This document shows positions 1 through 63,150 of a stretch of 63,150 bases of DNA, one piece after another. How positions within the stretch are numbered: the stretch's first letter is position 1; every line of letters starts with the position of its first letter. Position numbers and translations under genes: made by a program. Where the stretch lies: positions 1 through 63,150 of the IMG/VR virus record IMGVR_UViG_3300045974_000110. The stretch is one strand, 5' to 3'. Below the pieces are notes generated by a model. It worked only from the letters and a program-made list of their open reading frames with translations, made no database searches and was not told the DNA's origin. The DNA is from a virus (Duplodnaviria; Caudoviricetes).

Positions 1-2
1 TG

Positions 3-278
3 ACCGGCACCTCGCTGGTCATGACCACCTCCACCGCCGGTGTCGCCGGTGTCTCGGACGGTCGCCAGACCGCCGCGAACATCGTCGGCCTGCTCGACAC
101 CTTCCTCCCGTGGACGCTCCTCGAGCGTGACGTCGAGGCAGCGTGTGCGTACACGGCAGTCTGTGTCCAGGCCTGGTGCCTGGAGCTCGACGCCACCGGC
201 CTCGCCTACCAGGCGCTGTCGAACACCACCGCCGATCTGTTGAGGTCTACCAAGACCCTCGACATCCTCTTCAAGTAA
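3..278 (+). CDS. Probable head decoration protein (5' truncated)
   Basis: Frame is open from the window start and lies directly upstream of the major capsid gene; called from position only. Confidence 0.5.
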   Translation, partial: TGTSLVMTTSTAGVAGVSDGRQTAANIVGLLDTFLPWTLLERDVEAACAYTAVCVQAWCLELDATGLAYQALSNTTADLLRSTKTLDILFK

Positions 279-292
279 GGAGCCGAGGAACC

Positions 293-1468
293 ATGACGTT
301 CTCCAAGTTCGCGTCGGGCGGTCTGTCGCAGGACCGACTCGTCCGCAAGGAGGTCTCCCTCGGCACCATTCGGGAGAAGCTCCTCTGGCCGCAGACTCAC
401 ATCGGTCTGTCGATCGCGCCGTTCCTCGACGTGGCGACCGACGACGTGATCTTCGACTACATCAAGGGCGGTCTGTCCGACGGTCTGGCCCCGGCTCGCG
501 CCGAGGACGCCGAGGCCGAGCTGAGCCAGAAGGACGAGGCGCTCTACGGCCAGGGCCGTGCCGCCGTCATCGACTGGTCCATCAAGGACAAGTACACGGC
601 GTCTGACGTCACCCGCTACCGCGAGGCTCTCTACATCGCTTCGGCGACCGAGGGCATCGCGGCTGATGGGATGCCGCTCAACTTTGTGGGCCACACGGTC
701 GACGACTTCCAGACCCGCATGTCGCGCCACGACGCCCTCCGGCGTCGCAAGCTCGACAACCGGATCGAGTGGCTCATCATGACGGCCCTCGAGACCGGCA
801 AGATCACCTACAACGACGGCAAGATCAAGTTCACCGTCGACTACGGTCGCCCGGCGGCTCAGCAGGACCAGGCGCCGGCTTCCGGCACCTACGCCTCGAC
901 GACTCACGACCCCATCGGCGACATCATCGCCATGAACGCCGCTCACTACCTCCAGTACGGCTTCTACCTGCGTCGGGCGCTGTGCTCGCGTGCGTTCCTC
1001 CAGAGCCTCTGGAAGTCGAGCAAGTTCACGGCGATGACCGGCCTCGTGGTCGGTGGCTCGCCCGTCTCCAGCCCGATCGACCCGCTCTACCTGATCAACG
1101 GCTGGAACCCCCAGGCTGCCATCGCGGCAGTCGAGGCTGCGACCCAGGTGAAGTTCATCGAGTACGACTCGGTGTACCGCACCCGTCCGCAGGGCTCGAC
1201 GACCTGGACGAACAACCGCTTCCTCGGAGCGGGCAAGGTCATCTTCATGCCGGACGAGGGCGACCTCGGCGAGATCGACGACACGGCGATCGGCTTCGCC
1301 AAGACCCTCACCTCGCCGCACCCCGAGGGCAACTGGCAGTCGGGCTACTACGAGTGGGAGGACGAGAAGCGCGACCCGTGGCTCCACGTCCGCGGCTCGG
1401 GCATCAAGGCCTTCCCGGTGTTCCCCTACATGGAGTACACCCGCACCTGGAGCGTCACGCTCCCGTAG
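293..1468 (+). CDS. Major capsid protein (lambda gpE-like / HK97 fold)
   Basis: 391 aa from ATG 293 after a purine-rich RBS (AAGGAG...GAGG); LETGKITY..VDYG, DPIGDI and terminal IKAFPVFP resemble capsid-E family; strong GC3 bias; followed by a hairpin. Confidence 0.85.
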   Translation: MTFSKFASGGLSQDRLVRKEVSLGTIREKLLWPQTHIGLSIAPFLDVATDDVIFDYIKGGLSDGLAPARAEDAEAELSQKDEALYGQGRAAVIDWSIKDKYTASDVTRYREALYIASATEGIAADGMPLNFVGHTVDDFQTRMSRHDALRRRKLDNRIEWLIMTALETGKITYNDGKIKFTVDYGRPAAQQDQAPASGTYASTTHDPIGDIIAMNAAHYLQYGFYLRRALCSRAFLQSLWKSSKFTAMTGLVVGGSPVSSPIDPLYLINGWNPQAAIAAVEAATQVKFIEYDSVYRTRPQGSTTWTNNRFLGAGKVIFMPDEGDLGEIDDTAIGFAKTLTSPHPEGNWQSGYYEWEDEKRDPWLHVRGSGIKAFPVFPYMEYTRTWSVTLP

Positions 1469-1481
1469 TAAGACCTCACCA

Positions 1482-1526
1482 GGCGACGCGGGGGTTGGGG
1501 CGATCCCCCAGCCCCCGCGTTTCGCC
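1482..1526 (+). terminator. GC-rich stem-loop after capsid gene
   Basis: ACGCGGGGGTTGGGG...CCCCAGCCCCCGCGT inverted repeat. Confidence 0.7.
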
Positions 1527-1546
1527 ATCACACTTCAAGGAGACTC

Positions 1547-1891
1547 ATGTCAGAGCAGCCTGTCGAGGTTCCCGCCGTTCCGGCTCCGGACCCGACTCCC
1601 GCCCCCGAGGTCACCCCCGCTCCCGACGCCGCTCCCGATGTCGTCGAGGAGTCTCCCGTCGAGGAGGCTCCAGTCGAGGAGGTCTCGTACCCGGTCATCG
1701 TGACTGAGGACGACGCCCCCAGCGCCGCCGCCACGTCTGCTGACGAGGCGGGCTTCGTTCCGCAGACCATCGGCGAGCTCGACGGCAACCTGAACGTCTC
1801 GGACCCGTCCGTCTCGTCTAAGTACGAGGTCGACGGCGTTCTGTACGAGGGAGTCGACGCTCAGTACGCTCGCGAGCGCGACGCCTCGTAG
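1547..1891 (+). CDS. Acidic Pro/Glu-rich hypothetical protein
   Basis: AAGGAG RBS, biased codon use, low-complexity N-terminus. Confidence 0.75.
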   Translation: MSEQPVEVPAVPAPDPTPAPEVTPAPDAAPDVVEESPVEEAPVEEVSYPVIVTEDDAPSAAATSADEAGFVPQTIGELDGNLNVSDPSVSSKYEVDGVLYEGVDAQYARERDAS

Positions 1892-1923
1892 TACCCCGCT
1901 AGACCGAGAAGAAGGGCAGTCGG

Positions 1924-2448
1924 ATGACGTACTCAGCAGTAGCGGACCTGTTGCTTGGTAACGTGCCTCTGCCGACGACGCTGGACCCTGCCAAGTTCGT
2001 GCAGGATGCCGCAGATGAGATCGACAGTCGAATCGGGTTTGTCTATGTGACACCCATTCCCGTCGCATCCATGTCGGCCCCGTCCGAGCGTCCGACTGCC
2101 CTTCTTCTCAAGCGGATCAGCAACTGGCTCGCATCGGGCCGACTGATCCTCGCACTCGACGCAGGCGGTGAGGACTATGCAGTCCACGCCTACGGCCTCA
2201 AGCTCGTCAAGGATGCCTCGGAAGCCATCGACGCGATCTGTTCGCTTCAGGTGATCCTCGAAGGCGCCATGCGACTTGATGGCACGGAGCCACTGACCGG
2301 TCACAAGGCCCGTCCCCTCATTCACAACCTCGACCCGCAGTCTCAGGTCGAGGCGTTCTACGCCTACACCGCAGACCCGCTGGCTTACCGTCCTTACGGT
2401 GAGAACGGTGGACCGTACCGCACAGAGAATGGGAGCGGGATGTGGTAG
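1924..2448 (+). CDS. Head-to-tail adaptor (Mu gp36/DUF1320-like)
   Basis: MTYS..ADL and DAADEIDSRIG..Y..PI pattern; position after capsid. Confidence 0.7.
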   Translation: MTYSAVADLLLGNVPLPTTLDPAKFVQDAADEIDSRIGFVYVTPIPVASMSAPSERPTALLLKRISNWLASGRLILALDAGGEDYAVHAYGLKLVKDASEAIDAICSLQVILEGAMRLDGTEPLTGHKARPLIHNLDPQSQVEAFYAYTADPLAYRPYGENGGPYRTENGSGMW

Positions 2449-2867
2449 ACTTCTTCCCGGCAGTCAACAGTGACGGATCTGTCTACACGGTCCTCCCGAG
2501 TGCTGACCCGTCTCGTACCTTCGAGTACTCGTGGGCTGGCATCCTCACGCCTGCGACTGACGTCTACAAGTGGTATAACAGAACCGGATCGGCGCTCCTG
2601 CTAACGCGCTGCTGGCTCTCTGTAGGCACGGCCCCCACCGGATCGAAGATCATCGCAGACATCAACCGCAACGGGACGACGATCTTCACTGACCAGACCA
2701 AGCGTCCAGTCATCGAGATCGGCAACTTCGTCTCGAGCGTCTTGGCGCAGCCTGACGACAACACCTTCTACGACGGTGACTACATCACCTTCGACCTGGA
2801 TCAAGTCGGCTCCGGCGTTGCTGGGTCCAACCTCATTATCACCGCCATCCTTGACTACAAGGGCTGA
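2442..2867 (+). CDS. Virion structural protein (beta-rich)
   Basis: TAPTGS..IADINRNG and GDYITFDLDQVGS..GSNL motifs seen in phage structural proteins; within the structural operon. Confidence 0.55.
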   Translation: MVDFFPAVNSDGSVYTVLPSADPSRTFEYSWAGILTPATDVYKWYNRTGSALLLTRCWLSVGTAPTGSKIIADINRNGTTIFTDQTKRPVIEIGNFVSSVLAQPDDNTFYDGDYITFDLDQVGSGVAGSNLIITAILDYKG

Positions 2868-2868
2868 G

Positions 2869-3180
2869 ATGACTACCCTTCTGATGCGTAGGATCGTGTG
2901 GGTGTGCCCGAATGGATGCCCCACGGTTGACGTGACTCAACGAGCAGACGTTCACCAGAAAGTTCACCAGTGTTCGGCGATGTCAGGCCTGATGGTTCCA
3001 CTCATCGAGATGGGACAGAACGTGAAGGTCACAGTCGTCGAGCGGGAGGACTTCCTGGGCGACGAGATCGTGACGACAGATGACCGGGGTCGCCCGATCA
3101 TGGCAGTCGTGACGACACGAGACGACGGCGAGGACCGACTGGTGTTCGCTCCGCTTGCGACAGGAGATGCAGATGAGTGA
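2869..3180 (+). CDS. Hypothetical protein (CxxxC/HxC, possible metal binding)
   Basis: Tightly packed ORF in the operon. Confidence 0.6.
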   Translation: MTTLLMRRIVWVCPNGCPTVDVTQRADVHQKVHQCSAMSGLMVPLIEMGQNVKVTVVEREDFLGDEIVTTDDRGRPIMAVVTTRDDGEDRLVFAPLATGDADE

Positions 3181-3451
3181 GCAGCCCACCGCTGCGGGTG
3201 AGGCGCTCGACGCCTCGGTCGTGGTGGAGCAGCCCGTTCCGGAGCAGGACGCGGCCTTCCGCGCCGCTGCTGCGGTGTACCACGACCGCGAGGTCGATGC
3301 CCTTCTCGAGGCGCGCTCGCGTCTCGCTGTGAAGGCAGAGCGGCTCAAGACCGAGGCCGCAGAGATCGACGAGGCCGTCAAGGCTCTTGACGCCGACATC
3401 CAGAGCAACCGCGACGCGGCTGCTTCCTTCCGTACCGAGGCTGGTGCCTGA
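3173..3451 (+). CDS. Coiled-coil hypothetical protein
   Basis: AGGAG RBS; stop overlaps next start (TGATG). Confidence 0.7.
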   Translation: MSEQPTAAGEALDASVVVEQPVPEQDAAFRAAAAVYHDREVDALLEARSRLAVKAERLKTEAAEIDEAVKALDADIQSNRDAAASFRTEAGA

Positions 3452-3927
3452 TGGCCTGGACCAACAGCAAGATCTTCCGCCCGTACCTGGCGGACTCGCT
3501 GGCCCGAACCGCTGCCTTCGACCTGGACGCCGACACGTTCAAGGCTGCCCTGTACAACAACACGGGCACGCCTGACCAGAACGCGACGAGTGCCCTGTCG
3601 GGCTACAACGCTGCCACGTCGCAGTGGGTCGTCGCCAACGAGGTCTCACAGGTCGGCCAGTGGGCAGCCGGTGGAGTCACCCTCACCGGCGTAGTCTGCA
3701 ACTCGGCCACGGCAGCCACGGTGTTCTTCGATGCGAACGACACGGCTTCTGGTGCAGCGGCAACGCTCGCCAACGTCTACGGCGTTCTTGTCTACGACTC
3801 CACGCTCGCCACCCCGGTCGCCAGCCAGGGCGTGAGCTTCAACTACCTCGGTGGCGCGAACAGCGTCACGGCGGGTACGCTCACCGTCGTCTGGAACGCC
3901 AACGGGATCTTCCGCTTCACGCTGTAA
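3451..3927 (+). CDS. Virion structural protein (putative appendage/collar component)
   Basis: FDLDADTFKAALY..GGVTL..GTLTVVWNANGIF pattern typical of phage structural proteins found upstream of long fibre genes. Confidence 0.65.
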   Translation: MAWTNSKIFRPYLADSLARTAAFDLDADTFKAALYNNTGTPDQNATSALSGYNAATSQWVVANEVSQVGQWAAGGVTLTGVVCNSATAATVFFDANDTASGAAATLANVYGVLVYDSTLATPVASQGVSFNYLGGANSVTAGTLTVVWNANGIFRFTL

Positions 3928-3939
3928 GAAAGGGTCGCC

Positions 3940-4725
3940 ATGATCGTCCAGATCAGCGGCCTTCCGGGCGCTGGCAAGAGCACTCTTGCCAGCGCCCTGG
4001 CCGCACGCATCAACGCAGTCATCTGGAACGCTGACCGCGTAAGGGACAACCTCTGGCCCGACCTTGGTTTCTCGGTCGAGGCACGGAGCGAGCAGGCTCG
4101 TCGCATGGGGTTCCTTGCGCGCGAGATGGAAGAGCAGGGTCAGACCGTCATTGTCGACTTCGTGTGTCCCACGGGTCGGACTCGTGAGGCGTTCGGTAAG
4201 CCTGACGTGTTCATCTGGGTGGACCGCATCGACGCTGGTCGGTTCCAGGACACGAACCTGCTCTGGGAAGATCCGGAGACCTTCGATGTCAGGATTCCCT
4301 TCGGGCTCACCGTCGACGAAGAGCTCGACCTCATCTTCGCCGAGACTGATCTGGTGGACTGGCGTGCTCCTCATGCTCTCATGCTGGGTCGCTTTCAGCC
4401 TTGGCATGAAGGCCACGAGGCGCTCTATCAAGAGGCGGCTACCCGCACTGGACAGGTTGCTGTCGCTGTACGGGCAACTTCTGGACTGTCCCGAGACCCG
4501 CTGGTTTATGACGATGTGAGGTCGCGGATTCCGCACCACACTGTCATGCAGCTTCCGAACATCACGCACGTCATCTACGGGCGAGATGTCGGCTACGTCA
4601 TCGAGCAAGTTCACCTCGCGCCTGAGATCGAAGAGATCTCCGCAACTGTGAAGCGTAAGGAGCTCGGACTCGTCGGGGCTTCTGCGTGTCACAGTTGCGA
4701 TGGCGGTTGCCACGGAGCTGAGTGA
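3940..4725 (+). CDS. cysC: Adenylylsulfate-kinase-like P-loop kinase fused to an HxGH nucleotidyltransferase domain
   Basis: N-term GLPGAGKST, NADRVR, DLGFS..R..QARR, DFVCP (CysC-like); C-term LGRFQPWHEGH (HIGH superfamily). Confidence 0.8.
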   Translation: MIVQISGLPGAGKSTLASALAARINAVIWNADRVRDNLWPDLGFSVEARSEQARRMGFLAREMEEQGQTVIVDFVCPTGRTREAFGKPDVFIWVDRIDAGRFQDTNLLWEDPETFDVRIPFGLTVDEELDLIFAETDLVDWRAPHALMLGRFQPWHEGHEALYQEAATRTGQVAVAVRATSGLSRDPLVYDDVRSRIPHHTVMQLPNITHVIYGRDVGYVIEQVHLAPEIEEISATVKRKELGLVGASACHSCDGGCHGAE

Positions 4726-5600
4726 TGGCACCCTCGCAGATCCTTCGAGACCTTCTCGGCACCCGCGCGCTGCACGTCAGCTCGCACAGTGACAACAGGG
4801 TTCTCACGCTCAAGGACTACGTCTGGTCGATCAAGGGACTCACAACTCCTCGCGGCATGGCATTCGGACCTGACACGCTGGCCGTGGTGGCGAAGGACGG
4901 CATCCACTGGTTCAGTAACATCAACGGTACTGAATCAGCGATCTTTCCCGTCATCGACCCTGCGAGTCACGAGATGACTATCCAGGCTGATGGATCTGTC
5001 ATCGTCTGTTCACCGGCGAGTTCTTCACTCGTGAGGTACAACATCCAGACTGGTTCTTCGACACTCTGGACCGTTCCTGGCGTTGACGTGGGAACGACCG
5101 ATGCTCGCTCCTGGGTCAATGGAGTCTGTCTCGAGAATGACATGCCTGCGTATGTCACAACCCTCGGGATTGGTAATGCTCCAGACATGTGGCGCATTGA
5201 GGCTGCAGCATCTCGTGGTGCGCTGATCGACGCGCGGACCAACGAGATCGTTCTCCAGAACTTGTTCTTCCCGCACACTCCAACCCTCGTCGGTACGACT
5301 GTGTACTTCCTCAACAGTGGTCATGGACAGGTCTGCAAGTGGACCCCAGGCGACATGGACTACACAGTTATCGCTGATCTCGGTGGGTGGACGCGCGGAC
5401 TCCACCAACTTGACTCCACACACTTCGCAGTCGGCGTATCACAGGGTCGAGTTACGGCTTTCCCGAACCTCACGACTGATCCACTGGCTCAGCCTGGTAT
5501 CGCCATCGTGGACATCACGACAGGTGCTCGTGTAGGATTCGAGCCACTGGACGTTCAGGAGATCTTCGACATCGAGATCGGATCGGCAGTTCTGTTGTGA
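4722..5600 (+). CDS. TIGR03032/DUF4915-like protein
   Basis: PRGMA, NGVC..P.YVT, WR..RGALID, PHTP, LNSG.G, GWTRGL, GVSQGR and terminal EIFD match the TIGR03032 motif order as I recall it. Confidence 0.7.
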   Translation: MMAPSQILRDLLGTRALHVSSHSDNRVLTLKDYVWSIKGLTTPRGMAFGPDTLAVVAKDGIHWFSNINGTESAIFPVIDPASHEMTIQADGSVIVCSPASSSLVRYNIQTGSSTLWTVPGVDVGTTDARSWVNGVCLENDMPAYVTTLGIGNAPDMWRIEAAASRGALIDARTNEIVLQNLFFPHTPTLVGTTVYFLNSGHGQVCKWTPGDMDYTVIADLGGWTRGLHQLDSTHFAVGVSQGRVTAFPNLTTDPLAQPGIAIVDITTGARVGFEPLDVQEIFDIEIGSAVLL

Positions 5601-5872
5601 CACCTGAGGAGCAGCACGCGAGCGAGATCGCAGCGGCCCTCTCTGCGCTAGGTGAGCACACCTTTCGCAAGGGGTCTGTTCTCGTTCGCGTGTCTGGCTT
5701 CTACTCGGATGGTCCGCAGTGGACAGTCGAGAACGCATACGCTCTTTATGAGGGCGTTCCAGTCGCGCTCAATACTCCCCTTCACTTCGTCAACGCACTC
5801 CACAACGGACAGCCCGTAGAAGCAGCGTATGACATGATCGCTGGAGTCGTTCGCAGAACTGTTGGTGTGTAG
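5597..5872 (+). CDS. Hypothetical protein
   Basis: Overlaps both neighbours. Confidence 0.6.
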   Translation: MTPEEQHASEIAAALSALGEHTFRKGSVLVRVSGFYSDGPQWTVENAYALYEGVPVALNTPLHFVNALHNGQPVEAAYDMIAGVVRRTVGV

Positions 5873-8082
5873 TGGCTACTTACACCATTTACCAGTCAAC
5901 TCCAACTGGCAACAACATCCGTGTGAACCAGACTTACAACGGTGTGTATACAGACACATATCTTCAGTCCCTTACTCAGAATCAGGCCCTGCACGCAATC
6001 GGTGGAGATAAGTCTGGTAATACCTGGGATATCGACAGAAGTTCTGCTGCCATCTTTTCCATTCCCACGTTGGCAGCTGGTGAGCGTCTTGTTGATGCTG
6101 GATTCTTCATCAGAGATCCTTACAATGGCATCATCTCTCAACTGGCAATCCACGCAGCGAATGTTGGCACGAGTATTCAGAACTATGACTCCACTTGGAG
6201 TCTTGGTACTACTCTTGTAGCCAATCAGATCTTCAACTACCTGGCCGATACTCCAATTGGCCCTTCCGTAAATGCCAACTGGTCTGCTCTACAGAGTTGG
6301 TATGAGTCCGGATCTGGAACAGACAAAGCTGTAATCTTTCACGACGACAATGTTGGTACTGGAACAAACCAGCTCGGTGGACCCTCGTGGTCTACTTCGT
6401 TTAAACCGCACCTTACAGCTACTACGATTATCGGTGCCACCTTTTCGACTTCAGGAACTGCCACTGGAGTTGCGTGGGATGCCTCGATAACTTCAAACGC
6501 AATCACTCCGCCTGCTGGTGCAGCCTCTGCTACTGGAACTGCGTACAACCCCACCGTAACACTGACTGTACCTGTTCCTCTGATTCGATCTTCTGTCAAG
6601 AAGTATGGAGCACCAGGCAGCAGTACCGTTTCGTTCACAGATGCAGACTTTCCTGTCGCTCCACAGACTGGTGACTACATCGTTGCCATAGTGGAGTTTG
6701 TCGACCTTACCTACGGCTACGACTATAAGACAACGATTACGACTGGTAATGGTCTTACAACCAGGACAATGACATCCAGGACTGGTACTGCCTCACTTGC
6801 CGCAAATGGAATGGAGATCTTTGGAGACTGGTGGACATCTGGAGTAACTCGTACTTGGGGTCTTTACGGTGAGATCTGTGTTACTCTGTTCTGTGTCTAC
6901 AACGTCAATACGACAACTCCAATAGCAGGTGCCATCGCTGCTGCAGGTGGACCTCCGTATGTGACAACGACAGTACCCGGAACACTTGACCTCGCTGGTT
7001 ACATTACAGGCGGGTACTACTACAACTACACAGAGTTGTACACCAACTCTTCGGTCTATTACGGAACACCTTACTACCACTTTTGCTCAAAGGAGCAGTA
7101 CAATCCAGGCAGTACCCTTGCTCCGCACTACGCGAACAATATCTGGCAAGGCATTATCGCACTCAACTATGGCGCACCGACTGGTGTTAGTCCGAGTGCT
7201 GTAGATGCAGCTGGTACTGGTACTGCATACGATGCGACTGTCACGACCACTACCTCGGCAGTCAATGCTACTGCAGTCGATGCGGCAGGTGTTGGTACTT
7301 CCTACGATGCGCCGATCCAGATCCTGGTCAATGATACTGGTGCAGCCTCAACTGGTGTGGCGCAGACTCCTACGCCTGCGATGCTCGTCAACGATGCTGG
7401 TGCTACTGCTACTGGTACTGCATACGACGCGGCTGCTACGACTGCAGCACTTACGAACGCGGCGGCAGTCGATGCAGCAGCAACTGGTACGGCTTACGAC
7501 GCAACAGTCACGATCCTGGCCAACACGGCGACGAGCACGGCGACTGGTACGGCGGGAGACGTGGCACCGTCCGTGTCCGTGGCTGACACCGGGGCCACGG
7601 GTGCCGGTACGGCGTACGCACCGGGTCTCTCTGGCTCCCTGTCCGCGCCGGGGCTAGATGCTGCGTCGCTAGGTACAGCGTTTGACGCCACCGTGTCCAC
7701 GATCGTATCTTGGACCGCAGAAGCCGCCACAGCGACGGGTACTGCCAACGACGCGACGATCTCCCTAGTCGTTCAGACGTTCGCAAGTGCTGAGGTAGCA
7801 CTCGCAACGGGTGTCGCCGGTGACCTGAGTCAGACCGTTCTGGCGAACGCGAGTACCGCCGCCGCGAGTGTGACAGCCGACAATGCGTCTGCGCTACTTT
7901 ACATCTACTCGGGGATCGCAAGTATCTCGGGACTTTCTTACGATCCCGGCTACACCGCGAGCGCGAACCTCGCAGCCGAGGTAGCCCTGGGATCTGGTGC
8001 GGCGGGAGATGTCACCGTGGCGTCGACTGACCGATCGAATGCCAAGCGCGGCTTCGGAGTCGTCCGGACGAGGTTCTCATGA
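5872..8082 (+). CDS. Large Thr/Ala-rich repeat protein, putative virion fibre/appendage
   Basis: 736 aa; about 13 A-T-G-T-A-Y-D-A-T-V-like repeats around two aromatic-rich globular domains. Confidence 0.65.
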   Translation: MATYTIYQSTPTGNNIRVNQTYNGVYTDTYLQSLTQNQALHAIGGDKSGNTWDIDRSSAAIFSIPTLAAGERLVDAGFFIRDPYNGIISQLAIHAANVGTSIQNYDSTWSLGTTLVANQIFNYLADTPIGPSVNANWSALQSWYESGSGTDKAVIFHDDNVGTGTNQLGGPSWSTSFKPHLTATTIIGATFSTSGTATGVAWDASITSNAITPPAGAASATGTAYNPTVTLTVPVPLIRSSVKKYGAPGSSTVSFTDADFPVAPQTGDYIVAIVEFVDLTYGYDYKTTITTGNGLTTRTMTSRTGTASLAANGMEIFGDWWTSGVTRTWGLYGEICVTLFCVYNVNTTTPIAGAIAAAGGPPYVTTTVPGTLDLAGYITGGYYYNYTELYTNSSVYYGTPYYHFCSKEQYNPGSTLAPHYANNIWQGIIALNYGAPTGVSPSAVDAAGTGTAYDATVTTTTSAVNATAVDAAGVGTSYDAPIQILVNDTGAASTGVAQTPTPAMLVNDAGATATGTAYDAAATTAALTNAAAVDAAATGTAYDATVTILANTATSTATGTAGDVAPSVSVADTGATGAGTAYAPGLSGSLSAPGLDAASLGTAFDATVSTIVSWTAEAATATGTANDATISLVVQTFASAEVALATGVAGDLSQTVLANASTAAASVTADNASALLYIYSGIASISGLSYDPGYTASANLAAEVALGSGAAGDVTVASTDRSNAKRGFGVVRTRFS

Positions 8083-8600
8083 CATCCGGCTGGATCGACA
8101 TCGAGATCACCGGAGATACAAAGGGTGTCGAAGCGATGCTCGCTTGGCTTGACACAAGTGTATCGGGTCCAGGTCTTGTTGCGTTCCTCAACGGCAAGGT
8201 CGGACCGTGGCTTCACCAGCGCGCTGAAGCCAGGTTTCGTGGAGAAGGCGACGATGTTACGGGTCCGTGGGCGCCACTCAAGCCTGCCACTCAGCGCATC
8301 CGTGCCTCCAAGGGATTCTCCCCGGCTCACCCGATCAACATCCGGACTGGTGAGATGGAGAGGTACATCCTAGGTGGTACGTTCCAGGCTTCCATTCCGT
8401 CATCCGGTGGTGCTACACTAAGCTTCCCTGGTTCCGGCCAGGGTGGATCGAAAGAACTTCAAGAGAAGATGCGGACTGCCCAGCAGGGTAAGACGCAACC
8501 GAATACCGTGGCTCGTCCTGTACTCGGGGTTAATGATAAAGATCTCGAGTTTGTCCTGTTCGAGCTTGCCCTGCACATCCAGAGAGGAGGAACGCCTTGA
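8079..8600 (+). CDS. Virion morphogenesis / tail completion protein (Mu gpG-like)
   Basis: RF..EG....WAPLKPAT and ARPVLG motifs. Confidence 0.75.
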   Translation: MTSGWIDIEITGDTKGVEAMLAWLDTSVSGPGLVAFLNGKVGPWLHQRAEARFRGEGDDVTGPWAPLKPATQRIRASKGFSPAHPINIRTGEMERYILGGTFQASIPSSGGATLSFPGSGQGGSKELQEKMRTAQQGKTQPNTVARPVLGVNDKDLEFVLFELALHIQRGGTP

Positions 8601-9091
8601 TCGACGATACGACTGTTGTGTTTCCGAACAACATCGTCAACCTCGTTCAGACCAGAATCGCTCTGCTCGACGCAGACCTGATGGTGGTTCGGCGTCCCCT
8701 ACGTCCCACCGATGGCATCCAGGCCGTCGGCATCTTCGCAGCTCAGTGGTCTCCTGATGAGAACTCGTATGAGATGAACTCATCGCCGGTCGGTCGGTCG
8801 GAGCCAACGATCTCGCGATACAACGTCTCCATCCAAGCGCTCATCAAGGATGCAGACGAAGAGCGTGGACTGGCTACGCATTCGGTCCTGTCGAAGATGG
8901 TGCGCTCCGTGCTTTACCGGGACGAGCCCCTTCGTGTAGGGTTGACCCTGCTTAGTGCCACGCTGAACAGCTCGACAGAACGCACTAAGCGATGGGGTAT
9001 CGCTACCCAGCGCTACTACAGCAACGAGATCTCCGGGTCTTGGCTGTACCTCAGCACCTTGGACTTCTGGCTAGAAACGGAGACTTCCTGA
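8597..9091 (+). CDS. Putative tail terminator
   Basis: Size and position between tail completion and tail tube genes. Confidence 0.55.
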   Translation: MIDDTTVVFPNNIVNLVQTRIALLDADLMVVRRPLRPTDGIQAVGIFAAQWSPDENSYEMNSSPVGRSEPTISRYNVSIQALIKDADEERGLATHSVLSKMVRSVLYRDEPLRVGLTLLSATLNSSTERTKRWGIATQRYYSNEISGSWLYLSTLDFWLETETS

Positions 9092-9489
9092 TGGGAACGA
9101 CAGACGAAGAGCTGCAGCAGCTCCGTGACGAGGTCGAGGCGCGTAACGCGAAGCTCGCCGGCACTCGCGCGGAGAAGGAAGCGGCTCAGCAGGCTCAGGT
9201 CAACGACTTCGAGGCCGAGGCCCTTCGGGGCGAGCTCGACCGCCTCGACCGTGAGATCGCCTTCGAGGAGCACGTCCAGACGCTCAGCCCCGTGAGCGTC
9301 GGCGAGGTTCCCGCAGACGAGATCGTCGGTGACCCCGAGCAGGTCATGCTGGATGCGCTCGCCGCGCAGAAGGCTGCCGACGAGGCTGCTGCAGCCGATG
9401 CTGCCGCCAAGGCGACCCCCAAGACCCCGCCGCCGCCGCCCCCGGCTTCCGGCACCGACACCACGAGTCCTGACGGGACGGTCCTCTGA
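9091..9489 (+). CDS. Acidic coiled-coil hypothetical protein
   Basis: TGATG coupling on both sides. Confidence 0.7.
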   Translation: MGTTDEELQQLRDEVEARNAKLAGTRAEKEAAQQAQVNDFEAEALRGELDRLDREIAFEEHVQTLSPVSVGEVPADEIVGDPEQVMLDALAAQKAADEAAAADAAAKATPKTPPPPPPASGTDTTSPDGTVL

Positions 9490-10499
9490 TGGGTTACTCC
9501 TCCCAGGCTGGCCAGGTCATCCTGCGTTCGCAGACAACCCTGGGCACCTACAACGCTGACACGGGCACGACTGGTGTCGGCGCGAAGCTCACCTCGGGCG
9601 GGCTGGACCCGAACCGAGACCTGCTCATCCCCGATCCCGAGATCGGCGGCGGTCGTGACGTCGTGGACGCCTACCTGGGAGCTGTCTCCTGGAGCGGCAC
9701 CTACGACTTCTATGCCCGAGTCGACATGCTCAACACGCTGCTCAAGGCGACGCTGGGCTCGACGACTCCGGTCGTGGCGACCGGCATCACGACGGCGACT
9801 CACACTCCCGTCGACACCGCAAGTCTCCCGTACCTCTCGATCGAAGAGAAGATCGGTGCAGGCCTGGAGACGTACAACTACAACGACTGCGTGGTCAACA
9901 CCCTCCACCTGGAGGCCGACGCCAACGGATACCTCAAGGGTTCTGTCGGCATCATCGGTGCCAAGCAGGTCGCTGGTGCGACTCCGACCGCCTCGCCGGT
10001 CTTCGACGAGACGCCCCTGTTCGTCGGCACCTCGATCACGGTGACGTACAACGCCGTGGCCGTCCCCGCCAAGTCGTTCAGCCTCGACATCAACAACAAC
10101 TTCGAGGACAACGACTACCGTCTCGGGTCGTTCTACATCGGCGACCTGACGCCCAAGCGTCGCGAGGTCACGGCGAAGTTCCACATCCGTGAGGCCTCCA
10201 GCGCCTACTGGCGTCAGGCTGTCTACGGCATCCCCGGTGCGACCGCGCCTGGTGGCATCACGACGAAGAACCAGCTTGTCATCACGATGACCACCTACGA
10301 GGACATCGTCGGTGGTACGCCTGCCACGAAGAACACGATCACCATCACGATCCCGAAGTTCATCTTCAAGCCCTACGCCTTCAGCCCGTCCGGTGACGAC
10401 GTCATCGAGTCGGACCTCGAGGGTCAGGCTGTGAGGCCGCTGTTCGCATCGGCCCTCATGACCATCGTCACGAAGTCGGCGCGAGCCACCATCGCGTAG
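9489..10499 (+). CDS. Major tail (tube) protein
   Basis: 336 aa, Thr-rich, LPYLSIE and FSLDINNN motifs, strong codon bias, followed by a hairpin. Confidence 0.85.
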   Translation: MGYSSQAGQVILRSQTTLGTYNADTGTTGVGAKLTSGGLDPNRDLLIPDPEIGGGRDVVDAYLGAVSWSGTYDFYARVDMLNTLLKATLGSTTPVVATGITTATHTPVDTASLPYLSIEEKIGAGLETYNYNDCVVNTLHLEADANGYLKGSVGIIGAKQVAGATPTASPVFDETPLFVGTSITVTYNAVAVPAKSFSLDINNNFEDNDYRLGSFYIGDLTPKRREVTAKFHIREASSAYWRQAVYGIPGATAPGGITTKNQLVITMTTYEDIVGGTPATKNTITITIPKFIFKPYAFSPSGDDVIESDLEGQAVRPLFASALMTIVTKSARATIA

Positions 10500-10507
10500 T
10501 ACCCCCA

Positions 10508-10546
10508 GGAACAGCCCCGACCCGCACGTCGAGTCGGGGCTGTTCC
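10508..10546 (+). terminator. Stem-loop after tail tube gene
   Basis: GGAACAGCCCCGAC...GTCGGGGCTGTTCC 14-bp inverted repeat. Confidence 0.75.
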
Positions 10547-10562
10547 ACGGACAAGGAGAGAC

Positions 10563-11417
10563 ATGGGAACCCGAGAGCTCAAGAAGACTCGCAAGCCGAT
10601 GCCGCGCAAGGCCAAGGTCGGTGCTATCGCAACTGGCAGCATCCTCCTCGGCTACCTCATCACGCCGCTGTTCGCAGCCGCCGAGACGTCCCTCCCCCTT
10701 CCGCCTGACGTCGATCCCACCCTGACGACTCTGGACGTCACGAGCGGGACCACCGTGCGGGTCGCTAACGCGGCGATGTCGCTCGTGACGACCAGCGATA
10801 AGTCTGTCGTGACGCCTGGTTCGACGGTGACGTACAAGTACGTTCTCACCGACACCGGCAACACGGCCTTCAAGAACGTCCAGATCGAGGACGACAAGTG
10901 CTCGCCCATCGGTGCCTGGACTGGCAACGACACCGACCCGCTTCTCAACATCGGCGAGGTCTGGACGGCCACCTGTAAGACGACCGTCCTCAAGGACCAG
11001 ACCAACAAGGCCAAGGTTACGGCGACTCCGGTTCTCTCCGATGTCGTCGTCACTCCGAGCGCCACCCCGACCCCGACCGGCAGCACCTCGCCTCCGGCTG
11101 CTGGACTCAAGGATGGTACGTTCTCGGGTCCGCTGGTACAGATCGTCGGCGGTGACTGCCCGAGCAACATCTGTGGTGCGATCAGTACGTCGATGATCGT
11201 CGCAGGTGGGAAGATCACTTCGATCACGGTGACTCCGACTCCGACTGCCTACGCGGAGTCCACGTCGCGGATCATCAGCAACGCTGCGATCCCGGAGCTC
11301 GTTTCCCAGGCACTCGCAGCACAGTCTGCCTCGATCGCAGGTTCGTCTGGCGCGACGTGGACGAGCACCTCCTTCAAGACCAGCATCGCAGCAGCCCTGG
11401 TTGCCGCAGCCGCGTGA
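10563..11417 (+). CDS. Exported protein: Ig-like (DUF11-type) domain plus C-terminal FMN-binding (flavinylation) domain
   Basis: Basic N-terminus plus hydrophobic segment; PGSTVTYKY.LTDTGN..L.IGEVWT.TC Ig-like unit; PT linker; LKDGTFSG..GKITSI..QALAAQSASI..SGATWTS. Confidence 0.75.
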   Translation: MGTRELKKTRKPMPRKAKVGAIATGSILLGYLITPLFAAAETSLPLPPDVDPTLTTLDVTSGTTVRVANAAMSLVTTSDKSVVTPGSTVTYKYVLTDTGNTAFKNVQIEDDKCSPIGAWTGNDTDPLLNIGEVWTATCKTTVLKDQTNKAKVTATPVLSDVVVTPSATPTPTGSTSPPAAGLKDGTFSGPLVQIVGGDCPSNICGAISTSMIVAGGKITSITVTPTPTAYAESTSRIISNAAIPELVSQALAAQSASIAGSSGATWTSTSFKTSIAAALVAAAA

Positions 11418-11421
11418 CCCC

Positions 11422-11450
11422 TTGACGTTGCCCCGTCCCTCCGGTAGGGT
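11422..11450 (+). promoter_or_regulatory. Putative SigA-type promoter overlapping the hairpin
   Basis: TTGACG-N17-TAGGGT. Confidence 0.45.
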
Positions 11451-11462
11451 CGGGGCAACGTC
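11424..11462 (+). terminator. Stem-loop after FMN-binding gene
   Basis: GACGTTGCCCCG...CGGGGCAACGTC 12-bp inverted repeat. Confidence 0.7.
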
Positions 11463-11507
11463 GTCTCCGGAACGACTATCGTCCAGTCCTAGAAAGGGAC
11501 TCAAGAC

Positions 11508-12023
11508 ATGACCGAAACGCCCGGCGTTCTCGCTGACGCCCAGACCGAGCCCGTGTTCGAGGACTACTTCGGCTTCGACGAGATCAAGCAGTGGTTCTTC
11601 CCCGACGGCAAGCAGTTCGTCCAGTTCCAGGTGATGAACGAGGGCCAGAAGAGCCGCTTCCAGAAGCTGACCAACCGCGACATCACCCTGTCGCGCACCT
11701 CGGGTGACGCCAAGATCAAGGCTGATCCCGCCGAGGAGCGCCACGCGCTTCTCACCTCGTCCGTAGTCGGCTGGAGCCTCTACCGCAACGGCCAGCCGGT
11801 TCCGTTCTCCATCGGCAGCAACGGTGCCGCCTTCGAGCAGTGGCTCAACGCGGCGAACCCGAAGCTCGTCGAAGACCTCGAGTTCGAGATCCGCAAGTCG
11901 AACCCGTGGCTCCAGGCCGAGATGACCGTCGAGGAGATCGACAAGGAGATGGACCGTCTCCGCGAGCTCCGCGACGAGATCGTCAAGCGTGATGCTGCAA
12001 AAGCAAGTTCCTCCGTCAGGTAG
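11508..12023 (+). CDS. Tail assembly chaperone (G-like)
   Basis: Position between tail tube and tape measure genes; acidic; GWSL motif. Confidence 0.75.
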   Translation: MTETPGVLADAQTEPVFEDYFGFDEIKQWFFPDGKQFVQFQVMNEGQKSRFQKLTNRDITLSRTSGDAKIKADPAEERHALLTSSVVGWSLYRNGQPVPFSIGSNGAAFEQWLNAANPKLVEDLEFEIRKSNPWLQAEMTVEEIDKEMDRLRELRDEIVKRDAAKASSSVR

Positions 12024-12259
12024 AGCTCTTCACCGACGGGAACGAAGTCGATAACCCGGCAACGGCGATCCGACTATTCGTTCTCTGTGAGTCGATGAAG
12101 TGGGCACACCTGCCCAATGCCGGAGGACTGTACGACCAGCATCCTGACCTTCTCGAGCAGTTCTACTGGATCTTCCAACGACGTGCCGAGAAGGAAGAGA
12201 TCAAGCGCAAGGAAGAAGAGCGCAAGAACCGTCGCGGTGCGTCGCGGCACCACCGCTAG
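12002..12259 (+). CDS. -1 frame extension of tail assembly chaperone (GT-like product 11508-12259)
   Basis: Open -1 frame starts at GCA AAA G: SKFLRQVELF..WAHLPNAGGLYDQHP..RHHR*; absent from the ORF track. Confidence 0.7.
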   Translation, partial: SKFLRQVELFTDGNEVDNPATAIRLFVLCESMKWAHLPNAGGLYDQHPDLLEQFYWIFQRRAEKEEIKRKEEERKNRRGASRHHR

Positions 12260-12261
12260 AG

Positions 12262-12298
12262 CAACGGGCTCCATGCTGGACAAGCATGGAGCCCGTTG
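12262..12298 (+). terminator. Stem-loop before tape measure gene
   Basis: CAACGGGCTCCATGCT...AGCATGGAGCCCGTTG 16-bp inverted repeat. Confidence 0.65.
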
Positions 12299-12360
12299 TG
12301 TACTCTGGCGCAGGTGTCGGGCACTGGAGGCCCATTCTGGACTTCCAAGTCTGACAGGCG

Positions 12361-15300
12361 GTGACCGGACACTTGAACGCATACATGAACATCCAAGTCC
12401 GGCTTCTGTCGGCTAGCGCACAGGCTCAGATCAAAGCGCTCGAGAAGGAAATCGCTCGTCTGCGAGCAGAGATAGGTGCTACTGGTGCAGCCAGTAGGAG
12501 CCTGTCAAACAACGCCTTCTCCACTGGAAGTATCGTCAAGTGGGGCTCCCAGCTTCAGTGGGCTGGCCGTCAGCTCAGCTACAACTTCACGCTACCAATC
12601 GTGGCTGCCGGAGCCGCTTCGACCAAGTTCGCTCTAGATAACGAGAAGGCGATTACTCGCCTCACGAAGGTCTATGGCGACATCGGATTCGCACACACGA
12701 CTTCTGAGGTTCAGGCTCTACGCGGCGCGTTCCGAGTGCTGTCTGAAGAGTTCGCAATCAACCAGGCAGACGTCATCAACATCGGCGCGTCCTGGGCGGC
12801 TGCTGGTGTCTCTGGTCTTGCGCTTGCGAAGGCAACAAAGCTCACCCTGACAACGATGGTCCTCGGTGAGATCGACGCAGCCAAGGCAACAGAGTCTCTG
12901 ATTGCCATCCAGGCACAGTACCGACTCAGTACTGACCAGCTCTACTACGCCATCGCACAGCTCAACATCATCGAGAACCAGACTGGTACTTCACTCGCTG
13001 GTCTCATCGACGCGATGTCTCGTTCTGCTGGTACTGCACGCGCTGCTGGTATCGACATCCGACACCTCGGTGCCATGATTGCAGCGATGACGCCTGCAGC
13101 CGGTAGTGCGGCTCAGGCTGGTAACGCACTCAAGACGATCATCAGCCGACTCCTTGCCCCGACCAAGGATGCCTCGGCACTCCTCGGTGCGATGGGTATC
13201 CACGTCAACAGCCTTACTTGGCAGTCGTCGAACGCTTCGGATCGCCTGGTAACACTTGCTACAACCTTCAACAAGTTGTCTGACTCGCAGAAGGCTGTCG
13301 TATCTTCGACTCTCGCCTCGCGCTTCCAGATCAACAAGTTTGAAGTTCTCATGGACGCCATCATCACCAAGGGCTCCTTCTACCACCGTGCCCTCGACGC
13401 CACGACCAATAGCACTGAGGTTCTCAAGGTTGCGAGCCAGGAGCTCACAACCGTCCTAACCAGCCAACCTGCTGTGTTCGATCGAGCGATGACCGTTCTG
13501 AAGAACGCAATGGCCCAGGTCATTGTTCCTCTCCTGCCTCTCATCCTGGGTATCGCCAACACGATCGCCGAGGCGGCAAAGGCATTTGCGAACATGGACC
13601 CGCGGGTCCAGAAGCTGATCCTTACTGGACTCGTTCTCCTCGCTGTGCTTGGTCCGATCCTCCAGCTCACGGGTGCCCTGGGCATCTTCATGGGTGAGCT
13701 TGGGCACATGTTTGTCCGCGTCGGAAACATGGTCTGGTTCCTCATCGAGCCTCTGTGGAAGCTTGCTTCGTTCGCCTGGTCTGCTATTGCCTGGGGATTC
13801 GAGTTTGTTCTCACAGCAGCCGAGGTAATGGTAACTGGAACGCTTGTCGCTCTCGGATGGTTCACCAAGGGTCTCACGATTGCGATGAAGGCAGGCGCTG
13901 TCATCGTTCGTGATGGCATGATCCTGATCGGACTCATCTTTGAGGGACTCGGTCCGCTACTCATGGCGACGGGCGCTTGGCTGGCAACGGTCTGGACCGT
14001 AGCACTCGAGGAACTCGTAGTCGTCACAAAGGTTGCCTGGGGGGCAATCAAGGCTATCTGGATGACCGGAGCGTTCGGTACTGCCGTAGCCGGCCTCTGG
14101 ACTCGGATGTTCTCAACACTCCAGTCCATCACCTGGGTGTTCCTGTCTGCCGTAAAGGCGACATGGACCTTGTTCTACGGTGGAGTGGCAACTCTCAGCG
14201 AACTGTTCTTCTACACACTGAAGGACATCTGGATTGCCGGTGGAGCGGCGCTCAAGGCCATCACAACCTTCATGCTGGGTGTTGTAAACGCAATCTGGAC
14301 TGCCCTCATGGGTACGACACTCGCCATCGCTGGCGTCGCATGGACGGCCATGAAGGCACTCTGGATGCGTGCGTACACCACGCTGCAGGCGTTGACGTGG
14401 ATCTTTACCTCCGCCGTGAAGGCCACATGGACAATCTTCAGCGCCGGGCTCGCTACGATCAGCCAGCTGCTGTTCTACACCTTGAAGGACATCTGGGCAT
14501 TCGGGGGAAGGGCACTCCAGGTCGTAACAGCACTTACCCTGGGCGTCATCAACACGATCTGGCTCGCGTTCTCGGTTGGCATGTCGCTCCTTGTCCAGAA
14601 GATCTGGCTCGTGATTCGGGCGATCTGGTTCGCAGGTTCCGTCGCACTTGAGGCTATCTCCACAGCGATGTGGACTACCATGAAGGCGATCTGGCTCGTC
14701 GGCTCTACCGTTCTCCCTGTGATCCTTTCCCGAGCTGTTATCGCTATGGGGATGGTCTGGAAGGCGGGAATGGCTGCGCTGACCACACTCACCACGGCTA
14801 TGATTCCCAACATCCTCAAGGCGCTCGCGTGGCTGGGTCGTGGAGCACTCGCCGTAGTGACTGGACCTTGGGGCATAGCAATCGGTGCCGCGATTCTGAT
14901 CTTCTTCTTGTTCAAGGATCAGATCGTACAGATCATCAAGAACATCATCAACTACTTCCAGAATCTTCCGGTTGGAGTTGTTCAGGCCTTCCAGCCTCTC
15001 GTTGGGTTCTTCAACAACGCAGTAGGGTGGGTCATCAAGGCCTTTAACATGCTTCCCCAGGGTGTTCAGAATGCCATGATGGCAGTCCTGAACATCGTCA
15101 AGACTGTAGCCATGAAGGTCTACGAATGGTTCTCGTACCTCAACCCATTCGCACACCACTCGCCTTCGCTTGTTGAGAACGTCACCAAGGGTCTTGGTGT
15201 CGTCCGCGATCAGTTTGCGAAGCTCGAGTCGATCAAGGGGGTGATCCAGTCTGTCTACTCTGACATCAAGAAGTTCGGTCAGCTGATCGCAAACTTCAAG

Positions 15301-18258
15301 GGCGGCATGGCGACCGTCAAGATGGCAGAGGATCTCAAGCTCGTTAAGAAGTACGCACCCGAGGCCGCTGGTGCGTACAGAATGCTGGCAGCTGATATCA
15401 AGAAGCTCCAGCCGATTCTCGATGGGCTGTCTGCTGCAATCGAGAAGCAGCAGGCGGTAGTAGATGGCTGGAAGGCAAAGCTCGACACTGCTGATGCTGC
15501 CCTGCAGACTCAGAAGAATAAGCTTCAGGCACTTCAGGATGTTGCCAGCGGCTACAAGGACAAGATGGACGCTGCCCAGGCAGCACTGGATGGGTTCGCC
15601 AATACTCCCATCCAGGGCATGAAGGCGATGGACGACGCGATCTTCGCCAACGAGATGGCCAGCAAGAAGCTGCGCCTCGAGATGATGAGGATGGAAGATC
15701 TCGGAGGTACACTCGACGACCTCAAGAACAAGATGAGTTCGCTCAACGGTGAGATCGAGCTGCTTCAGGGGACTCAGAAGGATCTCCAGAATGCTGGTGC
15801 CGGTAGCGATATCACCTCGTTCTATGACCAGCAGATCGCAGCCCTTCAGGGTCAGAAGAACGCTACCACTGACAACATGAAGGCGCTCAACGACATGCAG
15901 AAGGCGCTCGATGCGCTGGATCGTCAGGCCCAGGAGATGGACCTGGAGAAGTCGCTGGCCTTCGATCCGCTGACTCGTCAGATCCAGGACGCCGCGAACG
16001 CAATGAAGGAACTGCCCTTCAGCGAGATCATGGCTGGTATCACCGCAAGCAAGGCCGAGATCGACAAGTACACTCAGGCTTACAACGATGCGAACAAGGC
16101 TGTCGCAGACCAGCAGGTCGTGGTGGACGCTGCACAGAAGGCGCGCGATGCCATCAGTGCTTCATACGACACCGAAGCCGCAAAGCTCGCCAAGCTGAAG
16201 GATTCCTACGACTCGGTTGCTCAGGCTATGCGCGACGCACAGTCCGCGCTTGATGACCTGATGAACGCAGTCAACTCCAAGAACAGCGCCGTACAGGCAG
16301 CGGCTTCTGGAGCAACGTCTGGGTCCGTTGCCAACTTCAATGCAGCCAAGGGCGGAAACTTCCCCGACGTCGGTGGAACATCTAAGCTCGGTCGCGAGGG
16401 TGGACTTCAGGACCAGGGCAAGGCACTTGACGAGTGGGTTAAGAAGCAGCAAGAGGACATCGGCAAGATGTTCGGCGGCATGGACATGTTCGGCCCGATC
16501 CGAGAGTACTGGGACAAGTTCACCGCTTGGTGGAATACGACCGTTACTCCGATGCTGGGTGCCGCTGGAGACTTCTTCGGCCACATCTTTGATAACGTCA
16601 ACGGTGGTGACATCGTCAGTAAGGTCACCGGATTCCTCGAGCCAGTTAAGAAGATCTGGGATGGATTCTGGGGCCTGTTCGGCGGCGACGTCATGGATGT
16701 TGTTGGCCAGGTCATCGGATTCTTCCAGAACATGTGGAGTCAGATCCAGCCCGAGCTTGAGCCCCTCATGGAAGCGATTAAGACTTTCGCCGAGAAGATC
16801 CTCAAGCCCTGGGCTGCGATTATCGGCGTCGAGCTTGTAGCTGCCTGGAAGATCCTTACAGCGGTATTCAAGAACGTCCTTAGGCCTGTCCTTGACTGGA
16901 TCGTCACCACCGTTAAGAGTGTCCTGCGAGTGTTCGAGGGACTACTCAACTTCATCACGGGTGTATTCACGGGCGACTGGTCGCGTGCCTGGGATGGCAT
17001 CAAGACCGTGTTCCTCGCCCTGTGGGACTTCATCCTCGCAACCCTCAAGGGTATCGGTGGAGTGATCTGGGGCGTCGTCTCGGGCCTCGTAGTTGGAGTC
17101 GTGGAGCTCTTCAAGTGGCTCTGGTCGCACGCGGGTAGCGTCATCACCAGTTTCATCGCAGACATCATCAACTGGTTCCTCAACATTCCGAACAAGGTCA
17201 ACGAACTGATCTGGAAGTTCATCCAGGGAGTCATTGGATTCTTCCAGCACCTGTTCGATGTTCTCGTTGGGCACTCGATCATTCCAGATATGATAAACGC
17301 GATTGTCGAGTGGTTCAAGGGACTTCCTCAGCGAGCACTCGATGCGATCACCGCGCTGCTTGGATTCATCGTCACCTTCGTGACCAACGTCTGGAACGGT
17401 TGGGTCGAGACGAACGTCCGCATGTGGACTGCGATCATCCAGTGGTTCAAGGGTCTCCCACAGAAGATCATCGACGGACTCTCCACCCTCTTGACGAACA
17501 TCAAGAACTTCGCCAGTACGGTCTGGGATAACTTCAAGAGCGCTTCAACTACGGCGTTTGTTGCAGTCGTGACCTGGGTTCAGGGTATCCCACAGAAGAT
17601 CGTGAACGGTGTCGGTAACCTTATCAACCTCATCAAGGGGCCTGGTGCCGACTTCGTGAGTGGTCTTCTCACTGGCGCAAAGAACTGGTGGCACAACGTC
17701 ACCGATTGGGTCAGCGACATCCCGAACAAGATCACGACTGCGCTGGGCACCATGAAGGATCTTCTCAAGAACGCGGGTATCTCGATCATTACCGGATTCT
17801 GGGATGGCCTCAAGGAGAAGTGGAAGGAGGCATCCAAGTGGATTGAGGGTCTCGGTCAGTGGATCTCTGATCACAAGGGTCCAAAGGAATACGACCTGAA
17901 GCTTCTTGTTCCGAACGGTAACTGGATCATGGACGGTCTATCGACCGGCCTTGGGCAGGGTATGGCGGGTGTAAAGTCCACCGTCGCGGACGTAAACCGT
18001 TCTCTGCAGACAATCGGGGCCATCGACCCGCGGACGCTACAGACCCCCTCCATCGCCGCGCTGAACGGCATGGCGAACGCAGCGGCGAACCGCGAGCGTG
18101 CCGCCCTTGCCTCCCAGCCCGGACCTGTGTACGCTGGTCAGACGACCGGGGATCGTACTATCGTCATCAACGGCGACTTGAGCTTCCCGAACATCAACAG
18201 CTCGTCGGATGCCAAGACGTTCATCGCTAACCTTGAAGCCCTCGCGGGAGGGAGCTAA
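12361..18258 (+). CDS. Tape measure protein (TP901-family core); exact start uncertain (12361/12373/12385)
   Basis: 1965 aa; AGNALKTIISRL motif, coiled coils, periodic Trp repeats. Confidence 0.95.
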   Translation: MTGHLNAYMNIQVRLLSASAQAQIKALEKEIARLRAEIGATGAASRSLSNNAFSTGSIVKWGSQLQWAGRQLSYNFTLPIVAAGAASTKFALDNEKAITRLTKVYGDIGFAHTTSEVQALRGAFRVLSEEFAINQADVINIGASWAAAGVSGLALAKATKLTLTTMVLGEIDAAKATESLIAIQAQYRLSTDQLYYAIAQLNIIENQTGTSLAGLIDAMSRSAGTARAAGIDIRHLGAMIAAMTPAAGSAAQAGNALKTIISRLLAPTKDASALLGAMGIHVNSLTWQSSNASDRLVTLATTFNKLSDSQKAVVSSTLASRFQINKFEVLMDAIITKGSFYHRALDATTNSTEVLKVASQELTTVLTSQPAVFDRAMTVLKNAMAQVIVPLLPLILGIANTIAEAAKAFANMDPRVQKLILTGLVLLAVLGPILQLTGALGIFMGELGHMFVRVGNMVWFLIEPLWKLASFAWSAIAWGFEFVLTAAEVMVTGTLVALGWFTKGLTIAMKAGAVIVRDGMILIGLIFEGLGPLLMATGAWLATVWTVALEELVVVTKVAWGAIKAIWMTGAFGTAVAGLWTRMFSTLQSITWVFLSAVKATWTLFYGGVATLSELFFYTLKDIWIAGGAALKAITTFMLGVVNAIWTALMGTTLAIAGVAWTAMKALWMRAYTTLQALTWIFTSAVKATWTIFSAGLATISQLLFYTLKDIWAFGGRALQVVTALTLGVINTIWLAFSVGMSLLVQKIWLVIRAIWFAGSVALEAISTAMWTTMKAIWLVGSTVLPVILSRAVIAMGMVWKAGMAALTTLTTAMIPNILKALAWLGRGALAVVTGPWGIAIGAAILIFFLFKDQIVQIIKNIINYFQNLPVGVVQAFQPLVGFFNNAVGWVIKAFNMLPQGVQNAMMAVLNIVKTVAMKVYEWFSYLNPFAHHSPSLVENVTKGLGVVRDQFAKLESIKGVIQSVYSDIKKFGQLIANFKGGMATVKMAEDLKLVKKYAPEAAGAYRMLAADIKKLQPILDGLSAAIEKQQAVVDGWKAKLDTADAALQTQKNKLQALQDVASGYKDKMDAAQAALDGFANTPIQGMKAMDDAIFANEMASKKLRLEMMRMEDLGGTLDDLKNKMSSLNGEIELLQGTQKDLQNAGAGSDITSFYDQQIAALQGQKNATTDNMKALNDMQKALDALDRQAQEMDLEKSLAFDPLTRQIQDAANAMKELPFSEIMAGITASKAEIDKYTQAYNDANKAVADQQVVVDAAQKARDAISASYDTEAAKLAKLKDSYDSVAQAMRDAQSALDDLMNAVNSKNSAVQAAASGATSGSVANFNAAKGGNFPDVGGTSKLGREGGLQDQGKALDEWVKKQQEDIGKMFGGMDMFGPIREYWDKFTAWWNTTVTPMLGAAGDFFGHIFDNVNGGDIVSKVTGFLEPVKKIWDGFWGLFGGDVMDVVGQVIGFFQNMWSQIQPELEPLMEAIKTFAEKILKPWAAIIGVELVAAWKILTAVFKNVLRPVLDWIVTTVKSVLRVFEGLLNFITGVFTGDWSRAWDGIKTVFLALWDFILATLKGIGGVIWGVVSGLVVGVVELFKWLWSHAGSVITSFIADIINWFLNIPNKVNELIWKFIQGVIGFFQHLFDVLVGHSIIPDMINAIVEWFKGLPQRALDAITALLGFIVTFVTNVWNGWVETNVRMWTAIIQWFKGLPQKIIDGLSTLLTNIKNFASTVWDNFKSASTTAFVAVVTWVQGIPQKIVNGVGNLINLIKGPGADFVSGLLTGAKNWWHNVTDWVSDIPNKITTALGTMKDLLKNAGISIITGFWDGLKEKWKEASKWIEGLGQWISDHKGPKEYDLKLLVPNGNWIMDGLSTGLGQGMAGVKSTVADVNRSLQTIGAIDPRTLQTPSIAALNGMANAAANRERAALASQPGPVYAGQTTGDRTIVINGDLSFPNINSSSDAKTFIANLEALAGGS

Positions 18259-18261
18259 GAT

Positions 18262-21200
18262 ATGGGAAACGTAACTCCGATCGCTATCCGTCAGACCGGA
18301 CAGCGTGCGGCAGCTGGTCTCAATGCTCCGACTCGAGCGATGGCTACTCTCTCTGATGGCACCTCCATCATGGTCGTCATGGACGCAAACGAGACTGGCC
18401 AGGGTGCCGGTTTCGGTGATGGCACACAGGTTCCAAAGATGTTTCTCTATGCGAGCAGTACCGTGTCTGGACTCCGCACTGGATACGCTCTCAAGACTTC
18501 CTACGCAACGCAGGGTGGAACAGCGAACGGAAATGCCTTCTATTTCGCTGGTACATATGCGATTGCAGTAGACGCCTCGAACAACATCCACGCGGTCTAC
18601 TACAACATGACGAACAACCGAGTTGAGTACGTCAAGTTCACTTGGGCAGCTGGAAATGCTTACAGCGCAACAGTCATAACTACGATCGTCACCTATGGCG
18701 CTAGCATTTCTGTGCGCCAGCTTGACATTGACTGTATTGGTACTGGTACTGACAACCCTGTCATCTCGATCTACCGTGAGGATGGATCGGCCTCCCCGGT
18801 AGTCAACAGGGTTTCTGTCTACGTCAAGAACAACAGTGCCGCTTGGGTGAACACGGCGAACATCACCGGCGCCTCGTGGGTTGGATCTTTCTCGTATTCG
18901 AGCAATGGCGCGTACTGTATGGCGACCCTGGCTGCAAGTCAGGAAGCATCGCCCGACGCAACCGGCTACCACTACTTTGCCATCGCTGTATCGAACCCGA
19001 ATCCGGCTCAGACTGGTGCTTCGATCTACTCTTACCAGGTCAACTTGACTACTGGTGCAGCAGTAAGTTCGACGACAGTCTTCAACGCTACGCTTCAACT
19101 GAACAACTCCGGCAACGGACGCATGTTCTACCGTGGAGCAAAGGAGTGGGTCTGGGTCGGCTGGAAGGATACTTCAGGATTCTGGTCCGTCGGTGGATTC
19201 AAGCTCGACACTGCTGGAACGACTGCAACAATTACCTACAACTCGCCCTCCCTGTTTGTGACGACAGGCCCCGTGTACGCGGATACCAACCTGTACTCGG
19301 CTCCCTATGCGATCACCTACATCAAGGCTACTAACCGAGTACTGATCAACTACACGACAAATGGCAACGCTGCTCTTTACTCTGTGATCCGCCTCGGTGC
19401 TGGAACAGATACGTCGGTACTTGCAGGAAGTAATGGTGGATACTGGCTCGACAGTTGGGCCGTTCCGTCTGGACAGACAGGATTCCAGAATCACCTCGTC
19501 ATGTGGACGGCATCTCCGCAGACGAGAAATGTGACAACGACTTATGTCGATACGATGATGGCTGTCTCGTACTACAGCTCTACTTCGGCTCGTTGGAACC
19601 TGTACTGGTACATGGTTCAGAAGCGTCCGATCGTCTCGGTTGGCCCGACGCCTTCTCCTTACTCTGGGGCAGTGTCGACGTCTCGACCCAACGTCAAGGG
19701 TCAGTACAAGTGGGATACTCTCTATCCACAGATGAGTCACAAGACACAGTTCCAGTTCGCAACTGATACTGGATTCACGACGAACCTTCGTGACTACCTG
19801 GAAGAGGATCAGTACCTCGTCAACCTCTATAATGCCATTTCGACCTGGGGTGACGGTACGGCTCACATGCTCCCGAGTCTGTACGCGCTCTACCAGACGA
19901 CTTGGTACATCCGATCTCGTCAGATCAGTGAGCTCGGTGAGATAGGAGCCTGGTCTCCCTTCCTCTACAGTTTTGGAGTGTCTCATCCTCCAACTCCGAC
20001 CAACATCTCTCCGTCCTCGTCAAGTTCAGGACAGATCATCAACTACGGAGCAGGCGGAGTAAACGTCTCCTGGACGTTCTCTGACCCATATCCCTGGGAC
20101 TACCAGACGTATCACCTTGTTGAGATCTACCGAGTCTCTGATGGTCTGACTGTTTCGAGTTATGCCTACACAGCAGGTTCTGTAAACTCGACCTTCATGC
20201 CCGTCTCGGCCATCTACAAGGACGTTCTCCTTGCTGTGCGCGTGTCCGTCAAGGACATGGACGGAGTAGCATCAGGCTACTACTACGGTGGAGCCTTCTA
20301 CCTCTCGGACCCGCCCGTTCTGGCGATCACCTCGCCTACAGCTGGTACGATTACGACTGGTATTCCTACCGTCTCCTGGACACTGAGCAAGACGCAGTCA
20401 GCGTACAGAGTTCTCGTTACCAACGGATCAACGGTAGCCTGGGACACCGGCTGGACTGCTGGTGCCGTTGGTACGCGAGTCGTCCCTGCTGGCTCGCTTG
20501 TCACGGGCAGGAGTTACACGGTCACCGTATACTCGCGGGACGTTCTCAACGTCGAGGTGTCACAGTCTGTCATCGTGACGACAGCGTTCACGCCTCCGGC
20601 TGTTCCTTCTGCTGGGACAGTTTCGCTGGCAGAGTACCGCGACCGTGGGTACATCAACATCTTCCTCGACCCGTCTGGGTTCGATGCGGACTTCGTCTCC
20701 TTCAACCTCTATCGTCGCAAGTACGGCGAGACGACGTACACGCTGATCAAGCAGTTCTACAACCCGAACGAGCCGATGATCTACCAGGACTTCCAGACTG
20801 CGCCCAACTCGACGTACGAGTACTCGGCAACACAGCTGGTCAACAGGTTCGGTGACATTCTCGAGTCGATCAAGAAGGTCATCCGTACGGTGACTCCGAT
20901 CGCCGAGACGTACTGGCTGGTTGATCCCGTCAACTCGCTCAACTCGATGCCGCTCTACAACACCACAGATGAGCAGTACACCGACGAGTACGAAGAGGCT
21001 GAGTACAACATCATCGGGCGAGGTCGTCACAAGGAGTATGGCGACCGACTCGGAAACAACGGAACACTCGTCACGAAGATGCGAGACAAGTTCATCAGTG
21101 GTATCGCAAAGGTCAACTACGCGATCAACCCCTCGATGTGTACTCGTGACTCCGATGCTGCGGGTCCGACTGGCTACGTCATCGCAGGTAGTGGTACGAC

Positions 21201-21981
21201 TGGAACGATCAGCAATGACTTCTACAACTCGACCGAGGTATTGCCGACACTCCGAAGCGAGACTGTGCGAATCACTGCAGCAGCGATGGGTACTGCCACG
21301 ACGGACTACATCCAGATCTCGCGTGCGTACACTCTCGCTGAGATCCCTCCCGTTGTCACAGGTGACTCGATCACCGTGTCGTGCTGGGCGTGGACGCCTC
21401 CAGTTGCAGTCAACTATAACATCGTCATCGTGGCTTACAACGCTGCAAATGCAGTGCTCGGAACTTACGGTGACTTGGTCACACTGACTCCCCAGGAGTA
21501 CTACTACGATCCGTCTGTCTCGACGAGTCCTGACTACGGCATCGGAATGACGGGTCAGAAGCTCGGACGCTACAAGACGACGTTCACGGTCCCAGCAAGC
21601 TTCGACCACTACACTGTATACTTCCGGATGCGCGGAACGGGTGCAGGTACTGCTGGTCTCCAGAAGTCTCTGATTGTCACCGGATGGCAGATTGAGACTG
21701 GCGCTACCATGACGCGCTACTTCGATGGAAACACCTTCGGAGCAACCTGGCGTGCCGGTAGCGAGCTTGGTTTCTCGGAGACGACTGGCTACTACACCGC
21801 ACGTCAGCAGCGTCAAGAGATCATGGTCCTCAAGGCTCAGAAGTCTGAGTTGATTCTTCGCAACCCGTTCGGAGACACATTCCAGGTTGCGCCTGGAAAC
21901 ATCGCTGTGACACGCATCCCCGGCGTGGGCGCCAACGAGTTCGTCGATGTCTCGATGCCATACTCCGAGGTCGCCTTCTAA
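18262..21981 (+). CDS. Minor tail protein (multi-domain, FN3/Ig-like, probable distal-tail C-terminus)
   Basis: 1239 aa immediately after tape measure; beta-rich; terminal ILRNPFG. Confidence 0.75.
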   Translation: MGNVTPIAIRQTGQRAAAGLNAPTRAMATLSDGTSIMVVMDANETGQGAGFGDGTQVPKMFLYASSTVSGLRTGYALKTSYATQGGTANGNAFYFAGTYAIAVDASNNIHAVYYNMTNNRVEYVKFTWAAGNAYSATVITTIVTYGASISVRQLDIDCIGTGTDNPVISIYREDGSASPVVNRVSVYVKNNSAAWVNTANITGASWVGSFSYSSNGAYCMATLAASQEASPDATGYHYFAIAVSNPNPAQTGASIYSYQVNLTTGAAVSSTTVFNATLQLNNSGNGRMFYRGAKEWVWVGWKDTSGFWSVGGFKLDTAGTTATITYNSPSLFVTTGPVYADTNLYSAPYAITYIKATNRVLINYTTNGNAALYSVIRLGAGTDTSVLAGSNGGYWLDSWAVPSGQTGFQNHLVMWTASPQTRNVTTTYVDTMMAVSYYSSTSARWNLYWYMVQKRPIVSVGPTPSPYSGAVSTSRPNVKGQYKWDTLYPQMSHKTQFQFATDTGFTTNLRDYLEEDQYLVNLYNAISTWGDGTAHMLPSLYALYQTTWYIRSRQISELGEIGAWSPFLYSFGVSHPPTPTNISPSSSSSGQIINYGAGGVNVSWTFSDPYPWDYQTYHLVEIYRVSDGLTVSSYAYTAGSVNSTFMPVSAIYKDVLLAVRVSVKDMDGVASGYYYGGAFYLSDPPVLAITSPTAGTITTGIPTVSWTLSKTQSAYRVLVTNGSTVAWDTGWTAGAVGTRVVPAGSLVTGRSYTVTVYSRDVLNVEVSQSVIVTTAFTPPAVPSAGTVSLAEYRDRGYINIFLDPSGFDADFVSFNLYRRKYGETTYTLIKQFYNPNEPMIYQDFQTAPNSTYEYSATQLVNRFGDILESIKKVIRTVTPIAETYWLVDPVNSLNSMPLYNTTDEQYTDEYEEAEYNIIGRGRHKEYGDRLGNNGTLVTKMRDKFISGIAKVNYAINPSMCTRDSDAAGPTGYVIAGSGTTGTISNDFYNSTEVLPTLRSETVRITAAAMGTATTDYIQISRAYTLAEIPPVVTGDSITVSCWAWTPPVAVNYNIVIVAYNAANAVLGTYGDLVTLTPQEYYYDPSVSTSPDYGIGMTGQKLGRYKTTFTVPASFDHYTVYFRMRGTGAGTAGLQKSLIVTGWQIETGATMTRYFDGNTFGATWRAGSELGFSETTGYYTARQQRQEIMVLKAQKSELILRNPFGDTFQVAPGNIAVTRIPGVGANEFVDVSMPYSEVAF

Positions 21982-23705
21982 TGCCTGCTATCGAGAAGCG
22001 CGTCGCTGACGTTCTCGCCAGCGGTGTAACTCAGGTCTCTCGGCGTGCCGAGATCTATGAATCTGATGGGGTTACACTCTTCAACGACACGCCGCGTCTC
22101 GTGGACGGAAACATCTCGGTTGACATGTCTCGTGCAGAGCGTCGAGCACTTGACATCACCTTCGACAACTCGGATGGATCACTCAACCACGATCCCTCGG
22201 GATTCTGGTATGACAAGGTCATCAAGGTGTTCCGCGGAACAAACTGGACTTCGACCCAGGAACAGCCGAAGATCATCATCGTCCAGAACCAGACAGACAT
22301 TGTTCCTGACCTTCGTCGTGTCGGATACACAGACATCAACAGCATTGGGACAGCGTCGGTTCTCGGTGATCTGACTGACTACGACATCGCCATTGGGAAC
22401 GCATCAACTGTAGACCTGACGCTGACCAACTCGTACATCCTCTCCCAGGCATATGACTCTGGGATGAGTGTCCTCACAATCAGTGATCAGGCTACGCAGT
22501 CCAGTGTTCCACTGATGACTGCCTCGGCGACCAAGACGCTTACCGAGACCTGGGGTGCCACGCCAAACGTGCTGGACAACTACTTCTCTGGGAGCTGGAC
22601 GGCCTTCACGATGGGCTCGACGGCTACAGGGGTCGTCCCGACCGCGCTCCTAGCCGACGTGGTGACCGTGGGGGAAATGACTGCATCGTCCGTGGTCCGT
22701 CCGGTGCTATTCTATAAAGAGAATCGGCAAACCGGCGGTCGCTGGTTCCATATACAGCTTCCGTGGAACAGTAACACGGGTTCCAAGGTACTTCTTGCCA
22801 AGGTGATCGACTGGCTGTTCACCGCCAAGGGGGCACAGTCGTGGGAGACGCAGGTCGGTGAGTTCTGTATCGACCGAATTGTAGAGCCTCGATTCCCCAA
22901 GCAGATCAAGGTCACTGGACGGGACTACGCGAAGAAGCTTCTCGGTGCGAAGATCACTGACTCGCTGATGTTCTCTACGGGAACACTGGTCGATACGATC
23001 GTGCGCGCCTTGGCAGCCAACGCCGGGATCACCAAGTTTCACCTTGGATTGACTGGTGCTCAGATCAACGACGAGATCCTCTTCGAACGTGGCACTGAGC
23101 GATGGAACGTCATTCAGAAGCTCGTTGAGGCTGCTGGTGGAGAGGTCTACTTCGATCCAGGTGGTTACCTTTCGACTCGCTACCTGCAAGATCCGTACTT
23201 GAGTGCTCCATCGCTCGTGCTGGCTACGGGGAGCGTAATCGGTAACCTCGTGGACTACGAGAAGTCTTCCAACGACACTCGTATCTACAACCGTGTGGTT
23301 GTGACAGCAGACTCTGGATCTCAGGCACAGACTGGCGTGACGATGCAGGCCATCGCATCGAATACAGATCCCAACTCGCCAACCAGGATTGCAGTATCTG
23401 GGACGCCCGGTGGACTCAACGAGCGCACCTACTTCTACACGTCAGCATTCTTTACGGCACAGGCTCAGCTTGACAGCTACGCGCTGAAGCTGCTAAAGTT
23501 CGTGGCGCTAGAGGAGTTCGAGCTCTCGTTCTCCGCTGTTCCGTTCTACTGGTCTGACGCCGGAGACATTCTCCAGTTCGTCGATCCAGACGCGGGTGGC
23601 GATGAGCCAACGCGATTCCTTCTGACCAACTTCTCCATGCCGCTGGGCCTGGGTCCGATGACTGGAACGGGTAAGCGTGTGACTCGGGTAGGTGCCGCAA
23701 CATGA
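21981..23705 (+). CDS. Minor tail protein (hub/baseplate-like)
   Basis: DGNISVD..AERR, VTGRDYAKKL, EVYFDPGG, IYNRVVV motifs. Confidence 0.8.
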   Translation: MPAIEKRVADVLASGVTQVSRRAEIYESDGVTLFNDTPRLVDGNISVDMSRAERRALDITFDNSDGSLNHDPSGFWYDKVIKVFRGTNWTSTQEQPKIIIVQNQTDIVPDLRRVGYTDINSIGTASVLGDLTDYDIAIGNASTVDLTLTNSYILSQAYDSGMSVLTISDQATQSSVPLMTASATKTLTETWGATPNVLDNYFSGSWTAFTMGSTATGVVPTALLADVVTVGEMTASSVVRPVLFYKENRQTGGRWFHIQLPWNSNTGSKVLLAKVIDWLFTAKGAQSWETQVGEFCIDRIVEPRFPKQIKVTGRDYAKKLLGAKITDSLMFSTGTLVDTIVRALAANAGITKFHLGLTGAQINDEILFERGTERWNVIQKLVEAAGGEVYFDPGGYLSTRYLQDPYLSAPSLVLATGSVIGNLVDYEKSSNDTRIYNRVVVTADSGSQAQTGVTMQAIASNTDPNSPTRIAVSGTPGGLNERTYFYTSAFFTAQAQLDSYALKLLKFVALEEFELSFSAVPFYWSDAGDILQFVDPDAGGDEPTRFLLTNFSMPLGLGPMTGTGKRVTRVGAAT

Positions 23706-25288
23706 GTGAGAACTTTGCTGACCTCTCGATGGCTGCCCGTATGCGGGAAGTCATCTCTGGTATCGTGCGCGACGAGCTCGACAAGGCTCGCGTACTTCCG
23801 AGGTATGGCAAGGTCAATTCTGTCGATCGCTCCAATAAGACTGCGATGGTACTCTTCGACGGTGACACATTTCCCGTCAAGGTTCGTGTGCCCGAGTACC
23901 TTCAGACAGCCACGGATACGATCGACTACGCGAACCAGCCGATCGTCAAGGTCGAGGGTTCTGGTACGAACACCTGGGTGACCGAGATCCTCTACGGTTC
24001 CAACTACCAGGCCAAGTCAAGGCTTTTCCAGCCTACCATCGTTGGGACCGACGGGGAGAAGCAGGCAGTTACGCACTTCGCGGGGCGTACATCAGGTATC
24101 CCAGCAATTGGTGGTGTCTGGATTCTGGGCTCCTGGGCGAACACAGGGAACGCTACCGCCGTCGACAGGTGTTTCTTCGAGCTCACTGTTCGTCGTGTCT
24201 CTACGGCAGCCCAGGTGTCAAAGAAGTACATCCTGGGAGTAAGTACCAATGATCTTGTTGGCCAGTGGTTCAAGCTGATTCCCAACTACACTGAGGGTGC
24301 TCACAACACAGAATACTTCGATGTCGATGTATACGGCGACGCTGGCATCCTCTCCTTCCTGGTACGCAAGACGGCAGGTGGTGTGGCAAACGGCTGGTAC
24401 GAGTACGATCTCGTCATTCACGGCGAGGGTTACGAGCAGACTGCTGCCGCTGACGCTGCTGCTACCACGATGTACGATCCGACATACTCTGTCGACTCCA
24501 TTCTGAACCCTGCCTTCACAGCGGGTTCAGGTCTTGCTCCAGAGCAGGCTATCGGATACCGCGCACAGTCTGTAATCAGTGGCGGTGGAATCCGAGGCTG
24601 GGACGGCACCAGTGTCTCCTGGGGAACTCGTTTCATCGCTATGGGGATTGGTAAGTCGTCCATCGTCCGCTCTGGATATTGGGACATCAACCCTCCGACC
24701 GCCACAACGCTCATTCCGGTCTACAACAAGCTTGGTGCGACAACAGTCACCCTTGGTACTGGATCTGTTCCGATGGCTGCGTGGGACACGCTCTATTGGG
24801 AGCCCCCACTCTGGACTACCAACACCTCGAACGATGGACTTCTCCACATCGTCAACTACACGAGTACTGGCTATCCATTCATGGTGCCATCTACCTGGGT
24901 GAAGATCTGCCAGATCAACGGTGACGACAACTCGTGTACTTGGTTCGACGGAGAGAAAACGACCCCGTGGACGGCGTTCTCCTACGGTACGAACGTAGTA
25001 GAGTACAGTGCAGCAAGTTTCCCGGCTCGCTACCGCAAGCACAATGGGCGAATCGAGCTTCGTGGTCTCGTCAAGGCAAATGCCGCTCTGGCTGCTGGTG
25101 CTACGCTCGTCACGATGCCTGCTGGCTTCCGACCGACGAATGCTCTTCTTGAAAAGGCAATGATCGGGCCTGGAAATACGATGACTCGCCTTGATATCTT
25201 CAGTACAGGTATAATCTCAACTCCTGTCGCACTCGCAATCAACACCTGGGTGAGCCTCGATGGCATCACATATGCCCCCGAAGCGTAG
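23702..25288 (+). CDS. Minor tail / receptor-binding protein
   Basis: N-term GKV..VD..A.V.FDGD unit; C-term YRKHNGRIELRGLVK..MPAGFRP fibre-tip domain. Confidence 0.75.
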   Translation: MSENFADLSMAARMREVISGIVRDELDKARVLPRYGKVNSVDRSNKTAMVLFDGDTFPVKVRVPEYLQTATDTIDYANQPIVKVEGSGTNTWVTEILYGSNYQAKSRLFQPTIVGTDGEKQAVTHFAGRTSGIPAIGGVWILGSWANTGNATAVDRCFFELTVRRVSTAAQVSKKYILGVSTNDLVGQWFKLIPNYTEGAHNTEYFDVDVYGDAGILSFLVRKTAGGVANGWYEYDLVIHGEGYEQTAAADAAATTMYDPTYSVDSILNPAFTAGSGLAPEQAIGYRAQSVISGGGIRGWDGTSVSWGTRFIAMGIGKSSIVRSGYWDINPPTATTLIPVYNKLGATTVTLGTGSVPMAAWDTLYWEPPLWTTNTSNDGLLHIVNYTSTGYPFMVPSTWVKICQINGDDNSCTWFDGEKTTPWTAFSYGTNVVEYSAASFPARYRKHNGRIELRGLVKANAALAAGATLVTMPAGFRPTNALLEKAMIGPGNTMTRLDIFSTGIISTPVALAINTWVSLDGITYAPEA

Positions 25289-25293
25289 CGTGC

Positions 25294-25323
25294 TTGACCT
25301 GAACATAGGATGAACGCTACACT
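25294..25323 (+). promoter_or_regulatory. Putative SigA-type promoter for lysis cassette
   Basis: TTGACC-N18-TACACT, intergenic. Confidence 0.55.
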
Positions 25324-25367
25324 CCAGATTCTAACTTTGCCTGCCAGATGACAGGGGACCATACAAG

Positions 25368-25649
25368 ATGTCCACCAACGAGGATGTCACTCTCGGTGAA
25401 CTCGTGAGGCGGATTGACGGACTCGTAAAGCAACTCGAGGATCTCGTACGGTCGCTCGGCGATGACTACGTTCGACAGGATGTCTTCGACGAGTACAAGC
25501 GTTCGACTGTCGAGATCCACAGCCAGAACATCGAGCGGATCGCAAAGCTCGAGTCCTGGCAAGAGTGGCTCATTCGAGCCGTCATCGGCTTCGTAATCGC
25601 CGCTGTACTGTCCGCAGTGTTCGTGTTTGCCAACAAGGGCGGGGCCTGA
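25368..25649 (+). CDS. Lysis-cassette membrane protein (coiled coil plus C-terminal TM)
   Basis: RIAKLESWQEWL followed by a hydrophobic helix. Confidence 0.7.
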   Translation: MSTNEDVTLGELVRRIDGLVKQLEDLVRSLGDDYVRQDVFDEYKRSTVEIHSQNIERIAKLESWQEWLIRAVIGFVIAAVLSAVFVFANKGGA

Positions 25650-25972
25650 TGGCTGAGAAGTTCCTGAGCGACCTTGAGGTCGAATCCATCAGGGCGAATG
25701 CGCGCGCTGACTCACGACGGATGTTCACCGTCCTGATCACGGTCCTCGCCCTGGGTGCAGCCTCCTACACCTTCACGACCTGGCGTGTCAGCCAGGACTT
25801 CCGTGATGCGAAAGACCAACTCGAAGTCACCTGTCAGCTCCGCAACGACAACGTGACTTACATGAAGCAGGTCATCGGTGTCATCGCCGCGGATTCTGCT
25901 GACCCCGAAACTCGTCGGGTTCTCCTGAACACGGCGACCGAGCTGCAGTACGTCGACTGCGGCCAGACCTGA
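25649..25972 (+). CDS. Membrane protein
   Basis: One TM segment; coupled start. Confidence 0.65.
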   Translation: MAEKFLSDLEVESIRANARADSRRMFTVLITVLALGAASYTFTTWRVSQDFRDAKDQLEVTCQLRNDNVTYMKQVIGVIAADSADPETRRVLLNTATELQYVDCGQT

Positions 25973-25985
25973 AAGGTACAAGTCC

Positions 25986-26636
25986 GTGACCGTTCTCACC
26001 GCAGCGCCTGGGCGCATGAAGGTCCGCAGCCTTCGCCCCCGCGCGCTCACGTTCGCGCTCGTCGCACTCGTGACCATCTTCCTCTCCTTCCTCGTCTTCG
26101 GCCTCACGCCCGCGCACGCGGAGGGAACCCAGCCGGCCAGTCCGGTGCTGCTCACGCAGCTCACTCCCCAGATGGTTGCCGGCCTCGTCGGTGTCATCAT
26201 CCCCCTTCTCGTCAGTCTCCTCGCCCGAGCGAACGCCAATGCCGTACTCAAGGTCTGGCTGAACATCGTTCTCACGGGTGCTGCTGGTGCGGCGTCGGCC
26301 TTGGTGGTCAGCGATCCCGCTTCTGGGCAGGTGAGTTTCGGCTGGGTGCCGTTCCTGACAGCGTGGCTGTTCGCCTTCATCTCATCCTCTGTGACCTACC
26401 TCGGCGCGGTGCAGCATCTTCCGATCAACGACCTGCTGCTCTCCATCGGTGGCATCTTCGGCCAGAAGTCCATTCCTGGGCTGACCGATGACGCTGCCGC
26501 CCTCGCTACCGTGACTGACGCTGACGGCGTCACCACCCCTGCACAGGACGACGGTGCCATCACCGGCGAGGACTTCCCGCTCCCTGACGTCCCCGCCGAC
26601 CAGCTCGACCCGGCTGTGGATGGGACGGACCAGTGA
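25986..26636 (+). CDS. Holin-like multi-pass membrane protein
   Basis: About four hydrophobic segments, acidic tail, adjacent to endolysin. Confidence 0.7.
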   Translation: MTVLTAAPGRMKVRSLRPRALTFALVALVTIFLSFLVFGLTPAHAEGTQPASPVLLTQLTPQMVAGLVGVIIPLLVSLLARANANAVLKVWLNIVLTGAAGAASALVVSDPASGQVSFGWVPFLTAWLFAFISSSVTYLGAVQHLPINDLLLSIGGIFGQKSIPGLTDDAAALATVTDADGVTTPAQDDGAITGEDFPLPDVPADQLDPAVDGTDQ

Positions 26637-27319
26637 CGACTGTCGTCGCCGGTCCCGCAGTCACGGCGCGCTGCAACGAGCAGATCCGGTCGGGACAGTC
26701 GTTCCCCGGTCTCTGCCTCAAGCGCACGCGCCTTGCCCTGGGCATCCCGGCCAAGTACCCCTCTGCCATCGCCGCGTGGCGCGCTGTTCCCCCGGCGCAC
26801 CGTCACCCCGGCCTCGGTCCCGAGGGCTTCCCGCAGTTCTACAACATCTCCAAGTGGGGTCACATCACCAACTCGGACGGCAAGAGCGGCGTGTTCACGC
26901 AGCTCGGCGCACGGTCCCTGGTGACCAAGGTTGCCTGGAAGTTCTTCGCCAGGGGCCTCGGCTGGACCTCGGAGCTCAACGGCGTGCTGATCGTCTCGCC
27001 GCACGTCCCCACCAAGGCCGCTCCGACCCCGCCGCAGCACTCAACCCCCGTCCCGGCGAAGCCGGTCAAGGCTGCGTGGCACGGCGCGCACTACGCCGGT
27101 CTTCTCAAGATCGGCAGCAAGGGTGACGCTGTCAAGGAGCTCCAGTTCCACCTGGGCCTCAAGGTCACCGGTAAGTTCACGAAGCTCGAGGCCGCGACGG
27201 TCGACCAGTTCGTGAAGGCGCGCAACAAGAAGTACGGGCGCGGCAAGGCCGGCTACCTCGGCATCGCAGATGGAACGGCTGGTCCCAAGACCTTCCGCGC
27301 CATCACGGGTCACGCCTGA
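26633..27319 (+). CDS. Endolysin (Cys/His peptidase-like domain plus peptidoglycan-binding domain)
   Basis: GLCLKRTR..YPSAIAAW..WGHI; C-term LKIGSKGDAVKELQ..ADGTAGPKT. Confidence 0.8.
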   Translation: MTTVVAGPAVTARCNEQIRSGQSFPGLCLKRTRLALGIPAKYPSAIAAWRAVPPAHRHPGLGPEGFPQFYNISKWGHITNSDGKSGVFTQLGARSLVTKVAWKFFARGLGWTSELNGVLIVSPHVPTKAAPTPPQHSTPVPAKPVKAAWHGAHYAGLLKIGSKGDAVKELQFHLGLKVTGKFTKLEAATVDQFVKARNKKYGRGKAGYLGIADGTAGPKTFRAITGHA

Positions 27320-27330
27320 CCCTCGCAAGC

Positions 27331-27377
27331 AGAACGGCCCCGGTTCTCAGTGGGGAAGCTGAGACCGGGGCCGTTCT
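27331..27377. terminator. Probable bidirectional terminator between convergent arms
   Basis: AGAACGGCCCCGGT...ACCGGGGCCGTTCT inverted repeat. Confidence 0.8.
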
Positions 27378-27382
27378 ATGTG

Positions 27383-27952
27383 TCACGCCTCTTGGACGAC
27401 CAGCTTCTTCGTGCTGGCAACGTAGACCGGACCACCTACACCGACCGCCGTCTCAGATGCTCTACGCACCGCCGCTACGACCTGCGCCCGTGTCCACGGA
27501 CCCGTTTCCCCCAACGCTCCGAGGGCCTCCGCGTACCCTGAACCTATCGCGCCCCGTTGACCGTGCGGGGTTACAGAGCCACCGGGGTCCACTTCTAGGA
27601 TGAAACTTCCCCAACAGATCAGTAGCCCGATCTCGTATTCCTCGACACTGTGCTCGATCTTGAGTGCCCCGTTGTCCGTCATCGCCGTTCGAAGCTGAGG
27701 CACTAGCACCTTGACCCCGAAGCGCTCGATGTCCAGAGCTGAACCATCGGTGGGCCACTGTTCTGGCCACTCGGTCAGGTGCCTTGCGATCTGTGCTCCA
27801 CGGACACTCCCGCAGGCACCGAACACGACCGAATCCTCGACCCAGATCTTTGGAACCTCGAGGTTACCCTTCTGCCATCCGTATGTGAACTCGGAGTCAG
27901 AAGCAATGATGATGCCTTCGTTCTTCGTGACTGCTGCTACGACGACGGTCAC
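27383..27952 (-). CDS. Ntn-hydrolase, proteasome-beta/HslV-like protease
   Basis: N-terminal Thr after Met, ASDS, GACGS, AIGSG..ALGAL. Confidence 0.8.
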   Translation of the reverse strand: MTVVVAAVTKNEGIIIASDSEFTYGWQKGNLEVPKIWVEDSVVFGACGSVRGAQIARHLTEWPEQWPTDGSALDIERFGVKVLVPQLRTAMTDNGALKIEHSVEEYEIGLLICWGSFILEVDPGGSVTPHGQRGAIGSGYAEALGALGETGPWTRAQVVAAVRRASETAVGVGGPVYVASTKKLVVQEA

Positions 27953-27955
27953 CGC

Positions 27956-28996
27956 TCAGTCCAGGTAGATCTTGTACTGCGCGGTGACGAGCCCCTTGTC
28001 GGGGTCGATGAAGTGGAGTCTCTGCGACGGGCGCGCGGAAGCTGCCATAGATACTGATGCGTAACGATTGTCAGATTCAGTACTGCCCGTGTAGAAGAGG
28101 CTACCCAGCCCGTTGCGGAACGGGTACTCAGCGTGCTGGTGGTAGTGGCCGACGTAGATGTCTCGGAACGGCCAGTCATGCGCTCCAGACTGCCACGACA
28201 CAGCTGCCTGCATGAACGCAGCAGGGCTGGCGAACCCGTTGCGACCGATCTCATCTCCGTGAATGACCAGGGCACGGTAGTTGCCGATCTCGAGATGCTG
28301 GATGTCCTCTTCGCCGTGGTGCTCGTCCCAGATGACCCTCGGCTCGTTCTTGAGGTTCTGACGGGCGAGCTCGTAGACCATGCGGTCGATGTTGTCGCTG
28401 CGCGGGATGGCATCTCGCTTCGAGCCCATGCGCCCGTGGTTGCCCCACTCCGCGACGACAGTCACGGTGTTGTAGTGCTCCAGGGCTAGACGGATAACCC
28501 TCTCGATCAGCGCGGCGACGGTGACAAACTGCTTGAAGATTGTCGCGTCCACCTCGAAGGGCTGGGTCGGGAAGTTGAAGAGACCCTCGATCATGTCTCC
28601 ACCGAAGGCGATGGCACAGTCATCAACCGGGTGGTGAGCTCGCTGGATCTCGGTGATGGCGACGGCCTTGCCGCAGAACGCCATGATGCGCTCTTCCATG
28701 ACCTGACTGTTGTACGAGGTGGTCTTCTTTGACCCCTGCCAGTCTGTCATGTGCCAAAGAGCAGCCTCGGGTTTCCCCGAGGCGGATGAGTCTACCCGAG
28801 CCACGATGGGCTCATCGGACCACCTTGCGATGGCCGCGTCGTGGGCTCCCTGGAGAGCGGCCTCGACCATGCGATCAGTCTTCTCCTTGGCACGAACGAG
28901 TGCCTTGTTGGATCGCCCGAGGGCATCCTCGAGATCGGAGATCCTCTTGTCTGTCTCAGCCTTGCTCATACCACGGCTGAACGCAGAATCGGTCAT
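27956..28996 (-). CDS. Calcineurin-like metallophosphoesterase/nuclease
   Basis: TDWQ, GGDMIEG, GNHGR, HGD, GHYH motifs. Confidence 0.8.
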   Translation of the reverse strand: MTDSAFSRGMSKAETDKRISDLEDALGRSNKALVRAKEKTDRMVEAALQGAHDAAIARWSDEPIVARVDSSASGKPEAALWHMTDWQGSKKTTSYNSQVMEERIMAFCGKAVAITEIQRAHHPVDDCAIAFGGDMIEGLFNFPTQPFEVDATIFKQFVTVAALIERVIRLALEHYNTVTVVAEWGNHGRMGSKRDAIPRSDNIDRMVYELARQNLKNEPRVIWDEHHGEEDIQHLEIGNYRALVIHGDEIGRNGFASPAAFMQAAVSWQSGAHDWPFRDIYVGHYHQHAEYPFRNGLGSLFYTGSTESDNRYASVSMAASARPSQRLHFIDPDKGLVTAQYKIYLD

Positions 28997-29277
28997 CAGT
29001 CCTCCTGGTAACAGGAGCACTCGCGGTTGCGGTGCTCGCTGGCGCGGTTGCCGGAGACCGGAATCTTGAAGGTCTTCATGACCACGTCTCGGATGACCGA
29101 CATCGGGATCGTCGAGTCAGCGAGCGATTCGTCCAGGTCTTTCATGCTTGCGGGGTCGAGCTGAAGAAGGGCCACCTGATACCAACAGGTTGGCCCGATC
29201 TTGGACTTGAGCGCTGCCTTGAAGGCTGACATGCCTTCGGCAGAGGAGGGAAGCTTTGGCGTCTTTGATGACGTCAT
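28996..29277 (-). CDS. Small hypothetical protein
   Basis: Ends HRNRECSC; coupled to the phosphoesterase. Confidence 0.6.
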   Translation of the reverse strand: MTSSKTPKLPSSAEGMSAFKAALKSKIGPTCWYQVALLQLDPASMKDLDESLADSTIPMSVIRDVVMKTFKIPVSGNRASEHRNRECSCYQED

Positions 29278-29318
29278 GCTGTGGTGCCCTTCTCGAAGAG
29301 TGGGACTTGCCACGGCAC

Positions 29319-29347
29319 AGAGTAGGGAAAGGTAAAGCCTAGGTCAA
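29319..29347 (-). promoter_or_regulatory. Putative SigA-type promoter
   Basis: TTGACC-N17-TACTCT on - strand. Confidence 0.55.
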
Positions 29348-29364
29348 GCATCGACCCCGCGCGT

Positions 29365-29592
29365 TCACCTGGAGTTCATGATCCTTTTGATCTTGTCGCA
29401 GTCCGATTGGAGGATGCGAGTCAAGACCTGAAGCTTCCATTCGTGACGGGACTGCTTCGGTGAATCCTCTGGCCAAGCCAGGACGTGTTGAGTATGTCCG
29501 ACTGTGATTCTGATTGTGCAGATGACAATGACAGTCGCTGTATACAATGCAGCGAACACACCCAGGACTTCTAGAGGGCTCATACCAGTCAT
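29365..29592 (-). CDS. Possible small membrane protein
   Basis: Hydrophobic N-terminus; atypical codon use; lies between two promoters. Confidence 0.35.
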   Translation of the reverse strand: MTGMSPLEVLGVFAALYTATVIVICTIRITVGHTQHVLAWPEDSPKQSRHEWKLQVLTRILQSDCDKIKRIMNSR

Positions 29593-29627
29593 CTCGGTAG
29601 AGGGCTCTTCGTCACACTTTCCTGACT

Positions 29628-29656
29628 AGGCTACACCTAGACTTGAGGTGTGTCAA
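29628..29656 (-). promoter_or_regulatory. Putative SigA-type promoter
   Basis: TTGACA-N17-TAGCCT on - strand. Confidence 0.6.
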
Positions 29657-29659
29657 GCG

Positions 29660-30814
29660 TCACAATCCGAAGCCGCTCTTGGGCTTCACGCTGATACTCG
29701 GCGATCCGCCTTCCTTGTAGACGAGGGCCTTGAGGAAGGGGATCTTCTCCGCCGGGACGTTGGGGTCTTTGAGCAGCTTGTCGAACTGCCCGATAGTGAT
29801 GTTGCGCCCGCCGTACCGGGTGAAAAGATCTTCCCCGATGACTTGGGCTACCCGATCCGCGTCAACCTGCCTGTTGCCAGACTTCGTCGTCCACCGGGCC
29901 TCGTGGTTGACACCCGGCAGCTCGAACGCATCCTGCTCGCGTGCAGCCGTCTCGAGGTTGCGTGCGAGATCCTTCTTCAGGCTGTTGAGTGCCTTGATCC
30001 GGAAATCCACGCTGGCGTAGGCGTCGATCTGCTCTTCGAGGGACAGGGACATGATGCCACCTACAGAGACGTTCGATGCGAGCGTCGCACACGTCGCCTT
30101 CCGGATGCAGAAGGTACACTCGCCGTTGAGTGTCTCGGGAACGTCCTCGTCATCGGTGGCGATGATGCGCTCGGCCTCGCGCTTGATCCAGCGCCACGTC
30201 TCCGCACAGTCATCGGTAGAGAATGTGGTGCCGACCGGCTGGTGGCGAAGGAAGTCGAAGGTGACCCAGATCTTCGTGGCGTCGGGGTACATGATCTTGA
30301 CCATCAGCGCATACACACGCGCCTGGACTGCGTCGTGCAGCTCTTCCGCGGTCAGCGCCCAGCGGTTGGACTTGTAGTCCACGACTCGGTAGACGCCCGG
30401 CTCGACGAGGTCAAGCCTGTCCATGATGTAGTTGAAGGGGATCTCGCCGATCGAAGTCGGGATCGGAAAAGACTGCTTGATCTCGACCGAGATGACGTTC
30501 GGCGGCTCAGTCCTGGCGTACCAGTTCTTGAGCATCTCCCAGCCGTCGTCGTAGAGGGGTCCGGAGAAGTCGCTCGTCTTGAAGGTGTCCCCGAATCCCA
30601 TGCGGTACTGGATCTCGAGGAAGTCCAGCCCTTGCCAGACCTTCTCCTTCATGTACTCCGTGACGAACGCTTCGAGTGCGGCATGGCAGCTCGTACCGAG
30701 CAAGGCCGCCTCATTGTCAACCCTTGCGCCCCGGTCTACGTTCTCAGCCTTGTATCGCGCAAGACACCCTGCTGCGACCTTGAGCGAGCTGGCCGAGAAT
30801 GAACGAGGCTGCAT
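29660..30814 (-). CDS. RecB/Cas4-like PD-(D/E)XK exonuclease
   Basis: SASSL..C, GTSCH, DRLD..VVDYKS, Q..VY, C..C.....C. Confidence 0.9.
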   Translation of the reverse strand: MQPRSFSASSLKVAAGCLARYKAENVDRGARVDNEAALLGTSCHAALEAFVTEYMKEKVWQGLDFLEIQYRMGFGDTFKTSDFSGPLYDDGWEMLKNWYARTEPPNVISVEIKQSFPIPTSIGEIPFNYIMDRLDLVEPGVYRVVDYKSNRWALTAEELHDAVQARVYALMVKIMYPDATKIWVTFDFLRHQPVGTTFSTDDCAETWRWIKREAERIIATDDEDVPETLNGECTFCIRKATCATLASNVSVGGIMSLSLEEQIDAYASVDFRIKALNSLKKDLARNLETAAREQDAFELPGVNHEARWTTKSGNRQVDADRVAQVIGEDLFTRYGGRNITIGQFDKLLKDPNVPAEKIPFLKALVYKEGGSPSISVKPKSGFGL

Positions 30815-30817
30815 GTG

Positions 30818-31021
30818 TTACTCCCTCTTACTGAATTCGCCAGCCCACATGCCGTAGGCTGACATGGTCCGTTCCTTGTAGTCCTTGCAGGCCTTACGCA
30901 CAGGACACCCGAAGCAAATGATCTGCGCTTCGAGTGCGATGTGTGTCTGACCCTTGGGTGGAAACCAGAGCTCAGGGTCATGCCCCTTGCAGGCAGCGTC
31001 GTTCATCCAGTCCGTACTCAC
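30818..31021 (-). CDS. whiB: WhiB-family transcription factor
   Basis: AAC..DPELWFP..IC.GCPVR..C..GMWAG. Confidence 0.92.
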   Translation of the reverse strand: MSTDWMNDAACKGHDPELWFPPKGQTHIALEAQIICFGCPVRKACKDYKERTMSAYGMWAGEFSKRE

Positions 31022-31041
31022 GTCGGACTGGAAGAATCCGG

Positions 31042-31254
31042 CTAGGAGCTCTCTTCTTTTGGGGCCAGATCGCCGTCGTCAGGGTCCGTGATCTTCTCGG
31101 ACTCCGCGTACGGGTCTGTGTCGTCCAGGTCAGCCGGTACGGGACGGAAGTCCCCTGGGCCACCTGGGATGAGGAATCCGAATGGCGAGATCTCCTGGAC
31201 CCCGTCGAACTCATCGGACTCGAATGTGGGGACGTCCCCCGGTCCTACAGTCAC
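31042..31254 (-). CDS. Acidic hypothetical protein
   Basis: GGGAG RBS before GTG start. Confidence 0.5.
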   Translation of the reverse strand: MTVGPGDVPTFESDEFDGVQEISPFGFLIPGGPGDFRPVPADLDDTDPYAESEKITDPDDGDLAPKEESS

Positions 31255-31303
31255 TTCGACTCTCCCGATAGTGAGGGTGGGTAGTGCGTACAGGGGGATG
31301 CTA

Positions 31304-31339
31304 GCGGGTCGGGGCCGATTGTGGTAGTCCCCGACCCGC
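31304..31339 (-). terminator. Intergenic stem-loop
   Basis: GCGGGTCGGGG...CCCCGACCCGC. Confidence 0.6.
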
Positions 31340-31350
31340 CATCGGCGTGT

Positions 31351-32076
31351 CTAGTCGAGACCTAGACCTTCCCCTTGTCCGGATTCGAGCTTCTGCTTGG
31401 CGAGTCGCCAGTTGGTCTCGTCGTACTCGATTCCGATAGCACTTCGACCGCAACGCTGAGCAGCCCTGACAAGGCTTCCACTCCCAGCGAAAGGATCGAC
31501 AACCCAATCACCAGGGTCCGTCGAGTGCTTGATGAGAAGCTCCAGGAGGGGTAGTGGCTTCTCGTGAGGATGGATGAGCTCCGTCGGTCGAAGCTGCGGG
31601 GAGTGGAGGACGTTGTTGCGCCTCTGGTCTGAGCGTTCACGGTTCCCTCGCTTGTAGTAGAGAATGAACTCGCAGCCCATTCCCCACGAGTTGAGGTCGC
31701 CCATGCCGGGGCCATCCTTCTCCCAGACGAGCACCGCCTTGCGACGGTAGCCCTGAGCGCCGAACAGCTCGCGGGTGAACGTGAGCCACTCCTCGAGAAC
31801 CTGATGGGCAGTCACGACGTAGATGTCGCTGTTGTCCTTCATGGCTGGGGCAAGGCTCGCCCACATGTCACGAAAGACCTTCATGGCCTGCTCGGGGGAC
31901 TCGTCGTTGGCGATCTTGCGCGCGTACTCCTTGCCCTCCTGGGTCTTTGCCATGTTCGACTGGTTGTCGACTCCGAAGGGAGGATCGGTGATGAGGGACT
32001 GGATCGTGCCGGGCTTGAACTTCTTGCAGAGCTCGGCGTTGTCCCCGTGCCAGACGTCGTGATGAAGCTTTGCCAC
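31351..32076 (-). CDS. N6A/N4C DNA methyltransferase (beta class)
   Basis: TDPPF, HPHEKP, VDPFAGSGS, GIE. Confidence 0.93.
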   Translation of the reverse strand: MAKLHHDVWHGDNAELCKKFKPGTIQSLITDPPFGVDNQSNMAKTQEGKEYARKIANDESPEQAMKVFRDMWASLAPAMKDNSDIYVVTAHQVLEEWLTFTRELFGAQGYRRKAVLVWEKDGPGMGDLNSWGMGCEFILYYKRGNRERSDQRRNNVLHSPQLRPTELIHPHEKPLPLLELLIKHSTDPGDWVVDPFAGSGSLVRAAQRCGRSAIGIEYDETNWRLAKQKLESGQGEGLGLD

Positions 32077-32083
32077 GGTTCTC

Positions 32084-32614
32084 CTAGAACGGGTTGGTGA
32101 AGTCGGGTGTCTCGACTTCTTCGATGGTCAGTTGCGGGGTTCCGTCGAGACGCTCCCAGACGAAGTTTGGGACCGAGTGGATGATGTCTGGAACCACCAG
32201 GGAGGGTCCGACTCCGATGATGATGCAGGGCACCACATCGGGGCCTTGGTCGATGATGCCAGCGTGGATCTCGTTGTTGTCTCGGTCGTTGACGAACAGG
32301 AGACCTTGGAGAGCATCCTCGGTCGCCTTGACCATGTTGGTGAGATCCGCCTCGTGCTTCCGGTGGGTGCGAGACTGCGCCGTCTTGTACTCAGCACGGT
32401 TGCGCCAGAACAGGAGAATCAGCTTCACCTTGCCCTCGATGACGGGGTGCGGACCCGTCCCGATCTCCTCGCGTACAGCTTCCTTGTACGCATCGAGTTG
32501 AGCGTTCCGACCGACGTACGCACTCATGCGACCCTCGGAGCGCTTGTAGCCGACTGGTCCGATGGCCCACGGCTCAGGGTTGAGCGCGAGGGTGTACCAA
32601 GTCATGTCATCCAC
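32084..32614 (-). CDS. rusA: RusA-like Holliday junction resolvase
   Basis: DLTNMVKATEDALQGLLFVNDR. Confidence 0.8.
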   Translation of the reverse strand: MDDMTWYTLALNPEPWAIGPVGYKRSEGRMSAYVGRNAQLDAYKEAVREEIGTGPHPVIEGKVKLILLFWRNRAEYKTAQSRTHRKHEADLTNMVKATEDALQGLLFVNDRDNNEIHAGIIDQGPDVVPCIIIGVGPSLVVPDIIHSVPNFVWERLDGTPQLTIEEVETPDFTNPF

Positions 32615-32801
32615 GGAGCCAGCTCCATGCCGACGAGGCGATGTCCCAGATACCGACCATCAGCGCGATAGTCAGGAAGCAGAACACGAGGAAGCCGAAG
32701 ATCCCCCACGCTACGTCGGCGTTCGAGAACACCGGGATCTTGAGATCAGACAGCGGGTAGTCGTCATCTTCAAGGTCGAAGACCCTATCTTGAGAATCCA
32801 C
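32607..32801 (-). CDS. Small membrane protein
   Basis: One TM helix. Confidence 0.6.
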   Translation of the reverse strand: MDSQDRVFDLEDDDYPLSDLKIPVFSNADVAWGIFGFLVFCFLTIALMVGIWDIASSAWSWLRG

Positions 32802-33369
32802 AGCTCCTCCTCTGGAGTGTCCAGTTCCACATGCCCTTGCCGTTCTTCCACAGGGTCCAGAAGGCCTTGTCCTGCCAGTACTTGGGCCACGTCTGGATCT
32901 GCTTGTGCGCGAGCTTGATGTTGCCGATGGCCTTAGCCATCCTCTTCTGCCAGTATGGCGTCATCTGGTACGCGCCAGCCGCACCTTCCTTGTTGCGGAC
33001 TGTGTAGTCACCGTTCGACTCACGCCAGACGATACACCTACGGATGAGCTCCCAGCGAGGGTAGTAACCCGGCCCGGTGTAGAGGCTGGGCTTGATTCTC
33101 AGCTCGTACTTACTGTCGATCCAGATCCTCTTCGCGGCGTGCGTGAGGCTGTCTGTGACCGGCAGGGTGCTAGGAATCGTCGCGCTGGGGGTGGTCCGCT
33201 GCGTCGGACCAGCGGGGGTAACAGAGGGCGTAGGAACCGCTACGGCGGTCGCTACGGGGCCAACGGTGGGCCGCTGGGACACCGGGGCCACCGTGGAAAC
33301 CGACTCGGCAGCGGGGCTGCACGCGGCTACGGCGACAACCGCCATCGCTAGCGAGAGAAGGCGCCTCAT
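32785..33369 (-). CDS. Lipoprotein with Rpf/transglycosylase-like lysozyme domain
   Basis: MRRLLSLAMAVVAVAAC lipobox, PT linker, CIVWRESNGDY..N..GAAGAYQM..W..QD. Confidence 0.75.
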   Translation of the reverse strand: MRRLLSLAMAVVAVAACSPAAESVSTVAPVSQRPTVGPVATAVAVPTPSVTPAGPTQRTTPSATIPSTLPVTDSLTHAAKRIWIDSKYELRIKPSLYTGPGYYPRWELIRRCIVWRESNGDYTVRNKEGAAGAYQMTPYWQKRMAKAIGNIKLAHKQIQTWPKYWQDKAFWTLWKNGKGMWNWTLQRRSCGFSR

Positions 33370-34355
33370 TCGGCAGCTCCCCTCTTCGACACCCTGTCGT
33401 CGAAGAGCTTGAAGGCCTCGTTGGAGTCCTGGTTCAGCATGAAGTGAACGACTGCAAAGCAGTGCCACGCCGCGCACGTCAGGTGGTAGACAGGCTGGCC
33501 GGCGAGCTCGGTCATCTCGGCATCGAGGTCTTCACCGCGCATGTGCAGGTTGATGTGGCGACGAGCAGCCGCGATCGACTTGCTCCACTCGTAGCCACGC
33601 ATCCAGTTGTTGTCGTCGTACTTCTTGGCACCCGCCCCGTAGAGGACTGCGAGGTTGTGCTCTGCGTCAGCCGGGATCAGGTCGAAGCGTCCGATCTTCA
33701 CACCCTTCTCACCACCCGTGGACGACACACTGCGAACCTCGCCCGTGCCACCGACGATCTCGAAGAGCGGGTAAACCAGTTCTTCCTGCCCGATGAGCGT
33801 CAGGATGCGTGCGTACTCACGGATGCCGTCTACCCGACGACGCGCGTCGGGCAGATCGGTCTGGTTCCACGGGCGATCCACCAGGAACGTATCCACACCA
33901 GCCGCCACCAGTGCGTCGTAGTTGGAGAGCTTGTCCTCGATGAAGTAGTCCGTGGGGACGACGGTCTTGTCGCCGCTGAAGTGGAGCTCGTCGTAGTTGA
34001 GCTCATGGAAGTCAAGCCACTCGACCGTGAGTTGCTGACTGACTTCTGGTGTCGTCCCGAATGCTCGATCCGTGATGATGATGATCTCGTGACCGAGACC
34101 GATGATGATGTCGAAGGCCTCCTTGACGCCGGGGCGAACCGGGCCAGAGAACACGAAGCCAGCGTCGGCTCCGTCATGGCACATCTGGAGGAAGTCCTCC
34201 AGGGACAGGCCCCAGCCCTCGTAGAAGGCCCACTCCTTTGGCTCGCCGTGGGCGTGGAAACCCTCGGGGAACTCGTAGCCCTTGTGCAGCGCGTACCGGA
34301 GCAGGGATGCTGCGAAGTCGAAGCACACCCCGTCCAGGTCGATTCCTACTCGCAT
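33366..34355 (-). CDS. HAD 5'(3')-deoxyribonucleotidase fused to DUF5664 dATP/dGTP diphosphohydrolase-like domain
   Basis: IDLDGV, FIEDK, RPWN; C-term RFDLIP..GAKKYDDNNWMRG..RRH..GED.D.E..HL. Confidence 0.85.
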   Translation of the reverse strand: MRVGIDLDGVCFDFAASLLRYALHKGYEFPEGFHAHGEPKEWAFYEGWGLSLEDFLQMCHDGADAGFVFSGPVRPGVKEAFDIIIGLGHEIIIITDRAFGTTPEVSQQLTVEWLDFHELNYDELHFSGDKTVVPTDYFIEDKLSNYDALVAAGVDTFLVDRPWNQTDLPDARRRVDGIREYARILTLIGQEELVYPLFEIVGGTGEVRSVSSTGGEKGVKIGRFDLIPADAEHNLAVLYGAGAKKYDDNNWMRGYEWSKSIAAARRHINLHMRGEDLDAEMTELAGQPVYHLTCAAWHCFAVVHFMLNQDSNEAFKLFDDRVSKRGAAE

Positions 34356-35440
34356 CAGTCTTTCCTCACTGCGATCCAGGCTTCGTAGCCCGATCCGCCG
34401 TCGATGTGTACGACCTTCATCAGGTGCTCAGGGTCGTAGTCAATACGGACCTGATCGGACGGCACCTTGTCTACCGCCTCGATGAGGTTGTTGGGGGCGA
34501 ACTTGATGGTAACTCGTTCGTGCGTGGCCTGCCCAGGAACCTCGATGGCATCCATGAGGGCGGCCTCGGCGTCACTCATCATCACCACGACTTCTTCCCT
34601 GCCGATGATGAAGCTGAGCGCCGCCATGCGGTCGGACTGTACCACACCACGGACTCGGTTGGCAATCTCAAGCAGTTGTGCCTTCTTGAGGGTTATGGCC
34701 AGCGGGTACTCGGTGTCGAGCAGCTTGCTGAGCGACGGGTACTGACCGTCGAACAGCACGGTCGTGATCTGGGTGTGCTCGTCAGGCATGAGCATCATGT
34801 TCGTGCCCTCGGCGAACATCTGAACCTCACCCGTCTGTCGGATAAGTCCGCTCAGAAGGTTCGAAGGAACGATGATCGGCGACTCGAGGTGAGGTACCGA
34901 CAGGGGGACACGCGCCAACCTGTACTTGTCACAGGCGAGCGCGTGCGTTCCGTCGAGCAGCACGCCAGCCCAGGGCGGCTGGTTGTCCTTGGCGGCAGCC
35001 CACTCGACCATCTCGAGCCGACCGCCAACGTCGGACGTGCCGACAAGAGCCTCGGTGTCGAACGGCTGCCACGTCGGGAAGTAGTCGATGTCGAGCAGGG
35101 GGATCTTGGCCTTGATGCGTCCCGAGATCAGCATGATCTTGCCATCCTGGTTCTCGAGCGTGCAGGTCTTGCCAGATCCGATCGGAAGGCTGCCCACGAT
35201 CTGAGCGAACAGCTTGCTCGGGAGACGCCACTGGATCGGGTCGCCCTCGAAGAAGTCTGCCGTGATCCATTCCGTGTAGTAGATCGTGAGATCAGTCGCC
35301 CGAACACAGACGCTGTCCTCGCTGGCCTCGATGACGATGCCAGCAGCCTTGTCGAAGGACGATCCACGAGAAGGCGCAACACGGTCAGCCTTCTTGATAC
35401 ATTCGGCCAGCGCAGCGTTCTCGAAGGTGATCTTGCTCAT
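34355..35440 (-). CDS. dnaN: DNA polymerase III beta sliding clamp
   Basis: 361 aa; RATDL, DYFP, ACDKYRLA, DGQYP. Confidence 0.88.
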   Translation of the reverse strand: MSKITFENAALAECIKKADRVAPSRGSSFDKAAGIVIEASEDSVCVRATDLTIYYTEWITADFFEGDPIQWRLPSKLFAQIVGSLPIGSGKTCTLENQDGKIMLISGRIKAKIPLLDIDYFPTWQPFDTEALVGTSDVGGRLEMVEWAAAKDNQPPWAGVLLDGTHALACDKYRLARVPLSVPHLESPIIVPSNLLSGLIRQTGEVQMFAEGTNMMLMPDEHTQITTVLFDGQYPSLSKLLDTEYPLAITLKKAQLLEIANRVRGVVQSDRMAALSFIIGREEVVVMMSDAEAALMDAIEVPGQATHERVTIKFAPNNLIEAVDKVPSDQVRIDYDPEHLMKVVHIDGGSGYEAWIAVRKD

Positions 35441-35634
35441 GGCTTGTCCCCTTCACAGGCGTAGAAGCCAGGATCACCTAGCGAGGGGGGAACGAAGTGC
35501 GGCTGACGACCATAGCTGCACCACGGGTGAGTCTTGATGTGACTCTCATACATCTCGTCGAGAACCTTGTTACGAGGTGGTGGATTCGCAGCAAGGCGCT
35601 TCTTCGCCTTGATGCGACGCTTCGTCTTGCTCAT
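35437..35634 (-). CDS. Hypothetical protein
   Basis: Coupled ORF, basic N-terminus. Confidence 0.5.
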   Translation of the reverse strand: MSKTKRRIKAKKRLAANPPPRNKVLDEMYESHIKTHPWCSYGRQPHFVPPSLGDPGFYACEGDKP

Positions 35635-35855
35635 CCCGCGGCCTGCGCGAAACTCGGGGTCTCCCATACGGGCAACTCCGTGAGCGACTGGAGCACGATG
35701 GCGTAGCGCTGTGCCTCGTACTTCTCGTTGTACCGGGCGATGAACACGAGCTCTTCACCCTCGAGGATCTCGACGTGGAAGAGACCCTCGGCCTCATCGT
35801 ATGTGACTTGCAGCGTGATCGGAAGCACTACTGGTCCCTTCAGCCAGACACCCAT
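35631..35855 (-). CDS. Hypothetical protein
   Basis: Coupled ORF. Confidence 0.55.
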   Translation of the reverse strand: MGVWLKGPVVLPITLQVTYDEAEGLFHVEILEGEELVFIARYNEKYEAQRYAIVLQSLTELPVWETPSFAQAAG

Positions 35856-36004
35856 CAGGTGCCGGCAGGCTTGAAGTCGTCGTCCCGCTTCTTGCGGCAC
35901 AGCTCGCAGCACACGTTGCCGCCCTTGAAGATCTGCATCACGATCGGCTTCTTACAGATGATGCAGATGCCCTTGCGAGCAGCACGCTTGATCTTGGGGG
36001 GCAT
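35855..36004 (-). CDS. 49-aa Cys-rich peptide
   Basis: MPPKIKRAARKGICIICKK..CCELC; coupled on both sides; below the ORF-track cutoff. Confidence 0.55.
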   Translation of the reverse strand: MPPKIKRAARKGICIICKKPIVMQIFKGGNVCCELCRKKRDDDFKPAGT

Positions 36005-36621
36005 CAGATCTCCACCTCGTCGCCGACGAAGAGGAAGTTCTCGAGGTAGAACCTGTACTCGCTGATCGAGTCCTCGAGGTCATCGAGAACGCGGTGGTTC
36101 TTCCGGTTCACCGTGGCCTCCCCGATTCGAGCGTAGAGGCCGGGGTTGAGGATCTTGCAGAGCTCCTTGAGGGTGCTGATGTCGATGACCCTGTAGTGGA
36201 ACAGGTTGTACACCTTGGGGAACCAGTACTCCAGGAAGCCCTGGTCGAAGCCGACGGACGATCCCACCAGCGGGGGCTTACCATCGCCATACTCGACGAT
36301 GAACTCGCGGAGGAAGTCGATCATGTCGAGCTCGGCGGAGTGTAGGTCGATCGCTGTGGTGAGGCCGGTCTTGCCAGCCTGATCGTCCCAAAGTCCAGAC
36401 CCGCGGTGGAGGTCTCGGACGAACTGGTCCTTCGATCCGTTGGGGGCAGACCGAACCTCCTTGACCCGTGGCTGGCACATCTCGTCGTGAATGAGCCACT
36501 TGCCCGAGCCCATCAGGGAACCGCCCTGGTCGGTGACGACGAGGCCGATCTCCATCGGAACGTCGAGACCGCTCTCGTCGAGACCAGTGGTCTCCATGTC
36601 GATCCAGAACATGAGTGTCAT
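36004..36621 (-). CDS. orn: Oligoribonuclease (DEDDh exonuclease)
   Basis: WIDMETTGLD, GSSVGFD..FL, HYRVIDISTLKEL, HRVLDDLEDSI. Confidence 0.9.
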   Translation of the reverse strand: MTLMFWIDMETTGLDESGLDVPMEIGLVVTDQGGSLMGSGKWLIHDEMCQPRVKEVRSAPNGSKDQFVRDLHRGSGLWDDQAGKTGLTTAIDLHSAELDMIDFLREFIVEYGDGKPPLVGSSVGFDQGFLEYWFPKVYNLFHYRVIDISTLKELCKILNPGLYARIGEATVNRKNHRVLDDLEDSISEYRFYLENFLFVGDEVEI

Positions 36622-36800
36622 GAGTCCCTCTTGTACTTCTCGTTGTAGTAGCGGTTAACTTCGTCCTCGGAGACGTAGTAGTCGCGTCCGATCTTCATGG
36701 CGCGAAGTGTTCCCTGGTTGATCCAAGTGTAGATCGTTGGTCGAGATACCTTGAAGAGCTTCATCAGCTCACTTACTGTCAGGGCTTGGATTACCGTCAC
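36618..36800 (-). CDS. Excisionase-like HTH DNA-binding protein
   Basis: LTVSEL..LFKVSRPTIYTWINQG.L.A.KIG. Confidence 0.8.
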   Translation of the reverse strand: MTVIQALTVSELMKLFKVSRPTIYTWINQGTLRAMKIGRDYYVSEDEVNRYYNEKYKRDS

Positions 36801-36904
36801 TCTTCACCACCCTCGTCTCCTCGGCCACGAGGCAGGCACCGAGGCACTTGCAGCACGATCCGCACTGGTACGCGCACATGCCGTAGTAGCAGGCGCCAGC
36901 ACAC

Positions 36905-38353
36905 TCAGTCATCGTCATCATCCTCGTCCAGCGCCTCAGCGAGACGACGCATCCAGTCGGGGTCGGTCTCGACGATCTCCCCGAAGAGCTTGTCCTTGAC
37001 GCGCAGGATCTGGTTGACCCGTGACTCGATCGTGTTGCGGCACAGGTACTCACGGATCTGCACCGGCTGCGTGGTCGATGCTCCGATGCGGTGCAGACGG
37101 TCGATGGCCTGCTTGTTGAGCCCCGGCACGAAGAGCTTGTCGAGGAAGCTGCCGTACGGCGTGGCGGTCAGGTTGAGCCCGACGCCGGCGACTTGGAGCA
37201 TACAGACCAACACGGCTGGTCCCTTGTGGTTCTTCCAGGCGTTCACGACACCCTGGCGGTCGTCCATCTTCACGTCACCGTGGAGCTGGTAGACAGCCAC
37301 GCCGGGTGCGGCCTTGGTGATGCGCTGAACGTACGCCGCCTGTACAGAACGGAACTGCGTGAACTGTACGACCTTCTCGCCACGGGCGAAGAGCTCGATG
37401 TCGTCGTCCACAGCCAGGTCGAGCTTAGACGAGTGATCCTCGCCGGTGAACTCGAGCGTCGTTCCGCAGATCTGCTTGAGACGCAGGAACTTCGTGAGGG
37501 CGTTCTCGATGTCGTCGGCCTTGGCCTCACCGGCACGGTGAAGCTTCATGTCGTTGACAACCTCGTCGTAGAGCTTCTGCTGCTCAGGCAGCAGGTCCAC
37601 GCGACGCTCGATGATCTGAACCTCGGGCAAGTCCAACACGTCCTTCTTGAGGCGACGGAGCATGACCCCGTGAAGGCGCTCGGTGAGCTCTTTCTCGTTC
37701 TTCACGCCGACGATCTGCTTGTCCTTGTAGCCGCCAAAGACTGCGTAACGGTTGACGAACGTCCAGAACTTCGGGTAGGTGAACGGGTCGATCTTGTGAA
37801 GCAGGCTCCACAGCTCATCGACGTGATTGAGCATCGGAGTACCCGTCAGCAAGAATGACCGGGTAGACGAGAGCTGGAGACACTTCTTGGTCCGCACAGC
37901 CTTGTGGTTCTTCAGGTAGTGCGCCTCGTCATAGATGGCGATGTCGAAGGCGAGCCGGTTGAAGTCCTCCAGGTGGGCGACGACCTGCTCGTAGTTGACG
38001 ATCAGCGCCTTGGGGGTCGGGAGCGCCTCGTAGTCCGCGAGCTGCTTGCGACGAACCACAGGCGAGCCCGACAGGACAACATGGGGGATGCGGGTGAACT
38101 TCTCGAACTCGTCTGCCCAATTGCCCTTGAGGGTGACCGGGCACACGACGATGGCAGTCTTGGACAGCCCCATGACGATGTCGACTGCGAACACAGTCAT
38201 CGCCTGAAGTGACTTGCCCAGGCCCATGTCGTCGGCCAGCAGAAAGTTGCGCCGCTTGCAGAGCTGACGAATGCCCTCGATCTGGTGCGGATAGAACTGC
38301 ACCTCGTCAAGTACCCAGGGTTCCAGGGAACCTCGCGCGGTTGCCTCAACCAT
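36905..38353 (-). CDS. SNF2-family helicase
   Basis: LADDMGLGKS, DEAH, LTGTP, GVGLNL, QAIDRLHRIG. Confidence 0.95.
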   Translation of the reverse strand: MVEATARGSLEPWVLDEVQFYPHQIEGIRQLCKRRNFLLADDMGLGKSLQAMTVFAVDIVMGLSKTAIVVCPVTLKGNWADEFEKFTRIPHVVLSGSPVVRRKQLADYEALPTPKALIVNYEQVVAHLEDFNRLAFDIAIYDEAHYLKNHKAVRTKKCLQLSSTRSFLLTGTPMLNHVDELWSLLHKIDPFTYPKFWTFVNRYAVFGGYKDKQIVGVKNEKELTERLHGVMLRRLKKDVLDLPEVQIIERRVDLLPEQQKLYDEVVNDMKLHRAGEAKADDIENALTKFLRLKQICGTTLEFTGEDHSSKLDLAVDDDIELFARGEKVVQFTQFRSVQAAYVQRITKAAPGVAVYQLHGDVKMDDRQGVVNAWKNHKGPAVLVCMLQVAGVGLNLTATPYGSFLDKLFVPGLNKQAIDRLHRIGASTTQPVQIREYLCRNTIESRVNQILRVKDKLFGEIVETDPDWMRRLAEALDEDDDDD

Positions 38354-38543
38354 TACTCGATCCCCTCCTGTCCATTTCGCGTCGGTGCTCCAGAAGAGAC
38401 TCTCGCCCCGCTCGCCAGCCGAGCATGTACTCGTCGAACTTGCCAGCGGGAATCTCGGTGGCCTTATGGGGCTCTTCGGACTCGATGCCATTGCCGAATG
38501 CTCTGTCCCTCGCGATGTCGAACCACGTCTTAGAAGCTGGCAA
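38346..38543 (-). CDS. Hypothetical protein
   Basis: Overlapping operon packing. Confidence 0.5.
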   Translation of the reverse strand: MPASKTWFDIARDRAFGNGIESEEPHKATEIPAGKFDEYMLGWRAGRESLLEHRREMDRRGSSNG

Positions 38544-38856
38544 GACGTATCACCGTGTCCTCAGACTTGGAGTATGTGTACGGCAACATCTCCTTCGTCC
38601 CGTCAGGTCGCTTGGCTTCTACGACGTACGGATCGCAGTATTGCGCGATCTTCGTGAACTTGTCAAGCGCCTCGTCGTCACACAGGAACTCCTGTGTGAG
38701 GTGACACATCTCGAAGCGGTGGTCGTAGTAGATGTAAGTCGTCGGACGGTAGCGCGGGTCGCCAGCCGGGTGAAGCCCGTTGGCACCTCCGAACTGCCAG
38801 TCGTCGGGAAACTCGTGGACGTGCGGCGGGTCGTAGTGGCACTCGATGATCTGCAT
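38530..38856 (-). CDS. Hypothetical protein
   Basis: GAGGAG RBS; coupled start. Confidence 0.6.
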   Translation of the reverse strand: MQIIECHYDPPHVHEFPDDWQFGGANGLHPAGDPRYRPTTYIYYDHRFEMCHLTQEFLCDDEALDKFTKIAQYCDPYVVEAKRPDGTKEMLPYTYSKSEDTVIRLASF

Positions 38857-39065
38857 CAGTCGCTCGCCTCCTCGGTGAATCCTGAGGTCGATCCGCTGGA
38901 CGCGACGTAGCCGCAGATCCACAGCGCCTGGAACTCGCTGAAGCCGCCGTTACGCATCGTCTCGTAGAGGCCGAAGATGATGATCCCGGCTTCCTCAATC
39001 GGACCCGGCAGTACTCCCGCCAGCATCTGCTCCGCTGTCTGGCGGAACTCCGACATCTCGTCCAT
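38856..39065 (-). CDS. Hypothetical protein
   Basis: AGGA RBS; GGFSEFQAL motif. Confidence 0.6.
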   Translation of the reverse strand: MDEMSEFRQTAEQMLAGVLPGPIEEAGIIIFGLYETMRNGGFSEFQALWICGYVASSGSTSGFTEEASD

Positions 39066-39219
39066 GTGACTTCCTTTCGTGATCCTTGCGACGGCAGTTG
39101 CAGATCATAATCGTTGTGTATGACCTGCGGAGCTCGTCTATGCAGTCCTCGCAGCGGTCGATCCTGCAGGACGTACAGACGAAGGTGGGGGCATCCCCCT
39201 TCTGGTCATGCCGAGCCAT
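38995..39219 (-). CDS. Small Cys-rich protein
   Basis: CTSC..C..C..CNC. Confidence 0.5.
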   Translation of the reverse strand: MARHDQKGDAPTFVCTSCRIDRCEDCIDELRRSYTTIMICNCRRKDHERKSHGRDVGVPPDSGADAGGSTAGSD

Positions 39220-39220
39220 G

Positions 39221-39556
39221 TTACATGCCCGGCACGATGAGCTTGGGTGTACGAGCCTTCTCGGCGCGGTCAGCCGCCATGTTCCGGACCACCTGGAGCG
39301 TCTCCTGGAGCTGGAGTCGGAACTCCTCCTCCCACGTCAGGCGCTCCTGCCAGAGCTGAATCTCCGTGAGGATACCAGCGGTGAGGAGGAAGTCCATGAA
39401 GTGCTCGAGGCGAGCCGTCATCGGCTCGATGTGTGCTCCCAGCTGCTCGATCTGGTTCACCATCCCCGCGTTCTGGACTCGCAGGAGGACTGCCCTCTCC
39501 GCGATCGGCTGAATCTCCTCGGGGAGATCCGTCAGGGCTACTGGCTCCTTGGTCAT
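39221..39556 (-). CDS. Hypothetical protein
   Basis: GGAG RBS, helical. Confidence 0.65.
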   Translation of the reverse strand: MTKEPVALTDLPEEIQPIAERAVLLRVQNAGMVNQIEQLGAHIEPMTARLEHFMDFLLTAGILTEIQLWQERLTWEEEFRLQLQETLQVVRNMAADRAEKARTPKLIVPGM

Positions 39557-39714
39557 CGGGCAACTCCGGAAGGTAGACGTCCACGATAGGACGAAGGTTG
39601 GCTTGCTGGAAGTGTTCGAAGATCTTGTGAAGCTGGATGTCGTACCAGAGCTGGTCGTAGATCGGGGACGACTCCTCGAATCCCGACACTACAGAATCGT
39701 AGATCGGGGTGGCC

Positions 39715-40350
39715 TCAGCCATGCCCTGCCTTGAGGAAGCAGCCGTGGCAGGTATCGGGCTCGCGCAGCATCCGGTCTGCAATCGTCGGGTAGCCGATGC
39801 CGCACAGGGTACAGACGAACCCGATGAGGCGCGCGCTGTCGGTGTCGCGCAGGTCGTCGAGGTTGTACTTCGCCATGTTCTCGAGATCGGTCTCAGTGAG
39901 ATCACCGAACTCGTTGACGAAGGGCGCGGACTGGATCGGAGCCGTCGGGGAGATGAACTCCGCGACGTTGTCTCCGAAACCCTTGAGATCTTCGATGGCC
40001 TCGTCGATACTGATCTGGCCGGGAACCTCGGGCACGTCGTCCTCCTTTGGTGCGTTGGAGTTGGCGAGGTCTTCGAGAGCCGCCATCTCGTGACGCTCCT
40101 CGCCGCAGTGCTGGCAGCGTCCACCGGCACGGAGCCTGGTGTAGATGAAGCCGTCGAAGAATCCGACAGCCTGGGTGCTACTCGCGGCCATGTGAAAGAC
40201 CGTCCGCAGCGTGACGAGGTCGGGGTACGACAGACGATCGAAGAAGTCGTCGATGTCCATCTGTGTGATCGTTCTCATGTCCTGCTGCTGCTGGATGAGC
40301 ATCTGCAGCTCCTCGGGCAGCTCGCCCATGACAAACTCGAACTCAGGCAT
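39715..40350 (-). CDS. Hypothetical zinc-binding protein
   Basis: AAGGAG RBS; three CxxC pairs. Confidence 0.75.
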   Translation of the reverse strand: MPEFEFVMGELPEELQMLIQQQQDMRTITQMDIDDFFDRLSYPDLVTLRTVFHMAASSTQAVGFFDGFIYTRLRAGGRCQHCGEERHEMAALEDLANSNAPKEDDVPEVPGQISIDEAIEDLKGFGDNVAEFISPTAPIQSAPFVNEFGDLTETDLENMAKYNLDDLRDTDSARLIGFVCTLCGIGYPTIADRMLREPDTCHGCFLKAGHG

Positions 40351-40363
40351 TGCGCTCCTTAGA

Positions 40364-40398
40364 GCAAGGCGCCCCTGCTGTGGGCAGGAGCGCCTTGC
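40364..40398 (-). terminator. Stem-loop after SSB-like gene
   Basis: GCAAGGCGC...GCGCCTTGC. Confidence 0.65.
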
Positions 40399-40407
40399 CG
40401 GGTGAGG

Positions 40408-41511
40408 TCAGAACGGGAGGTCGTCGTCGTCGGGGACGGCGACTGCAGCCGGAGCTGACGGGGCGGCGGCAGGTGCCGGAGCCGGGGGCGGGGGAGGAGT
40501 AGCAGCAGCCGGGGCAGGCGGCGGCGGGGGAGTTGCAGCAGCCGGGGGCGGCGGCGGGGGTGCCGGTGCGGCCTGGGGCTCAGGCGTGACGGCGGGTGCC
40601 GGTGGGGCAGGCGGCGGGGGCGGCGGTGCAGCCGGTGCCGGTGCAGCAGGCGGGGCGGGAGGAGCCTCGACGGTGGCCTCGACGACAGCCGTGGTGGCCG
40701 GGTGACCTGCCCACGGGTCGACGGGGGCCTCAGCCGGAAGCGCACTGAGCGCCGCCGTCTCGTCGTAGCCCTCGGCGGGACGCGGGGGCTGACGCAGGAA
40801 CTGACGCACCTGCTCGGCCTGGACCCCGTAGTCCGGCCAGACCGAGCGGTCGGTCTGCTCGCCACGGGTGAACGTGGGAACGCTGTAGTCGACAGACCCC
40901 TTGTGCTCCTGACGAAGCGTGATCCGCGTCGTGCAGGTGAACATCGGGATGCGACTCGAAGCGAAGTGCGAGATGAACAACTTGCTCGGCTTGATGGACG
41001 ACGACTGGAGCGTCATGACTGCGGGGAACCAGCTCTCGCCATCGTGGTAGAGAACAGCGTAGGTGTGCTGCTCGCTGCACAGTGGCTTCTCGCGGTTCGC
41101 GCCCCACTCCTTGAACTTACACATCGAGCACGGGAGAGTGACGTGGCCGTTGAGGTCGTTGTTCGGGCCGTACGAGGTCGGGTCGAACACGCTCTGCTCC
41201 CAGGGGAACTGGCGGTTCTTCGGGACGTCGTCGCCGATGAGCGGGAAGCCGTGGTCGAAGTCGGTCGACTTACACATGGGCTTCTCGCCCTCGTCCATGT
41301 CGTTGCCGGGACGCCAGAACACCCGCTGCTTCACCAGAGCGAGGGCGATGATGTCGAGGTAGTCGTACTCGCGGTTCGAGATGCTCTCCCGAAACACGTT
41401 CTTCTTGTGGTCGATGCTGATGCGCGGCATCTGGATGTCAGTGTTATCGACATCCTCCAGGCCGGGGACTGCGCCGCCCCACTCACCCGCATCGGTCGTT
41501 GCGACTGTCAT
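40408..41511 (-). CDS. Putative single-stranded DNA-binding protein
   Basis: MPRISI.., C..C..C motifs, Pro/Ala linker, acidic DDDDLPF tail. Confidence 0.65.
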   Translation of the reverse strand: MTVATTDAGEWGGAVPGLEDVDNTDIQMPRISIDHKKNVFRESISNREYDYLDIIALALVKQRVFWRPGNDMDEGEKPMCKSTDFDHGFPLIGDDVPKNRQFPWEQSVFDPTSYGPNNDLNGHVTLPCSMCKFKEWGANREKPLCSEQHTYAVLYHDGESWFPAVMTLQSSSIKPSKLFISHFASSRIPMFTCTTRITLRQEHKGSVDYSVPTFTRGEQTDRSVWPDYGVQAEQVRQFLRQPPRPAEGYDETAALSALPAEAPVDPWAGHPATTAVVEATVEAPPAPPAAPAPAAPPPPPPAPPAPAVTPEPQAAPAPPPPPPAAATPPPPPAPAAATPPPPPAPAPAAAPSAPAAVAVPDDDDLPF

Positions 41512-41588
41512 GTACGTCTCCTGCTTCTCTGCCTTGCTCTGACATGCGACCAGTCTTGTGACAGCCGCAAGGATGTCGTGCGGGTCCA

Positions 41589-41617
41589 ACCCTACCGAAC
41601 ACGCACGACGAACACAA
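41589..41617 (-). promoter_or_regulatory. Putative promoter
   Basis: TTGTGT-N17-TAGGGT on - strand. Confidence 0.4.
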
Positions 41618-41641
41618 GCCCCACTTTACTATCGGCGGCTT

Positions 41642-41980
41642 CTAGTACGCGGAGATAGAGACTCGCTCGTAGAACTTGAAGCCCTTCTTCCTCATCCACC
41701 TGATGAGCTCACCCTCCGAAACTCGCCATTCAGGCTTGTCCTCGGGTGGTGCGATGTTGCGAGCCAGCATCGTGTGCTTGTTGGGAAGTCCAATCGAACG
41801 CCCCTCGTAGAACAGGTACCTCGTCTCTACAGACAAGACCTGAACGCCGATGATGCCAGCGATCTGGTCAGCCGTATAGAGGAACGGACGAGGCGGAAGG
41901 CCAACGAGCTTGGGATTGAAGGGCCTGACGGGTTCGTGGTTGGGATCGTACTCGGGAACAGGCTTCTCCTCGTTATCCAT
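41642..41980 (-). CDS. Putative MerR/excisionase-like DNA-binding protein
   Basis: LYTADQIAGIIGV..WRVSEGELIRW. Confidence 0.65.
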   Translation of the reverse strand: MDNEEKPVPEYDPNHEPVRPFNPKLVGLPPRPFLYTADQIAGIIGVQVLSVETRYLFYEGRSIGLPNKHTMLARNIAPPEDKPEWRVSEGELIRWMRKKGFKFYERVSISAY

Positions 41981-42179
41981 CGCAGTCCCGAAGGATCTTC
42001 ATGGCGTCGCGTACGCCTTCGTTGTAGCCCTTGGCGTACGGGCCGTCGAAGCCGCGCAGCAGGAGCTCCTGCATCCTGGCAAACGCCTTCATGCGAAGCA
42101 GGTTCGCGGACAGGGGTGGCTTCATGCCGAGGGCTGCGTAGCCCTTCTCGGTGAGCTGGATCATGCGCTGCTTCGCCAT
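41973..42179 (-). CDS. Hypothetical protein
   Basis: Coupled ORF. Confidence 0.55.
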   Translation of the reverse strand: MAKQRMIQLTEKGYAALGMKPPLSANLLRMKAFARMQELLLRGFDGPYAKGYNEGVRDAMKILRDCDG

Positions 42180-42394
42180 CAGTTGCTCGCCATCTTCGCC
42201 ATGCGCTCGGCGTTGGCCTTGAGCTGCTCACGCAGGATCTTGTCACGCTTGACCCACGACATCGTGAGCTTCTTGCGCTGGGTCACCTTGCGCTTGCCAC
42301 GACGCCGGCGACTCGGGCCAAGGTCGAGGATGACGACGGGGTTGTGCTTTGGTGCCTCGAGAACGCTGAGGGGAGTCTTCTTGTGCGAAGCCAT
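42179..42394 (-). CDS. Basic hypothetical protein
   Basis: AAGGAG RBS; coupled. Confidence 0.55.
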   Translation of the reverse strand: MASHKKTPLSVLEAPKHNPVVILDLGPSRRRRGKRKVTQRKKLTMSWVKRDKILREQLKANAERMAKMASN

Positions 42395-43203
42395 TACCGG
42401 CTCCTTCCGAGTCGTTGGGCGGTGGTTTCCATGCGGGTCTTGCGCTTGTACTTGTCCTTCATCGCTTCGAGTCCTTCGGCGAGACCTGCATCCGTGTAGC
42501 GGACGAAGCGCGACGGCTTCTTAGCAGTCTCGGCAAATCCGTACGAGACCCACCTGTCAAGGACAGCAGTAATCGCGCCCGTCGACGGTGGAAGGATTCC
42601 TTTGGACTTGGCGATCTCTTCGCTGATCCAGGCTGGGGTGCAGTAGCCATCTTCGTCTTCGATGATGAAGATGTCGATCGCTCGCTTGACATCGTGCTCC
42701 AACTCCCCTCGGGCGGCGCGACCGGACGCCGTGGGGGCGAAGGTGCGTGCCATTGCGGCGGGTACGAGCCCCGGTGCGGGGCTCTCGTAGCGGGGTTGGG
42801 TGTCGGTGCCACCGATGTCGGAGAGGACGTCTACGGGCACCACAACCGTCCGCTCGGGCATGACAAAGGTGCGCTCGACGACGTATCCGGAGTTGTCTTG
42901 GACCAGCCTTTCCATCCCCATCTCCGAGAACATACGGTCGTAGACCGCGTGACACTCGCAGGGACAGATCTTCCAGAGCAGGCACGACCGTACCGCGTTG
43001 CCGTTGAAGGAAAGCTTCTTCTCTCCCTCGTGCCAGCCCCCGTTACAGAACCCCGTCTTGAGCTTGCCGACGTGGTTGGCCTTGTTCGTGCAGAGGAGGT
43101 CTCGCCCGTCCTCGTTCACGATGATGCCAGGACACTCGAGCGTCTTGCCCGTGTTATCCTTGACCTTGCCCTTACAGGCCTTCATCTTTGGCTTGGGAGG
43201 CAT
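42394..43203 (-). CDS. Hypothetical protein: Cys/His-rich N-terminus, winged-helix-like C-terminus
   Basis: CPCECH; TPAWISEEI..PSTGAITAVL. Confidence 0.7.
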   Translation of the reverse strand: MPPKPKMKACKGKVKDNTGKTLECPGIIVNEDGRDLLCTNKANHVGKLKTGFCNGGWHEGEKKLSFNGNAVRSCLLWKICPCECHAVYDRMFSEMGMERLVQDNSGYVVERTFVMPERTVVVPVDVLSDIGGTDTQPRYESPAPGLVPAAMARTFAPTASGRAARGELEHDVKRAIDIFIIEDEDGYCTPAWISEEIAKSKGILPPSTGAITAVLDRWVSYGFAETAKKPSRFVRYTDAGLAEGLEAMKDKYKRKTRMETTAQRLGRSR

Positions 43204-43400
43204 CAGTCCTCACACCCGCACTTTCCGTTGAGCGCCTTCTCCTGGTAGCAGCCGAGGCATAGAACCCCGACCTTGGGAGGCGGTGGGCAGACGAAGTGGA
43301 CAACGTCTCGATCAGCTGTCCAGGTCGCCTCGTCATCGACGTTGATGTCCTGCTCACAGGCAGGACACTCAGTCTTGTAGCGCGCAGCGAACACTGTCAC
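43203..43400 (-). CDS. Small Cys-rich protein
   Basis: ARY..CPAC..H..C..C..C. Confidence 0.6.
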   Translation of the reverse strand: MTVFAARYKTECPACEQDINVDDEATWTADRDVVHFVCPPPPKVGVLCLGCYQEKALNGKCGCED

Positions 43401-43846
43401 AGGTCGAGTCCATTCGCTCGGGAGTAGAGCCTGTGGAGCTTGTCCTCGAGTAGGGCAAGCGCCTCGCCTTGGTGATCGGTGAGGTGTTCGATTGCTCCGA
43501 GTGCCGTGACGGCCACGTCGAGGAGCTCTTGAATCACCTTGTCCATGTCGTTCGTGACACCCTTGCGAGGGTTCTGACCCGTCGCTCCGATGTAGGCAGA
43601 GATGACCTCGCCGGCCTCTTCGGCTACCTTGGCGAGACGTCCCCAGGTCACCGCCTCGGGGTCACGGTGCTCGTTGCCCTTGTCGATCCACTTCGAGAGC
43701 CAGACAAGGTCAGCCTCGGGTCCGAGGATCGGAAGGTAGATCCCAGCACACTGGTTGAGGTTGTCCTCGCCTGTAGAGCGAAGGTCTCGCCACATGTGGC
43801 CTCGGTGAGGAGTGGTCTGCAGGCAGTCGAGTTGCTTGGCGCTCAC
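43397..43846 (-). CDS. mazG: MazG-like NTP pyrophosphohydrolase
   Basis: KVAEEAGEV..GQNPRKG..ELLDVAVTA. Confidence 0.85.
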   Translation of the reverse strand: MSAKQLDCLQTTPHRGHMWRDLRSTGEDNLNQCAGIYLPILGPEADLVWLSKWIDKGNEHRDPEAVTWGRLAKVAEEAGEVISAYIGATGQNPRKGVTNDMDKVIQELLDVAVTALGAIEHLTDHQGEALALLEDKLHRLYSRANGLDL

Positions 43847-44679
43847 GTCAGATCAACACCCTTCCGCATCTTGTCGATCCCGACGCCGGTGTAGACCTGT
43901 GTAGTCTCGACGCTGCTGTGGCCGAGCAGCTCCTGGACGAGACGAATATCCATCGTCTTGTCGTAGACAGCCGTGGCGAACGTGGCTCGCAGATCGTGGC
44001 TGCTGATGTGGCGCTTGAGGCGTGCCTTCACACCCAGCCGGGTGATCGTACGCCGTGCGCGTCGGTCTGTCATCCCTACGACCGGCGTACCGGGGCCAGC
44101 GATGAAGGCGCGTGCGACAGGTGCGCTCAGTGCGGTCCACGCTTCGACGGACACCGGGACGATGCGGGACTTGTCACCCTTGCCACGGATCGTGAGGGTC
44201 ATCTCGTTCATGTTGATGTCCTCCCGAGTCACGGCGAGTGCCTCGGCGATACGGCACCCACAGAAACCGCACAGGGCGATGAGAGCGGCTTCCTCCTGGG
44301 TCTTGCTGTAGAGGATCAGCTTCCGCACACCGGCGATGCCTTCGGGCAGCGGGTGTGGCATGGACTTGGCGGGTGTCGGTGTCGAGTACTCCTCGAGCGT
44401 CGAACCCCAGCCTGCCCACTTTGCGAACGTACGGAGCGTGGTGAGTCGCCGGCCTGTGGTCTTGGGTGCGACGACGCGCCTGTTGGTCTGGAGCCAGTCC
44501 AGCGCTGCGTCCTCGAAGTCATCCTGGTCGAGGCCGGTCGGGTGGAGCAGGAGGAACTGTGCGAGATCGGAACGGTAGGCACGAGTCGTGTGCTCACTGC
44601 GCCCCCGCTGGTCGAGGTAGACGACGAACTTGTCTGCGCTTGCTGCGTCGAGTCGATCGGCGCGCTGTTCGTTTGCCAT
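43843..44679 (-). CDS. Tyrosine recombinase (XerC/D-like)
   Basis: T.RAY.SDL, GCRIAE, RGKGDK.R, HDLR, LLGH, TTQVY. Confidence 0.92.
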   Translation of the reverse strand: MANEQRADRLDAASADKFVVYLDQRGRSEHTTRAYRSDLAQFLLLHPTGLDQDDFEDAALDWLQTNRRVVAPKTTGRRLTTLRTFAKWAGWGSTLEEYSTPTPAKSMPHPLPEGIAGVRKLILYSKTQEEAALIALCGFCGCRIAEALAVTREDINMNEMTLTIRGKGDKSRIVPVSVEAWTALSAPVARAFIAGPGTPVVGMTDRRARRTITRLGVKARLKRHISSHDLRATFATAVYDKTMDIRLVQELLGHSSVETTQVYTGVGIDKMRKGVDLT

Positions 44680-44705
44680 GTCTTTCCTTTCGATCGGTGT
44701 CGAAG

Positions 44706-44978
44706 TCAGTCTTTCATTCGCCATTTGGCTTCGAGATCTTCTTCCAGTGTGGCCTTGCGCGTTGGCGCAGTCCAATCGTAGAAGTAGTGCTCGTCCTTCA
44801 GGAGACAGTCGCGGCACAGCCAAGCGACGTTGGTCGCCTTCTTTGCGCTGGAACCTTCTCCCATCGGTCGGAAGTGGATCTGCTTGACTGTCAACAGATC
44901 GCGCGCTTCCATGTCTGATCCCGCACCGGGCTTCTCACCACAGCGCGTGCAGCGGTAGTCGTACTTGCGACCCTTCAT
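44706..44978 (-). CDS. Zinc-ribbon hypothetical protein
   Basis: CTRC..LCRDC. Confidence 0.6.
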   Translation of the reverse strand: MKGRKYDYRCTRCGEKPGAGSDMEARDLLTVKQIHFRPMGEGSSAKKATNVAWLCRDCLLKDEHYFYDWTAPTRKATLEEDLEAKWRMKD

Positions 44979-45595
44979 TTCCCCGCCCAGGTTGGCTTCT
45001 CAACCTCGGGAACGAGGTCATCGAAGTTGATCGTCGTTGCGCCCTGGCTACACTCGAGACACTGACCTGTGGTCAGGATCGAAAGCATCTGGCGCATCCG
45101 GTATGTGTCGGTTCGCACATACGTCATTGCGTTCTTCCAGGCCTGCTCCTGTACGAGCCCGTGACGCTGGGACTTGCAGGGTGAGCCGAGCAGGTGATCG
45201 CGTGAACGATCTTCGAGCCAGCCGTAGACCATGTACCTGATGGCGTCGATGCCGTCAGACTTGTTGAGCCAGCCGATGAACTCAGCGTCGACGATGTCTG
45301 TGTTGGCATAGACCTTGTGAGCGCCAGCCTTGTTCCTGCGCTCCAGGTCGATGAACACAGCACAGTCCATCTGTCCATTGCTGAACATCGGCACGTCGAT
45401 GATGAGAACCTTCTCGGACTCGTCACGCGCGATCTGTAGACGGGTCTGAAGATGCTTCACGTCACGCCGGTTCTTGACTTCATCCAGAGCGTGCTCGCAC
45501 CACTGCGAGTTACACTTCATGCAGCAGAGCTGGTGATGGTCGGCAGCGTTCCAGCGCCAGCCGAGGATCTGGTCCTCTTCCGTCACAGTAGCCAC
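44975..45595 (-). CDS. Hypothetical protein (Cys/His clusters)
   Basis: C..C....CEH and C..C. Confidence 0.65.
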   Translation of the reverse strand: MATVTEEDQILGWRWNAADHHQLCCMKCNSQWCEHALDEVKNRRDVKHLQTRLQIARDESEKVLIIDVPMFSNGQMDCAVFIDLERRNKAGAHKVYANTDIVDAEFIGWLNKSDGIDAIRYMVYGWLEDRSRDHLLGSPCKSQRHGLVQEQAWKNAMTYVRTDTYRMRQMLSILTTGQCLECSQGATTINFDDLVPEVEKPTWAGK

Positions 45596-45813
45596 CTCGC
45601 ATCCTCCGGATTCATGCCGAGCTCCTTGCTGATGATCTTGCCAACCCGACGGTAGTCACGACAGTACTGTGACCAAAGAATCGGATGCCTCAGTGCCATG
45701 TGGTTCTGGATCTGTGCCAAGTGCTTCGGCTTGGGCGGCGTTGACTGCCCATCCTTAACTTCAGCGAACCAGCCCTCAACCTCCGGCTGTGTCAGTTTGC
45801 GAGGCTTTGTCAT
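45583..45813 (-). CDS. Hypothetical protein
   Basis: GGAGG RBS. Confidence 0.55.
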   Translation of the reverse strand: MTKPRKLTQPEVEGWFAEVKDGQSTPPKPKHLAQIQNHMALRHPILWSQYCRDYRRVGKIISKELGMNPEDARWLL

Positions 45814-46150
45814 CTCGCCTCCGCTTCCAGAACGCCACCCGCTCCGCGCGGGATGCAGGTGACGACAGTTGTGAATGGAACTCTTCGCGAGCTCCATCAG
45901 ACATGATGGGTTCCAGCGCACGAAGCGCTGCGATCTCGACGAGGTCATCGTCGGTCAACCGCGAGATGTGAGGCACGGCGAGTTTCTTGATGACGGGCCT
46001 CACAATCACTCGGGGCTTGGGAGCGGGTGCTGAAGCTTCAGGCTTCGGGGGTTTCGCCGACTTCTGTACAGTTAGCTTGGTGGGCTTGCCGCACACGCAA
46101 GGCACACTGTCACAGATCATACAGGTGTCAACCTTGGACACCTTAGCCAT
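45776..46150 (-). CDS. Hypothetical protein
   Basis: GGAGG RBS; CxxC..CxC. Confidence 0.6.
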   Translation of the reverse strand: MAKVSKVDTCMICDSVPCVCGKPTKLTVQKSAKPPKPEASAPAPKPRVIVRPVIKKLAVPHISRLTDDDLVEIAALRALEPIMSDGAREEFHSQLSSPASRAERVAFWKRRRDDKASQTDTAGG

Positions 46151-46174
46151 CTTCACCTCCAGAATGCTATGCCT

Positions 46175-46203
46175 AGTCTATCACACCCTGGTCAGTTTGT
46201 CCA
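46175..46203 (-). promoter_or_regulatory. Putative SigA-type promoter
   Basis: TGGACA-N17-TAGACT on - strand. Confidence 0.55.
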
Positions 46204-46212
46204 GAGAAACCT

Positions 46213-46845
46213 TTACTGGACTTCCGACCACACGCTCTCGATCTGGGCTTCTGGTACGCCGTACATGCGTGCGAGCTCTGACGCCGGGAAGAACCCTTTG
46301 CCGTTGATGATCCCCGCGCGTTCTGTGTCGTTCAGCTTTTTACCGGTTGCTGCTCGAGCAGCGATTCCTCCGCTGCTCGCTGAGCGAACGCTATCGGCGC
46401 CTTCCGCTAGCGTCCTTTGGGCAGGACCCTTGTAGACGTCTCCGTAGTCAGGCAGAACGTACCGCTTCGATGCGATACCAGGCGTGTCGTAGTACCGACC
46501 TGCCTCGCGCTCGTTGTACCGCTTGAGCGCCTCGGCGCTGACTTCCTTCGGGGTCCGGAAGTGCGGCGTCATGAACTTCGCCAGGACGAAGGCGAGCCCT
46601 TGGGCGTACGCCTTGTGCCACTCGGCCTCGACACCGTTCGGGTTCTCCTTGAGGTACGTCACCGACACGTCGAGTTGTTCCCAGACTTCTGCAAGCAGGC
46701 TCATAGTGTACTCCGGTCCATACGTCGTTGTCCCACAGTTGTTCGGGCAGCCGTGGTCTGCCGTCACCCGGTCGAGCGCCTCCTGATCTTTCATGGAGAC
46801 ACACATGTAGCAATGCTCGACCGGGCAACGGAAGACGAGGCTCAC
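46213..46845 (-). CDS. Hypothetical protein with C-terminal HTH-like segment
   Basis: GTGA coupling; ASELARMYGVPEAQI. Confidence 0.6.
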   Translation of the reverse strand: MSLVFRCPVEHCYMCVSMKDQEALDRVTADHGCPNNCGTTTYGPEYTMSLLAEVWEQLDVSVTYLKENPNGVEAEWHKAYAQGLAFVLAKFMTPHFRTPKEVSAEALKRYNEREAGRYYDTPGIASKRYVLPDYGDVYKGPAQRTLAEGADSVRSASSGGIAARAATGKKLNDTERAGIINGKGFFPASELARMYGVPEAQIESVWSEVQ

Positions 46846-47129
46846 AGGATCTGGAGGTCCGTGACGTACAGGACGATGTCGGCCTTGAGCAGGTGCTCGT
46901 CGACCAGCTTGTCGAAGTCCATGCCGTGCTTGTCGTCGCCGTAGACGTTGGGGCCAGTGATCCACCAGCGACCCGCGGCCTTGATGGAGACGTAGTGGTA
47001 GGTACGCGAGCTGCGGAAGAAGGTGCGCTCCCACTGGATGATACTGCCCTCGTCGTAGTCCGAGTCGACGCCGATGTCCTCGCGCGTCAGCTCATCGGTG
47101 TCGGCGAGTGCGATCTCGATCTGTGCCAT
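46842..47129 (-). CDS. Hypothetical protein
   Basis: GGAG RBS; Y.Y..IKA.G.W..TG. Confidence 0.65.
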   Translation of the reverse strand: MAQIEIALADTDELTREDIGVDSDYDEGSIIQWERTFFRSSRTYHYVSIKAAGRWWITGPNVYGDDKHGMDFDKLVDEHLLKADIVLYVTDLQIL

Positions 47130-47161
47130 GTGAAACTCCAGGGTTGTTGAGATGTACGGAC

Positions 47162-47419
47162 TTACTTGATGCCGAGGGCGCGCTGGGTGTTGACGGCGCG
47201 CGTCTGCGACGCGAGGGTGAAGAGGTCGATCCAGCACCCGATGGTGAACAGACCGAGGGTGAACAGGTACAGAATGCCCCTGCCCGACTTGCCGAGGTAG
47301 AACTGGTGGGCTCCGAAGATGCCCAGGAGGAAGAGCCACAGGTACGCGACTCCGACAGACTTCTGGCGACCGGCTGCGAAACCAGTCGTGCCGTTGTTGA
47401 TGGTGATGCTGTGGCTCAT
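47162..47419 (-). CDS. TM2-domain membrane protein
   Basis: KSVGVAYLWLFLLGIFGAHQFYLGK..GILYLFTLG..W.DLF. Confidence 0.9.
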   Translation of the reverse strand: MSHSITINNGTTGFAAGRQKSVGVAYLWLFLLGIFGAHQFYLGKSGRGILYLFTLGLFTIGCWIDLFTLASQTRAVNTQRALGIK

Positions 47420-47440
47420 AAGAACCTCCTTGGAACGAAG

Positions 47441-47479
47441 GACTGCCCCGCCATCCGTCGCGGGAAGGGCGGGGCAGTC
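47441..47479 (-). terminator. Intergenic stem-loop
   Basis: GACTGCCCCGCC...GGCGGGGCAGTC. Confidence 0.65.
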
Positions 47480-47502
47480 GCTACGAGTGGTCCGATTGGA
47501 AC

Positions 47503-47952
47503 CTACTCGGACTCGGTGTCGACGATCTCCGCGTCGGCGGACTCGTCGGACTTGGCCGGCTTCGGGTCGTGGTTGTGACCCAGGTCGCTGTGGTCGAGCG
47601 AGGCGTGGTACTTGAGCGCGGACTCCTCGGTGGCCTGGTTCGCCCAGGAGAGGGTGACGCCGTGGCGCTCGATGAGGTGCGTGCGCGCGTCGCCGTGGGT
47701 GACGACCTTGAGCGACTTCGCCTTGATCGTCTTCGGCTTCTCGGGGACGTAGCTGACCATCTCGATCTTGTCGGCCTCGATGAGCTCGGCCTGCGTGCGG
47801 CCCTTCGGCTTGAGGAGCAGGCCCAGCTCGTTGGCAGCCACAACGGTGCCCTCGATCTCGACGGCGAGCTCGCCCTTGTCGTTCGCCTCGTCGAGGTTGA
47901 CGGTGACGATGACCTTCTTCTCGTTGTACTGGAGGAGGTCGATTCCCTGCAT
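47503..47952 (-). CDS. Hypothetical protein with His-rich C-terminus
   Basis: AAGGA RBS; strong codon bias; R.HL..RHG..H..LGHNH. Confidence 0.75.
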   Translation of the reverse strand: MQGIDLLQYNEKKVIVTVNLDEANDKGELAVEIEGTVVAANELGLLLKPKGRTQAELIEADKIEMVSYVPEKPKTIKAKSLKVVTHGDARTHLIERHGVTLSWANQATEESALKYHASLDHSDLGHNHDPKPAKSDESADAEIVDTESE

Positions 47953-48098
47953 GTCATGTCCTTCGGTAGACGGTCGGAGGTCTGTATGACCCCCGTAGGT
48001 GGGTCCGTGCGCCACGCTAGCGGGTCCGTTCGGTCCCAGCAAGCCCAGGCACGGGTCGATATTCTATCGGCGCAGCGTGCGTTCTAGTGGAGCACGCC

Positions 48099-48380
48099 TT
48101 ACCAGTAGTGCTTGTCGTGCAGCTCGCAAGGCCGGGGACGTAGACAAATGTATCTCTCGCCTCGAGACGAGATGCCTACGAAGAAGGTACACTTCCCCTC
48201 CTTCCAGCTCTCGTCCTCTTCCTCTGTGAGATCGTCTACGTCTGGAACGGGCAGCGGTGGGCCACCCGCCCCAGCACAGTAGGTGATCTCCCAGGTGATC
48301 TTCTCGTAGCCGTGGAGTCGGAGCATCCCATCCTTGGTCAGGGAGAGCTCCTTTCCACACTCGGGACACATACCTGTCAT
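48099..48380 (-). CDS. Cys-rich hypothetical protein
   Basis: CPEC..H..C; coupled to vWA gene. Confidence 0.6.
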   Translation of the reverse strand: MTGMCPECGKELSLTKDGMLRLHGYEKITWEITYCAGAGGPPLPVPDVDDLTEEEDESWKEGKCTFFVGISSRGERYICLRPRPCELHDKHYW

Positions 48381-51160
48381 GCGAGCTTCTTCTCCAGGTG
48401 ATGGATGACCTTGATGAGGTCACCGTCGTCGTGGACTTCGACGGTGTCGAGTCCGTGCTCACGAGGCGAGTCGGTACGGATACCGACACCGAGGAGTGCG
48501 TAACCCTTTTGCGCGCAGGTACGGATCTCGCGCTGGAGGATCTCGAGCTCCTCGTCGTGGTTCTCGGCAGGCATCTTGCCGTCCGAGTAGTAGAGGATGA
48601 TCTTGTCGGTTGCCTTGGACTCGTCGGCACGCTTGCGGAGGAACTCCAAGGCGTGACCGTCGAGGTTGGCAGACGCACTGCCCAGCTCCTGGAGACGCTG
48701 CTGCGTGTGCTTGTCCCACGCCTCGCCGGCCTCACGGATCGGGTAGATCTCCAGCATGATGCCTGACTCGCGGCCAGACAGGACGTTGTCGTACTGGCCG
48801 GAGTGAGCGTAGATGCTGAACGGGATACCGAGTCGATCGAGCATGTTGGCCTGCGCCATCACGGCTCGCTTCTCCAGCTCGATGTTGGTTCCGACTGTGG
48901 AGCCCGACACGTCGATGCCGATCACGACGAAGTAGTTGCGCTTGCCCGGCAGGGTCTTCTTCTTGAAGAGCCGCTCGTCACCGTGGAATGCGCGCCTGCC
49001 CAACACCTTGGCGTTGACCTTGCCGGACTTCAGGTTGCGCTGGTTCTTGCCGCGAGCGTTGTCCTCTAGGACGACTCGCAGCTTCCCAAGCGCAGGCCCG
49101 ATGACGGACTCGGGGATATTGAGGTCGTGTGCCTTGACGTAGTCGTTCCAGGAGCTGGTGGACGACCAGGCTTCGTTGCCATCGTAGTCTCCGTAGCCAG
49201 CCAACGGCTCGGGAACACCGAACTTGTGCCACCGTACGCCGTTGACAAAGCGCGACTCGGTCTCGAAGTAGATCGACTGGTTGATCGCTACTCCGACGGC
49301 CTTCTCGTAGTCGCCCTCCTGAACGGAAGATGGCGGGTCAGCGTGGTCGCCGAACTGCTTGAGGGCTTCCTGTGCTTCCTCGGGCGTCCCGTAGTCAAGT
49401 GCCGACTTCCCATCGTTGTTGGGGTTGTCGAGCAGCGTGACGCCTGTAGCGTCATCCTCGTCATCGGGGTCGCCCAAGTCACCGTGGGAAGTACCCTCGC
49501 CGTCGCCCTCGTCGTCGTTGACAGGGTCGTCAGGGTGCTCCGGAACCGGGGGTGACGCACCCTCTGTAGGCTCCGCGCCCGGTGTGTCGCCGGAGGGGTC
49601 GCTGTACGCCCCATCCCCGCCCTGTCCCCCCGCTGTGGGGTCGCTATCGGCGTCATCCCCGAACTCCTGGCGCTCGATGTCGCCTGTGCCGGAACCAGAT
49701 TCGTCCGACCCGTCCGAGGAGTAGTCGTCGTCGCTTACATCGCCCTCAGAATCGTCTTCTGCATCTGTCGGGCTACCTGCTTCGCCGCCAGTGGACTCAG
49801 ATTCCTCACCGGAGTCATCGCCAGACGGGCCTGCCTCGCCTTCTTCCGACGGCTCGTCAGACGGATCTCCATCTTCTGACTCGTCGTCAGCTGATTGCTC
49901 GGATGGAACAGCATCGCCATCGCCCGACTCATCGGAAGCGTCATCTCCGCTGCCGCCCTCGTCCATGCTGTCGTCAGCAGCGTCAGATCCGGGGTCTTCG
50001 GATTCTCCTGACTCTCCGTCGTCATCGGACTCTCCGTCGTCTCCGGCGGTTGCGTCGTCAGGCTCATCTTCAGATCCCTCACCTGTATCGGGGGAAGGCT
50101 CCCAATCCTCAGAATCGCTATCTCCGCCCTCCTCAGACTCTCCGGCATCGGGCTCGTCGGTGTCGAGCTCATCTGGCTCGGACTCGTCGGAATCTCCTTG
50201 TTCATCTGTCTCCTCGGGCTCTTCTTCGGGCTCAGGCTCGGGTTCTGTGTAGTCCACGTCAGAGGGGTCGATCATAAACCCCATCTCGCGGAGGCGCACA
50301 AGCACGGGGATGCTCAGCGTGTAGACACCCTTGGCCGAACGCACCTGGCTCATCCCCTTGAGGATGCGAGTGAGCTCGGGATCTTCGAGTGCCTCGATGA
50401 TCTGCGGGGCGAACCAAGTCTCGTAGTCGTAGCCCGAGATCTTGGCGAAGATACCCACACAGATCTGTGCGTTCAGCGGCTGCTCTGGCCAGCGAACTGT
50501 CTTGACGCCTCCGCGGCCATCGCTGGACTCGAAGCCGTTGGTGAAGATCTTCTCGACCAGGGCTTCGAACATGGTCTTGACGCCAGGGCGAGCCTGGAAC
50601 ATCAAGGCGTTGACACGCGAGTCCTCGAGTGCGTTGACCAGCGTCGGCAGGTACGGCGAGACCAGGCTGCTGATGTTGAGCCAGTCCCGCTTCTTGTAGT
50701 ACGGTGCCATCGCTACTCGGTGAGCAGTGCCGTGGCCCCACTCGCCGGCCTGGTCGGCTACAGTCTTCTCAATCGCACGCGCTACACTCTCGGCGCTGGG
50801 CACCTTGAAGGTGCCGTAAGCGATGTGAGCGATCTCGTGGTAGATGACTGTGAGGATGTCCTCGCGCAGCCTGCACGCATCGCAGATCATCTGGCCGTCG
50901 TCACCGCGCCGGTCGCAGAGGCGACGGTCGTGCTCGCGCTCCTCGGCCAGCTCGATGGGCGGTCGGAAGAAGATCTTCTTGCCGTCGGTGCTTCCGTTGG
51001 ACTCCTTGCTCAGGACTACCTGCACCGCGTCGTCGCCGGTGAGGGCGCGAGCGTATGCGCTGAGCATCGGGAGCATACCTCGGAACACCTTGACGGCACG
51101 CTTGGCCTTGTCGGAGGTCGTGTCGAGAGTGCCGGTGCGGGAGAACGTGTCGGTACTCAT
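48377..51160 (-). CDS. CobT-like vWA protein with metallopeptidase-like N-terminus and long acidic linker
   Basis: STDG, HEIAH, NALEDSRVN, D/E/S-rich tract, IDVSGS (MIDAS-like), YSDG. Confidence 0.88.
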   Translation of the reverse strand: MSTDTFSRTGTLDTTSDKAKRAVKVFRGMLPMLSAYARALTGDDAVQVVLSKESNGSTDGKKIFFRPPIELAEEREHDRRLCDRRGDDGQMICDACRLREDILTVIYHEIAHIAYGTFKVPSAESVARAIEKTVADQAGEWGHGTAHRVAMAPYYKKRDWLNISSLVSPYLPTLVNALEDSRVNALMFQARPGVKTMFEALVEKIFTNGFESSDGRGGVKTVRWPEQPLNAQICVGIFAKISGYDYETWFAPQIIEALEDPELTRILKGMSQVRSAKGVYTLSIPVLVRLREMGFMIDPSDVDYTEPEPEPEEEPEETDEQGDSDESEPDELDTDEPDAGESEEGGDSDSEDWEPSPDTGEGSEDEPDDATAGDDGESDDDGESGESEDPGSDAADDSMDEGGSGDDASDESGDGDAVPSEQSADDESEDGDPSDEPSEEGEAGPSGDDSGEESESTGGEAGSPTDAEDDSEGDVSDDDYSSDGSDESGSGTGDIERQEFGDDADSDPTAGGQGGDGAYSDPSGDTPGAEPTEGASPPVPEHPDDPVNDDEGDGEGTSHGDLGDPDDEDDATGVTLLDNPNNDGKSALDYGTPEEAQEALKQFGDHADPPSSVQEGDYEKAVGVAINQSIYFETESRFVNGVRWHKFGVPEPLAGYGDYDGNEAWSSTSSWNDYVKAHDLNIPESVIGPALGKLRVVLEDNARGKNQRNLKSGKVNAKVLGRRAFHGDERLFKKKTLPGKRNYFVVIGIDVSGSTVGTNIELEKRAVMAQANMLDRLGIPFSIYAHSGQYDNVLSGRESGIMLEIYPIREAGEAWDKHTQQRLQELGSASANLDGHALEFLRKRADESKATDKIILYYSDGKMPAENHDEELEILQREIRTCAQKGYALLGVGIRTDSPREHGLDTVEVHDDGDLIKVIHHLEKKLA

Positions 51161-51323
51161 ACGCCTCCCTCCTGACAGAGTGGGCAGTCGTCACAGGCGC
51201 TCGGTTGCGTCTGCATCCAGGGACCGTAGACATGGTCGATGTACCAGTCGAAGACGAACTCCGGAACTGGTGGACAGACTAGCCATACGATCTTGTGTCC
51301 AGTTAGGACGAGCCAGCGCTTCA

Positions 51324-51539
51324 TCACCAGCTCCTATCTCTCTTGGGGATCGCAGCCTGCTGGCGGCGATCAGCGTTCACGATGGAGACGTAGTGGCGCT
51401 GACAGGTGGGACGCCACTTATGGCCGTCCCAGACCTGTACAGTCGCGTGCGACCCGCAGCGCTCCTCGCCCCACACGAAGATCCCGATGGAGATCTCGCA
51501 GGTAGCGGGAAACGCCAGGTCACGAGTCTGAACGGACAT
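51324..51539 (-). CDS. Small hypothetical protein
   Basis: Cys pattern; overlaps neighbour. Confidence 0.45.
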   Translation of the reverse strand: MSVQTRDLAFPATCEISIGIFVWGEERCGSHATVQVWDGHKWRPTCQRHYVSIVNADRRQQAAIPKRDRSW

Positions 51540-51861
51540 CGGCGATCACCTTCGGCAGTATAGCCTTGCGGATCTTCTTGAAGTGCTCGAGCTCCTCGTC
51601 GGTCACACCGTACAGGTGCTGGGGCTGAGTGCGCGAACCCGACTGGTAGATGCGCTCGCCCATCATCGTCACGGCAGGGCCGTTGGACAGGTGGAACGTG
51701 AGGCGGGTGATCTCGTAGGCGTACGTCTGTCCGCTCTGCTGCACCTCGTAGTGGAACCACCGCGACTTGGGGTCAAGGTGGACGACGACGGTCGTGCTGA
51801 CGAGCATCTCGATTGGACGGTCAGGAATGTCTCGAGACCACTGCTTGTCCTTGGGGTTCAT
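51520..51861 (-). CDS. Hypothetical protein
   Basis: GGAGG RBS; ATGA coupling. Confidence 0.6.
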   Translation of the reverse strand: MNPKDKQWSRDIPDRPIEMLVSTTVVVHLDPKSRWFHYEVQQSGQTYAYEITRLTFHLSNGPAVTMMGERIYQSGSRTQPQHLYGVTDEELEHFKKIRKAILPKVIADVRSDS

Positions 51862-52049
51862 GCTTCCTCCTTCTCCCATCGACCATCGACTGTGAGTTTC
51901 TGAAGTATCGCTTCCGTTCCATCGGCGCGGAGCCACTTCAGAACACGAATTGCCTTGGGCCTGTTATTGCGAATGACACCAGGCGTACAAACGATCTGAG
52001 TCTTACCATCTGCCCTAGAGGTGAAGACGACTCGATGTGTGGTACTCAT
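51858..52049 (-). CDS. Hypothetical protein
   Basis: Coupled ORF. Confidence 0.5.
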   Translation of the reverse strand: MSTTHRVVFTSRADGKTQIVCTPGVIRNNRPKAIRVLKWLRADGTEAILQKLTVDGRWEKEEA

Positions 52050-52053
52050 CGGA

Positions 52054-53595
52054 TCACCTCTCCATGTGCGAGCGGACGACGTTGAGCATGACTTCCTGGG
52101 CCTCGGGCTCCAGGTAGTCAGCCGCGGCCAGACGGTAGGCCTGAAGGGGCTCGAACCAGCGGAGGGCTCGGGTCACCTTGATCTGAGGCCTGATGCCCCA
52201 GGTGATCGGCAGCGTCTGCTGCTTGGACAGGGTCCGAAGCTCTGCCGAGATCCTCATGACCATATCGAGCTGCTTGCGCTCGGGTGTGAAACCGTCGATC
52301 TCGCAGCGACGCAAGATGATGTCGCGCTCGATCGGCTCGGGCGGCAGGTTCATGAAGATGTGCGACAGACGCGACCCGTCTGCGTCACCGATCTGATCGG
52401 CCCCGACGTTGCGCGAGTCCCACGAGGGGTTCATCGCCATGCCGAGGTAAGCGTCAGGGTGACGGGACAGGCGCTCGCCCTTGTTCTGGTCGAGGACCAG
52501 CTGCTTGCTGTTGTCCGTGAGTGGACGGAAGAACTGCCACACGTCAGGCGGTCCCACGTTCGGCTCGTCGAGGCAGATCACGCTGGGCTTCTGCCACGCC
52601 TGGGGGACGCGACCGTACTCGAAGTACGTTCCCGTCTCCTGGCTGAAGTGGAACTTGCCGGCGAGGTCGTCGAGCTCGGAAGATGCCGTGATGCTGATGC
52701 GCTCGAACGGAAGCTGCATGAGCCACGCGATGTGGCGGAACAGCTCCGTCTTGCCGACACCGGCCTCGCCCCACAGCGCGGGAGTCTCGTCGAGTGCCAC
52801 CCACAGGACGGCGACCTTGTAGACGGCTGCGTTGTGATCGACGTAGAGCTCGGGGTGTTCGTCGTCTCCGGCCTGCGGAACCTTGAGGTACTCCTCGGGG
52901 GAAAAGTAGGACTCTCCATAGATCGGAAGGTCGACGTGCCTGGTGGGGTTCTCGGGGTCGACGATGCGACGCCAAGCCCTGATGCCACCAGCGGCATCCT
53001 TCTCCGTGACGGGAGCGTCAGTCTCGTACTCCCTTGGGTTCGACTCGTACGCGATCTTCCATGCGTCGATGGGTGTGGAAGTCGGGATGTCTCCGACGTT
53101 GTACTCGGGCAGTACGAACATGCCGAGGGTCTCGTCGCGAGGAGTACCGAACACACGGAACTCGCACCCTGTCGCCTCGCGGACGGCTTGGGTGCTGATG
53201 ATGAGCTTGCCCTTGGCGGCGCACAGCCCAGCGGTCCACCCGAGCTCTTCGCCAACAGCTTCCTCGCGGACGTAGTTGGCACAAGACATGCAGGTGCTGA
53301 CCTTGTCATCGGGAACTGCCACGTCGCGAGCGTCCATGTCTGGAAGCATAACTTCCATCTTCCAGGCCGTTGCCGGACTTGGGGGACTGAACGGGGCAGG
53401 CTGACCGTGTGACACACACGAGTTGGCGATCAGCTCCATCGAACGGAACTGCAACTGTGTGGGCTGGTCTGGCCTAGAGAGCGGCTTGCCGAAGCGCTTA
53501 CACATCGGCGAACCGACGCTGCGCTTGAAGACTGATGCGGTCTCTCCCTCGGGAACAAACGAGGGACATCCCGAACAGCTTTTCATGACTGCCAT
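52054..53595 (-). CDS. MoxR/CobS/CbbQ-type AAA+ ATPase with Cys-rich N-terminus
   Basis: GEAGVGKT, CLDEPN, AMNP, DADGSR, WGIR. Confidence 0.9.
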   Translation of the reverse strand: MAVMKSCSGCPSFVPEGETASVFKRSVGSPMCKRFGKPLSRPDQPTQLQFRSMELIANSCVSHGQPAPFSPPSPATAWKMEVMLPDMDARDVAVPDDKVSTCMSCANYVREEAVGEELGWTAGLCAAKGKLIISTQAVREATGCEFRVFGTPRDETLGMFVLPEYNVGDIPTSTPIDAWKIAYESNPREYETDAPVTEKDAAGGIRAWRRIVDPENPTRHVDLPIYGESYFSPEEYLKVPQAGDDEHPELYVDHNAAVYKVAVLWVALDETPALWGEAGVGKTELFRHIAWLMQLPFERISITASSELDDLAGKFHFSQETGTYFEYGRVPQAWQKPSVICLDEPNVGPPDVWQFFRPLTDNSKQLVLDQNKGERLSRHPDAYLGMAMNPSWDSRNVGADQIGDADGSRLSHIFMNLPPEPIERDIILRRCEIDGFTPERKQLDMVMRISAELRTLSKQQTLPITWGIRPQIKVTRALRWFEPLQAYRLAAADYLEPEAQEVMLNVVRSHMER

Positions 53596-53624
53596 AGTAC
53601 CTATCCTCCCTTACGGGGTCAGTG

Positions 53625-53828
53625 TTACTGGTTGTAGTTCTGGGTCTTACGCTTGCGAGGGTTCGTGCGCGCGTTGGCCGACTTCACGTTGTACTCCTGG
53701 TGGTGCTTGGAGCACAGCCGTACCTCGACCTTGATGCCAAGCATCTTGTCGAAGACTTCGTCGGTGTGTGTCGCCTCGCTATTACAGACGAGGTCAGGCT
53801 CGTTGTCGAAGATGCGCTGACACTTCAT
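53625..53828 (-). CDS. Hypothetical protein
   Basis: ATGA coupling; C..C..LC..H. Confidence 0.5.
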   Translation of the reverse strand: MKCQRIFDNEPDLVCNSEATHTDEVFDKMLGIKVEVRLCSKHHQEYNVKSANARTNPRKRKTQNYNQ

Positions 53829-54265
53829 GATGATCCCTTCTGGCAATCTGCGATCGAGAAGTTCATCTCTAGTCGCAGGTTCTGCAGCTCGATGAGTGTA
53901 CTCGTCGACCTGTTCTTGATGTCGATCATCTGTTGACGCGAATCGTTGAGCACCTTGATGCTGTTCAGGTTCATGCCCTGCACAGCAGTGTACTGCATCC
54001 GATCCGTGTCCCCCATGAGGCCCTCGTACCTGTAGACGAGGGCGTTGAGCTCTAGTGCCTGCTTTGCCACCAGCGCGCAAGCGTCTGGGGCGACAGTCAC
54101 GGTCACCGTGGGGGTCGGCTCGGGGGAAGCCGAAGCGGTGACCGTGACTGTCGGTACGGGGGTCGGCTGACTATCAACAGCCGGACTTGTGACCATGCTG
54201 GAGCCGATGACTCCAACACCGACGCAGAGTACTGCTCCGATGCTTAGCAGGCCAACCTTGTTCAT
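53825..54265 (-). CDS. Membrane-anchored protein with PT repeats
   Basis: N-terminal TM; PTVTVT repeats. Confidence 0.7.
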   Translation of the reverse strand: MNKVGLLSIGAVLCVGVGVIGSSMVTSPAVDSQPTPVPTVTVTASASPEPTPTVTVTVAPDACALVAKQALELNALVYRYEGLMGDTDRMQYTAVQGMNLNSIKVLNDSRQQMIDIKNRSTSTLIELQNLRLEMNFSIADCQKGSS

Positions 54266-54435
54266 CGCTCCCACGCGCGGGGAAGGAACCCCCTGCGTGT
54301 GAGCCAGTCGTCGAGCGCGTCGAGGTGGTCGAGCAGGTTGCCCAGCTGACTACCCTCGAGCGTGTCGTCGTCGTCTTGGTCACGCAGCTCACGCGAGCTG
54401 GTGCGGATCTCTGCGAGCGCAGCGTTCGGGTCCAT
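54262..54435 (-). CDS. Small phage protein
   Basis: MDPNAAL..LDDWL..GFLP..W. Confidence 0.65.
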   Translation of the reverse strand: MDPNAALAEIRTSSRELRDQDDDDTLEGSQLGNLLDHLDALDDWLTRRGFLPRAWER

Positions 54436-55202
54436 CAGTGAACCAGCATCTCGTAGGACTTGCCGTCGTTGGACTCGTCGACCTCGGCGATGAGGTAGCC
54501 GTGCGACTTCTCGCACTCCGGCCCGATGCCGTAGTGACGGCTGCGCGGGTCAGTGAGATCCTTGTTGCAGACGCAGCAGTTGCCCTTGAGTCGGGCGTAC
54601 CGAAGTGCGGCTGCTCGGTGGTCGACGATCAGACCGTTGATGACGATCTCGATGTCGAAGTTGTGCCTCGCGTTGCGATAGCGCGAGATCCGACCAGACG
54701 GCCAGAGTGCCCACGCAGGCATGAGCGTCTCGCTGTGCTGGGTGGAGACAAGCGTCGTGCCTGCCCACTTGTTCTTCGCGGTGTGCGCGTAGCGCTTGAC
54801 GCGGACGAAGGTGATCTCCGCGTCGTCGGTCGGCGTCCAGGCGAAGTAGCCATCGGGCAGGAGGTCGAGCATCTGCATGATGACCTTGGTATCGGTCGTG
54901 GACTTCTGAGCCGGGGGCTCGGTCATGACTGGTGCCGCCTTCTTCTTGGCGTCGCGCACCTTGATCAGAGCGTCGATCGTGTACTTGGCCTGATCGAAGG
55001 TTGCGCCCCGCGCGTGGTCAGGGTCGTCGCCGAGGTCGATCATGAACTTGACCTGACGGGGAGTCGCCATCCGAACCAGCGCTGGGTGCGCTGGAGGGGG
55101 TGTGACGACGGGTGCTGCCGGGGCTGCTGCGAGCCCGTAGCAGATCTTTACCTGTTCCACGGACTCGTGTGTGTGTCCGTTAGAGCAGCGGATACTGGCC
55201 AT
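54435..55202 (-). CDS. DUF6011-like zinc-finger protein
   Basis: ATPRQ..; CCVCNKDLTDPRSR..GIGPEC. Confidence 0.75.
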   Translation of the reverse strand: MASIRCSNGHTHESVEQVKICYGLAAAPAAPVVTPPPAHPALVRMATPRQVKFMIDLGDDPDHARGATFDQAKYTIDALIKVRDAKKKAAPVMTEPPAQKSTTDTKVIMQMLDLLPDGYFAWTPTDDAEITFVRVKRYAHTAKNKWAGTTLVSTQHSETLMPAWALWPSGRISRYRNARHNFDIEIVINGLIVDHRAAALRYARLKGNCCVCNKDLTDPRSRHYGIGPECEKSHGYLIAEVDESNDGKSYEMLVH

Positions 55203-55255
55203 CGTTCCTCCCTTGAAGGGGTCTGGACTTGCCGCAGCTTTCCTGCGATGTGCCT

Positions 55256-55285
55256 AGTTTACACTAGACTCACCAGTCGCGTCAA
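55256..55285 (-). promoter_or_regulatory. Putative SigA-type promoter
   Basis: TTGACG-N18-TAAACT on - strand. Confidence 0.55.
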
Positions 55286-55401
55286 CAAGAATAACACTAT
55301 CGGCGCGACACGAACTCTGCGAGGTCGGGGTGACCTGAGGGCTGTTCAGGTGCGGACAGGGTGGACAAGACCCATTCACCTGAACAGCCTTCGGAGCACC
55401 C

Positions 55402-55435
55402 CGACCCCCTCGCCAGGAAGGTGGCGAGGGGGTCG
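55402..55435 (-). terminator. Stem-loop
   Basis: CGACCCCCTCGCCA...TGGCGAGGGGGTCG 14-bp inverted repeat. Confidence 0.7.
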
Positions 55436-55445
55436 AGAACCTGTG

Positions 55446-55598
55446 CTACTTGCCGATGGCCTTGCCGACCTCGAACTTGAGCACCGCGCGCTCGGCCTCG
55501 GTGAGCGCCTCCCACTCGGCGCGGAACGAGCCGAGCTTGTCGCGGGACGGGTCGCCGGTCTTGAAGAAGTCCGAGATGTCCTTGATGGTCGCGGCCAT
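55446..55598 (-). CDS. Small hypothetical protein
   Basis: GGAGG RBS; FRAEW.ALT..ER. Confidence 0.65.
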   Translation of the reverse strand: MAATIKDISDFFKTGDPSRDKLGSFRAEWEALTEAERAVLKFEVGKAIGK

Positions 55599-55708
55599 GA
55601 GTGCCTCCAGTTTCTGGGTCGGACGGGACTGTCCCGCCATAGACAGAACGGGACCAGGATGACTGGCCCCGTTCTGACTATGGTGTGGCAGGGTCTAGCT
55701 GGTGTGCG

Positions 55709-56635
55709 TCAGTCCTTGGTGGCCCCGCGCACGCCCTTCTCGTTCTGGCCGGGGGTGACGCCGTTGAGCGACACCTTGCCCGACGCCGGGAAGAGACGGG
55801 CCGAGATGGCACCGGCGCTGGGCGCGTCGTCGCCGTACTCGGTCGACTTGTGCGTGCGGATCTCCGCGACCGTCAGGAACGCACCCGAGGGCTGCTCCGC
55901 GAAGGCCGACTCGATGTGCGCGCCCACGTCACGGCGAGTGCCCGTGAAGGGGGTGCCGGTGCCAGCCGACTTCGCGCCGGGCGCCTTGCCCGAGGCGACG
56001 CGCAGTGCGGAACGGGCGACGTAGCCCAGGCTGGGGGCCTCACCCTTCGCCTCGTCCGTGTTGGCCTCCCACGCCTTGTAGGCGCTGATCTCGCCCTGCG
56101 CCGTGGCGATGACCGGGGCGACCTTCTCGCTCCAGTCGCTGGCCACGCCGTCCGGCACGTCAGCCGTGACGAGGGCGTACCCGAGCTGGGCACCGGCGAC
56201 CTTGGCGACGAACCCCTCGGTGGGGTCTGCCGGGGCCTTCGGCTCCTTCGGGGTGGACGGCGCCTTGGCGGTCAGGCTGTCCTGCACCGCGACGAAGGCA
56301 CGGGCAGTGGCGATGTCGTTGTTGCCCATCGCCTCGCGCATCCCGTCGCCGAGGTGCTCCTTGGCCTTGTTCTTGGCCTTGACGCTGGGCAGGTCGCGGT
56401 ACGCGGCCTGGACCGGCGCGAGGCTGGCCTCGGGAACGGTGCCGGTCGAGGCGTCGGCCTCGGCGACGGCAGCCGTGGTGGCGGACTTGAACTCGGTGAG
56501 GTCGAACGCGACCTCGACCTTGGCCTCCTTGACGGGGGCCTCGGTGGTGTCGGCCTCGGTCGCCTCGACGACGTCGGTCTCGACGGTGGACTCAGTGGCC
56601 TCGGGGGCCTCGGCCTTGCTGTCACGACGAGCCAT
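55709..56635 (-). CDS. Ala-rich early protein, paralogous C-terminus to 60950-61624
   Basis: AGGAGG RBS, own promoter, extreme GC3 bias. Confidence 0.8.
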   Translation of the reverse strand: MARRDSKAEAPEATESTVETDVVEATEADTTEAPVKEAKVEVAFDLTEFKSATTAAVAEADASTGTVPEASLAPVQAAYRDLPSVKAKNKAKEHLGDGMREAMGNNDIATARAFVAVQDSLTAKAPSTPKEPKAPADPTEGFVAKVAGAQLGYALVTADVPDGVASDWSEKVAPVIATAQGEISAYKAWEANTDEAKGEAPSLGYVARSALRVASGKAPGAKSAGTGTPFTGTRRDVGAHIESAFAEQPSGAFLTVAEIRTHKSTEYGDDAPSAGAISARLFPASGKVSLNGVTPGQNEKGVRGATKD

Positions 56636-56709
56636 GTGAACGTACCTCCTGTGCGGGTCGCGCCGTCCTGACCAGGGTGTCGGGACCGTCACGCTTCTTG
56701 CCTAGGACG

Positions 56710-56738
56710 AACCTAGCGGAACCGTAGGCACGGGTCAA
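56710..56738 (-). promoter_or_regulatory. Putative SigA-type promoter
   Basis: TTGACC-N17-TAGGTT on - strand. Confidence 0.55.
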
Positions 56739-56818
56739 GCCCTTGTGCCAACGAATCCAGCCGGATCGACCCAGGAACGGTGACCAATCCACTATCGGAC
56801 TCGCCACCGAACCTGGGA

Positions 56819-56941
56819 CTACCTCAGCCAGGGATTGCGCTGGAGGATCTTCTTGTCGCCACGGCGACACGCGATCTCGTAGACGCCTGCGAGGATCGCC
56901 ATCGAGGCGATAAACGCGCAGAACGTGAGGAACTCAGACAA
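56819..56941 (-). CDS. Small membrane peptide
   Basis: GGAGG RBS before TTG; one TM. Confidence 0.45.
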   Translation of the reverse strand: MSEFLTFCAFIASMAILAGVYEIACRRGDKKILQRNPWLR

Positions 56942-57236
56942 GACGACCTCCGGCGGTGACGACCGGGCCAGACGCGCCCAGCAGGTAGCGGTGGGGGTGA
57001 GGCGTGCGAGTGCTGTAGTTGCGCGACTCGAAGAAGATCGCAGGCTCCACGATCTCCTCGCCTCGCGCGAACTCTGGGCGCGCAACCGTGGTCACAGCCT
57101 TGATCTTAACCTGGCCGGTGTACGGCTCGGTGAAGACGCTGACGATCTTGACCGGGATCTTGCGCTCGAGAGGCGTGACGTAGTTGGCCAGGTCGCCCTG
57201 CTTGAGCAGGTGGAACGCGAGCTTGGTGTCAGCCAT
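56934..57236 (-). CDS. Hypothetical protein
   Basis: Operon packing. Confidence 0.6.
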   Translation of the reverse strand: MADTKLAFHLLKQGDLANYVTPLERKIPVKIVSVFTEPYTGQVKIKAVTTVARPEFARGEEIVEPAIFFESRNYSTRTPHPHRYLLGASGPVVTAGGRLV

Positions 57237-57237
57237 G

Positions 57238-57474
57238 TCAGGCTACCTGTCGGACGATGGAGGTGAACGTCGTCGCGCCGTCGTCGATCTTCCACGTCCA
57301 GACGAACGGGGTGCTGTTCATGTCAGGCGCGGTGTACTCGATGATGCCGGGAAGGGCACCCCAGGTGTTGACGAACGTGTACATCGACTGCATGGCATCC
57401 ACCATGTCAGCGTGTGTCTCATCGACGTGGACACTTGCGTCTGTGTCCTCTGTGATCCGTACTTGGTACGGCAT
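57238..57474 (-). CDS. Hypothetical protein
   Basis: AAGGAGG RBS; coupled. Confidence 0.6.
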   Translation of the reverse strand: MPYQVRITEDTDASVHVDETHADMVDAMQSMYTFVNTWGALPGIIEYTAPDMNSTPFVWTWKIDDGATTFTSIVRQVA

Positions 57475-57743
57475 CAGTCGTCCTCCTTGGTGATGTAGAT
57501 GATCCCGTCCTGGGTGGTGTTCTCGTCGCCGTCGAGCTCGGTGTACTCGACGTGGATCTCGATCTGACGTCCCGAGGGGTCGTCAGGCGTGGGGAAGAAC
57601 TTGATGGTGTCGGGGTCGAAGTCGGCCTCGATGTGCGCGGTGAGGAGTGCCGCGACAGCCTCGTTCAGGCTGTCGAAACGCTGCTCCACCAAAGGTGGTG
57701 CGTCTGTGTCATCGAGGTTAACGATGACGAGCGTGTAGCTCAT
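57474..57743 (-). CDS. Acidic hypothetical protein
   Basis: GGGAGG RBS. Confidence 0.65.
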   Translation of the reverse strand: MSYTLVIVNLDDTDAPPLVEQRFDSLNEAVAALLTAHIEADFDPDTIKFFPTPDDPSGRQIEIHVEYTELDGDENTTQDGIIYITKEDD

Positions 57744-57793
57744 GACGAAGTGCCTCCCTAACTGATGGGGTCTTGTTCCTCTGGTACACGTCT

Positions 57794-57822
57794 ATTGTAC
57801 CACGGCCTGGCCCAAAGGTGAA
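57794..57822 (-). promoter_or_regulatory. Putative extended -10 promoter
   Basis: TTCACC-N17 (ending TGG)-TACAAT on - strand. Confidence 0.5.
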
Positions 57823-57858
57823 GAAAATACTTTGGGCCAGACTGTGGTGCGACAGGCA

Positions 57859-58083
57859 CTATGCCACTCGGCGCGACTCCGTCGGCATACCGTTCACCGA
57901 GAGGCAGTGACCCTTGCGCTGGATGTACTCGGCGGCGAGGTCGCAGACCTTCACGGTGCCGCAGCACTCGGTCTCGAAGGTCTGAGTTGCGGGCTCCTGG
58001 TCGTCACAGAGCTCACACACGCGGATCGGCTCGGGAAGGATCTTGTGCGTACAGACCTTCTCGAAGCAGTCGGTGTACTTCAT
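57859..58083 (-). CDS. Cys-rich hypothetical protein
   Basis: Coupled; multiple Cys. Confidence 0.55.
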   Translation of the reverse strand: MKYTDCFEKVCTHKILPEPIRVCELCDDQEPATQTFETECCGTVKVCDLAAEYIQRKGHCLSVNGMPTESRRVA

Positions 58084-58415
58084 GAGCGCTTCATCCCTTC
58101 ACGAGCCTTGAACAGTGCGGTGCGCTGGGTGGCCTTGGGGCGACTCATCTTGATGGACACGATGAGGTCGCTGAACAGAAGCCAGTCGATGTCGAAGCTG
58201 TGCGAGTGCAGGATCATGGACCCGCTGACCATCTCCTCGGCAACTCCCGCAGCGTAGCGGACGCCGATCAGGTTGTCGAGCACCTGGGCCTTGTTGTCGA
58301 AGGTGGGGTGCTCCAGCCAGGTGTCAACCCTGTTGAGAACAGCGCTGACGTTGCGACGCACGACTCGGTCGACCTCGGTGTGAGGCGCGAGGTCGAAGGG
58401 CGACCTGCTACCCAT
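58080..58415 (-). CDS. Hypothetical protein
   Basis: Operon packing; start uncertain (58415/58427). Confidence 0.55.
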   Translation of the reverse strand: MGSRSPFDLAPHTEVDRVVRRNVSAVLNRVDTWLEHPTFDNKAQVLDNLIGVRYAAGVAEEMVSGSMILHSHSFDIDWLLFSDLIVSIKMSRPKATQRTALFKAREGMKRS

Positions 58416-58416
58416 G

Positions 58417-58611
58417 CTACTCGCCACCGTTCGAGACGTGCTTCACGCCGCCGCAGGAGAGGCAGGAGATGATGCCGTTGCCGTACGAGTCGATCTCGTT
58501 GCGGGTCTGCATGTGAAGGCAGGCCGCGATCTTGCGCTCGAGGATCTCGAACTCGGTCTCCTCGATCATCTCGGCCAGCATCCTGCGCGCGAGCTTACTC
58601 TGGTGGGACAT
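58417..58611 (-). CDS. Small zinc-ribbon protein
   Basis: GGGAGG RBS; CLH..CLSC. Confidence 0.6.
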   Translation of the reverse strand: MSHQSKLARRMLAEMIEETEFEILERKIAACLHMQTRNEIDSYGNGIISCLSCGGVKHVSNGGE

Positions 58612-58703
58612 GGTCTTACCTCCCTGTTGGGGGTCTTGCCAGCACCGTGCTGACATAGCCAGGCCCAGCTTTTCGGGCTGGACCTGACTATGCGAGTACG
58701 AGA

Positions 58704-59201
58704 CTAGAATGTCGGCTTGAGCTGCTCTTGGATGGCCTGGATGGACTCGGCCTTCACTGCAGCCTGACGGGCGATCTCCTCCATCGCCTCACCGTACCAG
58801 TGGAAGCGCTCCCACACCGGGCTCATGTCGGCCCAGGTGGGGGTGTCGGCAGCTTCTTCGTCGAACTGCTTGCGGCTGAACGTACTGAAGTTGCGCGACT
58901 CGAACACGGTCGAGAGGTACCACTCCATCGGCTCAGGTCCGCAGTCGGCGTGCGCCTCGATCATGTCTGCCGCGATCTCGGTGATCGGAACTCTGGGGTA
59001 AGCACGCGGGCTCACCTCGAGCTCGGCGACCAACCAGGCGCACATGTCCGCGAACATCTTGCCACGCAGCGCGTCGTAGTAGAACTCGCCCTGGTAGGAC
59101 AGGCGCGTGCGCGATCCGGCGGCGTTCCAGGAGATGGAAGCCGACAGCTCGGCAGCGTCCTTAAGTGCGGCCTTCTCGTGTGCGGTCCAGATTGACTTCA
59201 T
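58704..59201 (-). CDS. Hypothetical protein
   Basis: ATGA coupling. Confidence 0.65.
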   Translation of the reverse strand: MKSIWTAHEKAALKDAAELSASISWNAAGSRTRLSYQGEFYYDALRGKMFADMCAWLVAELEVSPRAYPRVPITEIAADMIEAHADCGPEPMEWYLSTVFESRNFSTFSRKQFDEEAADTPTWADMSPVWERFHWYGEAMEEIARQAAVKAESIQAIQEQLKPTF

Positions 59202-59602
59202 GATGCCTTCTCCGTCCGGAACTTGTTGGCGAGGATGTTGCTCATTGCGACGACGAGGTCGGCGCAGACGTCGAACGTGAGGCGCGGGAAGTCCTCGATC
59301 TGGTCGGTCTCGATGTTGTGGTACTGAACCTGCCAGCCCTCTTCGGCGCTGAGCGTCTCCTGTGACCTGGCGAGCGGACCCGAGATGTACAGGTACTCGT
59401 CGGAGAACACCTGCTGGTCGTCGACCTTCGCACCGATGCTGACTACGACTCCGAACAGCCAGGTGCGACCGTCCGCGATCTCGATCACGCAGTCGTCGTC
59501 GATGTCACCGAGCAGACGAGAGTGGATCTTCTCGTTCTCGGCCTGACGGGCCTTGACGATGTTGCTGGACACAACTTCTGCCCAGTTGTAACGCGATACC
59601 AT
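59198..59602 (-). CDS. Hypothetical protein
   Basis: GGGAGG RBS. Confidence 0.65.
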   Translation of the reverse strand: MVSRYNWAEVVSSNIVKARQAENEKIHSRLLGDIDDDCVIEIADGRTWLFGVVVSIGAKVDDQQVFSDEYLYISGPLARSQETLSAEEGWQVQYHNIETDQIEDFPRLTFDVCADLVVAMSNILANKFRTEKAS

Positions 59603-59696
59603 AACCTCCCCTTTCAGGGGTCAGTAGTACTTACCAATCTGGCAAGCACGACCAGGCTCACCCAACTAAGGGCGAGCCTGATCGTGCGCGTCAGAG

Positions 59697-59807
59697 CTAC
59701 TTGCGCTTGGACCTTCCTACCTCAACACCGAGCAGGTAGGAGATGATGAGTGCTGCAGAGATCAACAGGGAGAAGGCACCCCACGGCAAGATGTCGAGGA
59801 ACATCAT
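59697..59807 (-). CDS. 36-aa membrane peptide
   Basis: MMFLDILPWGAFSLLISAALIISYLLGVEVGRSKRK; ATGA coupling. Confidence 0.45.
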   Translation of the reverse strand: MMFLDILPWGAFSLLISAALIISYLLGVEVGRSKRK

Positions 59808-60046
59808 GCCACCGTGGTCTCAGGTGTGAGGGGGACGATGCGGATCTCGGTGATGCCCAACTCGTTGACACCGTAGAAGTTGCAGAGCGACTTCTGCATG
59901 GCGAGGATGGCCTCACCGATCTCGTAGAACTGCGGGCGAAGCGGCTTGTTGTTCTCGTCTCCGAACAACAGCGCCTCGGATGTCCAGGTGATCTTGGGAG
60001 CGGTATCTCCCAGCATCTGGTCGAACGTGATGAAGATCTCGTACAT
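59804..60046 (-). CDS. Hypothetical protein
   Basis: Preceded by the conserved leader motif. Confidence 0.55.
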   Translation of the reverse strand: MYEIFITFDQMLGDTAPKITWTSEALLFGDENNKPLRPQFYEIGEAILAMQKSLCNFYGVNELGITEIRIVPLTPETTVA

Positions 60047-60141
60047 GAGACTGTGCCACCCTTCGGGGTCAGTGTTGCTACTCACCTATCTGGTGAGCAT
60101 AGCAGGCTCCAGACTTACGGGCCTGGAGCCCACTATGCTGA

Positions 60142-60363
60142 TCAGCTAGCGAGGTGCAGGTAGTGCTTGTAGGCCTCATCGGCCTCGCGGCTGGCACTTT
60201 CGGCAGCCTGGATGGAGGCTAGGGTTGCGTTGGCGCGTGAGGCCCGATCCAGAAGGATGCTGGCCTTGTCGGTCAGGCGTGTGAACTTACGCCACGCCTG
60301 GTCACGGTCTTTGTCGGCCTGTGTGCGGCCGAACATGGATGGCTGTCCGTATCCGAGTGCCAT
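60142..60363 (-). CDS. Hypothetical protein
   Basis: Follows upstream stop; helical. Confidence 0.5.
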   Translation of the reverse strand: MALGYGQPSMFGRTQADKDRDQAWRKFTRLTDKASILLDRASRANATLASIQAAESASREADEAYKHYLHLAS

Positions 60364-60365
60364 GA

Positions 60366-60704
60366 TCAGTGCCAGACCTTTCGGTACAGGTCGAACGTCT
60401 TCACGCCGTCGATCTTGAGCGGCATGTCCGGAAGCATCTTGTACCTTCCGTCGGTCTTCGTCCACATCCAGGCCTCACTGTAGACGGTCTGGATGCGATC
60501 GGTGTAGCGGGTCTCACTGAACTTCACACGCCCGACCACCAGAACGATCTTCGCGTCACTGATGACGCATCCGGTGATCTCCTCGTACTGTCCGAGGTGG
60601 AATCGCTTGCCCGTCAGCGCCTTGATCAGAGCCAGCTGCTGGTACGGGGTCAGGCCGTCAGCCGTCAGCTCGGTGCTGACGACCTCGTACGGCTTTTCGG
60701 TCAT
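60366..60704 (-). CDS. Hypothetical protein
   Basis: GGGAGG RBS. Confidence 0.65.
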   Translation of the reverse strand: MTEKPYEVVSTELTADGLTPYQQLALIKALTGKRFHLGQYEEITGCVISDAKIVLVVGRVKFSETRYTDRIQTVYSEAWMWTKTDGRYKMLPDMPLKIDGVKTFDLYRKVWH

Positions 60705-60803
60705 GATGTGCCTCCCCTTTCAGGGGTCAGGGGGGTATCCCCAACTTTCGGACTTTCCTGACTTTGTCAACTATGGCCCACTAAGGGCTGAACAGTCAAC
60801 AAG

Positions 60804-60876
60804 TGCTCGCCGGGGGAGTCGAACCCCCAGACGCGCGCCCAGAGCGATCAGGCGCGCGTCAGCCAGGTGGGCAAGC
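60804..60876 (-). ncRNA. 73-nt tRNA-like RNA lacking a D-stem
   Basis: 7-bp acceptor GCUUGCC/GGCGAGC plus discriminator A; T-arm GGGGG-UUCGACU-CCCCC; 10-bp central stem; 9-nt unpaired linker containing UGG. Confidence 0.65.
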
Positions 60877-60888
60877 GCCACCAGGCCC

Positions 60889-60922
60889 CCTGACCGCCAT
60901 CCGGTGAAAGATGGCGGTCAGG
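60889..60922 (-). terminator. Stem-loop after first early gene
   Basis: CCTGACCGCCATC...GATGGCGGTCAGG. Confidence 0.65.
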
Positions 60923-60949
60923 TGACCTAGGGGTGAACGGAAGGTGTCA

Positions 60950-61624
60950 CTAGGCGATCTTGACCGCGCCCTGGTTCGTACGGTCGGCATTCATGCGGGG
61001 CTCGACACCGGTGAGGGTGCAGGCCGATCCGTCACGCGGGAACAGCCGCGCGGCGATTGCGCCATCCGACGGTGCGCCTGCGGCACGGGCGATTTCGCCG
61101 CAGGTCAGGAAGGTGCCGGGCTCGACGTCGACGAAGGCGTCGTCGACGTAGGCCTGGACCGATCCGCGCGGAGCCTTGGTGCCGGTTCCGCCGACGATCT
61201 TGGACAGGCGTTCGATTGTGGCGGTGTCGCTCTCCGTGACCGTGTAGTTACGGATCGCAGCCGCGTCGAAGTCGAACGTCTGTGCGATTCGCCCGGCGGC
61301 GACGGTGAGGAGGGCTGCCGTCCGGATTGCGGCGACCTTGGGGTCGACCTGCGGACGGACACTCACCGTGACGAGGGCCTCACGGATCGTCATCCAGGCA
61401 CGGGCTGCGGCGATGTCCATGTCGCGCACGGCCTGGTCACGCTGCGTTTCCGTCCATGTGCGGGCAGTGGCCTTGTCACCCTGGGTGAGCGAGGCGTAGC
61501 TGTCGGTCACGGTGGCCAGGTCACTCTCGGTGACGATTCCGGTCCCCATGTCACGCAGGGTGAAGACGGCCTGCGCGGCGGTGGTGAACGACAGGTTAAC
61601 GCTGGTGGTGATTGTGGTGGACAT
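60950..61624 (-). CDS. First leftward early protein, paralogous C-terminus to 55709-56635
   Basis: GGGAGG RBS; FLT..EI..APS.GAI.ARLFP. Confidence 0.75.
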   Translation of the reverse strand: MSTTITTSVNLSFTTAAQAVFTLRDMGTGIVTESDLATVTDSYASLTQGDKATARTWTETQRDQAVRDMDIAAARAWMTIREALVTVSVRPQVDPKVAAIRTAALLTVAAGRIAQTFDFDAAAIRNYTVTESDTATIERLSKIVGGTGTKAPRGSVQAYVDDAFVDVEPGTFLTCGEIARAAGAPSDGAIAARLFPRDGSACTLTGVEPRMNADRTNQGAVKIA

Positions 61625-61741
61625 TTCGTGCCTCCCGATAGGGGTCGCCGTTCGATTCTGATAATCGAACGGTCACGGCGCGTCACATTCGGCCTTTTTC
61701 AGGCTTTTCAGGCTTTTCCGACTATTGCGACTAAAGGGCGC

Positions 61742-62376
61742 AAATCGGACATTTCGGCCTGGAATGTGACTCACCGTAATCGGCACGGTCACACCTAGTG
61801 AGGGCAAATCGAACACGTAATCGAACAGCCGTCCGACTTTCGGACGGATGTACGAAATGTCCGTTTTGTCCTACCTTGACCCTATTGAGTTGGAAAGTAA
61901 CGATATGTCACCGTTTGTCCCGATATGGTCTCTTCGTACCCATATGGGCCTTTCGGGCATATTGTCCCATATTGGGCGTTAAGTCCCAATATGAGGCGAT
62001 ATGTCCGTTTTAGGCGTGATGCCCGATACACCACGGTTCGCACGGGATTGTCGGTTCTGCCCCACATTCGTCACATTTGACCAGAATGGGCCAAAGGCCC
62101 GGAATGGTACGAATGTACTTAATGTCCCGAATGTTCACTTTGTCCGCCTTGTCCATGATGTCCGTTTTGTCCGTTCCAGCCGATGGCCTACGGCCATCCT
62201 ATGCCCGTGTAAGCGGTTACACAAGAAAATGTGACGCGCGTCACACGAATCAGTCCGATATGTCTGAAATGTCCGTTTTGGAAATCCGCATAGCGGGCAT
62301 GTTCGATTAAGTAATCGAACGGCTTTACGATACGGTGCGTGTCGTTTGCTTTTGTTACATCGGACAAAACGGACAT
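61742..62376. repeat. Dispersed ATGTCCGTTTT repeats
   Basis: Exact copies at 61857, 62001, 62158, 62269; inverted copy 62366-62376; inverted variant 61742-61752. Confidence 0.85.
62230..62245. promoter_or_regulatory. CRP/GlxR-type palindrome
   Basis: TGTGA-CGCGCG-TCACA. Confidence 0.6.
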
Positions 62377-62430
62377 CTCGGGCACTTTTCCGCTATGCGG
62401 ATTCACATGTTCACGAACACCGCATAGCGG
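62286..62430. repeat. Three CCGCATAGCGG pseudo-palindromes
   Basis: 62286-62296, inverted 62390-62400, 62420-62430. Confidence 0.8.
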
Positions 62431-62499
62431 GCATGGTTACCGAGGTTAGTTGAAGATGAAACGATCTTGAAGTAAACGGTTACATGGGCACGTCTGTAA

Positions 62500-62851
62500 T
62501 CGAACACTCGTTCGATTAGTGCGGGCGTACGGCGCGGGATTCGTACACCAGTCCGATTGAAGCTTCAATCGTACATGTGTACGCCTACACGCCTTAATGC
62601 GACTGGTGTTCGATTAGTTGTGGATAGGGGACTCGACGACATGTCGATGTGCCGATTTGTCGACATGTTGACATGTCGGTGTGGCTCGGAGTCGAACACA
62701 TGTACTATTGAGTCCTATTGCGACTCGTGTTCGATTAGGTAGGGGGATATCGAACGTCTGTTCGATTGAAGAATCAACCGTACAGGTGTACGATTCCCGC
62801 GTGAAAGTCGAACATGTGTCCGATAACACACATTATCGAACGTGTGTACGA
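62500..62851. promoter_or_regulatory. Array of LexA/SOS-box-like palindromes (TCGAAC-N4-GTTCGA)
   Basis: Perfect at 62500 and 62750; one mismatch at 62808 and 62836; degenerate at 62541, 62569, 62598, 62692, 62719, 62778. Confidence 0.8.
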
Positions 62852-63067
62852 AAGCCATTCTCGTTGAATCGTCAACTACCCCCGGTCCGAAAATCGGACG
62901 GCCCCCCGGTGGGGGCGCGCTCTCAAGGCACAGTTTACGCGCACAACTTTTTTCAGATCTGATACCGTAAGAACGACTTGTCATCACCACATGTTTAGCC
63001 GATTAGGCTAGTCCCACCCACAGGGAAACACATCTTGTTTGATAAGTACCAGTCCTCTACCCCCGAA

Positions 63068-63119
63068 TGCTCTATATGATGGTATATCCCATATATATGC
63101 TCTATATTATGCTCTATAT
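63068..63119. repeat. AT-rich ATGCTCTATAT direct repeats (3 copies)
   Basis: Starts at about 63068, 63098, 63109 in the most AT-rich tract. Confidence 0.7.
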
Positions 63120-63150
63120 CTACTACTATCCTTGCAGGTCAGGGGCCTAT

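Follow-up and report, generated by a model that had tools for sequence, protein, structure and literature searches.

A kinase–nucleotidyltransferase gene within a virion operon

The window, a 63,150-nucleotide stretch of Caudoviricetes DNA, is an IMG/VR record with an estimated completeness of 81%. Gene content of this high-GC sequence was read from six-frame ORFs plus clustering. Among its virion genes lies a gene for a 261-aa protein that combines an APS-kinase-like domain with a small HxGH nucleotidyltransferase (NT) domain (Table 1). A sequence-only reading had described this ORF, its motifs (GLPGAGKST at residues 7-15, DLGFSVEARSEQARR at 41-55 and GRFQPWHEGH at 150-159) and its place among virion genes, all of which the ORF list and Pfam bear out. 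The protein matches phrog_10255 over its full length (E 5.5e-54), and the AlphaFold2 model of the whole chain has a pLDDT of 93.6 and a pTM of 0.84. Given the size of the family and the invariance of the motif residues across it, the ORF is real and not a chance frame.

Table 1 Features at and around the kinase–NT gene. Positions refer to the window, residues to the 261-aa protein.
Feature	Position	Strand	Details
Major capsid protein	143-1468		Virion gene
Head-tail adaptor-like gene	1924-2448		Virion gene
Shine-Dalgarno-like GAAAGGG	3928..3934	+	5 nt upstream of the kinase–NT ATG; directly after the preceding gene's stop
Kinase–NT gene	3940..4725	+	261 aa, ATG start; ORF list
APS-kinase-like P-loop domain, shortened lid	3940..4341	+	Residues ~1-135; Pfam, NCBIfam, PDB profile search, VIA-align
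Kinase motifs			P-loop 7-15; N30-A-D32-x-x-R35; DLGFS..R 41-49; DFVCPT 72-77; RFQDTN 101-106
Mini HxGH nucleotidyltransferase domain	4357..4689	+	Residues 140-250, ~105 residues; PDB profile search, domain model, VIA-align
NT motifs			GRFQPWHEGH 150-159; R178; DP 186-187; PNI 206-208; YGRDVGY 213-219; ISATVKR 233-239
DUF4915 (TIGR03032-type) gene	4722..5600	+	GTG start; Pfam DUF4915 119 bits
91-aa ORF	5597..5872	+	Without family match; overlaps its neighbours by 4 nt and 1 nt
736-aa Ser/Thr/Ala/Gly-rich protein	5872..8082	+	About ten repeats of the type A-T-G-T-A-Y-D-A
Neck1/tail-completion gene	8079-8600		Virion gene
Candidate tape measure, 1965-aa ORF	12361-18258		

The stop of the kinase–NT gene overlaps the GTG start of the DUF4915 gene by 4 nt, and we conclude that the two genes are translationally coupled inside the virion operon. 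The 736-aa repeat protein has no family match; it may form fibres or decorations on the virion and, speculatively, be a target of modification. The 1965-aa ORF was taken as the tape measure because of its size, its position and a short stretch of DNA that matches tape-measure genes of Gordonia phages. Homologues of the window neighbours were found beside kinase–NT genes in no other locus, except for weak matches to the phrog_644 protein in L090 and L108.

The kinase domain

Homology identifies the N-terminal domain as an APS kinase whose lid is shortened. Pfam APS_kinase matches residues 2-84 with 58 bits (cut-off 21.1), covering only profile positions 4-91 of 152, and the NCBIfam equivalog TIGR00455 stays below its cut-off (56.5 vs 138.7 bits). 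APS kinases are the best PDB profile matches (1.2e-17 to 1e-13) and the top Foldseek matches throughout. In VIA-align, the domain superimposes on Mycobacterium tuberculosis CysC (4rfv_A) with Z 17.7 (rmsd 1.8 Å, 127 residues) and on four other APS kinases with Z 16.0-17.2; elsewhere gluconate kinase reaches Z 15.1 and all others 12.5 or less.

The motifs shared with CysC (PF01583, TIGR00455) are the P-loop, D-x-x-R, (D/N)LGFS..R and F(I/V)(S/C)P. N30-A-D32-R-V-R35 and DLGFSVEAR (41-49) align to D-G-D-x-x-R and (D/N)LGFS...R of solved APS kinases, the first Asp of the former being Asn in the window kinase and Asp or Asn in its relatives. Across 190 family kinase domains, G7, G12 and K13 of the Walker A P-loop are 100% conserved, and K13, D32, R35, F44, R49, P77, R82, D104 and T105 are 96-100% conserved. 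Unlike CysC, the window kinase misses the lid, about 20 residues around the motif KGLYKKAR that is seen in the canonical CysC of P0230.

The mini nucleotidyltransferase domain

Judged by its sequence and its predicted structure, the NT is not a canonical ATP sulfurylase, and its closest relatives are the archaeal/NadM NMN adenylyltransferases (NMNATs). A PDB profile search places NMNATs 1f9a (4.7e-11) and 2qjt (3.7e-10) best. A model of the domain (pLDDT 84.8) aligns best to NMNAT 1f9a (VIA-align Z 8.5), followed by PPAT (8.2); HldC, TagD and the Fom1 cytidylyltransferase match with Z 6.1-7.1. ATP sulfurylases score below NMNAT and PPAT, with Z 6.8 for 1v47_B (110 residues, rmsd 4.4) and 4.3-5.0 for 2gks, 1r6x, 1j70 and 4dnx. 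Foldseek with the NT domain alone returned nothing at E≤1e-3, and the ranking of folds is that of VIA-align.

The NadM-type NMNATs (1f9a, 1ej2, 2qjt, 2qjo) have the GRFQPxHxGH and ISxTxxR motifs in common with the NT. They differ from it in length: with ~105 residues vs 164-181 in solved NMNATs, the NT is about 60 residues shorter, so that it lacks much of the NMN-binding part. Further differences are the invariant R178 and the YGRDVGY loop, both specific to the phage family, and the pairing with an APS-kinase(-like) domain (190 of 201 loci), often beside sulfotransferases. The NCBIfam NMNAT models (TIGR01527, NF002243) score 17.3-22.4 bits vs cut-offs of 127-341, and their matches are confined to residues 145-179 and to about the first 35 model positions. 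Pfam gives a weak CTP_transf_like match at residues 148-178.

ATP sulfurylase (Sat, PF01747) is likewise a member of the HxxH superfamily, and the motif order HxxH, G-R-D loop, IS(G/A)T..R is common to it and the NT, with an HxxH-to-GRD spacing of 64 residues in the NT vs 94 in Sat. PF01747 has no match in the window protein (Pfam, E≤0.1). The profile match to Sat is not significant: hhalign pairs the NT profile with a profile of 10 Sat ORFs over 19 columns around HxxH (E 0.055, probability ~1%). Only QPWHEGH resembles the Sat motif QxRNPxHxxH, and hhalign does not align GRDHAG to the invariant G214-R215-D-V-G218 loop, which lies between HxxH and ISAT. This loop and the second nucleotidyltransferase signature ISATVKR were absent from the earlier reading. 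Residues 186-187 are DP in the window protein and NP in the family. As the NT is NMNAT/PPAT-like by sequence and fold and is not recognisable as Sat, we only infer its sulfurylase activity.

A large viral family with several architectures

This is a large family, found almost exclusively in viruses, with 1215 matching proteins at E≤1e-3 (90% clusters) and 2830 representatives in a 50% library. NT relatives occur in 288 stretches from 2.9 million viral contigs. The kinase is fused or adjacent to the NT in 190 of 201 NT-bearing loci: 106 carry a kinase–NT fusion as in the window, 37 a fusion in the order NT–kinase, 44 an adjacent kinase;NT gene pair and 3 an adjacent NT;kinase pair. In the remaining 11 the NT stands alone; several of these lie at the end of a contig.

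The kinase of the NT–kinase class is a full canonical CysC (Pfam APS_kinase 211.9 bits, profile positions 2-151 of 152) that shows the lid motif KGLYKKAR, and this form is carried by about 37 marine metagenome loci at 62-99% identity. In the tree, the clade of the window NT (SH-like support 0.98) has the NT–CysC clade (0.996) as its sister, with a joint support of 0.81. Most family members lie in replication or nucleotide-metabolism modules rather than structural ones, and 30 loci without a sulfotransferase adjoin SAM synthetase and phosphoribosyltransferase genes.

Sulfotransferase genes near family members

A Sulfotransfer_2- or Sulfotransfer_3-type ORF is present in the fetched flanks of 51 of the 201 NT loci, at a distance of up to 300 nt in 25, up to 1500 nt in another 12 and further away in 14; the flanks of the other 150 carry none. 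Cluster representatives of these sulfotransferases were confirmed with Pfam. Clustering at 90% identity leaves 78 NT clusters, of which 21 contain a sulfotransferase-linked member; these 21 come from several clades and include every gene arrangement. The motif residues are identical in sulfotransferase-linked members (n=37) and in the remainder, the window protein included. The flanking sulfotransferases have a GLPRSGSTL loop and invariant R109 and S117, which we take to be the 5'-phosphosulfate and 3'-phosphate binding motifs of PAPS-dependent enzymes.

The association was also found in the reciprocal direction, with kinase and NT within 10 kb in 16 of 80 IMG/VR loci chosen by sulfotransferase similarity (at least 3 of these 16 contigs were already in the family contig set). 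Such genes are rare in the background: searching 50,697 phage records with a Sulfotransfer_3 query gives matches in 8. A canonical sulfurylase motif was found in 0 of the 80 viral sulfotransferase loci, and the canonical Sat motif in none of the viral loci scanned. In the cellular control, all 22 ORFs with QxRNPxHxxH and GRDHAG adjoin canonical CysC genes, and a Sulfotransfer_3 gene then follows in 11; the Sat ORFs of these loci have 374-383 aa. This gene order indicates that the phage NT occupies the place of Sat in the module, beside kinase and sulfotransferase. The pair occurs in two cell-derived assemblies, one from a Pelagibacteraceae single cell and the other a Verrucomicrobiales MAG, and in both Sulfotransfer_3 matches above its cut-off while no ATP-sulfurylase match does.

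Genomic coupling of kinase and NT with PAPS-type sulfotransferases is found for the family and not for the window, a record of 81% estimated completeness in which Sulfotransfer_1, _2 and _3 and phage-derived sulfotransferase HMMs have no match. The three closest relatives (L006-L008) have no sulfotransferase in the fetched stretches and no Sulfotransfer_3 match in their whole records, and that of L008 also lacks Sulfotransfer_1 and _2; their neighbours include glycosyltransferases, a GH18 enzyme and a LamG protein. Among cultured phages, the gene is carried by the complete genomes of Xylella phage Sano, where Sulfotransfer_1, _2 and _3 all have no match, and Clavibacter phage 33, where Sulfotransfer_1 and _2 have none. 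Only DLP_6 carries a Sulfotransfer_2 gene, at a distance of 90 kb.

Proposed function and alternatives

Because relatives in other phages adjoin sulfotransferase genes, the 261-aa protein is most likely a PAPS maker, and we think it probable that it is a minimal PAPS synthase acting in two steps, with the mini-NT responsible for the sulfurylase one. The sequence-only reading had proposed an activated sulfate donor made by a CysC-like kinase and an HxGH transferase. Comparison with CysC by sequence and fold supported the kinase half, whereas NMNAT and PPAT are preferred over Sat for the NT. The sulfotransferase genes and the NT–CysC fusions lend such a donor strong support from independent context; the NT, not recognisable as ATP sulfurylase, is a weaker part of the proposal. 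Virion modification, also put forward there, is a second weaker part, as the window shows no recognisable sulfotransferase and most family members lie outside structural modules. That reading had also named a missing link to structural or sulfotransferase genes among phage homologues as evidence against itself; with sulfotransferases beside 51 family loci, the neighbourhoods show the opposite.

In the proposed mechanism, the NT would bind ATP via its HxGH and ISxTxxR motifs and move AMP to sulfate, yielding APS. The family-specific invariant residues R178 and R215 (GRD loop), placed where other members of the fold have larger acceptor-binding elements, may hold the small anion. The kinase domain, which keeps the P-loop lysine, the catalytic D-x-x-R and the substrate motif F..R, would then turn APS into PAPS by phosphorylating its 3'-OH. 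Having both steps in one protein would pull the unfavourable sulfurylase reaction forward, as is established for PAPS synthases. The PAPS would feed sulfotransferases; roughly one in four of the related loci examined has such an enzyme encoded by the phage. Since the gene is co-translated with the DUF4915 gene in a late virion operon, PAPS synthesis probably falls late in infection and serves the modification of a macromolecule of the phage or of the host envelope.

A bolder version, to which we give slightly less than an even chance, is that the ~105-residue NT represents a third, minimal class of ATP sulfurylase that branched off from the NMNATs within the HxGH superfamily and is non-orthologous to Sat or CysDN. 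Together with the lid-less APS kinase it would form the smallest known PAPS synthase, essentially phage-specific and serving the sulfation of virion or host-surface glycoconjugates or proteins, perhaps even in SAR11-type hosts without their own sulfate activation; here it would act from the late virion operon with a DUF4915 partner.

The pair could instead make another adenylylated or cytidylylated and then 3'-phosphorylated donor, or a nucleotide-activated sugar for nearby glycosyltransferases, which we consider unlikely. Possible routes are a sugar- or polyol-phosphate nucleotidyltransferase plus kinase (as in HldE and TagD) or a 3'-phospho-NDP-X as in the Campylobacter phosphoramidate pathway, the donor kinase of which is an APS-kinase homologue. 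The neighbours in the window clade fit this idea, as they are glycosyltransferases (L007 has two PF11397 GlcNAc-type enzymes, L006 a weak glycosyltransferase match), and so do HldC, TagD and the Fom1 cytidylyltransferase among the NT fold matches, the NAD-dependent sugar epimerase/dehydratase genes in 21 of 242 sources scanned, and the DUF4915–GT41 fusions that Pfam shows for 2 of the 6 long bacterial ORFs scanned (none of the six is fused to a sulfotransferase). It would, however, leave the recurrent fusion to canonical CysC and the sulfotransferase neighbours unexplained; moreover, the nucleotide-binding residues of the kinase are of the APS kinase and not the sugar kinase type, and the catalytic residues are the same in the window clade and the sulfotransferase-linked clades.

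Phage NAD salvage is known as a counter-defence, and the NT could be an NMN adenylyltransferase that restores NAD during infection, with the kinase supplying or modifying a nucleotide (as the nicotinamide riboside kinase of a NadR-like pair with NMNAT, or for the NADP step). This is suggested by the GRFQPxHxGH signature of the NadM type (NCBIfam matches) and by the ranking of the archaeal/NadM enzymes, best by both sequence and fold. The far-below-cut-off NMNAT scores, the loss of much of the NMN-binding part and a kinase that is APS-kinase-like and not NadR-RNK-like make it improbable; it also leaves sulfotransferase adjacency and CysC fusion unexplained. There is a similarly slim chance that the kinase alone serves sulfate activation, turning APS from the host into PAPS, with the NT unrelated or regulatory in role, or conversely that the lid-less kinase binds PAPS as a regulatory domain, comparable to the APS-kinase-like C-terminus of fungal ATP sulfurylase. 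The missing lid and a similarity to Sat that is not significant beyond HxxH agree with this, but the two domains are fused or adjacent in nearly all loci and both have invariant catalytic residues; nor would it fit the absence of a canonical Sat motif from the viral loci scanned and of Sat above cut-off from the two cell assemblies with the pair. A CoA pathway role (PPAT plus dephospho-CoA kinase), raised by PPAT as the second-best NT fold match, was rejected because dephospho-CoA kinases reach only Z 10.1-10.8 vs 17.7 for APS kinase; the CysC fusion and the neighbouring sulfotransferases also argue against it.

Comparison with known PAPS synthases

PAPSS1/2 of animals and bacterial Sat–CysC fusions such as that of Aquifex aeolicus (2gks) unite two activities in one chain, as predicted for the window protein. 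The PAPSS order of kinase then transferase is that of the window, with residues 53-229 of 1x6v aligning to the kinase and 401-623 to the NT model. The kinase domains of PAPS synthases are homologous to that of the window (25-36% identity over 127-144 aligned residues), and an association with PAPS-dependent sulfotransferases is common to known PAPS synthases and the phage family. In contrast to these enzymes, the window protein has 261 aa (2gks_A 546, 1x6v_B 630), its kinase lacks the lid, and its transferase of ~105 residues, vs roughly 350-400, is without the PUA-like domain, QxRNP and GRDHAG.

Viral cysC is usually read as serving sulfate assimilation. If the family is a self-contained PAPS synthase working with sulfotransferases, much of the viral cysC signal would reflect macromolecule sulfation and not sulfur nutrition. 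Enzymologists would take an interest in a PAPS synthase of 261 residues in one chain whose sulfurylase domain is of a new type, and it might find use in PAPS regeneration for the synthesis of sulfated glycans, and sulfation of the virion or host surface would add a new chemistry to the phage-host interface. In viromics papers, 'cysC / adenylylsulfate kinase' appears among the viral auxiliary genes, and PMC10580990 calls the role of phage sulfotransferases unclear; a dedicated phage PAPS supply would make that role testable. A literature search (main texts) found nothing on the kinase–NT fusion, DUF4915/TIGR03032 or a phage PAPS pathway.

The DUF4915 neighbour

The DUF4915 protein is possibly a partner in a modification module. 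Searches with the window protein yielded nothing in the PDB by sequence or among longer relatives, and nothing in IMG/VR by pattern or in cultured phages by tblastn. The C-terminal ~320 residues of long viral sulfotransferases (568-594 aa) were considered as a DUF4915 domain and rejected (hhalign probability 0.12%); in these proteins Pfam finds only the sulfotransferase part, and a PDB profile search with the C-terminal domain gave nothing. With phage-derived sulfotransferase HMMs, no DUF4915–Sulfotransfer_3 fusion was found in 4 Verrucomicrobiota-phylum and 30 Pseudomonadota loci. In the ESM Atlas, DUF4915 clusters occur fused to Sulfotransfer_3, Asp/Asn hydroxylase, TPR and acetyltransferase domains.

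The kinase-NT gene lies in a virion-gene run

The window, an IMG/VR record of 63,150 bases with an estimated completeness of 81%, encodes kinase-NT, a protein with an APS-kinase-like N-terminal domain and a C-terminal nucleotidyltransferase domain (NT, residues 140-250). The gene lies within a virion-gene run, flanked by genes for a phrog_644 protein and a DUF4915 protein. Its ORF length, motifs and setting, as described in the sequence-only reading, all agree with the ORF, Pfam and PHROGs evidence. We read the 1965-aa ORF as the tape measure: its size and position suit one, and a short stretch of its DNA matches tape-measure genes of Gordonia phages. The kinase-NT stop and the GTG start of the DUF4915 gene overlap by four bases, and the next two ORFs (91 aa and 736 aa) overlap as well, so these four genes look translationally coupled. 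Their third-position G+C (0.51-0.69, versus 0.86-0.88 in the capsid and neighbouring core genes) fits acquired cargo, a reading of little weight since the window's tail genes are also lower.

Coordinates of features in the window and in related loci
Sequence	Feature	Position	Strand	Remark
Window	Major capsid protein	143-1468		Virion-gene run
Window	Adaptor-like gene	1924-2448		Virion-gene run
Window	Shine-Dalgarno-like GAAAGGG			Five bases 5' of kinase-NT ATG
Window	kinase-NT ORF	3940-4725	+	261 residues; motifs GLPGAGKST, DLGFSVEARSEQARR, GRFQPWHEGH
Window	736-aa protein	5872-8082	+	No family match; downstream of kinase-NT
Window	Neck1/tail completion	8079-8600		Virion-gene run
Window	1965-aa ORF	Starts 12361		Taken as tape measure
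Window	329-aa protein	33366-34355	-	NT5C-type 5'-nucleotidase; N-terminal PF18909, 79 bits
Window	Integrase	43843-44823	-	
Window	927-aa protein	48377-51160	-	CobT-type VWA domain
Window	513-aa AAA_5 ATPase	52054-53595	-	MoxR/CobS-like
L007	Two PF11397 'GlcNAc' glycosyltransferases	8787-9752; 9749-10720	-; -	Directly downstream of kinase-NT, opposite strand
L354	Long sulfotransferase	9992-11776		
L358	Long sulfotransferase	9992-11698		
Sano (L002)	Cysteine dioxygenase (depositor annotation)	3199-3876		About 3 kb upstream of kinase-NT
Clavibacter phage 33 (L001)	Cysteine dioxygenase (depositor annotation)	3118-3828		About 3 kb upstream of kinase-NT

Domain structure

The N-terminal domain is homologous to APS kinases, with its lid shortened. 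Pfam APS_kinase matches residues 2-84 with 58 bits, reaching no further than position 91 of the 152-position profile, and the NCBIfam apsK equivalog model, whose cut-off is 138.7 bits, gives 56.5. The protein was modelled in AlphaFold2 from an alignment of 54 diverse full-length relatives (pLDDT 93.6, pTM 0.84). Residues 1-144 of this predicted model superimpose on APS kinases in VIA-align with Z 16.0-17.7 (best 4rfv, rmsd 1.8 A over 127 residues), whereas gluconate kinase (Z 15.1) and other P-loop kinases (12.5 or less) score lower; Foldseek likewise leads to APS kinases. The P-loop lysine, D32, R35, F44, R49, P77, R82 and D104-T105 are 96-100% conserved among 190 family kinase domains. Canonical CysC has a lid segment around KGLYKKAR, whereas the window kinase does not. 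The CysC-like character read from the sequence is thus borne out.

The C-terminal domain is a mini HxGH transferase. Its separate model (pLDDT 84.8) shows the nucleotidyltransferase fold of the HxGH type, and the sequence has the two signatures of the superfamily (HxGH and ISATxxR) alongside the family-specific invariant R178 and Y-G-R-D-V-G-Y. The best VIA-align matches are an archaeal NMN adenylyltransferase (NMNAT, 1f9a, Z 8.5), PPAT (8.2) and NadM (7.8), against 6.8 for the Thermus thermophilus ATP sulfurylase and 4.3-5.0 for the others. NMNATs are also the only significant PDB-sequence relatives of the C-terminal half in a profile search (4.7e-11 and weaker), though solved NMNATs are some 60 residues longer. 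The superfamily proposed earlier is therefore correct, but kinship with canonical ATP sulfurylase (Sat) is not supported: between the NT and Sat profiles only 19 columns around HxxH align, at E 0.055, which counts against a PAPS synthase.

Family and gene arrangements

The family comprises 1215 proteins at E<=1e-3 in 90% clusters and 2830 representatives at 50%, is overwhelmingly viral by ESM Atlas clusters, and has the PHROGs entry phrog_10255, annotated 'kinase'. Six-frame ORFs of fetched loci (156 IMG/VR, 80 metagenome, 2 genome contigs and 3 cultured-phage) were scanned with HMMs of each domain, and 201 loci carry NT. Here 106 encode the kinase-NT fusion, 44 adjacent kinase and NT genes, 3 the reverse order of NT then kinase, 37 an NT fused in front of the kinase, and 11 NT alone, several of these at contig ends. 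Where NT is fused in front (the NT-CysC class), its partner is canonical CysC at full length, which matches the entire Pfam profile with 211.9 bits and keeps every motif, the lid included. In the NT tree, the window and its three closest relatives (L006-L008) form a small clade (support 0.98), and the NT-CysC clade (0.996) is its sister with moderate support (0.81 at the joint node). Arrangements and tree together indicate a mini-NT evolutionarily wedded to APS kinases, trimmed or canonical: the pairing is obligate, and in one class NT is fused to canonical CysC.

Some members (L110, L111, L114; P0128, P0236, P0247) have a predicted membrane segment: either NT stands alone behind a hydrophobic N-terminal extension of ~75 residues, or kinase(-NT) is joined to a DUF4118 domain. 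Such forms may be anchored in the membrane or may be fusions created by gene calling. Thirty IMG/VR loci (L009-L039, G+C ~0.33) encode kinase-NT followed by a 91-aa ORF, a MetK SAM synthetase, a 185-aa phosphoribosyltransferase and conserved unknowns, with no sulfotransferase found in their flanks; in L010 the fusion gene is directly followed by a further kinase paralogue that stands alone.

Association with sulfotransferases

The family is associated with PAPS-type sulfotransferases. A first locus set, found by the window's own peptide patterns, seemed to show neither this link nor one to structural genes, which would have told against the sequence-only reading. Its neighbours are replication and nucleotide-metabolism genes (SNF2 helicase, SAM synthetase, phosphoribosyltransferase, primase, DnaB, UvsY, Mre11/SbcC-like), as they are in the Casjensviridae cultured phages (Xylella phage Sano, Salvo, Clavibacter phage 33) and DLP_6. 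The second set, reached via the NT of an NT-CysC protein, revealed it: two neighbour clusters are PAPS-type sulfotransferases, with representatives matching Sulfotransfer_3/_1 (E 3e-14) and Sulfotransfer_2 (E 2.7e-10). With HMMs of these clusters, 51 of the 201 NT loci show a sulfotransferase ORF, at most 300 nt away in 25, at most 1500 nt in another 12 and farther in 14. By fetch set the counts are 1/76, 45/80 and 5/39, with 0/5 among cultured-phage loci and genome contigs and none in the window. The loci are redundant, forming 78 clusters at 90% NT identity, 21 of which include a sulfotransferase-linked member, in several clades and every gene arrangement. The neighbouring sulfotransferases have a conserved GLPRSGSTL loop and, downstream, an invariant Arg and Ser, which we take to be the motifs by which PAPS-dependent enzymes bind the 5'-phosphosulfate and the 3'-phosphate; the expected donor is accordingly 3'-phosphorylated.

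Seven loci (L354, L358, L322, L349, L355, L362, L368) encode viral sulfotransferases of 568-594 aa with a conserved C-terminal domain of ~320 residues, for which neither Pfam nor PDB sequences gave a match and which does not resemble DUF4915. Its consensus includes LEGGLGDQIH, a motif presumably similar to one in GT9 glycosyltransferases. The kinase-NT gene of L358 and L359 is found ~0.6-1.1 kb downstream. The gene annotated as cysteine dioxygenase in Sano and Clavibacter phage 33, which shares the early region with kinase-NT, may be a second sulfur-related gene.

In the reciprocal direction, the best 80 of at least 579 IMG/VR loci by similarity to the sulfotransferase alignment included 16 with kinase and NT within 10 kb and one more whose contig ends in a kinase; at least three of the 16 contigs also belong to the loci fetched for NT. 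The canonical sulfurylase motif occurred in 0/80. ORFs with QxRNPxHxxH and GRDHAG number 22 among all loci, always beside canonical CysC and never beside NT, and a Sulfotransfer_3 gene follows CysC in 11 of them. The cellular order Sat, CysC, Sulfotransfer_3 is the counterpart of the phage NT-kinase-sulfotransferase module, in which NT occupies the place of Sat. Eleven metagenome loci (L203, L208, L211, L213, L218, L225, L226, L228, L231, L234, L235) run Sat, a ~1 kb gap, canonical CysC and Sulfotransfer_3.

Both partners are rare: a Sulfotransfer_3 search of 50,697 cultured-phage records finds 8, and NT relatives amount to 288 stretches in 2.9 million viral contigs. Judged from these counts rather than a formal statistic, chance falls far short of explaining why a fifth to a quarter of loci have both. 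Both cell-derived assemblies with the kinase and NT pair carry Sulfotransfer_3 genes above cut-off; a search for Sat-type ATP sulfurylase found no match above cut-off in either of these incomplete assemblies.

Is kinase-NT a PAPS synthase?

We regard a minimal phage PAPS synthase as the likeliest identity of kinase-NT, with moderate confidence. NT would use sulfate as acceptor, and the product, PAPS, would be used late in infection. The idea of an activated sulfate donor, raised from the sequence, draws support from the kinase homology, the CysC fusion and the sulfotransferase association, but not from the relationship of the C-terminal domain to ATP sulfurylases. Sulfurylase activity of NT is suggested by gene context and by a tentative structural argument, namely apparently missing acceptor-binding parts and two new invariant arginines. 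Catalytic residues are alike in sulfotransferase-linked members and the rest of the family, so one chemistry would be expected throughout.

Against the PAPS synthase stands the lack of a recognisable sulfotransferase in the window, which is an estimated 81% complete; the neighbours in L006-L008 are instead glycosyltransferases, a GH18 enzyme and a LamG protein. Three quarters of NT loci have no sulfotransferase within the fetched flanks. Among complete genomes with a kinase-NT gene, Sano has no match to Sulfotransfer_1, _2 or _3 and Clavibacter phage 33 none to Sulfotransfer_1 and _2, the families sought; in DLP_6 a Sulfotransfer_2 gene is 90 kb away. We found no published description of a phage kinase-NT or minimal PAPS synthase in abstract-level literature and passages of PMC10580990.

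DUF4915 and other window genes

The DUF4915 protein has no solved relative. Among its structural neighbours the ESM Atlas lists fusions of DUF4915 with Sulfotransfer_3, in two cluster types, and with Asp/Asn beta-hydroxylase, with TPR repeats or with an acetyltransferase; this listing is a lead, not a result. In the bacterial loci reached, 2 of 6 long ORFs fuse DUF4915 to a GT41 (OGT-like) glycosyltransferase and none to a sulfotransferase. Since these partners are all enzymes that decorate proteins or glycans, the context fits a modification module, without pointing to a sulfotransferase in the window. The 736-aa protein has about ten A-(T/A)-G-T-A-Y-D-A-type repeats, 20-40 residues apart; in six of them Asp, Asn or Ala comes after the Tyr. 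The protein may serve as a fibre or decoration and, speculatively, as a target of modification.

Elsewhere, the PF18909 domain of the 329-aa protein, a dATP/dGTP diphosphohydrolase N-terminal domain, is presumably associated with MazZ from phages in which 2-aminoadenine takes the place of adenine. Pairs of a CobT-type VWA protein and a MoxR/CobS-like ATPase are common in phages. The integrase suggests a temperate phage.

Follow-up and report, generated by a model that had tools for sequence, protein, structure and literature searches.

The window analysed here is the whole 63,150-base stretch of the IMG/VR virus record IMGVR_UViG_3300045974_000110, a linear sequence that is approximately 81% complete. 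Structural genes are carried on the plus strand up to approximately 27 kb, and the genes for replication together with small early genes are encoded on the minus strand, starting at the right end of the window. A Logan contig of a metagenome run from a pond continues approximately 1.5 kb past this end. The window has distant kin (31–53% identity in conserved proteins) in Tsukamurella TIN2-4 and in Gordonia and Rhodococcus siphophages. The proteins that tie it to the siphophages are an AAA_5 ATPase, a CobT/vWA protein, an SNF2 helicase, a beta-clamp and a PD-(D/E)XK nuclease. A tyrosine recombinase is encoded at 43843-44823, and a search of the window for a serine integrase found none.

The tRNA-like element described below spans 60804-60876 on the minus strand and lies within 246 nt of intergenic sequence, with a gene of the minus strand to either side. 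The upstream gene (60950-61624, minus strand) encodes a protein of 224 aa belonging to phrog_6708, a group of unknown function, and has homologues (P0002 and P0003) with 69–70% identity. As approximately 1.5 kb of repeat-rich non-coding DNA lies upstream of it, this gene is the first ORF of a leftward array. The initial annotation had placed the element at the head of the early region, which is roughly right in that the element follows this first ORF. The downstream gene (60366-60704, minus strand) encodes 112 aa and has a GGGGAGG Shine-Dalgarno sequence.

Two further features flank the element within the gap. A long imperfect hairpin (60878-60933, minus strand) with 24-nt arms that are 83% complementary, an 8-nt loop and no U-tract ends 1 nt before the element. 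A promoter-like sequence, TTGACT-18-CATAGT (60770-60799, minus strand), starts 4 nt after the element and is part of a predicted hairpin; the pattern is statistically weak, with 1 site against 2.0 expected in shuffles. Mycobacterial RNA polymerase requires a U-tract for termination (PMC3993855). Since the long hairpin has no such tract, read-through is plausible, and transcription from the first early gene probably continues through it into the element.

Architecture and predicted fold of the tRNA-like element

All of the minus-strand segments listed in the initial annotation are present between 60876 and 60804. The 5' strand of the acceptor stem, GCUUGCC (60870-60876), forms seven of seven pairs with 60805-60811, including U4-G69, the sole wobble, and U3-A70. 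It is followed by a 9-nt linker, CACCUGGCU (60861-60869), that contains GG and is unpaired in both the minimum free energy (MFE) and the centroid structure. The place of the anticodon and variable arms is occupied by a perfect 10-bp G+C hairpin (60830-60860), built from a 5' arm GACGCGCGCC (60860-60851), an 11-nt loop UGAUCGCUCUG (60850-60840) and a 3' arm GGCGCGCGUC (60839-60830). A single U (60829) separates this hairpin from a canonical T-arm, GGGGG-UUCGACU-CCCCC (60812-60828), which is the sole match to GGTTCGANTCC in the window's own locus (L001). The element closes with the acceptor 3' strand GGCGAGC (60811-60805) and the discriminator A73 (60804). The next bases are CUU, so that CCA is not encoded, as the initial annotation had noted.

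Folding of the 73 nt with RNAfold returned the acceptor stem, T-arm, unpaired GG linker and 10-bp arm as the initial annotation had listed them. The MFE and centroid structures are the same three-helix fold, plus three weak pairs within the 11-nt loop, and none of the 22 base pairs of the three helices is broken. At -44.7 kcal/mol (z = -4.59, MFE frequency 0.38) the fold is matched in stability by none of 200 shuffles, and it is retained when the element is folded with its 271-nt intergenic context. The acceptor and T-stems give a stack of 12 bp, and the second helix of 10–12 bp has approximately the length of the anticodon-plus-D stack. Complements of the hairpin loop with two mismatches or fewer occur 20 times against 30 expected, the lone exact match being the element itself.

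When the window was shuffled 300 times with its dinucleotide composition kept, a loose T-arm joined to a 7/7 acceptor (G-U allowed) was obtained in 27 of the resulting sequences. The strict form, GGTTCRANTCC with a 7/7 acceptor, arose in only 3 of 2000 shuffles, and on this basis a chance origin of the element was rejected. The strict form occurs exactly once in the window, and neither ARAGORN nor the T-arm/acceptor scan found any other tRNA-like sequence there; the element stands alone.

When compared with a canonical tRNA, the element has the 7-bp acceptor and the 5-bp T-stem with a GTTCRANYC loop. It has no D-stem of 3–4 bp, the linker CACCUGGCU being unpaired, and its fold has a 10-bp stem and an 11-nt loop where a tRNA would have an anticodon stem of 5 bp and a loop of 7 nt (U33, purine 37). 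The Rfam tRNA model RF00005 has no match at its gathering score (29 bits) on the whole window, and none at E<=10 on the 501 nt from 60600 to 61100, where tRNA-Sec reaches 17.1 bits (E 1.1). ARAGORN calls a tRNA-Gln(CUG) at 60803-60872. Its drawing shifts the acceptor by 4 nt, with two acceptor mismatches and a mismatched D-stem and anticodon stem; the 4-bp D-stem contains one mismatch and one G-U and needs the shifted acceptor, and the stem of the CUG loop contains two non-pairs. This shifted, mismatched model ignores a far more stable fold and was rejected, and the name tRNA-Gln(CUG) is almost certainly wrong, which may serve as a warning for the annotation of such loci. The initial annotation had expected weak or no hits from canonical tools; this was borne out by Rfam and not by ARAGORN, the call of the latter resting on the mismatched register.

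The element is not an ordinary decoding tRNA. Because the D-stem and anticodon strands are locked in the 10-bp hairpin, no anticodon arm is left that could be used, and the element does not decode. The initial annotation had likewise taken it to be probably no decoding tRNA, and had named an ordinary tRNA score as an outcome that would overturn its reading; the Rfam tRNA model gave no such score. Two other RNA classes were ruled out. The tRNA-like domain of tmRNA was excluded on the grounds that the element carries U3-A70 rather than G3-U70 and that its helix is closed by a loop, and neither ARAGORN in tmRNA mode (-m) nor Rfam returned anything for it. Y RNA of the YrlA type was excluded on the grounds that the window has no TROVE protein and the element has no Rfam match.

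Relationship to tRNA-Leu genes

Judged from its sequence, the element is a remodelled tRNA-Leu gene by descent, an origin that adds to what had first been read. In an alignment with six Mycobacteriales tRNA-Leu genes, the linker plus the next bases, CUGGCUGACGCG, correspond to the signature of the tRNA-Leu D-loop and 3' D-stem strand; the linker and the start of the hairpin, CCUGGCUGACGCGCG, match AACUGGCAGACGCGCC of the tRNA-Leu D-loop/3' D-stem, and 13 of the 14 positions of the signature are still kept. At the other end, GUCUGGGGGUUCGACUCCCCCGGCGAGCA aligns with the tRNA-Leu 3' end, as do GUCU, the T-arm, the acceptor strand and A73. The element resembles tRNA-Leu genes, both those of Mycobacteriales hosts and phage-borne ones, in acceptor/T-arm sequence, A73, the D-loop CUGGC(A/U)GACGCG and the G-U-N-U before the T-stem.

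The specificity of the D-loop signature was apparent when the pattern TGGCNGACGCG-N20-31-GGTTCRANTCC was scanned in IMG/VR and the loci found, at least 118, were typed by ARAGORN. Among the 118 matches listed, 110 are tRNA-Leu, three are tRNA-Ser and five are uncalled. The T variant of the TGGCNGACGCG pattern in metagenomes gave, among the 120 matches listed, 88 tRNA-Leu, four other tRNAs and 28 uncalled loci; one metagenome locus, L191, is an ordinary bacterial tRNA-Leu(UAG). The element carries TGGCNGACGCG at the distance from the T-loop that is seen in tRNAs. Model R2, made from the element as a single sequence, matched only tRNA-Leu genes and the mini elements described below (17–33 bits).

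The 3' half, together with A73, is likewise closest to tRNA-Leu genes. A 22-mer of this half with one N was scanned over one genome per species (185,579 species) and found in five places. The lone tRNA among these is tRNA-Leu(CAA) of Rhodococcus tukisamuensis, the closest single gene found, which equals the 22-mer at 21 of 22 positions, differing just at the N, and agrees with the element at 28 of 30 aligned bases (read by eye). The other four matches were set aside: three in Amycolatopsis lie in apparent coding sequence, and one in Ancylobacter has no ARAGORN tRNA. When 301 Mycobacteriales genomes were searched by BLAST with the 73 nt, 17 contained a match, the best with 88–92% identity over 26–35 nt. 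Nine loci from the genome searches were checked with ARAGORN, and a tRNA underlies the match in six of them, tRNA-Leu in every case; the remaining three have no tRNA call, and one of these, L014, is by eye tRNA-Leu(CAA)-like.

The element departs from a working tRNA-Leu in that it has no NAG/YAA anticodon in a 7-nt loop and no long variable arm. The tRNA-Leu genes are 82–84 nt in length, whereas the element has 73 nt; the missing part, approximately 5 nt, covers the 5' strand of the D-stem and the beginning of the D-loop. In place of the Leu anticodon loop and the anticodon and variable arms of tRNA-Leu it has one 10-bp hairpin. In the tRNA-Leu frame just two of the five anticodon-stem pairs can be formed (alignment read by eye). 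The stretch that precedes the T-arm instead forms a perfect helix with what had been the 3' D-stem strand, position 26 and the anticodon-stem 5' strand. The middle of the element has no residual similarity to tRNA-Leu. In the acceptor, two pairs differ from those of Mycobacteriales tRNA-Leu (G3-C70 to U3-A70, and C4-G69 to U4-G69), with pairing preserved.

Mini tRNA-like elements and distribution among phages

Permissive BLAST of the element against phage records gave matches in unannotated gaps of Gordonia phages. These are mini elements of approximately 46 nt, unannotated and on the gene strand, each followed by a small hairpin. They consist of a 5–6-bp acceptor, a 10–14-nt GG linker, a 6–7-bp T-stem with the loop UUCRAYU, the acceptor 3' strand, A and then CG. 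A covariation alignment of 13 copies from five Gordonia phages has 97.4% of its cells paired, and both partners are changed in seven of the 12 pairs; values this high were not attained in any of 500 shuffles, and pairing in slid controls is 35–58%. The covariance model of this family, R1, counts 11 copies in Cafasso, 17 in VanLee, three in MakoManhole, 11 in ObLaDi and three in Trine. In the minus-strand early array of VanLee a mini element is found in 17 of the 19 intergenic gaps of at least 40 nt. BLAST with one mini copy reached 10 Gordonia, 14 Mycobacterium and three Streptomyces phage records.

The mini elements have no match in Rfam 15 and ARAGORN calls none of them; its lone call in their loci, a tRNA-??? 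at 2457-2525 of L036, merely overlaps the third Trine copy. A search of full-text literature found no description of either the mini elements or the element of the window. Other intergenic repeats in cluster DJ are mentioned in PMC9753669, and the passages of PMC10690425 on candidate viral tRNA-like RNAs do not name the mini elements or the window's element, its supplements possibly bearing on the point.

The mini elements and the element of the window share a 12-bp acceptor/T stack, a canonical T-loop, an unpaired GG linker and a discriminator A, and both lie between genes, on the strand of the flanking early genes and beside a hairpin. They differ in that the stack of the mini elements is split 6/6 or 5/7, the linker is free of a hairpin, CG follows and there are 3–17 copies per genome, whereas the stack of the window's element is split 7/5, and it contains a 31-nt hairpin and a tRNA-Leu D-loop, is followed by CUU and is present as a single copy. 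R1 gives the window's element 31.5–31.6 bits, in an alternative register with an internal 4-bp acceptor and not the 7-bp one; for reference the seeds score 53.8–71.3 bits and further copies in the five seed phages 21.8–50.2 bits. Because R1 aligns just this 4-bp-acceptor register, the element was not filed in the R1 family, whose hairpin-free linker of 10–14 nt, several copies and following CG it does not have; 41 nt lie between its acceptor and T-stem. The mini-element family is probably a more rewarding lead than the element of the window.

No counterpart of the locus itself was found in the collections searched. Searches of 50,697 phage records with the region (megablast and blastn) and with the upstream protein (tblastn) gave no match, and an exact 25-mer of the 3' half has no match in IMG/VR, a scan from which the window's own record may be excluded. 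No related locus was confirmed for the 224-aa protein in IMG/VR, nor for the P0001–P0003 alignment among 187 pattern matches in JGI metagenomes, and tblastn of 17 window proteins against the 120 D-loop/T-loop metagenome loci listed gave nothing. The five nearest reachable phages, searched as whole records (93–100% complete), have no match to R1 or R2, and the small early genes around the element are not common to them. Since it is absent from these five relatives, the element is not a conserved feature of the wider phage group. The contigs of two metagenome runs, the first of which (X1) is probably the source sample, contain no variant, joint or loose end at 60804-60876 among the pieces listed, and the second run (X2) has no piece spanning the element among those listed.

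Possible roles and comparison with known systems

The initial annotation had proposed a decoy for anticodon nucleases, tRNA-modifying toxins, RelA or SmpB, or else a signal for RNase P and RNase Z. Among these functions the processing signal fits the context best. By analogy with t-elements, we tentatively propose that the element may be a processing mark of the kind termed 'tRNA punctuation'. A tRNA-Leu gene has kept its acceptor stem, T-arm, A73 and D-loop GG and lost the 5' strand of the D-stem, with the anticodon and variable region rebuilt into one perfect hairpin. What remains is the module recognised by the CCA-adding enzyme and by RNase P and RNase Z, namely the 12-bp acceptor/T stack, the T-loop and its GG partner at the elbow. 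Transcription from the first early gene would pass through the long hairpin, which a cut by RNase P at G1 would turn into the 3' terminus of the first early mRNA. Cleavage after A73 by RNase Z or another nuclease would then separate the element from the downstream message and release a free tRNA-like RNA of approximately 73 nt, to which CCA could be added after the 3' cut.

The t-elements (PMC1920247) and the covarying mini elements offer precedents for such a mark, the position in a gap between same-strand genes and 1 nt after a hairpin without a U-tract is suited to it, and R1 scores the element at 31.5 bits, albeit in the alternative register. Against it, the element is missing from the five related phages and is present once, unlike the multi-copy arrays of Gordonia phages. 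The perfect hairpin could have arisen from one template-switch event with no need for selection, and the 5' leader is helical up to position -2, which makes it a poor leader for RNase P. If the long hairpin does terminate transcription, the element would lie in an untranscribed gap before the weak promoter-like site. Both the single copy and the absence from the five phages would be expected of a recently disabled tRNA-Leu pseudogene with no selected function, which, though itself doubtful, is nearly as likely as a processing mark. On this account one or two rearrangements would have disabled a phage-borne tRNA-Leu, namely a deletion of approximately 5 nt in the D-arm and an inverted duplication that made the hairpin. 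The acceptor and T-arm would be intact only because the event is recent, and processing of the RNA may continue, with nothing depending on the product. The retention of 13 of 14 D-loop positions and the near-identity of the 3' end to tRNA-Leu genes agree with this, the lack of residual similarity in the middle suggests replacement over slow decay, and tRNA remnants on which tools disagree are known from further actinophages, such as the acceptor/T-arm fragment in one gap of Mycobacterium phage 40AC. The 22 intact base pairs and the acceptor changes that preserve pairing speak against a relic, both being weak points, and the unusually well-defined fold (z -4.59, MFE frequency 0.38) is a weak point in the same direction.

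It is unlikely that the element acts in trans as a tRNA mimic, that is, as an excised, CCA-tailed RNA of approximately 73 nt acting on a tRNA-binding protein, either as a decoy for a defence or toxin that cleaves or modifies tRNA or as a mimic that can be leucylated. Bacterial LeuRS is not known to read the anticodon, and A73 and the D-loop GG are kept. The 12-bp stack, the second helix of 10–12 bp and a GG that can dock on the T-loop are compatible with an L-shape, and an RNA encoded right after the first early gene would be made early; YrlA provides a precedent (PMC4201824). Yet there is no anticodon loop for anticodon nucleases, the RNA is not conserved in related phages and no partner was found: no TROVE/Ro domain was matched in the window, from a record that is approximately 81% complete, and no tRNA-related enzyme is present among 41 window proteins compared with Pfam, 10 of the window's proteins having also been compared with PHROGs. 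Still less probable is a D-arm-less, three-helix, L-shaped RNA made by the phage out of a class II tRNA-Leu, which would be matured, CCA-tailed and possibly leucylated and would serve in trans as an early decoy that takes up a tRNA-targeting host defence or toxin, or as an unorthodox decoder. A role at the level of DNA, with the element as the core or remnant of an attP site whose sequence duplicates a host tRNA-Leu 3' end and which the tyrosine recombinase uses, is very improbable. The window does encode that recombinase, the element is its only tRNA-like sequence, and the 3' 22 nt agree with Rhodococcus tRNA-Leu(CAA) at every position but the N. The 5' acceptor strand and the D-loop are nevertheless present, which an att core does not need, and the recombinase lies 16 kb away, in a synteny that is kept in two relatives (L002 and L003) that have no element. 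No joint to other DNA was seen at the element among the pieces listed from two metagenome runs. An att remnant identical to a host tRNA 3' end was another outcome that the initial annotation had set against its reading, and neither the scan of 185,579 species nor the 301 Mycobacteriales genomes yielded such an end. Hardly any probability attaches to a working non-canonical tRNA without a D-stem, which would decode either with the anticodon CGC, in a 7-nt loop AUCGCUC that two G-U pairs close, or as the tRNA-Gln(CUG) of ARAGORN. The ARAGORN call, a 10–12-bp helix that approximately spans the anticodon-plus-D stack and the U33 of the 7-nt-loop reading would suit such a tRNA. However, the ARAGORN model carries two mismatches in the acceptor and others in the D- and anticodon stems, position 37 is a pyrimidine (U) if the 7-nt loop is assumed, and there is no G3-U70 for Ala, no Gln identity features and no Rfam tRNA match. 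The probability left for chance and for DNA-level roles other than those listed is small.

If the element is cut by tRNA-processing enzymes, it would be a phage example of 'tRNA punctuation' shaping multi-gene messages, an arrangement known from mitochondria and now suggested by the mini elements in Gordonia, Mycobacterium and Streptomyces phages. It would also illustrate one route of origin, in which a working tRNA-Leu gene is stripped to the part that processing enzymes read. A D-arm-less RNA acting in trans, if real, would mark the first functional role of a tRNA-type molecule without a D-arm in a bacterial system, and a mere relic would make the element ordinary.

Several known RNAs resemble the element in layout. 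The initial annotation had likened it to the tRNA-like domain of tmRNA, and the likeness holds for architecture, both having an acceptor, a stem-less D-loop with GG, a long helix, at most 1 nt, a T-arm, the acceptor 3' strand and A. It does not extend to membership, as tmRNA has the G3-U70 alanine identity pair, a helix P2 that leads to pseudoknots and a tag reading frame, none of which is found in the element. Mitochondrial tRNAs that lack the D-arm, such as mammalian mt tRNA-Ser(AGY), compensate with a longer helix on the anticodon side, and have a 7-nt anticodon loop and decode. The element likewise has no D-stem, but has an 11-nt loop and no credible anticodon. In the MALAT1 mascRNA/MEN-beta transcripts a tRNA-like fold lies directly 3' of a stable terminal structure, and the cut by RNase P makes the upstream 3' end; these RNAs are eukaryotic and the Rfam match of the element is not significant (13.7 bits, E 7.6), so that the comparison is an analogy only. 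That bacterial and phage tRNA mimics exist is illustrated by YrlA (PMC4201824).

The comparison closest to the processing mark proposed here is with the t-elements of plant mitochondria. These carry the motif GGTTCRANYCC, mapped mRNA ends fall at their borders, and C and A that are not encoded have been found on the excised pieces (Forner et al., 2007; PMC1920247). Both the t-elements and the element of the window have non-canonical tRNA-like folds with a conserved T-arm and lie between or beside protein genes (PMC1920247), in the case of the window on the probably transcribed strand. The t-elements belong to plant mitochondria and the element to a phage of bacteria, which have an RNA-based bacterial RNase P, and the resemblance is thus one of likely function and not of homology.

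The right edge of the window and conserved minus-strand genes

Upstream of the first leftward gene, a non-coding stretch of about 1.4 kb (61650-63000) is rich in repeats. This stretch carries several TAATCGAAC...GTTCGATTA palindromes together with a direct repeat of the ATGTCCGTTTTG type that is present in five copies. The region resembles an operator, a set of iterons or an origin. At the right edge of the window (63040-63150), the sequence is strikingly A+T-rich and carries ATATAGAGCAT repeats. The record is cut at this edge, as a metagenome contig continues for approximately 1.5 kb farther.

Two further features of the window lie on the minus strand. A tyrosine recombinase, consisting of a Phage_integrase domain and a SAM-like N domain (43843-44823), is set among replication genes, and its synteny is retained in the related phages L002 and L003 with an identity of 45-51%. 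No attP was identified for this recombinase. A MoxR-type AAA_5 ATPase (513 aa) is paired with a CobT/vWA protein (927 aa) at 48377-53595, and this pair is conserved throughout the related phages of Tsukamurella, Gordonia and Rhodococcus.

Unusual tRNAs in phages and Rhodococcus

The related phage L003 encodes a tRNA with an enlarged anticodon region (17409-17504, plus strand), which passed the Rfam RF00005 model with 37.5 bits and was missed by ARAGORN. It has a GGAGGGG/CCCCUCC acceptor stem and A73, and the place of the anticodon arm, where 17 nt are expected, is taken by 41 nt.

Many tRNA-Leu genes of IMG/VR phages (e.g. L093:7034-7082) have a short variable region, not the long class II arm. 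The gap between the D-loop and the T-loop is 25 nt in 45 of the 118 IMG/VR pattern matches listed. The T-arm of the L093 tRNA-Leu(GAG) is the same as that of the tRNA-like element of the window (60804-60876). Rhodococcus tukisamuensis contains two tRNA-Leu(CAA)-like copies (L013:1498-1584 and L014:~1448-1531). One of these carries a C3-A70 mismatch; the 5' end of the other is unpaired, and this copy received no ARAGORN call. An integrase was not found in the seven adjoining ORFs scanned next to the L013 copy.

Mini tRNA-like elements and acceptor/T-arm pieces

A family of unannotated mini tRNA-like elements of about 46 nt is observed in the actinophages Cafasso, VanLee, MakoManhole, ObLaDi and Trine. 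Each is built from an acceptor/T-arm minihelix and a GG linker, with neither an anticodon arm nor a D arm, and the stems show strong covariation. The elements occur in 3-17 copies per genome, the Cafasso examples including L032:612-657, 1483-1528, 2116-2161 and 2701-2748, and the family is also found in Mycobacterium and Streptomyces phages. Of the 19 gaps in the VanLee early array that are 40 nt or longer, 17 are filled by these elements. The Trine copies are covered by an annotated CDS (gene 40). Rfam 15 contains no such family, and ARAGORN called none of the elements as such. VanLee, with its 17 elements, also encodes a tRNA-Arg and a protein annotated as Ro-like and RNA-binding (record positions 65751-67367).

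Finally, intergenic gaps of Mycobacterium phage 40AC (L037:~1458-1528) and Arthrobacter phage VroomVroom (L038:~1472-1530) contain acceptor/T-arm pieces that carry no annotation. The 40AC piece is preceded by a hairpin and followed after 4 nt by TTGACA, an order identical to that around the element of the window.

Follow-up and report, generated by a model that had tools for sequence, protein, structure and literature searches.

A gene-free region dense in operator-like motifs upstream of the leftward operon of a siphophage related to Gordonia cluster CS phages

The last 1.5 kb of the window, by which we mean the whole 63,150-nucleotide stretch of viral DNA analysed here, carries no recognisable gene and is crowded with short repeated and palindromic words, which raises the question of what such a region does for the phage. 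A first-pass annotation had described it as a platform of different operator-like motifs, among them matches to host LexA and CRP sites, and had proposed that the DNA itself acts as a sponge for host regulators or as a landing pad.

The window is an incomplete siphophage genome with the Gordonia cluster CS phages, ReqiDocB7, Perlina and TIN3 as distant relatives. Its major capsid protein is 52% identical, and its AAA-ATPase 44–47% identical, to those of the cluster CS, Perlina, DocB7 and TIN phages; capsid and ATPase are common to more than 100 isolates, and the gene order (CobT/vWA, AAA-ATPase, small genes, gap) is that of the relatives. An intact tyrosine recombinase lies amid the leftward genes, a published trait of these phages, and the group is regarded as lytic. 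The region is located directly upstream of a leftward operon of ~34 kb that holds small early genes and replication genes and begins with the gene for gp224 (Table 1).

Extent, coding content and motif density

The gene-free stretch spans positions 61625–63150 and reaches the end of the window, rather than stopping at 62880 as originally proposed, and it continues for a further 1503 nt in the contig of one sequencing run. Its GC content is 0.50 vs 0.60 for the rest of the window. The earlier statement that it contains no credible ORF held within the tests made: the longest mechanical ORFs reach 93 aa, none of the region's ORFs passed a third-position GC filter that recovers the genome's genes, and none of nine tested (61–93 aa) matched a PHROG. 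The stretch was present as contigs in three pond-metagenome runs; the fragments in two of them, X2 and X3, came from low-depth contigs, were near-identical to it with a handful of single-base differences and thus provided no usable variation. None of the runs listed is recorded as RNA. Neither megablast and blastn searches of 61600–63150 against the phage collection nor exact-pattern scans of viral and metagenome contigs with two stretches of the window returned a match.

Within 61625–62880, 38 different 8-mers occurred at least three times, compared to a mean of 0.89 and a maximum of 4 in 300 dinucleotide shuffles, and there were 33 inverted 6-mers with gaps of 0–8 nt, compared to a mean of 3.7 and a maximum of 11. 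Repeated words and inverted repeats were therefore enriched above all 300 composition-matched shuffles, and also above all 97 other 1256-bp windows of the genome (maxima of 22 and 10, respectively). Perfect 10-bp palindromes were not significantly enriched, as the four found were equalled or beaten in 26 of the 300 shuffles. Every motif listed in the first-pass annotation was recovered in its place, and overall its description of a platform dense in several distinct operator-like motif families is supported.

Table 1. Features of the gene-free stretch and the gene beside it, in order of position
Feature	Coordinates	Strand	Remarks
gp224 (224 aa), first gene of the leftward operon	60950–61624	-	Start at 61624; heads the minus-strand block
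Inverted repeat CCGTTCGATT-N5-AATCGAACGG	61648–61672		24–48 nt upstream of the gp224 start codon
GTCACA/TGTGAC half-sites	61682–61793		61682, 61765, 61788; also 62070, 62230, 62240
Tandem TTTTCAGGC, 2.6 copies	61696–61718	+	TRF
Direct AATCGAAC pair, then three degenerate LexA-type boxes	61807–61855		Boxes at 61809, 61821, 61840 (1–2 mismatches)
ATGTCCGTTTT family, five exact copies	61857–62376		61857, 62001, 62158, 62269 (+), 62366 (-); 1-mismatch copy at 61742 (-)
Palindrome family CCCATATGGG, CCCATATTGGG, CCCAATATGAGG	61939–61996		61939, 61966, 61985; third copy degenerate
Seven head-to-tail 9-mers WTGTNCNNN, core TGTCC	62113–62175	+	TRF: 4.1 copies, 62139–62175
Perfect CRP-type palindrome TGTGA-N6-TCACA, TGTGACGCGCGTCACA	62230–62245		One site
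CCGCATAGCGG	62286–62430		62286, 62420 (+), 62390 (-)
Inverted repeat TGTTCGATT-N4-AATCGAACGG	62300–62322		LexA-type half-sites, facing outwards
Array of 10 LexA-type boxes, 355 bp	62497–62851		
TTGAAGCTTCAA and 2-mismatch copies TTGAAGAATCAA, TTGAATCGTCAA	62557–62875		62557, 62766, 62864
Tandem CGACATGT 8-mers, 5.2 copies	62637–62679		TRF; includes palindrome CGACATGTCG
Two adjacent 6-bp GC-rich hairpins	62885–62916		z -0.2, -0.3 vs shuffles
AT-rich tract (GC 0.29 at 63067–63125), then GCAGGTCAGGGGCCT	63070–63148	+	Window ends 2 nt later

Host-type boxes and phage-specific motif families

The LexA operator (SOS box) of Actinobacteria is a 16-bp palindrome, TCGAAC-N4-GTTCGA, and the site set of S. 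venezuelae includes validated GTAC variants like those seen here (PMC3381160, PMC9380542). LexA-type sites were scored against this actinobacterial consensus. Both perfect matches in the genome fell in the region, as did 5 of the 6 matches with up to one mismatch (three having one) and 10 of the 19 with up to two (five having two), in 2.4% of the genome; whole-window shuffles at this last threshold gave a mean of 4.07 and a maximum of 9 matches vs the 19 observed. The boxes of the array (62500, 62541, 62569, 62598, 62692, 62719, 62750, 62778, 62808 and 62836) have 0, 2, 3, 3, 2, 3, 0, 3, 1 and 1 mismatches, respectively. Their centres are spaced by 27–31 bp, except for 41 bp between the first two boxes and a single gap of 94 bp that is filled by the CGACATGT tandem. 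Three units are single, with the form TAATNNNAC-N4-GTTCGATTAG, and three are double, each a pair of boxes set 12 bp apart, for which TTGAAGCTTCAA (62557) and TTGAAGAATCAA (62766) serve as 12-bp spacers. The half-site AATCGAAC, with 11 of its 14 genome copies in the region, is also part of GTTCGATT-N-AATCGAAC pairs (61648–61672, 62300–62322). Since it occurs in outward-facing or direct arrangements (61648, 62300, 61807) that a LexA dimer would not be expected to bind, the entire LexA-type family could in reality be bound by a phage protein that reads this half-site.

The CRP/GlxR-type site is a TGTGA-N6-TCACA palindrome (reviewed in PMC10187061), and the region holds one perfect example. Its half-site GTCACA/TGTGAC accounted for 6 of 49 genome copies in the region vs 1.0 expected. 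Read as minus-strand RNA, the palindrome would give a weak hairpin (z -1.6) with a stem of 7 bp and a T-rich tail behind it. The earlier assignment of both families to host global regulators is a match of sequence, and it was strengthened by their recurrence in relatives (see below).

Among the remaining families, all six genome matches to ATGTCCGTTTT lay inside the region vs 0.47 expected from 100 shuffles. Resemblances to the sites of other regulators were considered and rejected. The MtrA motif (GTCACAGCG) matched only through the hexamer GTCACA, and a likeness of CCGCATAGCGG and TGTCCGTT to ClgR and PafBC/RecA-NDp sites was dropped because spacing or bases appear not to match. The TGTCC 9-mers and the CGACATGT cluster matched the DnaA box weakly; of the actinobacterial high-affinity box, TTGTCCACA (PMC4285127), the region contains no perfect copy, 1 of the 9 one-mismatch sites in the genome and 11 of its 150 sites that differ at no more than two positions.

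Residues 151–222 of gp224 match the C-terminal part of PHROG 6708, which appears as a winged-helix-like domain in the structural model of a paralogue, gp327 (55709–56692), and on this model gp224 is a candidate DNA binder, as a lead only. The winged-helix call came from topology together with Foldseek matches that all had E >0.001; no Foldseek match to the gp327 model reached E ≤0.001, its Atlas rows were all under the bar, and a PDB sequence search with gp327 found no match. No DNA-binding domain was found by Pfam among the 40 minus-strand proteins scanned. Homologues of gp224 were absent from the phage collection and viral contigs, and two were present in the protein database (P0002 and P0003, 69–70% identity, the latter on a 20.6-kb contig). 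For gp327, a homologue with 67% identity (P0008) lies on a 74-kb contig, and a viral-contig scan with P0008 matched only the distant UViG; another with 91% identity (L009) lies on a 4.4-kb contig that ends before the region.

The equivalent region in related phages

All nine relatives examined have a stretch of 1.4–2.5 kb at the same place, either gene-free or with small ORFs only (in Perlina, six of 29–91 codons were called by its annotators), which adjoins the genome ends and is on the upstream side of the leftward early operon; the operon on the far side of this gap encodes helicase and primase. In the present phage the left boundary corresponds, with the gp224 start as the first of the minus-strand block, while the right side of the region and the termini fall past the end of the window. 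The present phage shares capsid, AAA-ATPase, CobT/vWA and recombinase with the GTE7/ReqiDocB7/GordTnk2/cluster CS-like phages, and its region likewise has more than 1 kb without protein-coding genes and multiple inverted repeats, as in their terminal repeat region. In Woes and Reynauld, exact direct terminal repeats (184 and 362 bp, respectively) fall inside the equivalent region, and by this analogy the earlier idea that the region lies near an injected genome end is reasonable. Some cis elements are shared with relatives even though blastn detected no similarity. An inverted repeat of the form CCGTTC(G/A)ATT...AAT(C/T)GAACGG stands immediately before the first gene both here and in Woes, where CCGTTCAATTC-N7-GAATTGAACGG takes the place of CCGTTCGATT-N5-AATCGAACGG.

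The AT-rich tract with its GCAGGTCAG core is a feature derived in this analysis and not from the literature. In Perlina, DocB7, Woes and TIN3 the gap retains the tract followed by CGCAGGTCAGRG, while the two were in reverse order in GordTnk2 and separated in Reynauld. Overall, the GCAGGTCAG core was found in the gaps of 7 of the 9 relatives, as the exact 8-mer CAGGTCAG in six and as the overlapping 9-mer CGCAGGTCA also in GMA7, and in Woes and Reynauld it is 200–400 bp from the terminal repeat.

Only two kinds of palindrome besides the TATA tract recurred across the relatives' gaps, and these were the LexA-type and CRP-type sites. The core GAAC-N4-GTTC was present as single boxes in 5 of the 9 gaps and was the only non-TATA palindrome among 256 of the 4-N4-4 form to recur; apart from it, TATA and ATAT, the other 253 were each found in at most 2 of the 9 gaps. 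The whole genomes of the nine relatives (~677 kb) contain 19 such cores. The SOS core is not universal, being absent from four gaps (UViG, GordTnk2, Reynauld and the unique part of Katyusha). Among spacer-6 palindromes, GTGA-N6-TCAC was the top non-TATA pattern, and perfect TGTGA-N6-TCACA was found in 3 of the 9 gaps. Of the 7 relatives with a gp327 homologue, 4 have the same palindrome ~95–135 nt upstream of it. A conserved phage protein could be the binder of the CRP-type site instead of host CRP. Among the motif families, recurrence in relatives extends to these two palindromes, the others being private to this phage; none of the iteron-like families was common to any relative examined.

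The suggestion that this may be an undescribed system did not survive comparison with the literature. Liu et al. (2015) described the gap for five phages, including GordTnk2, GTE7 and ReqiDocB7, as rich in inverted repeats, and gave no function (PMC4563357). The likeness is close: the same phage supergroup and genome place, 1.2–2.5 kb, no genes, many inverted repeats and lower GC, to which can be added the AT-rich tract and GCAGGTCAG core common to those phages and this one. In its account of the gap, that paper presents an oddity only and names no motifs, host-factor boxes or function (PMC4563357). Compared to the 2015 gap phages, the LexA-type box is amplified ~tenfold here, and most motif families are private to this phage. 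A published analogue is the injection-stop (iss) untranslated region in the left terminal repeat of T5, which carries host DnaA boxes (Davison, bioRxiv 10.1101/866236).

At least 119 loci with two adjacent perfect GAAC-N4-GTTC cores were found in viral contigs by pattern scan, and 9 of the 119 had 5–7 perfect cores among the matches listed (one of these, L101, may be a coding repeat). The contig L018 carries an array of nine boxes that shares the ATCGAAC flank and the GTAC variants and occupies a divergent intergenic region ahead of a leftward small-gene operon, and two distant kin of this phage (L025 and L111) have a triple box between divergent genes.

Possible roles of the region

We consider it probable, by a modest measure, that the region acts in cis as an early-control and terminal region, to which host LexA, possibly CRP, and proteins of the phage itself would bind. 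It would be this phage's copy of the long non-coding terminal/early-control region typical of long-tailed actinophages related to GTE7, ReqiDocB7, GordTnk2 and cluster CS, lying beside or across the physical genome ends by analogy with relatives. Its location directly upstream of the ~34-kb operon favours cis-regulation, and the operator arrays may set the timing of the operon's activity and perhaps also that of replication or packaging from the adjacent AT-rich/GCAGGTCAG core. Host factors would read the two site types kept across relatives of different host genera, namely SOS boxes (~10 copies here) and one CRP-type box, and would link early phage activity to DNA damage and to the cAMP state of the host. 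The private families (ATGTCCGTTTT, the TGTCC 9-mers, CCGCATAGCGG, CCCATATGGG and CGACATGTCG) are most likely sites for the phage's own DNA-binding proteins, with the winged-helix-like gp224/gp327 family as candidate reader. Several findings stand against this early-control reading. The array begins 870 bp away from the first start codon, a long distance for a simple operator, and a scan for sigma-70-type promoters over 60700–63150 found one site vs 1.6 in shuffles, outside the region, with four weak candidates in a looser scan. The SOS core is missing from four of the nine gaps, some of the LexA-type half-sites are in arrangements that do not suit a LexA dimer, and no DNA-binding domain was found by Pfam in the minus-strand proteins scanned. 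The LexA-type box of Woes is at its left end, 147 bp inside the terminal repeat, and so cannot control the early operon on linear DNA.

Boxes for host LexA are used by several phages as switches, as in CTXphi and in tum of coliphage 186. Promoter P1 of Bacillus phage GIL01 likewise has several SOS boxes, at which LexA acts with the co-repressor gp7 (PMC4551915). These switches resemble the present region in having more than one SOS box, and host LexA is used there directly at a phage promoter; they differ in belonging to temperate phages with 1–3 boxes over a mapped promoter, whereas here ~10 boxes are predicted in a group regarded as lytic. The stoperators of cluster A mycobacteriophages are also many copies of a short operator in an actinophage, bound by one regulator, but are asymmetric 13–14-mers dispersed in one orientation genome-wide (PMC5559632, PMC13313380). 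The families here are confined to one 1.5-kb region, several of them being palindromic, and few copies fall outside it (0 of 6 for ATGTCCGTTTT, 3 of 14 for AATCGAAC and 1 of 4 for CCGCATAGCGG). Two further readings of the locus were dropped: an attP site, because the recombinase gene is 17 kb away, and a dead recombinase acting as repressor, because the enzyme keeps all catalytic residues recognisable by eye.

A replication origin and/or packaging-initiation region, which could coexist with early control, is unlikely on present evidence yet has a real chance of being right. The TGTCC 9-mers, CGACATGT 8-mers and palindromes spaced by 28–31 bp would then be iterons for a phage initiator or terminase, the AT-rich tract (63070–63120) an unwinding element, and the GCAGGTCAG core an initiator, nick or recombinase site. 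Short tandem or phased repeats beside an AT-rich element match an iteron-type origin in form only. The tandem arrays confirmed by TRF, the strongly conserved core of 12–20 nt beside the tract of GC 0.29 here and in six relatives, its proximity to the terminal repeat in Woes and Reynauld, and the helicase/primase operon across the gap in relatives all point this way. However, no initiator gene was recognised in the window (the helicase/primase side is beyond it), DnaA boxes are unconvincing with no perfect TTGTCCACA, cumulative GC skew gave no origin signal at the region, and the iteron-like families are common to no relative, whereas the core is. A more ambitious form of the host-sensor idea is improbable in our judgement: host LexA and CRP would act as direct sensors at the genome end, gating early transcription, replication start or DNA entry in line with the damage and energy state of the host, the ~10-site array would also, after DNA replication, be a LexA sink that switches on the host SOS regulon without RecA, and arrays of 5–9 boxes in unrelated viral contigs (L018, L036, L033 and L070) would form a widespread undescribed class of phage cis-element. 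Titration on its own has a chromosomal precedent in E. coli datA, a locus for one factor, DnaA. The sponge reading borrows from datA the concept of a site cluster whose job is to hold a regulator, although datA is chromosomal and single-factor; here, hundreds of replicated copies of the 10-box array and other sites would titrate LexA, CRP and other regulators and derepress host regulons without RecA activation. This is very improbable. Ten LexA-type boxes in 355 bp vs single boxes in five relatives, an array far from any start codon with only one weak promoter candidate within it, and the 5–7-core arrays in other viral contigs (the 9 of 119 loci noted above, with the same reservation about L101) are consistent with it. 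However, just two of the ten boxes match perfectly and four deviate at three positions, which would make many of them weak sinks; those comparable arrays whose genomic setting could be read (L018, L025 and L111) are in divergent promoter regions, the ordinary place of operators; a one-site CRP sponge is not credible; and our literature search, which covered its sources in part, found no paper on LexA titration by phage DNA.

An entry landing pad like the T5 injection-stop region, on which host proteins would pause or guide DNA entry or shield the first-entering end, has a very slim chance. In T5, a direct terminal repeat has close to it a long stretch of untranslated DNA that is packed with repeats, inverted repeats, palindromes and host-protein boxes, and terminal repeats lie inside the equivalent region in relatives of the present phage. 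However, the T5 boxes are for DnaA, whereas those here are LexA- and CRP-like with weak DnaA likeness, T5 comes from an unrelated phage family and its host from an unrelated phylum, the present group is not known for two-step injection, and the T5 model is itself a hypothesis in a preprint. Hardly probable at all is that the repeats reflect the structure of non-coding RNAs, or that very small proteins are encoded, as the annotated Perlina ORFs might suggest. Many inverted repeats are present, and the only plus-strand -35/-10-like match, TTGAAG-17-TACGAT (62766–62794, weak, overlapping the box at 62778), precedes the hairpins at 62885–62916. These hairpins fold no better than shuffles and are thus not evidence of a terminator, and a terminator scan gave counts at or below shuffle level. 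No Rfam family matched at E ≤1 save three microRNA models with 21–22 bits against gathering thresholds of 65–100, the motifs are present in either orientation and include perfect palindromes at the DNA level, and the tested ORFs had no PHROG match, all of which argue against RNA or small proteins.

The preferred reading, early control by host LexA and other factors, concerns a region recognised, from 2015 at the latest, as a peculiarity of a large actinophage group, without an assigned function. Its testable parts are now the LexA-type and CRP-type boxes kept across Gordonia, Rhodococcus and Tsukamurella phages, the strongly conserved AT-rich/GCAGGTCAG core near terminal repeats, and the phage-specific operator arrays. 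If host LexA binds, supposedly strictly lytic phages would read the DNA-damage state of their hosts, which bears on how they act when the host is stressed and on applying them to mycolata that cause foaming or disease; if it does not, the arrays would be ordinary phage operators or iterons, a routine finding. Cultivable relatives such as Woes and Perlina have one box each, which puts the question within reach of bench work. Perlina also has TTCGATTAG and TGCGACTCG beside its SOS box, as read from the sequences, in the same way as the present phage, TTCGATTAG is found in DocB7, and the word AATGTGA is common to this region and the Perlina and DocB7 gaps.

Motif content of the gene-free region

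The first-pass annotation had described positions 61625-62880 as gene-free DNA tiled with different operator-like motifs, and every motif that it listed was recovered where it had been placed. The observation is real and strong. A total of 38 8-mers occurred at least three times in 61625-62880, compared to 0.89 in 300 dinucleotide shuffles (maximum 4), and 33 inverted 6-mer pairs with gaps of 0-8 nt were present, compared to 3.7 in 300 shuffles (maximum 11), such that both features were enriched far above chance; none of the 97 other equally sized windows of the genome reached either count. Perfect 10-bp palindromes alone were not significant (4, a count reached by 26 of 300 shuffles). All six genome copies of ATGTCCGTTTT with up to one mismatch were located in the region (0.47 expected), as were 11 of 14 genome copies of AATCGAAC, the half-site of LexA-type boxes, and 10 of the 19 window copies of the LexA-type pattern (≤ 2 mismatches; shuffled windows gave 4.07 in total). 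The region also had a lower GC content (0.50 vs. 0.60).

The absence of credible ORFs was borne out, since mechanically called ORFs were at most 93 codons long, none had the third-position GC bias of the genome, and none of nine tested ORFs matched a PHROG. The proposed end at 62880 did not hold, as the gene-free stretch reaches the end of the window; the 7188-nt contig of one sequencing run extends 1503 nt beyond it. Within the array of ten LexA-type boxes, neighbouring centres were 27-31 bp apart, except for 41 bp between the first two boxes and a single gap of 94 bp occupied by five tandem CGACATGT units. The boxes were arranged as three 'single' units with TAAT...ATTAG flanks and three 'double' ones, each a pair of boxes on either side of a 12-bp spacer, which was palindromic in the first unit.

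Features of the window and comparable elements in other phages (L numbers denote viral contigs or loci)
Feature	Position	Strand	Remarks
Kinase-like/thymidylate-kinase-like gene	3940-4725	+	PHROG 10255, among head and tail genes
Tyrosine recombinase	43843-44823	-	Amid early and replication genes
gp327	55709-56692	-	Early protein, PHROG 6708, paralogue of gp224
tRNA-Gln(CTG) gene	60803-60872	-	Just downstream of first early gene
gp224	60950-61624	-	Early protein, PHROG 6708, paralogue of gp327
gp224 start codon	61624	-	Left edge of region
Inverted repeat CCGTTCGATT-N5-AATCGAACGG	24-48 nt upstream of gp224 start		
Short TTTTCAGGC tandem and GTCACA/TGTGAC half-sites	Right of first inverted repeat		
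Direct AATCGAAC pair	Right of GTCACA/TGTGAC half-sites		With three degenerate LexA-type boxes
ATGTCCGTTTT family zone		+ and -	~520 bp; four copies +, two copies -
Seven head-to-tail 9-mers built on TGTCC	Within ATGTCCGTTTT zone		One stretch
CCCATAT(T)GGG palindromes	Within ATGTCCGTTTT zone		
Perfect CRP-type palindrome TGTGACGCGCGTCACA	Right of ATGTCCGTTTT zone		
CCGCATAGCGG	Around second AATCGAAC inverted repeat		Three copies
LexA-type boxes	62497-62851		n = 10
Two small hairpins	Right of LexA-type array		
AT-rich tract, then GCAGGTCAGGGGCCT	63070-63148		Tract GC 0.29; ends 2 bases before window end
AT-rich/GCAGGTCAG composite	Window 63070-63148; L003 15340-15390, 15549; L004 16450-16500, 16684; L002 386, 582; L007 9548; L013 5914, 6083; L015 744		
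TGTGA-N6-TCACA upstream of gp327-family gene	L001 15693; L006 5229; L007 5721; L014 5107		Woes, GMA7, TIN3, Katyusha
LexA-type palindrome arrays	L018 7081-7331; L036 13046-13253; L033 811-910; L070 1930-2320		5-9 boxes, 21-40 bp spacing

Kinship and the equivalent gap in related phages

The 63,150 bases of the window are the entire record and represent an incomplete phage genome, found in sequencing runs labelled pond metagenome. Its 5' edge falls within the gene preceding the major capsid gene (293-1468), tail and lysis genes occupy the plus strand up to ~27.3 kb, and minus-strand genes continue without interruption from 27.4 to 61.6 kb; no terminase, portal, helicase or primase gene was found in the window. 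A 736-aa ORF without explanation is located at 5872-8082, in a patch of lower GC (0.50). In comparisons with Gordonia cluster CS phages (Woes, GMA7, Katyusha), Rhodococcus phages Perlina and ReqiDocB7 (DocB7) and Tsukamurella phage TIN3, identity was 52% for the major capsid protein and 44-47% for the AAA-ATPase, and the phage collection searched contained no closer relative. The window phage shares with this group a CobT/vWA protein adjoining the ATPase, as well as a tyrosine recombinase among the leftward genes. Relatives carry one to three tRNAs each, some at the corresponding genomic location, as in Perlina, and others elsewhere, as in Woes.

An equivalent gap of 1.4-2.5 kb, gene-free or with few small annotated ORFs (six in Perlina, two in GMA7 and two in TIN3), lies beside the early genes and genome ends of the nine relatives; in L005, an uncultivated contig, its position was deduced solely from ORFs and GC. 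In Woes and Reynauld, the gap contains the direct terminal repeats, the record ends being exactly identical over 184 and 362 bp, respectively. The gap had already been pointed out by Liu et al. (2015, PMC4563357), who assigned it no function. Thus, instead of the undescribed system that had been suggested, the region is a new and unusually elaborate instance of a feature that is already known in this phage group but has no explanation.

There was no blastn similarity between the region and the gaps of relatives, and most repeated words were private to each phage, while four elements were shared. One of these, an inverted repeat (CCGTTC(G/A)ATT...AAT(C/T)GAACGG), lies just before the first gene in both the window phage and Woes. 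In the gaps of Woes, GMA7 and TIN3, the word repeated most often was CTAGTAC (8, 10 and 6 copies, respectively). Three observations are new: a LexA-type and a CRP-type box are conserved family-wide, an AT-rich/GCAGGTCAG core is conserved as well, and the LexA-type box has been amplified tenfold in the window phage.

LexA-type and CRP-type sites and their possible readers

The LexA-type core GAAC-N4-GTTC was present exactly once per gap in Woes, GMA7, Perlina, DocB7 and TIN3, and was absent from the gaps of L005, GordTnk2 and Reynauld and from the unique part of that of Katyusha. To control for post-hoc choice, all 256 4-N4-4 palindromes were scored across the nine gaps, which together comprise 17 kb. 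GAAC occurred in five of the nine; only TATA and ATAT, which derive from the AT tract, occurred in more, and the other 253 were found in two at most. Across the genomes of the nine relatives there were 19 cores in ~677 kb. The gap box of Perlina and DocB7 (ACGAACATTTGTTCGA) differs from the consensus by one mismatch, those of Woes and GMA7 by two and that of TIN3 by three. The LexA consensus given for Mycobacterium tuberculosis in PMC3381160 is TCGAAC(N4)GTTCGA. For Streptomyces venezuelae, PMC9380542 gives tCGAAC-N4-GNNCGa with validated variants that include TCGTACGTACGTTC, and the GTAC variants of the window array fall within the range of these sites. Conservation across phages of three host genera, while the rest of the gap changes, should be expected of a host-factor site. 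Copies of the AATCGAAC half-site also faced outwards (61648, 62300) or formed a direct pair (61807), arrangements that a LexA dimer should not be expected to use, and a phage protein is therefore a possible reader of AATCGAAC.

At a spacer of 6, GTGA-N6-TCAC was the top non-TATA pattern (three of nine gaps). In four of the seven relatives with a gp327 homologue, a perfect TGTGA-N6-TCACA lay ~95-135 nt upstream of the start annotated for this gene, and was preceded by GGTACTAG/GGTACTAC in Woes, GMA7 and TIN3 but not Katyusha; none was found before the homologue in DocB7, Perlina or L005, or before gp327 of the window. The CRP-type consensus is conserved across distant bacteria according to a review (PMC10187061), but the location of the palindrome ahead of the gp327-family gene would be equally consistent with autoregulation by that phage protein. 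This PHROG family, which includes gp327 together with the C-terminal third of gp224, may be winged-helix-like and is, as a lead, a candidate DNA binder. The AlphaFold model of gp327 (55-sequence alignment, mean pLDDT 83.8) has a C-terminal domain with a predicted helix-strand-helix-helix-strand-strand, winged-helix-like topology. Foldseek returned no match to the model at E ≤ 0.001, the best domain-sized matches being LOTUS, Zur and Rok winged-helix domains (target TM ~0.6), and all Atlas rows were below the Atlas bar. Nearly all of the 229 database relatives (E ≤ 1e-5) were unnamed, and no Pfam DNA-binding domain was detected in 40 minus-strand proteins scanned. Homologues in the protein database include one of gp224 with 69% identity, encoded on a 20.6-kb contig, and one of gp327 with 67% identity, on a 74-kb contig.

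Candidate functions of the region

Viral contigs were scanned for two perfect CGAAC-N4-GTTCG boxes 8-38 nt apart, yielding at least 119 loci against a rough chance estimate of a few. Among the loci listed, 65 had two cores within 500 bp, 32 had three, 13 had four, 6 had five and 3 had seven; one of the last (L101), with a 21-bp period in 68% GC DNA, may be a coding repeat. The 67-kb IMG/VR contig L018 (GC 0.61) carried nine boxes with the ATCGAAC flank seen in the window, with GTAC variants and at a spacing of 26-35 bp, in a divergent intergenic region ahead of a leftward operon of small genes; neighbouring genes gave no Pfam clue. The units of this array closely resemble those of the window. 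Two distant kin of the window phage by tblastx (L025, L111) had three boxes each in a 650-bp divergent intergenic region. These counts suggest that multi-box LexA-type operators are common in phage control regions, and that long arrays are rare, not unique.

Every function considered for the region is one that we infer. On balance, we favour a cis-acting control and terminal region, because it lies directly upstream of a long early operon, the inverted repeat just before the first gene is conserved with Woes, those comparable arrays that could be placed occupy promoter regions, and the sole elements conserved across hosts are palindromes of host-regulator type. Weak points of this reading are that no promoter prediction was obtained for the region, that the LexA-type array is 870 bp from the first gene, and that the single box of Woes is at position 331, at the opposite physical end of its linear genome. 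The sponge put forward in the first-pass annotation, in which the DNA would titrate host regulators, seems improbable; literature searches found no published account of such LexA-type arrays or of LexA titration by phage DNA. An entry-related role, by analogy with the injection-stop region of T5, would be slightly less probable still, and non-coding RNAs are the least credible product of the region, with Rfam and folding controls arguing weakly against them.

An origin or packaging role, which may coexist with cis-acting control, is possible, if rather doubtful: the AT-rich/GCAGGTCAG core and tandem short repeats fit it, whereas host DnaA boxes were not supported. The composite of an AT-rich (TATATA) tract and (C)GCAGGTCAG(R)G, usually followed after 4-6 nt by GTTTTT, was found in the window phage, Perlina, DocB7, Woes, TIN3, GordTnk2 and Reynauld, and is kept among phages whose proteins share just 35-50% identity. 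The core was present in five copies in Perlina, four in DocB7 and two each in Woes and GordTnk2, occurred in either orientation and was often paired at 170-196 bp, the two copies being direct in the case of Woes and Perlina and convergent in that of DocB7 and GordTnk2. In Woes and Reynauld, it lay 200-400 bp from the terminal repeat. The composite might serve as an origin or as a packaging site, or the conserved tyrosine recombinase might act on it. A 2026 paper (PMC13313380) regards phages of this group as lytic and considers it unlikely that their recombinase is an integrase. Judged by eye, the window recombinase keeps all recognisable catalytic residues (R, K, H-x-x-R, H, Y). In P1, Cre/lox circularises terminally repeated DNA, and one idea is that the window recombinase might act similarly. 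In DocB7 (L004 16390-16770), at least eight repeated CCCTAAAT/CCTAAATA words flank the TATATA/GCAGGTCAG core, recalling the short repeat arrays next to the terminal repeat of T7.
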